From Acaryochloris marina MBIC11017 (GTDB lineage: Bacteria; Cyanobacteriota; Cyanobacteriia; Thermosynechococcales; Thermosynechococcaceae): a stretch of 32,000 nt of DNA. The notes under the pieces were generated by a model. That model did not search any database. It had not been told where the DNA came from and was given only the letters and a program-made list of their open reading frames with translations. Below are positions 1 to 32,000 of this stretch, in pieces (positions within the stretch are counted from its first letter, which is position 1; the number at the start of each line of letters is the position of its first letter). The position numbers and the translations under genes were made by a program. Location of the stretch: positions 3,000,001-3,032,000 of the forward strand of contig NC_009925.1 of assembly GCF_000018105.1 (NCBI RefSeq), given 5' to 3'.

Positions 1-929
1 TTCGTAGTTAACTCTAAATAAATTTCTTCCAAACTCGTTCCTAACCGCCGCATCTCATACATGGCCACTCCGGCATGCACTAGAGTATGGGTCAGTTGTG
101 GTCCCACTTGAGGATCAGGATTACAAGTGACTCGAACTTTACGACGTTCAGAGGGCTGTTCTGACAACCATTGCCAAGTCAGGACACCTTCTAGGGACTG
201 TAAGGATTGTTCAACGCTATCGAGTTCCCCCTGCACATCCAGCTCATAGATCAGCTGCTCTGTTTGCTGGGCTTTTAGATCGGCCAGGGTATTGGTAGCC
301 ACCACTTTGCCGTTGTTGATAATAGCTACTCGCTGGCAGGTCATATTCACTTCTGGCAGAATATGAGTCGATAAAATAACGGTTTTATCAGCGGCCAAGG
401 ATTTAATCAAATTGCGCACATCAATAATTTGGCGAGGATCCAGGCCAATGGTAGGCTCATCCAAAATGATCGCTGGGGGATTATGGACAATCGCTTGGGC
501 AATCCCGACCCGCTGTCGAAAGCCTTTGGAGAGTTTATGAATGAGCGTTTTTTGCACATCCTGCAAATTGCACTGCTCCATGGCCCATTGCACTCGCTGG
601 GGGCGATCGCCTGCGGACAATCCTTTCAAACGTCCCACAAAATGTAGATAGCCCTCTACCGTCATATTGGGATAAAGGGGTGGCACTTCTGGCAAGTAGC
701 CAATCCGCTGGCGGACAGCCATAGGATCCACATGCACTTCAAACCCTGCAACGGCAGCAGTGCCTTTAGTTGCGGGTAAATAACCGGCCAGAATACGCAT
801 GGTGGTGGTTTTACCTGCACCATTAGGTCCCAGCAGCCCTAGAATCTCTCCAGGCTGGGCCGCGAAGCTGACATCTTGCAGGGCTGTGGTTGAGCCGTAC
901 ACTTTACTGAGGTGTTCAACCTCAATCAT
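1..929 (-). CDS. ABC transporter ATP-binding protein (ABC-2/CcmA-like); C-terminal end runs off the window
   Basis: The minus-strand frame is open from ATG at 929-927 to nt 1. It is absent from the ORF track because no stop lies in the window. My translation: MIEVEHLSKVYGSTTALQDV... Walker A is GPNGAGKTT (804-830), the ABC signature is LSKGFRQR, Walker B is IILDEPTIGLD (about 440-535), and the tail reads ...SLEEIYLELTT at nt 3-50. Confidence 0.9.
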   Translation of the reverse strand, partial: MIEVEHLSKVYGSTTALQDVSFAAQPGEILGLLGPNGAGKTTTMRILAGYLPATKGTAAVAGFEVHVDPMAVRQRIGYLPEVPPLYPNMTVEGYLHFVGRLKGLSAGDRPQRVQWAMEQCNLQDVQKTLIHKLSKGFRQRVGIAQAIVHNPPAIILDEPTIGLDPRQIIDVRNLIKSLAADKTVILSTHILPEVNMTCQRVAIINNGKVVATNTLADLKAQQTEQLIYELDVQGELDSVEQSLQSLEGVLTWQWLSEQPSERRKVRVTCNPDPQVGPQLTHTLVHAGVAMYEMRRLGTSLEEIYLELTT

Positions 930-1047
930 GGCGTTTTTGCACTGAGTTACGATAATCGAAATTCCCCCACAAACCTAGCTTATCGCCCGTTTGCATTCCC
1001 TGACACTCCTCAGTGTGACCCAGTCAATATTCTTTCGTTCCCAGATT

Positions 1048-1866
1048 ATGCAAAATATCCATCAGCCCATCTGGCAACTCTCCCAAGGTCATCTCAATCT
1101 GTTGGAATCTTGCCCTCGCAAATTTCAACATCGTTACTTGGACCGTCTTGACACATCCGTGGGGATCGATGCCCATCCCCATCAACAGCTCGGCTCTCAA
1201 TTTCACCAGCTGATGCAGCAGCAGTCTTTGGGCCTCCCCATCACTCCCTTACTAGAAACAGATGATCGATTACAAGCGTGGTTCGAGGCCTTTCTGCAGC
1301 ACCCACCCCAGATGATCGAAGGAGAACAGGAGAGTGAACACCAGCGCTTGTACTGGCAAGATGGATTTGTGCTGGTGGCCATCTACGATCTCTTGATTCA
1401 AAATTCTCACCAGGCCCAGATTGTGGATTGGAAAACCTATCCGCTCCCCAAACAGGCCGATCGCCTACGCACCCATTGGCAAACTCAGCTCTACCTATAC
1501 GTGTTAGCCGAAACCAGTGAGTATCCGCCTGACCAACTTTCTATGACCTACTGGTTTGCTGAAGCCTCGGCCCAATCCGGTGGCAAGGCCAGTTTTCTCA
1601 CCTTCCCCTACTCCAAAGCCCAGCATCAAAAAAACCAGCAATCTTTGGCTGATCTACTCGCTAAATTACGGCAGGAATTGACGGATTACGAAACGGGGGA
1701 AGCAATGCCACAAGTAGCCTTAAACGATGGCAAATGCGTTTCTCCTAACCATCAATGTGAATTTGCAGAGCGATGCCAAAGACGCCTGGAAGAAGAGGCT
1801 GCGATCGCATTGCAGGATGCATTAACCGATCTTGAAGCGATGCCAGAGATTCCGTTATCAGACTAA
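1048..1866 (+). CDS. PD-(D/E)XK nuclease superfamily protein, Cas4/RecB-like with a putative 4-Cys cluster
   Basis: The track ORF 991-1866 begins with TTG; the ATG at 1048 (MQNIHQPIWQLSQGHLNLLESCPRKF) is the more plausible start. Motifs: N-terminal CPRKF cysteine, D-x(n)-(D/E)xK core (AIYDLL...QIVDWKTY), QLYLYVLA (QxxxY), and C-terminal CVSPNHQCEFAERC. Confidence 0.7.
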   Translation: MQNIHQPIWQLSQGHLNLLESCPRKFQHRYLDRLDTSVGIDAHPHQQLGSQFHQLMQQQSLGLPITPLLETDDRLQAWFEAFLQHPPQMIEGEQESEHQRLYWQDGFVLVAIYDLLIQNSHQAQIVDWKTYPLPKQADRLRTHWQTQLYLYVLAETSEYPPDQLSMTYWFAEASAQSGGKASFLTFPYSKAQHQKNQQSLADLLAKLRQELTDYETGEAMPQVALNDGKCVSPNHQCEFAERCQRRLEEEAAIALQDALTDLEAMPEIPLSD

Positions 1867-1899
1867 AGTTCTAACGTTTTTGAATGAGATGCCATTGGG

Positions 1900-2499
1900 T
1901 TAAACCAGCGTCGTTTGCAGCAATTCCTGGATTTGGGGCAGATAGTAAGCACAGAGCCCGCCCGTGAGTACACCAAATAAATGGCCTTGCCAAGAGACTC
2001 CCCGTTGTAACGGCAGAATGCTCCAGAGGGTGCTGCCATAGAGGAGACCGACTAGAGTTGCCGTTGCGATCGCAACCCCGCTTTGCTCTACATAGCCATT
2101 CATCAGTAGAAATCCCAGATAGCCAAACACCAAGCCACTCGCTCCAATATGGTTGGATTTAGACCCCGCAAACAGCCAAACCCCTAGCCCGCCAATCAGC
2201 CAAACGGCAGCAGTAACCACCACAAATACTTGGGTCGAGCGCACCAAAATCAGCCAGCCCAAAACCACCAGGGGCACTGTATTCATGGACAGATGCCGAA
2301 GATTGCCGTGGAGTAGCGGAGCCAACACAATGCCTCGCAAGCCAATCCATCGCCGTGGCAAAATGCCAAATCGATTCAGCCAGCCTTTCAATATCAACGT
2401 ATCTGCAATCTCTAGAACCCAGAGCACACTGATAAAACCACCCAAAATCCGAACATGCAGTGCCCAGTCTGGATACGTCACAAAGGCATCGAAGTGCAT
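1900..2499 (-). CDS. rhomboid family intramembrane serine protease
   Basis: 199 aa polytopic membrane ORF with the catalytic GxSG motif (HIGASGLVFGYLG) and a downstream His in a TM helix (QGHLFGVLTGG). Confidence 0.8.
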   Translation of the reverse strand: MHFDAFVTYPDWALHVRILGGFISVLWVLEIADTLILKGWLNRFGILPRRWIGLRGIVLAPLLHGNLRHLSMNTVPLVVLGWLILVRSTQVFVVVTAAVWLIGGLGVWLFAGSKSNHIGASGLVFGYLGFLLMNGYVEQSGVAIATATLVGLLYGSTLWSILPLQRGVSWQGHLFGVLTGGLCAYYLPQIQELLQTTLV

Positions 2500-2581
2500 A
2501 AACGTTTCAACCCAACCCTATTGATTCCGTGAGGGGTTCAACAGCCCCTTCAACAACCTAGCAATCCTTAGGAGAAACATC

Positions 2582-3064
2582 ATGAAAAAGCAACTTCTAC
2601 TCGCCTTAGCCCTGAGCGGTGCCGTCACCGGAGCCATTACCACCCTGCAAACGCCCGCTCAAGCCCGGTCTCTCAATTGTGCACAAGTCCAGAACCTGGG
2701 TACTCGTTACAACGATCAGTTACTGAATGCCGTCAATCGCAAAGTGGCCGACAAAACCCACCACATTAATAAACGCAAAAAGCTACGGATTAATCGGGTA
2801 GACGCAGTGCAATTTAATGGCTGTCGAATGAAAGTCAGAGCCAATGTTACCCTCAAACGCAAAGTACGCCGGGATGCCCATGGCACCGTCAAAATGCAGG
2901 CTAGAGTGTCTTCTTTAGATTTAGCCCAACGGAAAATCTGCTATGACAGCGCCCGCGTCACCGATGTCAACCTCAGTCGCACCCTAGGAATTGGCGAGCG
3001 CGTTTACAAGTGGGTCGCTAATATCGTTCTTCCCAACCGTGGCTGTTACACCCTCCGTTCATAA
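2582..3064 (+). CDS. secreted hypothetical protein (Sec signal peptide)
   Basis: MKKQLLLALALSGAVTGAITTLQTPAQA-RS is a classical signal peptide with an AxA cleavage site. GGAG lies about 10 nt upstream. The mature part is basic and I recognise no domain. Confidence 0.55.
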   Translation: MKKQLLLALALSGAVTGAITTLQTPAQARSLNCAQVQNLGTRYNDQLLNAVNRKVADKTHHINKRKKLRINRVDAVQFNGCRMKVRANVTLKRKVRRDAHGTVKMQARVSSLDLAQRKICYDSARVTDVNLSRTLGIGERVYKWVANIVLPNRGCYTLRS

Positions 3065-3171
3065 GAAAACCATGCTGCATCGAGACTCTCAAGAGTGGAC
3101 TCGTTACCACACAGAGCCCACTCTTGAGAGAATAAAGATCCTGCGACTTCACAACCCACATCAGACCATCC

Positions 3172-3822
3172 TTGAAGATAACAAACCCGTCTTCACCGAT
3201 ACAAACATTCTTTGGATTACTCCTGGCGCTGGGTAGCTTGCCCTGTTTGGCTCTTCTACAAAGATCACCGCCAGACACTTGGATCGCTTATATTGTCGGA
3301 CCTTTATGTCTGATACTCGCAGGCAGTTCCCTCCTGGCGCTGGTCTTCTGGTGGGAACGTCTACCTTTAACCAGTATTGGTTTGAAATCGCCTAAGCTTG
3401 AAACCCTCGTTTGGGGTTTAGTCATGGTAGGTCTTCAACTGTATATCGTTACGCCTATCGGGACTGATCTCATCACTCTCCTCAATTTACCCAGTTTGAA
3501 TATAGGCGTTGATAAACTTCAAGCTCTTCCAAAGGTGTACTTATTACTCTTGGGCATCGTCTCTGGCTGTGTAGAAGAGTTATTTTACCGAGGATATGCC
3601 ACCGAACGCCTCGGAGCATTAACTGGAAAGATAGAACTAGGTGGATGCTTGACCTTAATCGCTTTTGCCTTATCTCACCTACCGTTTTGGGGTTTGGGTG
3701 GCGTCTTTTTTACGCTATTTGGGGGAAGCATTTTCACGGTTTTTTATCTTTGGCGACGTGATTTGTTAGCCAATATGATGGCCCATGCAGCCGTTGCCAG
3801 TATTCAGCTCCTATCTATATAG
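3172..3822 (+). CDS. CPBP family (CAAX-type) intramembrane metalloprotease
   Basis: Multi-TM ORF with the CPBP motifs EELFYRGY (EExxxR), FALSHLP (FxxxH) and MMAHAAVA (HxxxN/D-like). The start codon is uncertain because the track start is TTG. Confidence 0.72.
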   Translation: MKITNPSSPIQTFFGLLLALGSLPCLALLQRSPPDTWIAYIVGPLCLILAGSSLLALVFWWERLPLTSIGLKSPKLETLVWGLVMVGLQLYIVTPIGTDLITLLNLPSLNIGVDKLQALPKVYLLLLGIVSGCVEELFYRGYATERLGALTGKIELGGCLTLIAFALSHLPFWGLGGVFFTLFGGSIFTVFYLWRRDLLANMMAHAAVASIQLLSI

Positions 3823-3900
3823 TGGTTAGGATGCGACCGCTTAATCGAACCTTCCATTGAACCATTCTGGGCACAAGGCCACCGTTCACCCTCTGGTCAT

Positions 3901-4308
3901 CTACGGCAACAGAAACTCAGGAATGTCCAGAATATGCCAATGGACAAGGCCAACAATAACGATGGTATAGAGGGTTGAACTGCCCAGTCCTATCCAGAGT
4001 TCTCGCTGCCAGGATCGAGGTTGATCGGCCATCACCATATCCAACGCGCCGGACTGCATCATCAAGATGCCTAAAACATTAGAGAGCCAATATCCGGCAA
4101 CGGTTGCTGGCAAAAAGGCATCAGGATAAGCCCAACTCACGGCATAACCAAAGACATAGGCAATGGGCAAATTGAAAAATAGATCGTTCCACCAAGATAG
4201 GGGCGAAAGCATATAGCCCACCCCAATCAACAGAGTATTTTTGACCGTCTTGCCACTAAACAGTTGAGTTAGAAAAAGCATGAAACAGATAAAACACTGC
4301 TCACACAC
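3901..4308 (-). CDS. small integral membrane protein, unknown function
   Basis: 135 aa hydrophobic ORF (LSPLSWWNDLFFNLPIAYVFGY...). An internal ATG at 4281 (MLFLTQLF) is an alternative start. No catalytic motif recognised. Confidence 0.5.
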   Translation of the reverse strand: MCEQCFICFMLFLTQLFSGKTVKNTLLIGVGYMLSPLSWWNDLFFNLPIAYVFGYAVSWAYPDAFLPATVAGYWLSNVLGILMMQSGALDMVMADQPRSWQRELWIGLGSSTLYTIVIVGLVHWHILDIPEFLLP

Positions 4309-4691
4309 GATATCAAATCAGCTCAGATTGAACGCAAATGTCACAGCAGCCTCTCTCATGGGCTCGCCCGAGATCCTATGACAAGGTTGCTTGGGTGATA
4401 GTCGAGATCTATGTCAGCCGATGCTTGAACGATGACATCTTCTTCTAGCAAAGGACGTTAGATAATATGCAAAACCTGCACCATATCGATGGTTAAAGCG
4501 GATATTAATGAGCGAAATGTTTATATAGAACAACTACCGTAAGGCTTGGCATGAGACTTTAGCCCTTGCACACCGCCATTTTGGTTTAGCATTCCGCCCA
4601 CTATCCTATCTAGTGCTGATGACTCCGACGCGATTTTCATACTGCACTAGGGCGTTGAGTTCAATTCATCTAGCGGGTCTCAGAACGACTT

Positions 4692-4919
4692 ATGAGCTAT
4701 ATCCAGGTTCTACGAGAGTATTTAATTAGCCAGTTCCCCTGCTTGCAAGGGTGCCAATTACAATACGACCCTGGCCCCAAAACCCTCTATGTAGACTGCC
4801 AACATCTAACCATTCAAGAATTTATCGTCAAGGAAATAGAAACCATTTCTCTCCTCGATATTGGGGTAGCCCATTTCATCATCACAGTCCCTAATGCCAC
4901 CGATATTGTCCGAGACTAA
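4692..4919 (+). CDS. hypothetical protein (75 aa)
   Basis: ATG-initiated ORF isolated in a long intergenic region. No recognisable motif and no clear Shine-Dalgarno sequence, so coding status is uncertain. Confidence 0.3.
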   Translation: MSYIQVLREYLISQFPCLQGCQLQYDPGPKTLYVDCQHLTIQEFIVKEIETISLLDIGVAHFIITVPNATDIVRD

Positions 4920-5028
4920 CATTTCAGCATCTTTACAAAGACGCTTGAATCTAGCTAGCGCAAATTTTTAGGAGACAAGCTTAGGTGCTGCAAAAGATAT
5001 CCCTGGCAGGCTCGTTTAGATTGAAGCA

Positions 5029-5292
5029 TTATGCGAGGGATTCTGTGTTGTGCTCTGCCAGAAAGCATAAGGCTTGAAATCTTAAGCATATAAGCTGCTC
5101 ATAGAACGGATTCAGCTTACATAACGGCGGAATTCGCATCACTGGATGTCCAAATACGGCAATGGTCCGCGCAAATGGGCACTGGGCAGGTATGAATCGA
5201 CACAACAGATTGGCTTGGCGGCGATCATTAACATGAATGGCTTCCAGCCAGTGGCGTATGCCATCTAGGGGATTGATATTGAGTTTTATCAC
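5029..5292 (-). CDS. Mo-dependent nitrogenase C-terminal domain family protein (small, function unknown)
   Basis: 87 aa. The pattern LDGIRHWLE...NLLCRFIPAQCPFARTI...FGHPVMRIPPLCKLNPFYEQL matches my memory of the cyanobacterial Mo-nitro_C small-protein family. This was not verified by search. Confidence 0.6.
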   Translation of the reverse strand: MIKLNINPLDGIRHWLEAIHVNDRRQANLLCRFIPAQCPFARTIAVFGHPVMRIPPLCKLNPFYEQLICLRFQALCFLAEHNTESLA

Positions 5293-5694
5293 GTCTGTAG
5301 GCTCCTAATCACAGAACACAATGGTTACGTCTGTGAAAATTGAGAATAAATGATGAGGCTTAGTCTAAACCTGTAGCATTTAGCTTGGAGAGTAGCGTGA
5401 CTGACTAATCGCTATCGTCACGTTCGTGGGTTGCCACAGGCAAAATAGCCACCCCTCATCCTATAATTAAGCCCAAAAAATTCAGTAGTTGTTACTACAG
5501 AGTGCAAAAGAATTTCTTGACATGTAGATCTCGCATTCAGTGCATGTAGCTCTTGCTTCCAGGCCGCCGTCTCGGTGTTTATGGATACGAAAGTCAAGGA
5601 AAATTCTCCGTAATCTGCCTAAATACGCTTTCAAAGCAAAGCACTTGGATTGGCAGCTATCCACTGCCAATCGGTAGATGGAGATTCAGCATTA

Positions 5695-7092
5695 ATGACA
5701 CAGACGCTAGCCAGTGGTCCAGAAGAACAGCATGCGCTGTCGGCACCATTCGAGATAGGAAAACGTGAGCTGACCTACTCACAATTAGTTATATGTGCCG
5801 CACTGATTGGCGTATTTGGGGGATTAGTGGCCACTGCATACTACTTTGTTCTCGAAACCTTGATGCATGGTGTCTGGCACACCGTGCCCGATCGGGTTGT
5901 GCCCTATTTTCCCAGTTGGCTCCCTCAACAACATTACGTCTGGATCGCCTCGACCATTGGTGGTTTCTGTGTCGGGCTGGTCCTATTCTTTATGGGCCTA
6001 CCAGGAGAGATGGCCCAAGTCGTCGACAAAATCCACAGCCCCGGCAAAATTGATATTCGCAAAACCCCAGCCATGATTATTGCGTCCTTAGTAGCGATTA
6101 CCTCCGGGGGGAGTGCTGGCCCCGAAGCGCCTTTGGTGCAGGTCAATGGTAGCTTCGGCAGTTGGCTAGGAGAAAAATTGCAGCTCACTACCACTTCGGT
6201 GCGGGTGCTGACCTTTTGTGGCATGAGTGCCGCCTTGGGTGCATTTTTTGGTGCACCGATTGGTGCTGCTCTATTCGCTTTAGAGATTCCCCATCGCAAA
6301 GGTTTGGAATATTACGAAGCCATTGCCCCCGCCGTCGTTTCCGCAATTTTTTCCTTTGCAGTGTTTCGCATCAATACTGGCATGACCATTGGTGGTTTCT
6401 ATCATTTCGAAACCGTGCCACCTTTAACCCCAACTAACTTACTGGAAGGATTAGTACTGGGTGGGATTGGGGCAGGCGTTGCAGTGATGTTCATTGGCGT
6501 ATTTCGATTGGTGGGCCATTTACTCGCTCCCCTAGAGCATCATCGAATTCTTTTAGCCACCCTAGGGGGACTCACCATTGGCTTGATCGCCTTAGCCTTT
6601 CCCCAAACGCTATTTTTTAGCGAAGAGCAAATTCATACGGTGATTGAAACGGGGGCAACCCTGGGCATTACCTTTTTGCTGATGATTGCAGTGGCTAAAA
6701 TGTTTGCCATTAGCGTGACGCTTCACTCTGGCTTTTTAGGTGGCTTTATTTTTCCCCTCTTTTTTATTGGTGCGAATGTGGGTCTCGCCATTTCCTTGAT
6801 GGTGCCGCAGGTGCATCCCACGTTAGGCATGGTCTGCTTAATGGCTGCCGTTAATGTGGCAGTGACTAAGACCCCTGTGAGCACCAGCATTATTCTCAGC
6901 GTGTTGTCTGGGATGGCGATGCTGCCAGTGATTGTGATTTCAAGCTTTGTCAGCTTTCTACTCACCAGTCAAATTGCCATGATCAAAACTCAACGGTCCC
7001 GAGAGTTAGAAGGCTTTCCCACGTCTGCTCCTCAAACTTCTGAGGCTTCTCCTAGATTGGTATCGAGCCCTGCCTCGTTGGCCATTGAATAA
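5695..7092 (+). CDS. ClC family voltage-gated chloride channel/antiporter
   Basis: About 10-12 TM helices. ClC selectivity-filter-type motifs are present: GGSAGPEAPLVQ, GAPIGAALFALE and GFLGGFIFPLFFIG (GxFxP). The track start at 5650 is TTG; ATG 5695, preceded by GGAG at 5680-5683, is preferred. Confidence 0.85.
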   Translation: MTQTLASGPEEQHALSAPFEIGKRELTYSQLVICAALIGVFGGLVATAYYFVLETLMHGVWHTVPDRVVPYFPSWLPQQHYVWIASTIGGFCVGLVLFFMGLPGEMAQVVDKIHSPGKIDIRKTPAMIIASLVAITSGGSAGPEAPLVQVNGSFGSWLGEKLQLTTTSVRVLTFCGMSAALGAFFGAPIGAALFALEIPHRKGLEYYEAIAPAVVSAIFSFAVFRINTGMTIGGFYHFETVPPLTPTNLLEGLVLGGIGAGVAVMFIGVFRLVGHLLAPLEHHRILLATLGGLTIGLIALAFPQTLFFSEEQIHTVIETGATLGITFLLMIAVAKMFAISVTLHSGFLGGFIFPLFFIGANVGLAISLMVPQVHPTLGMVCLMAAVNVAVTKTPVSTSIILSVLSGMAMLPVIVISSFVSFLLTSQIAMIKTQRSRELEGFPTSAPQTSEASPRLVSSPASLAIE

Positions 7093-7239
7093 GATCGCTG
7101 ACCTCTCATATCCACCATGCTGGAATGCGACATTGCAAACTTTCTTGTTGATGAGCTGTCATTGCTGAACGACTCGATCTAGCTTGACGATAATAGCTTT
7201 ATCATTTCAAGTGGTTGGCAGCTCATCATTCAATGCGTC

Positions 7240-7443
7240 ATGTCGGATTCCATTTTTGCGCTATTTCTAGGATTTGGATTCATCTGGATCCTGATGGGTG
7301 TAGGGGGGATGTTTTTGCTGATGAAGTCTCAAAACCAACCCCTCCGCTTTAATCGGGATGGTATTCTCGTCTTCCTACCCATAGTTTTAGTATTTTTGAT
7401 TGCCCTCAGCTTTGGAGCAGTGGTGTTAGCTAAAAGCGGTTAA
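7240..7443 (+). CDS. small two-TM membrane protein, hypothetical
   Basis: 67 aa with two hydrophobic helices (IFALFLGFGFIWILMGVGGMFLL and ILVFLPIVLVFLIALSFGAVVL). It lies 46 nt upstream of the HAD gene on the same strand. Confidence 0.35.
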   Translation: MSDSIFALFLGFGFIWILMGVGGMFLLMKSQNQPLRFNRDGILVFLPIVLVFLIALSFGAVVLAKSG

Positions 7444-7489
7444 CCTCCATAAAAGCCGCTGACACTGTAGGTTGCTCAGGACGAATCAT

Positions 7490-8149
7490 ATGGATGCTGT
7501 AATCTTTGATCTCGATCAAACGCTGCTAGATCGTGACCGGTCTTTACGAGACTTTATCCATTGGCAATGTCACGGCATGCTCAGGCCGTATCTATCGAAT
7601 CAAGCGGATTTTATCGGTCGCTTTATGGAGCTGGATGCGAATGGCACACTTTGGAAAGATAAGGTCTATACAGCACTAATCGAGGAATTCTCTTTGACAG
7701 AGTGGTCTGTTCAAGAGTTACTGAGGGTCTATGAAAGCTGTTTTTGTGCGTTTGCTGTACCTAGAACGGGGGTTATTGAGGCGATCACCCACCTCTCTCC
7801 ACAATACAAACTGGGCTTAATCTCTAATGGCAAGTCCCCTTTTCAAGAACGCAATTTCACCGCGTTGGGAATCGCTCCATTATTTAAGAGTGTTATCGTG
7901 TCCCAGGCTGTTGGCCTTCGTAAACCAGACCCTAAAATTTTTCTACTTGGGTGCCAAGAACTTGGAGTATCACCGCAAAAAACGATTTACGTTGGTGACA
8001 ATCCGATTGCAGATATCAATGGGGCAATCAATGCGGGATTGCATACCATTTTTGTGACAACCTCCTTATACGCTGAGTGTAAAAATGCTCATGCAGCTTG
8101 TGCAGATCTAAAGAGCTTGCCAGCGATTGTGGAATCACTTGCCGGCTGA
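7490..8149 (+). CDS. HAD superfamily hydrolase (subfamily IA-like phosphatase)
   Basis: Motif I is DAVIFDLDQTLLD (DxDxT), motif II is LISNG, and motif III is K...YVGDNPIADINGA. The track ORF starts at TTG 7472; ATG 7490 sits directly before motif I. Confidence 0.85.
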   Translation: MDAVIFDLDQTLLDRDRSLRDFIHWQCHGMLRPYLSNQADFIGRFMELDANGTLWKDKVYTALIEEFSLTEWSVQELLRVYESCFCAFAVPRTGVIEAITHLSPQYKLGLISNGKSPFQERNFTALGIAPLFKSVIVSQAVGLRKPDPKIFLLGCQELGVSPQKTIYVGDNPIADINGAINAGLHTIFVTTSLYAECKNAHAACADLKSLPAIVESLAG

Positions 8150-8203
8150 AGTACTGGGTAGAACTGGTATCCATATATGAATACATATGGGTTCTGTGCT
8201 GAC

Positions 8204-8704
8204 TTAGCAGGTAGATGTCAACGTAAAGTCAGCAGTGATCTCAATTTTGGCATCCGGTTTACTGCCGTCATAGAAATTGACGTCTTGCGTACGGGCTATC
8301 CAACAAATTTTGAATATATTGCGGGATTGCGACAAGATCGACACTTGGTTATCCCGTAAAGGCTGATGTTCGTAATAGTAGAACAACGCACAGCATGAAT
8401 CTCCGTCATCGCTAGATATTCCAGGATGAGTGAACTGTTGTCCTACAAGCTTTGAAGAATCAAATTGGGCCATTCGTATCCCAAGCTCAGCACTGGGAGT
8501 AGCGGGGTATACCAATGTATCTGCATTGAAGTGAGCCCCTTCTTTTGTAGCTTCAATTTCAAACCAAAGCGTGAGATCCTCATTGTCTCTCAAAGTGAAT
8601 AAATGGGCAGATGCAATCGGGAACACTTCAGTACCGTTAAAACGAGTGATGGTTAACTGATTCATGTTCTTTCTGTCATATTGAATGCCGACGGACATAT
8701 ACAC
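8204..8704 (-). CDS. hypothetical protein (orphan, in a visibly AT-rich segment)
   Basis: 166 aa ORF with an alternative ATG at 8665 (MNQLTITRF...). No recognisable motif, signal peptide or TM segment. Confidence 0.4.
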   Translation of the reverse strand: MYMSVGIQYDRKNMNQLTITRFNGTEVFPIASAHLFTLRDNEDLTLWFEIEATKEGAHFNADTLVYPATPSAELGIRMAQFDSSKLVGQQFTHPGISSDDGDSCCALFYYYEHQPLRDNQVSILSQSRNIFKICWIARTQDVNFYDGSKPDAKIEITADFTLTSTC

Positions 8705-8818
8705 CGGACCCAGGGAAAAAAGAACACGCTAATCCAAGAGATGCTTTGGAAAGTCACTAGGGTTCGATATTTCAATAGTGCCCCTGGGATTCAGTTCAGT
8801 ACGGTCAGCTAGATTAAC

Positions 8819-10006
8819 TCACCATTCTTGTAGTGCGATCGCAACGCCGTCTCGCACATTTTGATCCACCGTATCGTTTGCTGCTAAAGCCTGAAGCTGA
8901 GTGTAGGCAAGCTCTGAAGAGATTTGTTTGAGGGCTGCGATCGCATGCAGTCTCACCCCCATATCCGGTATTCCTAAAAGCTGAATCAGCTCCGGTATCG
9001 CTTGTGGCTGACCGGACTGTCCCAAGGCACTCGCAAGGGTTTTCTGCAGAGCTGGATCGGACACCGGCTGGTGGTGCAGGCAATAAATCAATGCCTCTGT
9101 CGATCGATCCACTTGCCGATTCAGGGCTAATGCTTTAACAATCACTGCTGCAAGGGTCTGATCCTCATTATCTACCACCTGCAGCGAAGACCTGGAATGA
9201 GGCCATAGTTTTTGTAACATCTGCACAGACTGATCATTACCAATCTGTCCTAGGGCTTGGACAATCGTTAGCTTCAAGGGGAGAGGGACCGTCTCAGCCC
9301 CAGCAGTTATGCTTAAGGCCTCAACCGCTTCCTTCGTTCCTAGACGTCCTAGGGCCAACGCTGCCGTCTGACAAACTTGCACATCAAAATCATGCAGGCA
9401 CGGCACAATCAAGGCCACCGGGTCATGATCATGCATTTGGAAGAGAGGGGCACGATAGCTGATCCCAGCGATGGCAATCTGGCGAACCTTGCCATTGAGA
9501 TCAGACAATCCTTGCAGTAACGCCGGGATGACCCTGAAATCATGGAATCGGCTCAGGGTTTCCACCGCCATCACACGAACAGATACATCCGTATCCGCTA
9601 CGACCTTGAGCAAGATAGGCACAATGATCGGATCTTGCATTTGAGCTAACGCCGAGACCACCCGAAGACGCGATGGGGATGATTCAAGCAATGCAGCTAA
9701 TGCATCTACAGACTGGGGCCCTATTTGGGCTAACATTTGGGCCGCAATTTCAGCAACATCATCTTCTTCGGCATTTTGCATCAGCTGAGCCAAGGCGATG
9801 ACCGCATCTGCATGATTGAACTCACCCAACACCCGAGCCACAAACCACTGCAGTTCTGGATCATCAGACTTGTTGTGGAGTAAATCCACCAAAAATGCAA
9901 TGGCAGGCTCACCAAAATTAGGAATCTGCTTAGCAGTTTCCCAGCGAGATTGAAAATCTCCTGTCTCTAGCTCAGATAAGACGGATACAAGTTCACTCAC
10001 GATCAT
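8819..10006 (-). CDS. HEAT-repeat (PBS-lyase HEAT-like) protein
   Basis: 395 aa made almost entirely of about 30-aa helical repeats of the form D..VR..A..AL..(I/L)G...A(V/I)..L (for example DVSVRVMAVETLSRF and NGKVRQIAIAGIS). Confidence 0.8.
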   Translation of the reverse strand: MIVSELVSVLSELETGDFQSRWETAKQIPNFGEPAIAFLVDLLHNKSDDPELQWFVARVLGEFNHADAVIALAQLMQNAEEDDVAEIAAQMLAQIGPQSVDALAALLESSPSRLRVVSALAQMQDPIIVPILLKVVADTDVSVRVMAVETLSRFHDFRVIPALLQGLSDLNGKVRQIAIAGISYRAPLFQMHDHDPVALIVPCLHDFDVQVCQTAALALGRLGTKEAVEALSITAGAETVPLPLKLTIVQALGQIGNDQSVQMLQKLWPHSRSSLQVVDNEDQTLAAVIVKALALNRQVDRSTEALIYCLHHQPVSDPALQKTLASALGQSGQPQAIPELIQLLGIPDMGVRLHAIAALKQISSELAYTQLQALAANDTVDQNVRDGVAIALQEW

Positions 10007-10116
10007 TAGCAGTTACATGCCACTGCTATTCTCTCCAAACAATTCAAAAGCTTTGTAGGGTTCTATGCAGCTTTAGCATGAATCAATTGCAAGAACTACA
10101 TTTAGCCTATCACTTT

Positions 10117-10130
10117 GTAACGACTGATAC
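10117..10130 (+). promoter_or_regulatory. NtcA binding box (GTA-N8-TAC) of the nirA promoter
   Basis: GTAACGACTGATAC is a perfect GTA-N8-TAC. A TAN3T -10 element, TAAGTT, sits at 10153-10158, exactly 22 nt downstream, which is class II NtcA promoter geometry. The predicted TSS is near 10165, about 67 nt before the nirA start. Confidence 0.75.
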
Positions 10131-10231
10131 GAACGATCCCAATGGGAGTCGCTAAGTTAGTATCCCAATCGCAGAAATTGATTTTGATCAATTCTCTATT
10201 GGATTAAGACGCGAGCTCAAGAGGAATTTAA

Positions 10232-12169
10232 GTGACTAATACCGCACCAGCTGCGCCCAAAATGAATAAGTTTGAGCGTTTCAAAGCGGAAAAAGATGGT
10301 TTGGCCGTTTTACCCGAGCTTTCCCACTTTGCTCAGATTGGTTGGGAAGCCATGGACGAAACTGACCTGACACAACGTCTCAAATGGTTAGGGTTATTCT
10401 TCAGACCCGTTACACCTGGCAAATTCATGCTGCGGATGCGGATGCCCAACGGTATTCTCAGCGGCGGACAAATGCGGGTTCTGGCTGAAGTGATTCAGCG
10501 ATACGGCGAAGATGGTTATGCCGATATCACCACTCGCCAAAATATTCAGTTGCGCGGTATTCGCATCGAAGATATTCCTGATATTTTTAATCGGTTCCAG
10601 CAAGCCGGTCTAACCAGTGTGCAATCTGGGATGGATAACGTCCGCAATATTACCGGATCGCCTGTTGCGGGGCTGGATGCTGATGAGCTGATTGATACCC
10701 GAGGTCTGGTCCGCAAAGTCCAGGACATGATCACCAATAATAGTCAGGGTAATCCAGCATTTACGAATCTGCCTCGGAAATTCAATATTGCGATCGCAGG
10801 GGGTCGCGATAACTCCGTCCATGCTGAAATCAACGATATTGCCTTCGTCCCAGCATACAAAGATGGCAAGCTTGGCTTTAACGTTTTGGTTGGCGGTTTC
10901 TTCTCTGCTAAGCGCTGCGCTCCTGCCATTTCCATGAACGTTTGGGTGGACCATACCCAAGTCGTGGATATCAGCGAAGCCATTCTCATTGTCTATCGGG
11001 ACAACGGTTCCCGGGCCAATCGCCACCAATCTCGGATGATGTGGCTGATCGACGACTGGGGAGTCGAACGCTTCCGGGCCGCCGTCGAAACCCAGATGGG
11101 TGTTACGCTCCAAGCCGCTGCCGACAAGGATGAATTTGACTGGGACAAACGAGATCATCTCGGTGTCCATGCTCAAAAGCAGCCTGGCTTAAACTTTGTA
11201 GGCATTCACGTTCCCGTCGGTCGGTTTTATGCCAACGATATGTTGGAATTAGCCCGCATGGCCGAGGTCTACGGCAGTGGCGAAATTCGTCTAACTGTCG
11301 AACAAAACGTCATTATTCCGAATATTCCTGACTCCCGCTTAGAATCTTTCTTGGCAGAGCCTTTACTAGAAGTGTTCTCCATCAATCCTGACCCATTGGC
11401 CCGTGCCTTAGTCTCCTGTACTGGCAATCAGTTCTGTAAGTTTGCACTGATTGAAACTAAAAATCGAGCCGTGGCTTTGATCGATGAACTAGAAGACGAA
11501 TTAGACGTGCCCAAACCGGTTCGCTTTCACTGGACCGGATGTCCTAATTCCTGCGGTCAGCCCCAAGTCGCTGATATCGGCCTGATGGGCACCAAAACTC
11601 GCAAGGATGGCAAGACCGTCGAAGCGGTGGACTTATTTATGGGTGGCAAAGTCGGTAAAGATGCTGTCCTCGGTGAAAAAGTCCAAAAAGCCATCCCCTG
11701 TGATGAGCTCAAAGACGTCTTAAAAGATATTCTCATTCAGCAGTTTGATGCTCAACCCCGATCCACTCCGCGTTCACCCAAAGGAACCGCCAGACTCGCC
11801 CGTCAACGCACTGTGCAAGACACTGTGAGTCCAAACGGTTTTGCGGCTCCTGCGTCAGTCACTCCGGCAGCCCCGCCTGCCCCCACCCCGGCAGCCGCGG
11901 CCCAGCCGGCTGTGGTGACCTTTGCAGCGTCTGGCAAGGAAGTCAATTGCGATGACAGCCAATCCTTATTGGAAATTGCGGAGGCTGCAGGCGTTGAGAT
12001 TGAAAGCAGTTGTCAATCTGGAAGCTGTGGCACCTGCATGGTCAAGCTGATTGAAGGTGAATTTCGATACGAAGCCGATCCAGACGGCCTAGAAGATGCA
12101 GATGCAGCATCAGGGCATATCTTGACCTGCATTGCCTATCCAGTTGGAAAAGTGGTGCTGGATGCCTAG
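10232..12169 (+). CDS. nirA: ferredoxin-nitrite reductase fused to a C-terminal plant-type [2Fe-2S] ferredoxin domain
   Basis: N-terminus KMNKFERFKAEKDGL, sulfite/nitrite reductase 4Fe-4S/siroheme cysteines (SCTGNQFCKFA and WTGCPNSCGQP). A Pro/Ala linker follows (PAAPPAPTPAAAAQPA), then CQSGSCGTC...LTC (11906-12166). Start is GTG 10232 with GAGGA upstream; ATG 10262 is an alternative. Confidence 0.95.
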   Translation: MTNTAPAAPKMNKFERFKAEKDGLAVLPELSHFAQIGWEAMDETDLTQRLKWLGLFFRPVTPGKFMLRMRMPNGILSGGQMRVLAEVIQRYGEDGYADITTRQNIQLRGIRIEDIPDIFNRFQQAGLTSVQSGMDNVRNITGSPVAGLDADELIDTRGLVRKVQDMITNNSQGNPAFTNLPRKFNIAIAGGRDNSVHAEINDIAFVPAYKDGKLGFNVLVGGFFSAKRCAPAISMNVWVDHTQVVDISEAILIVYRDNGSRANRHQSRMMWLIDDWGVERFRAAVETQMGVTLQAAADKDEFDWDKRDHLGVHAQKQPGLNFVGIHVPVGRFYANDMLELARMAEVYGSGEIRLTVEQNVIIPNIPDSRLESFLAEPLLEVFSINPDPLARALVSCTGNQFCKFALIETKNRAVALIDELEDELDVPKPVRFHWTGCPNSCGQPQVADIGLMGTKTRKDGKTVEAVDLFMGGKVGKDAVLGEKVQKAIPCDELKDVLKDILIQQFDAQPRSTPRSPKGTARLARQRTVQDTVSPNGFAAPASVTPAAPPAPTPAAAAQPAVVTFAASGKEVNCDDSQSLLEIAEAAGVEIESSCQSGSCGTCMVKLIEGEFRYEADPDGLEDADAASGHILTCIAYPVGKVVLDA

Positions 12170-12244
12170 TTTAAGTTTGCTCTTGGCTTATCGCGTTGTT
12201 TTTGGCTGATTTAGTTTTTTTATTTCTGTTTTGGAGAAGAATGC

Positions 12245-13843
12245 ATGTTAACGGAAATGTGGTCCTTTAAGGGCCGCTACAAAATTCTACACATGACTTG
12301 GTTTGCGTTTTTCTTGACCTTTGTGGTCTGGTTTAACTTTCCCCCCTTCGCCACCACAATCGCTCAAGATTTAGGGCTTTCCAAGCCGCAAATGGGCACC
12401 ATTGGTCTTTGTAATGTTGCCCTCACGGTCCCTGCCCGGATCATTATTGGCATGGTCTTGGACCGTTATGGCCCCCGCTTGACCTATTCCTTACTGTTAA
12501 TGTATGCGGCGATTCCTTGCTTAATTTTTGCCACAGCTCAAGGATTCACCCAGCTCGTGATCGCTCGTTTGCTGATGGGGATTGTCGGTGCAGGATTTGT
12601 AATTGGTATCCGCATGACCGCTGAGTGGTTCCCTCCCAAAGAAGTTGGAACAGCCGAAGGCATCTATGGTGGATGGGGCAACTTTGGTTCTGCCTTCTCT
12701 GCATTCACCATGGTTTTGTTTGCCACTGCATTAAGTTTCATTCCTGGTGCTTTCAACTTTGGTGAAGCTCAAACCTTTACCGTTTTGGGTCTATCATTTT
12801 CCAGTGCTGTTTTGAACTGGAGAGCGGCCATTGCGGGTTCAGGTATTATTGCTGCCATTTATGGCTTTATCTACTACGCCAATGTTCGCAATACTCCGCC
12901 AGGAAAAGTCTATCAACGGCCTAATAGCGCTCGGGGCTTAGAAGTCACATCAGTTCGAGACTTTTACTTCCTGATGTTGATGAATATTCCTCTAACTGCA
13001 ATCTTGATGGTGTTGGCTTGGCGCTTAAATAAGGTCAATTTCTTGACACCGTCCGCCATGTATATCACATGGGTTGCTCTCTTGGGTCTATACGCTTTCC
13101 AGTCTTACAACTGCTGGAGTGCCAACAAAGAATTACTGTCAGGCCGAAAGCGCTATGCTCCTGAAGATCGTTATAAGTTCAAGCAAGTTGCCATCCTGGA
13201 ACTGACTTATATTGTTAATTTCGGTTCTGAGCTCGCAGTGGTCACCATGCTCCCTGCTTTCTTCGAAGGGACCTTCGGTTTAGACAAAGCCATGGCCGGT
13301 ATTATCGCTTCTAGCTATGCCTTTATGAACTTGGTCTCTCGTCCAGGTGGTGGCATTATCTCCGACAAGATGGGCAGCCGGAAATGGACAATGGTTATTC
13401 TCACTGCCGGTATGGGAATTGGCTATCTGTTGATGAGCCAAGTCACTAGTAACTGGTGGTTGCCTGGTGCTGTTCTATTGACCATGGCCTGCTCTTTCTT
13501 CGTGCAAGCTTCTGAAGGATCGACCTTTGCGATTGTGCCCTTAGTTAAGCGTAGAGTCACAGGTCAAATTGCGGGTAACGTCGGTGCTTATGGTAATGTT
13601 GGCGCTGTTGCATATTTGACCACTCGCCTTCTATTTGTAGATGGCGCTGGTGCAGAACCTAACATGGCTGCCGTTAACTCTAGCTTTTTCCAAGTCCTGG
13701 GTACTACCGGTTTGATTGTTGCTTTCCTCTGTATCTTTTTCCTAGAAGAACCCCAAGGCTCTTTTGCCGAACACCATGAAGGTGAGACAGAAGCATCATC
13801 AACCAATAGTCCAATCGGTGCAAAGTATCCTACAACTCCTTAG
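12245..13843 (+). CDS. nrtP: MFS nitrate/nitrite permease (NarK/NrtP type)
   Basis: 532 aa with 12 TM helices. The N-terminus MWSFKGRYKILHMTWFAFFLTFVVWFNFPPF is typical of cyanobacterial NrtP. Nitrate-signature-like GGWGNFG and GNVGAYGNVG motifs are present. It lies 75 nt downstream of nirA with no terminator between. Confidence 0.92.
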   Translation: MLTEMWSFKGRYKILHMTWFAFFLTFVVWFNFPPFATTIAQDLGLSKPQMGTIGLCNVALTVPARIIIGMVLDRYGPRLTYSLLLMYAAIPCLIFATAQGFTQLVIARLLMGIVGAGFVIGIRMTAEWFPPKEVGTAEGIYGGWGNFGSAFSAFTMVLFATALSFIPGAFNFGEAQTFTVLGLSFSSAVLNWRAAIAGSGIIAAIYGFIYYANVRNTPPGKVYQRPNSARGLEVTSVRDFYFLMLMNIPLTAILMVLAWRLNKVNFLTPSAMYITWVALLGLYAFQSYNCWSANKELLSGRKRYAPEDRYKFKQVAILELTYIVNFGSELAVVTMLPAFFEGTFGLDKAMAGIIASSYAFMNLVSRPGGGIISDKMGSRKWTMVILTAGMGIGYLLMSQVTSNWWLPGAVLLTMACSFFVQASEGSTFAIVPLVKRRVTGQIAGNVGAYGNVGAVAYLTTRLLFVDGAGAEPNMAAVNSSFFQVLGTTGLIVAFLCIFFLEEPQGSFAEHHEGETEASSTNSPIGAKYPTTP

Positions 13844-13890
13844 GCCTAAATCAGTCCATCACGGACCACAAAATTAGGTTTTCACTCACA

Positions 13891-13934
13891 AAAGACCGCA
13901 GATTCATCGACTGAATGAACCTGCGGTCTTTTTT
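13891..13934 (+). terminator. rho-independent terminator after nrtP
   Basis: AAAGACCGCAG (13891-13901) pairs perfectly with CTGCGGTCTTT (13921-13931). The loop has an inner ATTCA/TGAAT stem. A T-run follows at 13929-13934. Confidence 0.8.
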
Positions 13935-14121
13935 ATATCAAGCCAAATTATTTTTGGATTTATGGCGTGAGAAGCCACACATTGGACGCCTATTATTAGA
14001 GGATTCATTTAGACCCAATCAAAGATTATTATCATTACCTCAAGATTTCTAAAATGGACAGATAATTCATGCGATTCATGCATATAATCCATGTGAATTA
14101 TTCATAATTCTTGTCCTTATT

Positions 14122-14135
14122 GTACGAAGAGATAC
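14122..14135 (+). promoter_or_regulatory. NtcA binding box upstream of the porin gene
   Basis: GTACGAAGAGATAC is a perfect GTA-N8-TAC. TAAACT (TAN3T) at 14158-14163 begins exactly 22 nt downstream. The predicted TSS is near 14170, about 65 nt before the ATG at 14235. Confidence 0.65.
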
Positions 14136-14234
14136 AAATCTAGGAATAGGTATTCATTAAACTGAGCGGACGTTGAACGGAGGTTCTCCCTACATGTTCA
14201 GCTCATTAATTCGGTGTGAGGTTACTGAAACAAT

Positions 14235-16046
14235 ATGTCCAAATTTTTATCCTGGTACCGGCTGCTTTTAAGTACCAGTATGTTGGGAATCGCAATGGTG
14301 CATTGCATCCCTGCTCAGGCAGTTACGGAGACATCAAGCGCTGATGTCACTGCAGAAGAATTGGAGATCACTCCCAGTGGTGATGCCCCTTCAGCAGTAG
14401 AACTACCGTCTACTGACGGCGAACTGGAACTTGCCCAAGCAGTGGAACCATCCACCTTGGCAACACCCCCGACTTCCATTACAGACCTTTCAGGGAATCA
14501 AAGCGACCCCTATTTCCCTGCAGACCCCAGTTTGCATGCCTCTGAGGCATCCTTAGGTCAGGTCACTTCTGTTTCCCAATTATCAGATGTTCAGCCGGAT
14601 GACTGGGCCTTCCAAGCGATCCAATCCTTGGTGGAACGCTATGGTTGTGTCGCCGGTTATCCCAACGGCACCTTCCGTCCGAGCCGAGCCATGTCCCGTC
14701 GTGAAGCGGCTGCCTTGGTCAACGCTTGCTTAGATAACCTCAGCAATCGATTTGCTACCAAAGAGGATCTAGATGCCCTCAAAGCTCTGCAAGATGAGTT
14801 TGCCGCCGAACTGGCCACCCTCAGAGGTCGGGTAGACGGTTTAGAAGCAAGAGTCGCAACTGTAGAAGCTCAGCAGTTCTCAACCACCACTAAATTAAAC
14901 GGGGAAGCTATTTTTGCGTTTAGTGGTGTCGCTGGTGACAATGCCACCACTGGTGCTGACATTAGTGGGCGCGTCTCCTTAAACCAGAGAACCCGTCTCA
15001 ACTTTATTACCAGTTTTACCGGTAAGGATCGGTTATATACCCGACTACAAACCTCTAATCGTCCCGTCAACTTTAGTGATGGTGCCATCCCTGGAATTAT
15101 TGATAATACAGGGACTTTGCAAACTCGGATTGCCTTTGACACGGGCAATACCAACAACAACGTTATCCTCGATCGCTTAGACTACAAATTCCCCATTGGT
15201 GACAAGCTAAATGTCACGGTCTTTGCAAATGCGGCCTTCCACCACTACTACGCAACCACTGTTAACCCTTACTTTGAGGGATTCGGTGGTGGTAAAGGTG
15301 CGCTTTCCTTCTTTGGTGAGCGTAACCCCATCTACCGCATTGGTACGGTTGCGATTCCCAGTGTTGCGGGTGTCGGCACCTCCTACATGTTCAACAAGGA
15401 AAATGATTTTCGGCTGGACTTAGGCTACTTAGCAGGTCGTGCTAACCAAGCGACAGCAACAACTCTGGCCAACGGTGAAAATGAAGGTGGGTTATTTGGG
15501 GGAACCTATAGCGCGTTAGCCCAGCTCAGCATCAAACCATCAGAAGGGTCTCAAATCGGCTTAACCTATATTCGTAATGAAGCCCCTGATGGCTTAATGA
15601 GATTTGGCACTGGAACGGTCTTTTCTAATAATCCCTTTGGCGGTGCCAATAACATCACTGGTGATTCCTTCGGCTTCGAAGGAACGCTCAAAGTAACAGA
15701 TTGGCTAGCGGTAGGGGGTTGGTTTGGCTACACGATTGCTCGTGAAGACAATACCAATAACAAAGCAGATATCATCAATGCTGCAATTAACTTTGCCTTT
15801 CCAGACCTAGGCATTGAAGGCGCCACTGGCGGTCTCATCTTTGGTGTCCCACCAACAGTCATTGATAACGATGTTGCTGCTCGGGAAAACCCAGATCAGA
15901 CCTATCATCTAGAAGCACTGTATTCCTTCCCAGTTAATGATTTCATCACCATTACACCGGGTGTTATTTACCTCATTGATCCGGAAGGTAACTCTGCCAA
16001 CAGTGACATCTTAGTGGGAGTCATTCGAACTACATTCAAGTTCTAA
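14235..16046 (+). CDS. outer-membrane porin: signal peptide + SLH domain + coiled coil + OprB-like beta-barrel
   Basis: Signal peptide is ...MVHCIPAQA-VTE. The SLH motif is DVQPDDWAFQAIQSLVERYGCVAGYPNGTFRPSRAMSRREAAALVNACL. The coiled coil is LQDEFAAELATLRGRVDGLEARVATVEAQQFS. The C-terminal half has alternating-pattern beta strands and ends in the terminal aromatic ...RTTFKF. Confidence 0.88.
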   Translation: MSKFLSWYRLLLSTSMLGIAMVHCIPAQAVTETSSADVTAEELEITPSGDAPSAVELPSTDGELELAQAVEPSTLATPPTSITDLSGNQSDPYFPADPSLHASEASLGQVTSVSQLSDVQPDDWAFQAIQSLVERYGCVAGYPNGTFRPSRAMSRREAAALVNACLDNLSNRFATKEDLDALKALQDEFAAELATLRGRVDGLEARVATVEAQQFSTTTKLNGEAIFAFSGVAGDNATTGADISGRVSLNQRTRLNFITSFTGKDRLYTRLQTSNRPVNFSDGAIPGIIDNTGTLQTRIAFDTGNTNNNVILDRLDYKFPIGDKLNVTVFANAAFHHYYATTVNPYFEGFGGGKGALSFFGERNPIYRIGTVAIPSVAGVGTSYMFNKENDFRLDLGYLAGRANQATATTLANGENEGGLFGGTYSALAQLSIKPSEGSQIGLTYIRNEAPDGLMRFGTGTVFSNNPFGGANNITGDSFGFEGTLKVTDWLAVGGWFGYTIAREDNTNNKADIINAAINFAFPDLGIEGATGGLIFGVPPTVIDNDVAARENPDQTYHLEALYSFPVNDFITITPGVIYLIDPEGNSANSDILVGVIRTTFKF

Positions 16047-16078
16047 AAACCTTCACACAATAGATAGAAGTTGATGAC

Positions 16079-16116
16079 CTAGGGAGCAAAATCACATTTG
16101 TTCCCTAGTTTTTTTT
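16079..16116 (+). terminator. rho-independent terminator after the porin gene
   Basis: CTAGGGAGCAAA (16079-16090) pairs with TTTGTTCCCTAG (16097-16108) with one mismatch and a 6-nt loop. Eight T residues follow (16109-16116). Confidence 0.85.
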
Positions 16117-16239
16117 GTACAAGAGATAGCGTTTTTTCCACACTGCAGCATTAGACAAGTTGCAATTTAGACTTTCTATCAGGGAATGATTAAATTGCAT
16201 AGATACTATGTTGAGAGTGCATTAGATCGATCCGTAACC

Positions 16240-16253
16240 GTAGCCAATCTTAC
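16240..16253 (+). promoter_or_regulatory. NtcA binding box upstream of narB
   Basis: GTAGCCAATCTTAC is a perfect GTA-N8-TAC, followed by A. An AT-rich -10 candidate region lies 22-27 nt downstream (GATTAT 16276-16281, TAGAGT 16281-16286). It sits downstream of the porin terminator, so narB needs its own promoter. Confidence 0.6.
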
Positions 16254-16338
16254 AATTCTCGATTGAAATATTAATGATTATAGAGTTGGATAAGTATTTC
16301 AATTTTTTTCTCTGCTCCTTGCTTAATTCAAAACAGTT

Positions 16339-18564
16339 ATGACTAAACCCGTTAAAACTTTATGTCCATACTGTGGTGTAGGCTGTGGATTAGAAGTCTT
16401 ACCTCCGGCCTTACCCGGTAAGCCTGTCAATCGAGATAGTGCTGGAACGCCCATCTGGCGAGTACGTGGTGATCAAGCCCACCCTTCCAGCAAGGGCCAA
16501 GTCTGTGTCAAAGGAGCCACTGTCACTGGTGCATTAGATAAAGATCGGCTGCGCTATCCGATGATGCGAGATTCTCTCGACCAACCGTTTCGCCAGGTCA
16601 CTTGGGAAGCCGCGTTACAACGGGTGGTGAGGGAACTTAAGACAGTACATGCTAATCAAGGTCCTGACGCCATTTGCATGTATGGATCCGGGCAGTTTCA
16701 GACGGAAGATTATTACATTGCTCAAAAATTACTGAAAGGGTGCCTAGGCACCAATAATTTTGATGCCAACTCTCGTCTTTGCATGTCTTCAGCCGTGGCT
16801 GGGTATATCCAAAGTTTTGGCTCTGATGGTCCACCGGCTTGCTACGACGATCTGGAACAGACAGACTGCGCCTTCTTAATCGGGACCAATACGGCGGAAT
16901 GTCATCCGATTGTATTTAATCGGTTGCTCAAGCATCACAAGAAAAATCGCCACGTCAAAATGATTGTAGTTGACCCTAGGCGCACTAAAACTGCAGAAAA
17001 GGCCGATTTACATCTGGCGATTAAACCCGGTACCGATATTAATTTGCTCAATGGCATTGCCCATTTGCTGATGCGGTGGGGCAAGTTTGACTCTTTATTT
17101 ATTGATGAATGTACGTCGGGTTTCGCCAGTTTTGCTGGCGTTATTAGCCAATATCCACCGGAATTAGTTGCCCGAGCCTGTGGCATTCGCGTTGATGAAC
17201 TCGAAAAAGCAGCGCGTTACTGGAGCGAATCCCAGCGAGTCCTGTCTCTGTGGTCCATGGGCATTAATCAATCTTCAGAAGGAACGGCAAAATGTCGCAC
17301 CATCATCAATTTGCATTTGATGACGGGCACTATCGGTAAACCTGGCTGTGGACCCTTTTCTTTAACCGGGCAACCCAATGCCATGGGGGGGCGCGAAGCA
17401 GGTGGCTTAGCTCATATTCTGCCTGGATACCGGGTCGTTAAAAATCCCCAACATCGACAAGAAGTGGAGCAAGCTTGGCAACGCCCTCCAGGCAGTATCT
17501 CTTCTCAGCCCGGTTTAGCCGCTTGGGATATGATTCTGGGACTAGAAAACCAAAGTGTAGGGGTTTTCTGGGTGGCTGCCACCAATCCTGCCGTTAGTAT
17601 GCCGGATATTAAGCGCACTAAAGCTGCTTTACTCAAATCCCGGTTTACGATCTGTCAGGATGCTTACTATCCAACCGAAATGGCCGACTATGCCCATGTT
17701 CTTCTACCTGCGGCTCAGTGGGGTGAGAAAACAGGGATTATGACCAATTCTGAGCGGGTGGTGAACTACTGTCCAGCCTTTCGAGAGCCCGTGGGAGAAG
17801 CCCGAGCGGATTGGGAAATTTTTGCTGAAGTCGGGCGACGCTTGGGATTTGAAAAGGAGTTTGCCTTTGCCAATTCCGCTGAGGTCTATGCCGAATTTGT
17901 GCAGCTAACCCGCGATCGCATCTGCGATATGAGCGGCCTCAGTCATGACCTACTGAAAAACGGCCCTATTCAATGGCCTTTCCCTGCTTGTGCCGTGGGC
18001 GATACTATCGATGCCACCGCAACGGGTAAACGCCTCTATACCAATCACCGATTTCCTACCGAAGATGGCCGGGCCAAGTTCTCTGCCTTCCATGCCAAAG
18101 GATTGGCCGAAGCCCCTGATCCAAATTATCCGTTTGTGCTGACCACAGGTCGACTCTATGGCCATTGGCATACCCAAAGCCGTACGGGACGGATTGAGAA
18201 GGTGGCAGGGATGTACCCCAATCCCTTTGTCGAGATCCATCCTCGGGATGCAGCTCGCATCGGTATTCAGGAAGGGGAAGTACTGGAGGTGCGATCGCGC
18301 CGGGGTTTCGCCCGCGTCCCTACCAAAATTACGAAAGCGATTGCTCCTGGCACTGTCTTTATCCCCATGCATTGGGGAGCCTTATGGGCAAAACATGCTG
18401 AGGTGAATGCACTCACCCATCCAGAAGTCTGCCCCATTTCCTTAGAACCCGAGTTAAAAGCTTGTGCCGTACAGCTGATCCCTACTAAAAATTTATCCAT
18501 TGACTCTGACGAAGATACTGCCGATCAACTGGCTTCATCCCTAGTCACTCATTCTCATCCTTAG
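16339..18564 (+). CDS. narB: assimilatory ferredoxin-dependent nitrate reductase (Mo-bisMGD)
   Basis: The N-terminal 4Fe-4S motif is CPYCGVGCG...C(VKG). The rest shows molybdopterin oxidoreductase core and C-terminal MGD-binding (barrel) region features. The 741 aa length is typical of cyanobacterial NarB. Confidence 0.95.
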
Positions 18565-18824
18565 AGCAATACATCTAAGATATTTTCAGAAATTTTTTGC
18601 ATCTGAGGGCTTGAGCATCCATCAGGAAAGAGCCAACGATCATCCTATCCAGGTAACTTGTGTCGTTCCCTAGATAGCGGCTGTTCAATTACCCCCGTTG
18701 ACCCTGTGTTCTCAACGGAACTGATTGCTATGATCAGAACGACGGATTGGCTTGTGGGAGGAAAAACTCGCAAAGTCAGCAACTTACAGTTTGAACATTC
18801 AGCGTTGAAGGATATGGGTTGAGG

Positions 18825-20303
18825 ATGAAGATTCAGGCAATTGAGACAGTGGCGGCCGACTGGTCAGGCGATTATTTAGGCATTGGTTTTTTCGAAGATT
18901 CCGCAGCAATAGACGCTGGTTTGACCCAGCTAGACCAATCCCTCCAGGACATCCTCCAAGATCTGGTGAGCGAAACTGAATTTCAAGGCAAAGTGGGGGA
19001 ACAGCCCTGGACTCGAATTGCAGGACCCGGCTCCATCCGCAAAGTTATGCTGATTGGCCTTGGCTCCCCAGATGCATTTACATTAGACAGTCTGCGCCAA
19101 GCTGCCGCCGCCTTTGCCAAAGCTGCTCAAAAACAGAAAGCTGCCTCTGCGGGTCTGCAGTTGCCCTCATGGGACGATGATGCCGCAGCTTCAACTCAAG
19201 CTATGGCAGAAGGAATTGAACTTGCTTTACATCAAGAGATTCGTTTTAAGTCTGATCCTGATGCGAAAAAGCCTGGCGAATTTCCGCAAGAGGTCCACCT
19301 ACTAGGTCTTGCCAATCAAGCTGCCGCCATTGAAAAAGCCCAACAGATTTGTGCAGGGGTCATTCTGACCCGTGAACTTGTAGCAGCCCCTGCCAACGTG
19401 GTCACTCCCAGTGCTTTAGCAGAAACTGCAGCCCAAATCGCTGAGGACCACGGTTTGACCCTAGAAGTTCTAGAGCGAGAAGAATGCGAAGCCCAAGGCA
19501 TGGGCGCTTTTCTGGGCGTTTCTCTAGCATCTGAGCTGCCTCCCAAATTTATCCACCTGACTTACAAGCCCAGCGGCACTCCTCGCCGCAAACTTGCCAT
19601 TGTGGGTAAAGGGGTTACGTTTGACTCCGGTGGCCTCAACCTCAAAGTTGGGGGCAGCGGCATCGAAACCATGAAAATGGATATGGCAGGATCTGGTGCG
19701 ACGTTAGGAGCGGCCAAAGCCATTGGTCAACTCAAGCCTGATGTGGAAGTTCATTTCATCGTCGCAGCAGCTGAGAATATGATTAGCGGCCATGCCCTCC
19801 ATCCTGGCGATATCCTGACTGCATCCAATGGCAAAACTATCGAGATCAATAATACTGATGCGGAAGGGCGGCTCACCCTTGCCGATGCTTTAGTCTTTGC
19901 GGAAAAGCAAGGCGTCGACGCCATTGTTGACTTGGCCACCTTAACTGGAGCCTGCATCGTCGCCTTAGGCAATGATATTGCTGGCATGTGGACCCCAGAA
20001 GATAGCTTGGCAGAAGAGCTGAGCCAAGCGTCTGAACAGGCAGGAGAAAAGTTTTGGCGGATGCCCTTAGAAGAAAAATATTTTGAAGGACTGAAATCTC
20101 CCATCGCCGATATGAAAAACACTGGACCTCGTCCAGGGGGTTCCATTACCGCCGCTTTATTTCTCAAACAATATATTGAGAACACGCCCTGGGCTCACTT
20201 AGATGTGGCAGGCCCCGTCTGGACTGAGAAAGAGAACGGTTATCTCAATGTGGGTGCGACAGGGTTTGCAGTCCGGACTTTAGTCAATTGGGTAATGGGT
20301 TAA
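18825..20303 (+). CDS. pepA: leucyl aminopeptidase (M17 family)
   Basis: M17 signature [12 protein letters not shown] and metal/bicarbonate-site context [15 protein letters not shown]...MKMDMAG. The track ORF starts at TTG 18819; ATG 18825 (MKIQAIE) is preferred. Confidence 0.93.
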
Positions 20304-20621
20304 TGGCCTTCCTCCATCGATAGAAGCCACTTCGGCAAAATCTAAATCCACCTCACGCCACACCTCGGACAGGCCTTAGCGGCGTATTTCACACTGATCA
20401 TCTCGATCATTTAGCCGTTAAGCCCTGTCCAGGAAACTCCACTTACTTCTGGCTGAAACACCAACACGCAGTAGCTTTACCATGCAGAGCTACCTGATAT
20501 TCAGCTACTTTCTTCATCTGAACGGGCTGCTCTCTGCTTTTCATAGGTGATCCGCTAACTTTTCTCAGCGTCCAAATATGTGATGCTTTTACCATCTACC
20601 CTCTTCTAGCCTATTTCTGTT

Positions 20622-21284
20622 ATGAGTGATTCCACCCTGACCCCTGAACAACTTCTGCACCAACTCCAATGGCGCTATGCTACCAAAAAATTTGACCCCA
20701 CCCAAAAAATACCCACAGCCACTTGGGAGGCCCTGGAACAAAGTTTAGTGCTCACCCCGTCCTCTTTTGGACTCCAACCCTGGAAATTTTTTGTCGTTCA
20801 AAACTCACAAATTCGCCAGCAACTCCTGGAATATTCTTTCGGCCAAACTCAAGTTGTGGACGCCTCTCATCTGGTCGTCTTAGCCATTAAAAAAGCAGCC
20901 AATGCAGACGATGTTGATCGCTATATGCAGCGAACCGCAGAAGTCCGTCAAGTCGACATCGACTCTTTAACGGGCTTTGCCAATGTCATTAAAAACTTTT
21001 TAGCCAACCCCCATAACCCTGACTTTGATCCAGATGAATGGGCAACCCGGCAGGTCTATATTGCCCTAGGCCAACTCATGACTAGTGCTGCAGTCCTCGG
21101 CATTGATGCTTGCCCTATGGAAGGCATTATCCCTGCCAAATATGATGAAGTCTTAGGCCTGACAGACACTGAATATCAAGCCGTCCTAGCCTGTCCTGTC
21201 GGGTATCGTCATCCCGAAGATAAATATGCTGTGCTCCCTAAAATCAGGTATGCGCAAGAAGAGATCGTGGCTCATATTTCCTGA
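20622..21284 (+). CDS. NAD(P)H-dependent oxidoreductase, nitroreductase family
   Basis: The N-terminal RYATKKFDP motif and the PSSFGLQPWKF and GIDACPMEG segments are typical of the NfsB/FRase-like nitroreductase fold. Length is 220 aa. Confidence 0.85.
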   Translation: MSDSTLTPEQLLHQLQWRYATKKFDPTQKIPTATWEALEQSLVLTPSSFGLQPWKFFVVQNSQIRQQLLEYSFGQTQVVDASHLVVLAIKKAANADDVDRYMQRTAEVRQVDIDSLTGFANVIKNFLANPHNPDFDPDEWATRQVYIALGQLMTSAAVLGIDACPMEGIIPAKYDEVLGLTDTEYQAVLACPVGYRHPEDKYAVLPKIRYAQEEIVAHIS

Positions 21285-21366
21285 GGTATGAACCGCTCTA
21301 GAGCAGAGTCCTTACAGATATCTCATCATTCCAGTCTGTTCAACCCCCAGAGCTGTCTAGACTAAG

Positions 21367-21630
21367 ATGAGAAAAACATCTATGGGGGTTTTCGCCATGG
21401 CTTTAGAACCCTGCCGAGTCTGCGGTACTTTGAATAGCACGGAAGCAGAGATTTGCCTCAGCTGCGAATTTCCCACCAAAGGTCGTCGCCGCCCTGCTAT
21501 TTTCCAATGGGCTGCGATTGGCTTGTTTGTGCTGTTCACCATTCCCGTCATCATGACGGTGATGAATCAGTTTAAATCCAAGCCCCAGACGCCATCTCCC
21601 CAACCTGTCTCCCTTCGCCTATCTCGATAA
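21367..21630 (+). CDS. small zinc-ribbon membrane protein
   Basis: CRVCGTLN-x8-CLSCEF is a CxxC...CxxC zinc ribbon. A single TM helix follows (AIFQWAAIGLFVLFTIPVIMTVM), then a Pro-rich tail. The stop lies 3-6 nt before the protease gene start. Confidence 0.5.
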   Translation: MRKTSMGVFAMALEPCRVCGTLNSTEAEICLSCEFPTKGRRRPAIFQWAAIGLFVLFTIPVIMTVMNQFKSKPQTPSPQPVSLRLSR

Positions 21631-21636
21631 TTTTTG

Positions 21637-22809
21637 ATGATGACCCACCTGACCTTGCCCCGTCGCCGCCTGTTACAAATGGCAGGGGGCTTAGCATTGA
21701 CACTACTGTGGCCGCACCAGGCCGATGGGCAAACTGGACGACAGGTACGAGATATTGCCAAAGCCGTAACGGTCTTGGTATCTCCCCAAAGCAGTTCCGG
21801 GTCAGGAGTCCTGATCAAGCAGGAAGGAAGTAGCTACTATGTGCTCACCGCTAAGCATGTCATGGAGTCTACCCGTGCGGGGGAAGAGGCAGATGTGATT
21901 ACATCTGATGGCCAGTCTCATGCCATCAATACCCAGGCCATCCTATATCTTTCTGGGGTAGATTTAGCCTTGATTCGCTTCGATAGCGATCGCAACTATC
22001 CGGTAGCCACCCTGGGTAATTCAGCATCCATAGCCGAAACCGATACCATTTATATCGCTGGTTTTCCCCTACCAGGCCAAGCCATCACTTCACCCACCTT
22101 CACCATTACGAAGGGCGCGATCACCGGCAAGGGGCAATACCAACGCGGATACGGTCTAATTTATGACAACGTCACCCAACCGGGCATGAGTGGTGGCCCC
22201 ATCCTCAGTCAGACCGGACAAGTAATTGGCATTCACGGCCTAGCCGAGGGTGAGCGCGTGCAAGGGGTCGCCGTCAAGGCAGGCTTGAACTTAGGCGTGC
22301 CTATTAACACGATTTTGGACCTCACACCCCTGGCTCTTCAACAAGCTCCTCCAGAAACATCATTTTCTTCATCTCCAAACCCTGTAGCTTCCGCAAGTGA
22401 AGCGGAACGAACCTTTCGCGCTTTTCTAGATCAACATTATGCAGCGATTGCCCCTTTAATTGAAACTCGGGATGCCGCTCGGCTCTTTAACTATATGCCG
22501 ATTGATAAGGAACGCTTTCGCTACAGGCAGCATACCGGGGTGGTCCAAAACTACAACGATCGGGTCGCTGGAGCATCACAGTTTTTCGCCAAAAAACCAG
22601 CCAGAGAAAAATGGAAACTGTCTTTCGAAATAACCGATGTGCAAATGCCAACGGTCGATCAGGCCATCGTCTCTCATATTGAAACGGTGAAATGGTCTTA
22701 CTGGCCAGGAATCCTCAGAGGGGTGTTCCGTCGCCGCGAAACAACGTCCTGGGAGCGGGTCAACGGCCAATGGAAAATTGTCTCAGTGGAAGAAGTGGAA
22801 AGGCTATAG
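21637..22809 (+). CDS. Tat-signal trypsin-like (S1/S1C) serine protease with a C-terminal NTF2/SnoaL-like domain
   Basis: Twin-arginine leader LPRRRLLQMAGGLALT. Catalytic triad context: TAKHVM (His), VDLALIRF (Asp), GMSGGPI (Ser). The C-terminal approximately 130 aa end in ...WERVNGQWKIVSVEE, typical of NTF2-like folds. TTG 21634 and ATG 21637/21640 are all possible starts. Confidence 0.78.
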   Translation: MMTHLTLPRRRLLQMAGGLALTLLWPHQADGQTGRQVRDIAKAVTVLVSPQSSSGSGVLIKQEGSSYYVLTAKHVMESTRAGEEADVITSDGQSHAINTQAILYLSGVDLALIRFDSDRNYPVATLGNSASIAETDTIYIAGFPLPGQAITSPTFTITKGAITGKGQYQRGYGLIYDNVTQPGMSGGPILSQTGQVIGIHGLAEGERVQGVAVKAGLNLGVPINTILDLTPLALQQAPPETSFSSSPNPVASASEAERTFRAFLDQHYAAIAPLIETRDAARLFNYMPIDKERFRYRQHTGVVQNYNDRVAGASQFFAKKPAREKWKLSFEITDVQMPTVDQAIVSHIETVKWSYWPGILRGVFRRRETTSWERVNGQWKIVSVEEVERL

Positions 22810-22841
22810 CACTGGCATCATTGGACACCAGCGCTCACAAC

Positions 22842-23276
22842 CTACGAGTTAACCTGAACTTTGACGACGTTATGTTTTTCTTCTTCCACTTTGGGAAGGG
22901 TAACGGTTAACACGCCTTGCTGGTAATCGGCCTGGACCTCTTGAGGATTGATGCGCCCCGGTAGCGGAATCACCCGTTGAAATGTCCCGTAGTGAAACTC
23001 GCTGCGAGTCACTCCCTGATCTTCACTATGGGTCTCGGAACGACGCTCACCACTAATAGATACAGAATTTTCTGTGACTTCGATATTGACATCTTCAGGC
23101 TTCAGGCCCGGGAGTTCTAAGCGTAAGCAATACTGTGCAGCAGTATCCTCTAATTCCACCGCAGGAACAAATCCAACACCAGACTGGCGAGTCATTGAAA
23201 GACGATCAACGAGACGATTCACATCCCGCTGCATCTCTTCTAATTCGCGGAAGGGTTGCCAGTGAACTAATGCCAT
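22842..23276 (-). CDS. hspA: Hsp20/alpha-crystallin family small heat-shock protein
   Basis: 144 aa. The N-terminus WQPFRELEEMQRDVNRL, the alpha-crystallin core PAVELEDTAAQYCLRLELPGLKPEDVNIEV...FHYGTFQRVIPLP, and the end GVLTVTLPK are diagnostic. AGGAGG lies 8 nt upstream of the ATG. Confidence 0.92.
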   Translation of the reverse strand: MALVHWQPFRELEEMQRDVNRLVDRLSMTRQSGVGFVPAVELEDTAAQYCLRLELPGLKPEDVNIEVTENSVSISGERRSETHSEDQGVTRSEFHYGTFQRVIPLPGRINPQEVQADYQQGVLTVTLPKVEEEKHNVVKVQVNS

Positions 23277-23486
23277 AACAATAACCTCCTAGTTTATACA
23301 GGATGAACTGGGAAAAGGCTCTTCAAACCTTTATTGCTCTTAACTTTTGAGAATACTGTAAGACTTTACGATCCTAGGTGAGGAGATAATCCCCTAGGGA
23401 GTAGGGATAACCCACCGAGTATTATTTTAGGGTCATCTTAATCTTGCTATGGTTGTCTTGAGGATGAGGTTTACAGAATCAGGGTT

Positions 23487-23843
23487 ATGAATCTAGAAGA
23501 GATTTTTCAAAACGATCCCAACATTCAATCGTTTACTGCAGGACATACCCTGTTTACTGAAGGAGATCCTGGTGAGTATATGTATGTGGTCATTACTGGC
23601 AACCTAGAAATTCAAGTTCGCGGACAAGTTATGGAAACCGCTGTCCCCGGCGATATTTTGGGAGAGATGGCTTTAATTGAGCATGGTACTCGTAGTGCAG
23701 CTGCGATCGCACGCACCGATGTCACCTTAGTCCCCATTGATCAAAAGCGATTCACATTTTTGGTGCAAGAAACTCCGTATTTTGCCCTCCATGTGATGAA
23801 AGTCTTAGCTGATCGCCTAGGGAAAATGAATAAGATTGTGTAG
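23487..23843 (+). CDS. stand-alone cyclic-nucleotide-binding domain protein (no DNA-binding or other output domain)
   Basis: 118 aa. The cNMP-binding beta-roll motifs are FTEGDPGEYMYVVITG and GDILGEMALIEHGTRSAAAIA (the GE...R[ST]A phosphate-binding cassette). Confidence 0.8.
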   Translation: MNLEEIFQNDPNIQSFTAGHTLFTEGDPGEYMYVVITGNLEIQVRGQVMETAVPGDILGEMALIEHGTRSAAAIARTDVTLVPIDQKRFTFLVQETPYFALHVMKVLADRLGKMNKIV

Positions 23844-23875
23844 TGGTACTAATGGTCAGGTCTCAGCCTTTTGGG

Positions 23876-24292
23876 CTATAAATTGAGCCATTTTTCAAAC
23901 TTTCCTAGCATCTTCCGTAACGACTTCATCTCGACCAATTTATAGGCTTTGGCCACAGAAACCACCCGCCTTTCCCGCTCATGATCCTCTTGCCATGCTC
24001 GGTGCAGCTGAGTGACCACCAAGGGAAACACCTGCACCGTACAGGTACTCCCCCATTTTTGATGAGCGTAGGTGCCTAAGGGTTCAGTCGCAATCAAGCC
24101 TTCAATCCCCGCTTCTTCCCAGGCCTCTTTCGCTGCAGAATCCCAGGCCGTCAGATCCGGTTCAATTTCTCCTTTAGGGATAATCCACCGACCTCGCTTA
24201 CGGGATGTAATTAAGACCACCTTCAAACCATCTGGCTGAATCAGGTAAGGCAGGGCAGCAGAGTGCTGATAGCGCCCCTCGACTGGTGTCAT
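23876..24292 (-). CDS. NUDIX hydrolase
   Basis: Nudix box GEIEPDLTAWDSAAKEAWEEAGIEG fits GX5EX7REUXEEXGU with K in place of R. Length is 138 aa. It is on the same strand as the SGDEF-EAL gene and 79 nt downstream of it. Confidence 0.85.
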   Translation of the reverse strand: MTPVEGRYQHSAALPYLIQPDGLKVVLITSRKRGRWIIPKGEIEPDLTAWDSAAKEAWEEAGIEGLIATEPLGTYAHQKWGSTCTVQVFPLVVTQLHRAWQEDHERERRVVSVAKAYKLVEMKSLRKMLGKFEKWLNL

Positions 24293-24371
24293 AACAGGTT
24301 ATTTACAAGGTATTAAGATGATCGACCGCTGTCTAAGAGCGTAGCGAGAACTATCGTCTTTGCCAACTGTT

Positions 24372-26117
24372 TCACCAATCTTTGAGACCGTTCGTCATCT
24401 TTTCCTGCAGCAGCGCCACCGCCATTTGTCCATCGACCGGTTTCGAGAACAAATGACCTTGCGCTTCTTGGCAGCCCATATCTAGCAAAAAGCGCCGCTG
24501 TACCGGAGTTTCAACACCTTCAGCCGTCACACTGAGCCCCAGATCATGGGCTAACTCAATGATAGAGCGCACTAGATCGAGATTATCCACATCCATCCGT
24601 TTAATAAAGGACCGATCAATCTTTAACGTATCCACCGGTAATTGCTGCAAATATTGCAACGATGCATAGCCTGTCCCAAAATCATCGATACAAAGGCTAA
24701 CCCCCATATTTTTGAGCTGATGAAGCGTATCGATCGCCGCTTGGTCTCGACTAAACAACACACTCTCCGTAATTTCAATCATGAGCTGTTGCGGAGAAAT
24801 GCGGGTTTCCAGCAACACTTGCCGGACTTGCGACACTAAATCGGGTTGATCAAACTGCTTCGCCGAAAAATTGACGCTAATCGAGAGGGGTTCTTCCGTA
24901 AATCGTCGCCACTGCTGAATGCGAAAACAGGCTTCTTTCAACATCCACTGATCGATCTCGAAAATCAGGCCCGTTTCTTCGGCAATTGGAATAAACTCTA
25001 GAGGAGACACCATGCCTAGCCTGGGATGCATCCATCGAACTAAGGCCTCAAAGCCAATAATTCTTTGATCGGCCAAACAAACAATCGGCTGAAAGAATAA
25101 ATTCAGTTCCTGCTCACGCAGCGCTCGCTTCAAATCATTTTCAAGCTGCAGCAGTCGTACCGCTCGCGCATGCATGGTGGGATCAAATACCACATAATTG
25201 GCTCGCCCCAGTCCTTTGGCATAACTGACCGCTGTATTGGCATCTCGAAGTAAATCTTCAGCCCGGTCATACTCCATCAAGGTTAAAGCAATCCCGACAC
25301 TGGCCGTTATAAATAACTCTTGACCACTCAATCGAAATGGGGTTTGGAACTCTGCCGAAATTTGGTTGGCGGCTAAGATAGCTGTGCTCGTCGCGTCAAT
25401 TTCATCCAACAGAATGATAAATTCATCTCCACTCAAACGGGCGAAGATATCAAATTCATCCAAGCAATTTTTCAAGCGCCAAGCAATGGCAATCAGGAGC
25501 TGATCCCCTGCCAAACGGCCAAAACTATCATTAATACTTTGAAAGCGGTCAATATTGACGATCAAAATGGCAAAGTGATAGCTCTTTTTGCGCTTAAACC
25601 GTTCAAAAGCATGGGCCAGCTGAATCAGGAAATAGGTTTGATTCGGCAGCCCCGTCAAGGCATCATAAAACGTCGTCTTGAGAATGCTTTCGCTCGTTTG
25701 TTTCCGCTCTTCAATAAAATCTAATGTGCTTTCCCGCGCTTTTTGAATAAAGGAGAGGAGTTCAATATATTCCCCCTCTGAGGCCTTAATCAGGAGGATT
25801 TTCTGAGATCCTAAATTGAGGGCTGCCGCCTCCAAATGAATCTCTTGGTCACGATGATCGGTTTCACACCACATGCCCGACTTATACTGACCTGGCTGAT
25901 TGTCATGCCAAAACTCCATCGCATCCACCAGAAAGTTAGCCAGAAAAGGCAATTTTCTTTCGATCCAAGCCACATCTAAGGTGAGTTGGACCTGGGGATA
26001 GAGTTTAGTGAACCAGGAGGGCGCTGTTCCTACAATGGTTAAGGAATGCTCATTAACCCGCTCTAAAATTAAAATATCTAAAGCAGAGAGTACATTTGCA
26101 GGAAGCGATTCCGTCAT
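24372..26117 (-). CDS. c-di-GMP turnover protein: novel N-terminal domain + GGDEF-type domain (SGDEF variant) + EAL phosphodiesterase domain
   Basis: GGDEF domain: YDALTGLPNQTYF...RLSGDEFIILL, with no RxxD I-site (DEFD instead). EAL domain has all hallmark motifs: GFEALVRW, NFSAKQ, EITES, DDFGTGYASL, KIDRSF, EGVET, QGHLFSKP. The first approximately 150 aa have no recognisable family. Confidence 0.9.
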   Translation of the reverse strand: MTESLPANVLSALDILILERVNEHSLTIVGTAPSWFTKLYPQVQLTLDVAWIERKLPFLANFLVDAMEFWHDNQPGQYKSGMWCETDHRDQEIHLEAAALNLGSQKILLIKASEGEYIELLSFIQKARESTLDFIEERKQTSESILKTTFYDALTGLPNQTYFLIQLAHAFERFKRKKSYHFAILIVNIDRFQSINDSFGRLAGDQLLIAIAWRLKNCLDEFDIFARLSGDEFIILLDEIDATSTAILAANQISAEFQTPFRLSGQELFITASVGIALTLMEYDRAEDLLRDANTAVSYAKGLGRANYVVFDPTMHARAVRLLQLENDLKRALREQELNLFFQPIVCLADQRIIGFEALVRWMHPRLGMVSPLEFIPIAEETGLIFEIDQWMLKEACFRIQQWRRFTEEPLSISVNFSAKQFDQPDLVSQVRQVLLETRISPQQLMIEITESVLFSRDQAAIDTLHQLKNMGVSLCIDDFGTGYASLQYLQQLPVDTLKIDRSFIKRMDVDNLDLVRSIIELAHDLGLSVTAEGVETPVQRRFLLDMGCQEAQGHLFSKPVDGQMAVALLQEKMTNGLKDW

Positions 26118-27115
26118 TGCATTGGGTGATAAGAATATAAGCTCGGGCTGTTAGTCAGAGAACTGCCAGCAAGAGACGTGGGTTGAAAAGACTTCTGCCT
26201 TTTATCTAGCCCATCAAAGGTCTGTTTGTCGATGATCAAGGTCCCACCTTCAGAATTTTCATTTAAATTCACTGCCATATCCATCGGTTGTCCCATCACC
26301 GTTAAGGTTTTGCCAAATCCAACCTGTAACAGCCCAATCGTTACCATTCCCGTTGTTACCACCAAGGCACATTGAGCGGATGGGCCAATGGGGGGCTGAC
26401 GCTCCTCAAATAGTTGGAGAATACGTACACTCGCATCTATCGCTTGCATTGAGGGACTACGGGTTGAGGGCAACACGCCAAACACCGCCACAATAGAGTT
26501 GCCAATATTTTGATGAATTAACCCCCCTTCATCCAAAATGGAAGGGGAAATGGCTGATAGGTATGCATCTAAGATTTTAAGGGGATTAGAGGTAACCGTT
26601 TTATCGTCTAGGCCCTCGATATTACAACATTTTACGACTAAAATACTGAGGGATTTTTGTTCGCCTGCAGGCCGAATATCGAGAAAGTTTTCTGCCACAA
26701 TCTCTGATTGCATCAAGTGCCCGATTGAGCGAGCCTGCTTCCGCCGCAACAGGCTGAGATCATTCACCTTTTGCTGAATCAGAACATGCTCTTCATTTTC
26801 AGAGGTGGCATCAAAGAGAATGACCCAATCATGCTGGTCTTCTACGAAGAGGTGGACTTCAGCAATAACATCTTGGTCTAGCTGCAGGAAGGGAATGTGC
26901 ATCGCCGCTTCTTGCAAAGGCAATAAACCCGCCAAGAAGAAAATTTGCTCATCAATCGACTGGTGTAGCTTTAAAGGAGCTAAACCATACCGCTCACAAG
27001 CCCCACCAAAAGCCAGTAATTCACCTGTTTTATTGACTTGCAAATAGGCCGGAAAGCGATCTCGAACGATTGTAGAACAAAGGAATGCCACAATCGGTTG
27101 TGGGAGATTTAACAT
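26114..27115 (-). CDS. class III nucleotidyl-cyclase-homology (CHD) protein with substituted catalytic residues, plus an N-terminal domain paralogous to that of the downstream SGDEF-EAL protein
   Basis: By-eye alignment to the adenylate/guanylate cyclase consensus: LSILVVKCCNIEGL aligns to vtvlFaDIvGFT; GGLIHQNIGNSIVAVFG aligns to gG.v.K.iGDavmavFG; VVTTGMVTIGLL...TVMGQPMDMAVNLNE aligns to GihtGpv..G.iG...ytv.GdtVN.AsRlE. The stop overlaps the next gene's start (ATGA at 26114-26117). Confidence 0.6.
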   Translation of the reverse strand: MLNLPQPIVAFLCSTIVRDRFPAYLQVNKTGELLAFGGACERYGLAPLKLHQSIDEQIFFLAGLLPLQEAAMHIPFLQLDQDVIAEVHLFVEDQHDWVILFDATSENEEHVLIQQKVNDLSLLRRKQARSIGHLMQSEIVAENFLDIRPAGEQKSLSILVVKCCNIEGLDDKTVTSNPLKILDAYLSAISPSILDEGGLIHQNIGNSIVAVFGVLPSTRSPSMQAIDASVRILQLFEERQPPIGPSAQCALVVTTGMVTIGLLQVGFGKTLTVMGQPMDMAVNLNENSEGGTLIIDKQTFDGLDKRQKSFQPTSLAGSSLTNSPSLYSYHPMQ

Positions 27116-27121
27116 GGGTAA

Positions 27122-27613
27122 CTAAATCATCATTTGCGCCAATTTTATAAAGCACTCTTCTACCCCTAATCCAGTCCTTGCACTCCCAAGACAGTAAGTC
27201 CATTGCCGTTGGGATAATTCTTCGAGATCGTCCTCTCCGATTTCCCAATCTTGGCTTAGATCATACTTATTGAAAATTGTAATAAATGGCACTTTGCCAA
27301 TGGTGTCTTCCACTTTAGTTTGTAATTGGAAGACTGTTCCTAATGTATCCCGTCGAGTACCATCTACCACCAAAATATAGGCGGCTGATCCTCGCAAGTA
27401 CGACATTCTGATTTTTTGAAACTCATCTTCACCATGAATATCCCATAGAATTAAATTTAAGTCTTGTCCGCCAACCGCCACACTTTTTTTATCAATTTTG
27501 ACGCCAACAGTCGTCTGATATTTATCAGAATAAATACCCTGAACATATCGAGCGACAAGGCTCGTTTTCCCAGTCGCAAATGCACCGATCATACAAATCT
27601 TTTTCTGGAGCAT
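27122..27613 (-). CDS. Ras/Rab-like small GTPase
   Basis: 163 aa. G1 is GAFATGKTS, G2 is YQTTVGV, G3 is WDIHGED (DxxG, with Glu where Ras has Gln61), G4 is NKYD, and G5 is GSARTGLGVEECF (compare Rab SAKTG.NVEEAF). Only 6-nt gaps separate it from both neighbouring genes. Confidence 0.85.
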   Translation of the reverse strand: MLQKKICMIGAFATGKTSLVARYVQGIYSDKYQTTVGVKIDKKSVAVGGQDLNLILWDIHGEDEFQKIRMSYLRGSAAYILVVDGTRRDTLGTVFQLQTKVEDTIGKVPFITIFNKYDLSQDWEIGEDDLEELSQRQWTYCLGSARTGLGVEECFIKLAQMMI

Positions 27614-27619
27614 AAGCTA

Positions 27620-29374
27620 TCAATCAGCGTCCGATGGTTGAACAAAAATAACTTTAAAAGTAACCTTACGATTGGATTTAGAGATTTTAGCTGAATCTAA
27701 CTTTTCTACTGCAGGAGGCTCAACACTCACTGCCTGAAAAAGGTTTTTATCAATGCCCTGCTTGGATAGCAGGGAAATAATCGCCTTAGCACGAGTTTCC
27801 CGGACATAGAGATTGATCAACTCAGATCCACTAGTATCGGTATGCCCTTCAACGAGAACAGCAACGGTTTGGTTGATGGTTTTAGCTGTTTTAGCCAGTT
27901 TTTTAATGTCTTCAGCCACGGTTTTAAGCTTGACATCTTGTTGAGGGACCAACTGAGCATTTTGGGTAAAGAAGATGGTGTGAGCCTCAAGTTTGGCCTT
28001 AATGTCTGCAAGAGCACCTGCTTCGACAGGCACAATTTGTTGAGTGTTGAATTGGGTCACATTAGGCAATCGCAAGGCTAGCTGTTTTGCTTCCGTGATC
28101 CAAGATTGCGGGGCAGTCCCTGAGGCTTGAATCGCCCCATTAGCATCAACTTTCAGCTCAACTGTTTCTGGGGGCTGCAACAGCGATATCACTCTGGATT
28201 CAATAAATTCAGTATCGAAGGATAGATAAGGTTCCCAACTAAAAGCAACCTTGTTTGGATCTAGATCTGTCTTTGATATCAAATCAGTGGGCTTAGACGC
28301 CAGGGGATCTTTTAGGCCAGAGATCACATATTTACCGTCCTGTTTTTTGGTTTGCAAGACGACGATACCGGATTCTCGATTCAGTTGATCGACAAAGCTT
28401 TGAACTTGGTTTCGCTCATAGTTAGACAAAAAGCCCCAGACCCCTAATCCTAAAATGAGAATTCCAGCTGCTCCGCCAATCCATTTCAACGGAGAAGAGC
28501 GCTTCTTTTTCGTTTGATATTGGGACTGTAAACATTCTTCTAGATAAGGCTGGCTCGGTTCAAAGGCACTGCTATCCCCCTGAAACTCGTGAAGCTGACG
28601 CTCTTGGACCAGGTGAATTCGCTCCAGAGCATTTTCCATCATTTGCCGCAGTTTGCCAGGTGGGTTACCCCGAATAACACAAGCAATAATGGCTTGAGGG
28701 CCTTCATTCACCCAAATGGTTAACTCTCCGACTTGCAAACTCCCTAAGGCTTCGTCACTCACACTAAATGAGTCGCGAACAAAATCTTGAATCGCGGTAA
28801 ACATAGCAGAGACTAAATCTGCATCCTGAGCAGCAGCCGTTGCGGCAGCAAGATGCTGGAGAACTAAGCCTGAGGATTTATGGATGAGAAAAACTTGTTC
28901 GACCTGATAGACAAGGGTACGCAACAACAAAACTTCAGCAAAAGATTTCCCTGTACGCCAGGCTTCAAAGCGCCAACTGAGACTTTGAGGAGAGAGGCTA
29001 TGTTCTAGACTCTGGTTCAGGGAATCGGTTAAATTCTGGATGGCCGCTGCGATAGCTTTCCGTATCGCTGGTCCCATAATCGGGAACAGGGCTTCAGAGA
29101 GAATATTTTGATCGGTATTCACAGACGATTTAATCGCATGCTCCACCGTTGGCATCACAGCTTCAGATACAGTCTCATCACTCGTTTTGAGGGTGAGTTG
29201 GATCGCTTCGGGTAAAACCCGACTTACGTCTTCCGATCTCAACTGGGCATTCTCGAATCGTCCTTTCAGATCTGGCCCAATTAGCAAACTTCGCAGCTCA
29301 TTCAATTCGTTAGCTTGACCAGGTTCTTCTGGATAAGCAGCATCCCGATTGGCATTAGTAGGTAAATTACTCAT
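27620..29374 (-). CDS. bitopic membrane protein: cytoplasmic N-region (with a Roadblock/LC7-like alpha/beta module) + 1 TM + periplasmic BON-like segments + C-terminal OmpA/MotB-like peptidoglycan-binding domain
   Basis: TM helix KWIGGAAGILILGLGVWGFL (aa about 296-316). OmpA_C-like end: IFFTQNAQLVPQQ...VAVLVEGHTDTSGSELINLYVRETRAKAIISLLSKQGI...SNRKVTFKV. The cytoplasmic module is aa about 155-255: VFLIHKSSGLVLQHL...DADLVSAMFTAIQDFVRDSF...LQVGELTIWVNEGPQAIIACVIRG. Confidence 0.75.
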   Translation of the reverse strand: MSNLPTNANRDAAYPEEPGQANELNELRSLLIGPDLKGRFENAQLRSEDVSRVLPEAIQLTLKTSDETVSEAVMPTVEHAIKSSVNTDQNILSEALFPIMGPAIRKAIAAAIQNLTDSLNQSLEHSLSPQSLSWRFEAWRTGKSFAEVLLLRTLVYQVEQVFLIHKSSGLVLQHLAAATAAAQDADLVSAMFTAIQDFVRDSFSVSDEALGSLQVGELTIWVNEGPQAIIACVIRGNPPGKLRQMMENALERIHLVQERQLHEFQGDSSAFEPSQPYLEECLQSQYQTKKKRSSPLKWIGGAAGILILGLGVWGFLSNYERNQVQSFVDQLNRESGIVVLQTKKQDGKYVISGLKDPLASKPTDLISKTDLDPNKVAFSWEPYLSFDTEFIESRVISLLQPPETVELKVDANGAIQASGTAPQSWITEAKQLALRLPNVTQFNTQQIVPVEAGALADIKAKLEAHTIFFTQNAQLVPQQDVKLKTVAEDIKKLAKTAKTINQTVAVLVEGHTDTSGSELINLYVRETRAKAIISLLSKQGIDKNLFQAVSVEPPAVEKLDSAKISKSNRKVTFKVIFVQPSDAD

Positions 29375-29561
29375 TGACTATAGAACTGCAAAGACTAGAT
29401 GGGCTGACAGAGCATGCGCATCAGATCTGCCATCATTATTGATATTGCTATAGTAAAGGCCACAACGATAAACAACTTGAAGATTTATTGCGTAGCATCT
29501 AGGCTCGCCTGCTACTACGTCCGACAAACCCCGCAAGATGCACGGACCATCATCCTATAAC

Positions 29562-30191
29562 CTATGAATTTGAGCGAATATTCAGGGCTAATTGGCTAAA
29601 GAGATCCGCTAATTGATCACGGTCTTGAGCATCAACCGACTGCAGAGACTGAACTTCACGTTCTAATAAAGCTTTCAGTTCAGCATGCCTATGGTTAAAG
29701 TCTGTCCCCAAAGAGGTGACTTTTTCCTCCAAAGTAGACAGGATACTCAGTCGTTGCCGCTCCACTTCTTCACCCAGTTCTCTAAGCTGACCACTGGCCG
29801 TTGATATCCCACTTTGATAAGTAGCTTCTAGATCCGATACAGACGTAGTTTGAGACGCATGATTGGATTGCACAATCTGGGCTAAGGTTTGCAAATCATT
29901 GCGAATCGCTGTTTCTAGGGCTTGCAGCCGTTGATCCATTTGATCACGGATGTCAGCACATTCTTGATTCAGTCGATTTTCGAGCTGGTCGAGCTTTTGT
30001 TCCTGGCTATGTACCTGCTGGCCAAATAACAAATCCCTAATCTTATTGAGGGTATTAAGATCAACCTCTTCATTGGGAGAAGCATTGACCAATACACCCT
30101 CATTTGAATGCTGATCACCATCTACTGGCTGCTCAGAAGATGATGTTGCTAAAGCTGAAGTTATCTGATCATTAGAGATGGTCATGGCCAC
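29562..30191 (-). CDS. coiled-coil protein, unknown function
   Basis: 209 aa. A polar/acidic N-terminus is followed by long heptad-like Q/E/L-rich helices (QEQKLDQLENRLNQECADIRDQMDQRLQALETAIRNDLQTL...). Start is GTG 30191, with ATG 30185 as an alternative. Confidence 0.5.
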   Translation of the reverse strand: MAMTISNDQITSALATSSSEQPVDGDQHSNEGVLVNASPNEEVDLNTLNKIRDLLFGQQVHSQEQKLDQLENRLNQECADIRDQMDQRLQALETAIRNDLQTLAQIVQSNHASQTTSVSDLEATYQSGISTASGQLRELGEEVERQRLSILSTLEEKVTSLGTDFNHRHAELKALLEREVQSLQSVDAQDRDQLADLFSQLALNIRSNS

Positions 30192-30388
30192 ATTGCGGTA
30201 GTTTACGACTTGATTGAGCCAGTCATGTTCACGGCTTGAGTGGCATTACTGCACTATGCACTAGCCATAGACTTCCCTACGTTAGCCTAGATCTTAGCAT
30301 TGCTTTACAGAACATGGCTGGATCCATTTGCCATCGCTCGCGACTAGCGTTCATCCAGGGTCAATTTAACCCATGCCATACAGTTAAA

Positions 30389-31198
30389 TCACTTAGCGAC
30401 TAGCACTAGATGATAGCGATAGAGGGCCACCGGTTGATTCAGGGCTTGAAAATAGTTGGGATCCTGGGGGGATAAGTAGATCGCCGTCACTTGATCCGCG
30501 TCGATTTGGGCCGGACTTGTGTTGATGTAGCGGTACGACGTCGTATTTTCGACTTGGTTGAGATACAGTTGGGCGCTGCTGCGAAACTCTTGCTGAAACA
30601 GTTCGCTGGCAATCCAGGTATCGGTCTTAGCATCAAATTCAGTGGTGCGATCGCTAATGGTCGATACGAGTTGTCGCCCCTGATTGAGCACCGTCGTTTG
30701 GCGATTGGGAAAGCGAGGATCAACTTTCACCGTTTGCACAGCCGCTTCACCGAGGTAAGCAGCAGCTAAACTCCGACCATTGAATGCTAAGTCAGCAATC
30801 ACCGAAGGTTTACGGGACAACAACTCCCAAGGGGATGCATTGGCCAGCACTTTTGCCTTTAAAGGCGTCCGTTCTTCGACAAAGCGCACCGCAAAGGTCA
30901 CGGGCTGATCTAACAAGCGCTCATTATCGGCATAGCCGGGGGTAACTAAGTCAGGCGCTAAGGGAGCCGCCAGATCCACGAGGGTACTGGTAACCTGCCA
31001 ATCTCCTAAAAACCAGTCGGGATAGATCAAGTCGCCAGACGCCGGTTTCAGCACCGGCTTTCCTTGCCAATCGGGAAAGGCTGCTAGGCGTTCTGTTAAA
31101 GGACTAGCCAGCCCCGGTAAAGACCAGCAGCAGAGCAAAAGTGCCAGACAAATACCCCACCCTTTCACTCTATAAGACTGCCAATCTTTACCGTTCAC
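30389..31198 (-). CDS. conserved hypothetical secreted/periplasmic protein
   Basis: 269 aa with an N-terminal signal peptide (WGICLALLLCCWSLPGLASP). No catalytic motif recognised. It starts 11 nt downstream of the thiC stop on the same strand. Confidence 0.55.
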   Translation of the reverse strand: MNGKDWQSYRVKGWGICLALLLCCWSLPGLASPLTERLAAFPDWQGKPVLKPASGDLIYPDWFLGDWQVTSTLVDLAAPLAPDLVTPGYADNERLLDQPVTFAVRFVEERTPLKAKVLANASPWELLSRKPSVIADLAFNGRSLAAAYLGEAAVQTVKVDPRFPNRQTTVLNQGRQLVSTISDRTTEFDAKTDTWIASELFQQEFRSSAQLYLNQVENTTSYRYINTSPAQIDADQVTAIYLSPQDPNYFQALNQPVALYRYHLVLVAK

Positions 31199-31209
31199 CT
31201 CTTTTTCTC

Positions 31210-32000
<791 letters not shown>

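Follow-up and report, generated by a model that had tools for sequence, protein, structure and literature searches.

The cluster analyzed here, located on the minus strand of a 32,000-nucleotide stretch of Acaryochloris marina MBIC11017 DNA (hereafter, the window), represents, in Acaryochloris, the signaling module built around the Ras-superfamily GTPase known as Group 1 Rup. It was identified as such because its gene neighborhood is the published one, which includes the A. marina orthologue AM1_2998, and because the GTPase motifs, with a G3 that lacks Gln, fit the Rup assignment. The Group 1 Rup neighborhood was described computationally by Wuichet & Søgaard-Andersen (2014, Genome Biol Evol 7:57; PMC4316618), who gave its order as coiled-coil DUFY, DUFX:TM:OmpA, Rup GTPase and a GGDEF-EAL or kinase output, reported that the outputs share an invariant Gln in their N-terminal region, and named AM1_2998 in Table S2 as Rup Group 1. 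Thus, the view taken in a first-pass annotation of this DNA, that the system is undescribed, has to be given up. Its companion statement, that no characterized system has such an architecture, agrees with the searchable literature, in which we found no experimental study of the Group 1 Rup system after 2014.

Our cluster shares with the published one the GTPase subfamily, the DUFY and DUFX+TM+OmpA flanks, and a GGDEF-EAL output with the invariant Gln. The 2014 description comprised four genes and treated DUFX and the output N-terminal region as unknown (PMC4316618). What is new here is a longin/Roadblock fold predicted for the cytoplasmic DUFX core, the distinction of two separate unannotated N-terminal modules downstream of Rup (N-A and N-B), the addition of a further gene that belongs to most loci and encodes N-A either by itself or joined to a mostly dead cyclase domain, and the finding that the dead cyclase domain is commonly part of the output and is under selection.

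Gene order and conservation of the module

Four minus-strand open reading frames were confirmed at 27620-29374 (584 aa; the OmpA protein, P1), 27122-27613 (163 aa; Rup), 26114-27115 (333 aa; P3) and 24372-26117 (581 aa; the GGDEF-EAL protein, P4). When the junctions were read from the DNA, DUFX and Rup were separated by 6 nt (TGA-tagctt-ATG), Rup and P3 by 6 nt (TAG-ttaccc-ATG), and P3 and P4 overlapped by 4 nt (ATGA), so that the coordinates and the tight operon structure reported earlier were correct in every detail. The spacing of the genes suggests that they are co-transcribed. The further claim that there is no room for independent promoters applies to the intergenic gaps, but promoters are possible within upstream coding sequence; promoter consensus scans returned nothing exceeding chance. 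The features are as follows.

29562..30191, minus strand: DUFY, a cytoplasmic coiled-coil protein of 209 aa (open reading frame; weak coiled-coil-type Pfam matches only)
within 29562..30191, minus strand: DUFY N-terminal motif LNKIRDLLFG, residues 48-57, common to DUFX
27620..29374, minus strand: DUFX:TM:BON-like:OmpA protein (P1), 584 aa, bitopic in the inner membrane, N-in/C-out (Pfam, models, Foldseek)
29276..29305, minus strand: P1 motif LNELRSLLIG, residues 24-33, a pattern common to DUFY
28535..28990, minus strand: predicted longin/Roadblock-like alpha/beta core, P1 ~129-280 (AF2 model, Foldseek)
28424..28489, minus strand: predicted transmembrane helix, P1 ~296-317, hydrophobic stretch LKWIGGAAGILILGLGVWGFL
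28025..28372, minus strand: periplasmic BON-like beta-alpha repeats, P1 ~335-450 (model pLDDT ~90, Foldseek)
27623..28024, minus strand: OmpA-like peptidoglycan-binding domain, P1 ~451-584 (Pfam, NCBIfam, Foldseek)
27122..27613, minus strand: Group 1 Rup small GTPase, 163 aa (Pfam Ras 4e-29, Roc 1e-22)
26711..27115, minus strand: N-A domain, P3 residues 1-135, an unannotated N-terminal module with IQQxxN (alignment)
26201..26668, minus strand: degenerate class III cyclase-homology domain, P3 ~150-305, predicted catalytically dead (PDB phmmer)
25698..26117, minus strand: N-B domain, P4 residues 1-140, an unannotated N-terminal module with IQKAR (alignment)
25203..25670, minus strand: GGDEF domain of P4 (Pfam 2.5e-40), active-site motif SGDEF
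24438..25139, minus strand: EAL domain of P4 (Pfam 2.4e-77), canonical catalytic motifs all present

The coiled-coil gene begins the cluster at 29562-30191 (-) and is separated from the DUFX gene by 187 nt. It had been taken for a mere neighbor; however, DUFY was found upstream of DUFX at 71/71 loci and is a core component, so the cluster counts five genes, not four. DUFY and DUFX are also related by an LRxLLxG-type motif, which was present in 79/79 DUFY proteins and at least 61/85 DUFX N-termini, and of which the window, translated in all six frames, contains just two copies, one in DUFY and one in DUFX. At the other end, a Nudix gene (23876-24292, minus strand; 138 aa; Pfam NUDIX 5e-11) follows the P4 gene after 79 nt. 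A Nudix gene beside the module was seen at only one (L010) of 89 loci screened, while L090 and L091 carry one too; the gene is a lineage-specific neighbor outside the core.

Synteny was assessed at 80 loci from one-genome-per-species contigs, with loci having enough flank as denominators. Besides the constant DUFY, Rup lay downstream of DUFX at 76/77 loci and an N-A or N-B gene came next after Rup at 65/66, an arrangement far above chance expectation. The neighborhood comparison proposed in the first-pass annotation thus showed conserved synteny. The DUFX protein is encoded in the genomes of at least 576 species; the module also occurs in a planctomycete, Acidobacteriota, Sericytochromatia and Thermodesulfobacteriota, and is abundant in filamentous, gliding Nostocales. 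In the chromosome it is vertically conserved beside housekeeping genes, thiC among them, and the neighborhoods compared contained no syntenic genes for motility or division.

The anchored DUFX protein and the Rup GTPase

P1 is identical (100%, rounded) to an OmpA family protein of Acaryochloris sp. CCMEE 5410. A longin/Roadblock fold is predicted for its cytoplasmic core: in the AF2 domain model, the sheet and the helices beside it had a pLDDT of 83-97 and the central helix a low 54-63, and the best 50 Foldseek PDB matches were all longin or Roadblock domains (E 4e-4 to 8e-3). The matched proteins are small-GTPase regulators (Mon1-Ccz1, TRAPP, MglB, Ragulator, AP sigma), and many of the structures contain the cognate GTPase, e.g. 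Mon1-Ccz1-Ypt7 (5ldd), MglA-MglB (3t12), Fuzzy-Inturned-Rab23 (9rs9) and Rag-Ragulator. The top-ranking matches were to longin domains, from GEFs and adaptor subunits, ahead of MglB. The Roadblock-like module proposed earlier is thus upheld at the level of fold but not by sequence profiles, none of which detects Roadblock; the core stayed without a Pfam match when the threshold was relaxed to E<=10. With a dN/dS of 0.026-0.028, it is the most conserved part of P1.

The transmembrane helix is preceded by a basic KKKR on the cytoplasmic side, and the model shows a long helix at 298-333. For the BON-like part, the best Foldseek match was the BON+OmpA protein Rv0899 (2l26), with the dual-BON protein DolP also matching; a planctomycete DUFX homologue has extra BON-like copies and a faint Pfam BON match. 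The OmpA-like domain exceeded its Pfam cut-off (4.6e-7; 30.5 bits vs 27.2), had NCBIfam matches of the Pal/YiaD/MotB type, and resembled Pal, the OmpA C-domain, MotB-C and YfiB in Foldseek (E 1e-7 to 1e-5, TMt 0.6-0.8). It keeps the GHTD and RxxRA motifs, in which R528 and A529 are invariant. Sequence and structure thus agree on a bitopic protein with a periplasmic OmpA-type domain, as first annotated, and the BON-like and OmpA-like parts together should tether it to peptidoglycan. A role for P1 as a MotB-type stator unit was also considered; its transmembrane helix has no acidic residue and a MotA-like partner is absent, and therefore this candidate was rejected.

The GTPase carries the motifs G1 GAFATGKT, a G2 with Thr35, G3 DIHGE, G4 NKYD and G5 SAR, and its best PDB sequence match was Rab23 (5.6e-25), which together with its Pfam Ras match bears out the original Ras/Rab-like call. 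Among 80 Rup orthologues, the position of Ras G12 is occupied by F (75) or Y (4), that of G13 by A in all 80, and that of Q61 by E in 78.

N-A and N-B modules and the output proteins

N-A contains the invariant residues G38, Y43, L61, G63, P66, W97, Q114, Q115 and N118, and its family forms 573 clusters at 50% identity. It is joined to kinases, cyclase domains, PAS, SpoIIE, sigma54 activators, N-B or DUFX, and in most Nostocales loci it stands alone as a protein of ~130 aa (125-137 aa) that keeps the invariant Gln. In N-B, P33, W35, F62, W70, S80, A97 and Q125 are invariant and R128 is conserved at 99%; its fusion partners are HK, hybrid HK, sigma54 activator and GGDEF-EAL. Neither module matched Pfam or PDB sequences, and homology between the two was undetectable (hhalign probability 1%). 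Tandem N-A-N-B fusions made up 28/150 cluster representatives, and individual proteins combine the parts further, as N-A-CHD-N-B-HisKA-HATPase (P0372) or N-A-DUFX-OmpA (P0266). Each module ends in a helix that bears the invariant Gln and links it to the output. Judged from these sequences, N-A and N-B are probably coupling modules to interchangeable outputs. In a planctomycete cyclase, a faint HNOBA-type match covers the segment equivalent to the Gln-bearing helix.

Residues 151-304 of P3 matched PDB entries of class III cyclases (2w01, E 1.3e-5; 6fht and 3r5g, about 1e-5); the 333-aa protein had no Pfam hit, with Guanylate_cyc below every threshold. Of the profile searches suggested at the outset, those for Ras, Roc, OmpA, GGDEF and EAL found matches, and those for Robl_LC7 and Guanylate_cyc did not. 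The domain is homologous to the catalytic domain of Cya2, CyaB and CyaC and has a canonical relative (L061, D/K/D/T/N/R), but it differs from these enzymes at all six canonical catalytic/specificity positions, which read K/Q/N/T/D/N vs D/(K,E)/D/x/N/R, so that metal-binding, substrate-specifying and transition-state residues are all replaced. The initial description of a cyclase-homology protein stripped of its catalytic residues was therefore accurate. Degeneracy is the norm in the N-A-CHD family: all five canonical residues were present in 5/49 related proteins, and 30/49 retained at most one. The P3 domain is nevertheless under strong purifying selection (dN/dS 0.03-0.04). Because N-A stands alone in most Nostocales loci and joins many outputs, P3 is most likely coupled to the system by the conserved N-A domain, not by the cyclase domain. 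The analogy to eukaryotic Ras activating adenylyl cyclase found no specific support.

P4 proved to be the SGDEF-EAL protein first annotated, by motif comparison as well as by Pfam. Its I-site reads DEFD instead of RxxD; a GGDEF motif is found in L001, L010 and L011, and RxxD is kept in L010. All EAL-domain motifs are present (EAL, N, ExxE, DDFGTG, K, EGVE, Q) and the best NCBIfam matches were c-di-GMP phosphodiesterases; c-di-GMP phosphodiesterase activity is therefore predicted for the EAL domain.

Proposed mechanism, alternatives and related systems

In general terms, it is reasonable to suppose, as was done earlier, a small-GTPase switch that is anchored in the envelope and has c-di-GMP as its output. 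The best explanation of the whole, which we consider somewhat more probable than its rivals taken together, is that Rup is under the control of a longin/Roadblock scaffold anchored in the envelope, and that Rup-GTP acts on N-A/N-B and thereby sets c-di-GMP turnover. Longin/Roadblock domains serve MglA, Rab7, Rab1, Rab23 and Rag as GEF, GAP or platform. By this reading, the anchored DUFX domain would receive an envelope or periplasmic cue, bind Rup and set its nucleotide state or location in one of these three capacities, with DUFY perhaps assisting via the LRxLLxG motif. Rup-GTP would then engage N-A and N-B, whose fusion in many species suggests that the pair may act as a single unit, and engagement would alter the activity of the enzyme they are attached to, in this case mainly hydrolysis of c-di-GMP, possibly also its synthesis. 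The invariant Gln/Asn of N-A or Gln/Arg of N-B may complete the Rup GTPase site in trans, since Rup lacks the catalytic Gln and a classical Arg finger is barred beside Phe12; an effector doing so would also turn the signal off. The dead cyclase domain would most likely be a dimerization/adaptor scaffold keeping N-A beside the N-B output.

The same parts could be wired in the opposite sense, with DUFX as a GAP or mere membrane anchor, N-A/N-B as pure effectors or an exchange factor, and a structural Gln. We regard this as possible but rather unlikely. MglB Roadblock dimers (3t12, 3t1r, 1j3w) do appear among the DUFX matches, the Glu at the Q61 position could act in cis, and the Gln segment sits in an output-linking helix, as the HNOBA (signaling-helix) resemblance would also have it. 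However, GEF/adaptor longin domains, not MglB, are the best fold matches, and stand-alone N-A keeps the Gln though it has no output to link.

It is unlikely that the module serves chiefly to organize the cell envelope in space or polarity, as MglA/MglB does, marking peptidoglycan sites (motility, division, filament) with c-di-GMP enzymes or kinases as cargo. A peptidoglycan-anchored scaffold with a coiled-coil protein does recall polar landmark systems, localization is the business of longin/Roadblock partners and of Rab, Ras and Rho, to which Rup is closest among eukaryotic proteins, and gliding filamentous Nostocales are rich in the module; but the downstream partner is always a signaling enzyme or transcription activator with a dedicated N-terminal module, and syntenic motility or division genes are missing.

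Class III cyclases function as head-to-tail dimers, and among mammalian adenylyl cyclases there are heterodimers in which one site is dead. The P3 domain might accordingly bind a nucleotide (ATP, GTP, cAMP, c-di-GMP) allosterically or heterodimerize with an active cyclase encoded elsewhere, a reading to which its purifying selection and the range of N-A-headed relatives, from fully canonical to partly degenerate, would be congenial. We find it improbable: most relatives keep at most one canonical residue, as noted above, and, for a heterodimer, metal-binding and transition-state positions are both lost, so that neither half-site would be complemented, and no second cyclase gene is syntenic. 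An anti-phage system akin to Zorya, with a ZorB-like anchored protein, a ZorA-like coiled-coil tail and effectors, has in its favor weak PADLOC matches (DUFY to the ZorA tail, 2e-4; OmpA to ZorB, 1.6e-6; P3 to PycC, 2.6e-4) and ZorAB at rank 48 among fold matches of the full-length P1 model. It is very improbable, since the matches span generic coiled-coil, OmpA and cyclase folds only, a MotA/ExbB-type channel protein, nuclease or other defense effector is absent, and the vertical inheritance, wide distribution and stable synteny of the module are unlike those of a mobile defense island.

Several known systems resemble parts of the favored arrangement. Actinobacterial conservons (CvnA-D / Mfp) are likewise multi-gene modules of small GTPase, Roadblock-fold protein and sensor kinase. 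Their GTPase is of the MglA family, their MglB homologue is soluble and their kinase sits in the membrane; they include a DUF742 protein, but have no OmpA anchor, coiled-coil DUFY, N-A or N-B; the analogy to Group 1 Rup was proposed by the 2014 authors (PMC4316618). MglA/MglB of Myxococcus and Thermus also pairs a Ras-superfamily GTPase with a Roadblock-type regulator. Rup, however, falls outside the MglA family, keeps Asp in G3 and is Rab/Ras-like (PMC4316618); its DUFX partner is membrane-anchored, multidomain and missed by Pfam Robl_LC7, and its output is an enzyme, not motility machinery. In YfiBNR, an OmpA-like peptidoglycan-binding domain similarly ties envelope state to c-di-GMP enzymes, and YfiB (4zhy, 6ikk) was among the P1 matches; YfiB, however, is an outer-membrane lipoprotein that acts via periplasmic YfiR on the cyclase YfiN without a GTPase. 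Finally, among eukaryotic Rab/Rag regulators (Mon1-Ccz1, TRAPP, CPLANE Fuzzy-Inturned, Ragulator, GATOR1 and FLCN-FNIP were compared), a membrane-attached platform governs a Rab-like switch by the same logic, the best solved relatives of Rup are Rabs (Rab23), and the DUFX core resembles their longin/Roadblock domains. This likeness is structural only (8-24% identity), and the Rup module differs in showing no sign of heterodimeric longin pairs and in being anchored to bacterial peptidoglycan, with second-messenger enzymes or kinases as outputs.

Rup operon of Acaryochloris and its relation to earlier work

The name Rup, for Ras superfamily GTPase of unknown function in prokaryotes, was introduced by Wuichet and Søgaard-Andersen in 2014 (PMC4316618). 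In that study, Group 1 Rup proteins were found to lack the G3 glutamine and to lie in a conserved four-gene neighborhood, the first member of which is DUFY, a cytoplasmic coiled-coil protein, while the second carries an unknown domain termed DUFX, in many cases with a transmembrane (TM) helix and an OmpA domain behind it, and the third is Rup (PMC4316618). The fourth is a signaling output protein, as a rule a histidine kinase or a fusion of GGDEF and EAL, and its N-terminal region contains an invariant glutamine, which the authors speculated to be supplied in trans (PMC4316618). No Group 1 member had been experimentally characterized at the time, and Table S2 of the paper lists AM1_2998 of A. 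marina MBIC11017, a Rup of 163 aa, as '<Rup<DUFX:OmpA<DUFY' (PMC4316618). The AM1_2998 locus is the orthologue of the locus in the window, and the OmpA-type protein encoded in the window, P1, is ~100% identical to an OmpA-family protein of Acaryochloris sp. CCMEE 5410 and 84% identical to A. marina proteins. The first-pass annotation had proposed that the operon represents an undescribed signaling system; because the same neighborhood was published in 2014 and the orthologue is listed there, this claim cannot stand. Literature searches, with most subscription journals outside their reach, found neither later work under the Rup name or the locus tags nor any report of the pseudo-cyclase.

The genes in the window correspond closely to the published description. 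The GTPase is a single-domain protein with eukaryote-like G1-G5 motifs, and its G3 motif, DIHGE, lacks the catalytic glutamine, an absence by which PMC4316618 defines the group. The adjacent DUFY and DUFX:TM:OmpA genes are as follows.

29562-30191, minus strand, open reading frame of the DUFY coiled-coil protein
27620-29374, minus strand, open reading frame of P1, the DUFX:TM:OmpA protein

The signaling output with an invariant N-terminal glutamine is P4 (24372-26117, minus strand), in which an unannotated N-terminal module of 140 residues (N-B) precedes SGDEF and EAL domains. Between Rup and P4 lies P3, in which a second N-terminal module (N-A, residues 1-135) precedes a degenerate class III cyclase domain. 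The Acaryochloris operon is real and had been correctly dissected, with a core that is already published and experimentally untouched. The placement of an N-A-dead-cyclase protein before an N-B-GGDEF-EAL protein is a variant not described in the 2014 paper, and the same order was found in A. thomasi and in one Thermosynechococcaceae genome. The new leads are the longin/Roadblock assignment of DUFX, the two-module logic of the output, and a motif shared by DUFY and DUFX.

All six minus-strand open reading frames placed by the first-pass annotation were recovered at exactly the same positions, and its domain reading was upheld by Pfam matches to OmpA, Ras/Roc, GGDEF and EAL in the window proteins. 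Read directly from the sequence, the junction between P1 and the GTPase is TGA, tagctt, ATG, that between the GTPase and P3 is TAG, ttaccc, ATG, and the genes for P3 (333 aa) and P4 (581 aa) overlap in ATGA. Intergenic gaps of 187 nt upstream, toward the coiled-coil gene, and 79 nt downstream, toward a Nudix gene, flank this group. Consensus scans for promoters and terminators yielded nothing above shuffled expectation; therefore, it is the spacing of the genes that suggests their co-transcription. Rfam and tRNA scans of the whole window gave no matches. We also observed that the genes for P1, the GTPase and the pseudo-cyclase (26114-29374, minus strand) share one reading frame, with a stop codon and exactly 6 nt between each, a spacing that may be incidental because it differs in Calothrix.

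Rup (163 aa) matched Pfam Ras (4e-29, residues 5-162) as well as Roc, and its motifs GAFATGKT, Thr35, DIHGE, NKYD and SAR make up a complete set (GxxxxGKT, T35, DxxG, NKxD, SA(K/R)); its closest solved structure is Rab23. Among 80 Rup orthologues, Thr35 and Asp57 are invariant, the position of Ras G12 is occupied by Phe (75) or Tyr (4), that of G13 by Ala in all 80, and that of Q61 by Glu in 78; the Rup of the window has Glu there as well. By analogy with Ras biochemistry, we predict that a bulky residue 12 and the missing glutamine would make intrinsic hydrolysis poor and would be incompatible with a classical Arg-finger GAP. Among bacterial GTPases, those of Rup Group 1 stand closest to eukaryotic Rab/Ras/Rho/Ran. 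Unlike MglA, Rup groups with Rab/Ras and keeps the G3 Asp, and neither P1 nor any neighbor was recognized by Robl_LC7 as an MglB-type partner, even at E<=10; assignment to the MglA/MglB modules was therefore rejected.

The DUFX alignment was scanned against one genome per species, and at least 576 genomes were found to encode a DUFX relative. The best 80 of these loci belong to Cyanobacteria, chiefly Nostocales, and to Acidobacteriota, Sericytochromatia and other groups, and gene order in them was scored by tblastn with the domains of the window, restricted to loci with enough flanking sequence. Among these best 80 loci, DUFY lies upstream of the DUFX gene in 71/71, Rup lies downstream of it in 76/77, a gene bearing N-A or N-B follows Rup in 65/66, and both modules are present in 45/66. 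The conserved synteny on which the first-pass reading of a single system hinged was present, and the coiled-coil gene DUFY is part of the module. A second homologue search extended the list to Nitrospirota, Desulfobacterales, Latescibacteria and Phycisphaerae, and a planctomycete locus has the identical gene order with a Pfam-detectable cyclase as its last gene. The Group 1 Rup module is widespread, and no other bacterial system is nearer to the Rab/Ras-type switches; tractable hosts such as Nostoc punctiforme and Anabaena PCC 7120 carry its core.

P1 and DUFY

The OmpA domain of P1 was matched by Pfam at residues 473-548 with 30.5 bits, just over the cut-off of 27.2, and in Foldseek its fold resembled those of Pal, OmpA-C and MotB-C. 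The Asp and Arg by which such domains touch the peptide stem lie in the motifs GHTD, found in the window and in most aligned homologues, and RA, of which both residues (R528 and A529) are invariant. The domain is accordingly of a peptidoglycan-binding family, and it is predicted to bind peptidoglycan. In an AlphaFold2 model of full-length P1, the periplasmic half was confidently predicted and matched OmpA-like domains and the BON+OmpA protein Rv0899, while the cytoplasmic half was of low confidence and a fold search returned matches to OmpA domains only.

When residues 20-295 were re-predicted alone, using an alignment of 110 sequences from several phyla, the alpha/beta core of DUFX (P1 ~129-280) reached a pLDDT of 83-97, except for a central helix at 54-63. 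The top 50 matches of this core in a Foldseek search of the PDB were all longin or Roadblock domains, with modest E values (4e-4 to 8e-3), probabilities of 0.98-1.0 and target-normalized TM scores <=0.70. They included sigma subunits of AP complexes, Mon1-Ccz1 in complex with Ypt7, TRAPP subunits and Sec22b, MglB alone and with MglA, LAMTOR and the C-terminal domains of RagA/C, MglC, an Asgard Roadblock protein, and Fuzzy-Inturned in complex with Rab23. The predicted structure can be superposed on proteins known to have this fold, an alpha-beta-beta-alpha-beta-beta-beta(-alpha) sandwich. No Roadblock sequence match was detected in P1 by Pfam at E 0.1 or E 10, or by phmmer against the PDB. The Roadblock-like module of the first-pass annotation is thus supported at the level of the predicted fold but not by any sequence profile. 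As far as we found, the longin/Roadblock assignment is new relative to the 2014 paper. The predicted fold of this obligatory membrane partner of Rup is the one used by small-GTPase regulators of eukaryotes and Myxococcus, and the conserved adjacency of the two genes suggests that the DUFX core may directly bind and regulate Rup. The core is also the most constrained part of P1, with dN/dS of 0.026-0.028; these and the following ratios were calculated against two closer Acaryochloris contigs, since distant orthologues are saturated at synonymous sites.

The TM stretch of P1, LKWIGGAAGILILGLGVWGFL, contains no Asp or Glu, and no MotA-like gene was found in the window or in related loci. A stator subunit of the MotB/ExbD/ZorB type, which would have an acidic TM residue and a MotA-like partner, was therefore rejected. 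It is likewise very improbable that the module is a Zorya-like defense system: PADLOC did return matches covering the OmpA domain and the coiled coil, but these were generic and weak, and the stable chromosomal synteny contradicts such a role, so that this reading was also rejected.

The N-terminus of DUFX and DUFY have in common the motif [LIVM]xx[LIVM]Rx[LIVM][LIVMF][LIVMF]G, after which comes a helix containing ..RL.

29276-29305, minus strand, motif LNELRSLLIG, P1 residues 24-33
about 30021-30050, minus strand, motif LNKIRDLLFG, DUFY residues 48-57

This motif is present in 79/79 DUFY proteins and in at least 61/85 DUFX proteins, and six-frame translation revealed no other copy in the window. 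It may serve as a common docking or pairing element.

N-A, N-B and the output domains

Comparison of the loci showed that P3 is a fusion, as N-A alone forms a protein of 125-137 aa in most Nostocales. N-A also heads Pfam-detectable cyclase domains, PAS domains and sigma54 activators, and N-B heads histidine kinases, hybrid kinases and one sigma54 activator. An exhaustive phmmer search yielded 573 clusters of the N-A family at 50% identity, and in these proteins N-A almost always forms the N-terminus. Among the best 150 of these clusters, the outputs recognized by Pfam were kinases (28), Guanylate_cyc (25), SpoIIE (4), sigma54 activators (3) and GGDEF (1), and custom HMMs identified a cyclase-like domain in 49. 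Tandem N-A-N-B fusions were found in 28 of the same best 150 cluster representatives; one representative (P0372) has the architecture N-A-CHD-N-B-HisKA-HATPase, CHD being the cyclase domain, and another (P0266) has N-A fused to DUFX-OmpA. Because of these Rosetta-stone fusions, the sequences argue that P3 and P4 may act as one unit and that N-A may work beside DUFX. A further representative (P0259) is a tandem N-A-N-A, and an N-A-N-B-GGDEF-EAL fusion is encoded at 10332-12566 of locus L084.

No homology was detectable between N-A and N-B by BLASTP or hhalign, or between either module and the DUFX core. Neither module has relatives in Pfam, and their profiles gave no meaningful match to PDB sequences; strong PDB matches obtained with one alignment (A3) were discounted since they came from the sigma54 domains of two of its members. 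In the terminal helix of N-A, Q114, Q115 and N118 are invariant, as are Q125 and R128 in that of N-B, with Q125 invariant in 69 sequences. The 2014 paper had described one "invariant glutamine," to which these residues add; the outputs would be coupled via two defined N-terminal modules with invariant Gln/Asn/Arg. In Pyrinomonadaceae (Acidobacteriota; loci L080, L081, L082 and L088), the only gene after Rup encodes a 292-aa N-A-PAS protein with no recognizable enzymatic output; the real output of these loci may be encoded elsewhere or recruited by PAS.

P3 had no match in Pfam or NCBIfam. Residues 150-304 matched class III cyclases in a phmmer search of the PDB (2w01, 1.3e-5; 6fht, 1.9e-5; 3r5g, 3.9e-5), and relatives with the architecture of P3 match Pfam Guanylate_cyc, which places this region among class III catalytic domains by homology. 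P3 was aligned with Cya2 and with relatives built in the same way, and six positions were read: those of the two metal-binding Asp, of the Lys/Glu that specifies the substrate together with its partner, and of Asn and Arg, which act in the transition state. P3 has K/Q/N/T/D/N at these positions, and a Sericytochromatia relative (L061) has D/K/D/T/N/R. The catalytic residues are therefore all replaced, which justifies the first-pass term "pseudo-cyclase," and on its residues the domain should be filed as a predicted pseudo-enzyme. The dN/dS of the degenerate domain was 0.043 and 0.032, compared with 0.038 and 0.020 for GGDEF, 0.023 and 0.032 for EAL, and about 0.5 for the last 28 residues of P3. 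Of the 49 cluster representatives with an N-A-cyclase domain, only 5 kept all five canonical residues and 30 kept one or none, a count that is subject to the alignment of divergent sequences. Together, these ratios and residues indicate that the dead domain is a conserved, apparently non-catalytic part typical of the N-A-cyclase family and a selected structural part of the output. Since class III cyclase domains are obligate dimers, it is most plausibly a dimerization or adaptor scaffold; that it instead acts as a nucleotide sensor seems improbable to us. A planctomycete N-A-cyclase (L008, 11246-12298; Guanylate_cyc 1e-45) has Glu at both metal-binding Asp positions, as seen in the alignment and also by eye.

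P4 matched Pfam GGDEF (2.5e-40) and EAL (2.4e-77). The EAL, N, ExxE, DDFGTG, K, E and Q catalytic motifs of its EAL domain are all present and conserved in orthologues, and P4 is thus a predicted c-di-GMP phosphodiesterase. Its GGDEF domain has an SGDEF active-site motif and DEFD where the RxxD I-site is expected, the I-site Arg having been lost. SGDEF is confined to the window and its nearest relatives (L090 and L091); it is a recent change, as GGDEF is found in the orthologues L001, L010 and L011 of the Acaryochloris clade, in L010 with an RxxD I-site. Some SGDEF enzymes have been reported to be active.

Proposed mechanism and other genes of the window

In the best-supported model, an inner-membrane scaffold tethered to peptidoglycan would control Rup via its longin/Roadblock domain and DUFY, and Rup-GTP would act on the N-A/N-B pair and hence on the attached enzyme; the invariant Gln/Asn/Arg of N-A/N-B may complete the GTPase site in trans. 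The model draws on the observed components, synteny, fusions, residue conservation and selection, along with predicted folds of the periplasmic half of P1 and the DUFX core, and from these we infer every interaction in the module, as well as which way regulation runs and what signal enters it. In cyanobacteria, motility, aggregation and biofilm formation are under the control of c-di-GMP, and in Acaryochloris such a system would tie the state of the envelope to this messenger. The same components might be wired in reverse among Rup, DUFX and N-A/N-B, which we regard as possible although rather unlikely. That the module is a polarity organizer has, in our estimation, a low probability. The predicted fold of DUFX, the two N-terminal modules and the selected dead cyclase domain turn a ten-year-old in silico observation on Group 1 Rup into testable hypotheses that name specific residues.

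A broader reading, which we consider doubtful, is that Rup and the DUFX longin/Roadblock domain share ancestry with the eukaryotic pair of a Rab-type GTPase and a longin GEF (Mon1-Ccz1, TRAPP, CPLANE) and form its true counterpart in bacteria, linking peptidoglycan or periplasm to outputs via N-A/N-B. If so, the longin/Roadblock link would bear on the origin of eukaryotic GTPase regulation, as switch and regulator fold would have entered eukaryotes together from bacteria; furthermore, the state of the peptidoglycan or periplasm would feed into second-messenger and kinase outputs, and N-A/N-B would be new effector modules that complete a GTPase active site in trans.

Outside the operon, the window contains the following genes.

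23487-23843, plus strand, stand-alone cNMP-binding protein of 118 aa (Pfam 8.9e-20), convergent with the Nudix gene
23876-24292, minus strand, Nudix hydrolase (Pfam NUDIX), 79 nt downstream of the GGDEF-EAL gene
30389-31198 and 31210-31974, minus strand, DUF6816 and thiC, upstream of DUFY
10232-18564, plus strand, nitrate-assimilation-type cluster

The Nudix hydrolase was rejected as a member of the system, as its synteny is limited to the A. marina clade (L010, L090 and L091), and unrelated genes occupy its site in the remaining Acaryochloris-like loci and in those of A. thomasi and Nostocales. The cNMP-binding gene, just outside the operon, was found in the related contig L091 but not in L090, and a link between its product and the dead cyclase would be speculative. 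DUF6816 and thiC both lie upstream of DUFY in the Acaryochloris clade (L001-L003, L090 and L091), and DUF6816 does so in L004/L012, L010 and L011 as well; they are absent from the other cyanobacterial loci examined. The thiC gene is interrupted by the window end, and any TPP riboswitch would fall outside the window. Finally, the nitrate-assimilation-type cluster encodes a nitrite/sulfite reductase of 645 aa with a fused C-terminal 2Fe-2S ferredoxin domain, an MFS transporter, an OprB-family porin with an SLH domain, and a molybdopterin oxidoreductase.
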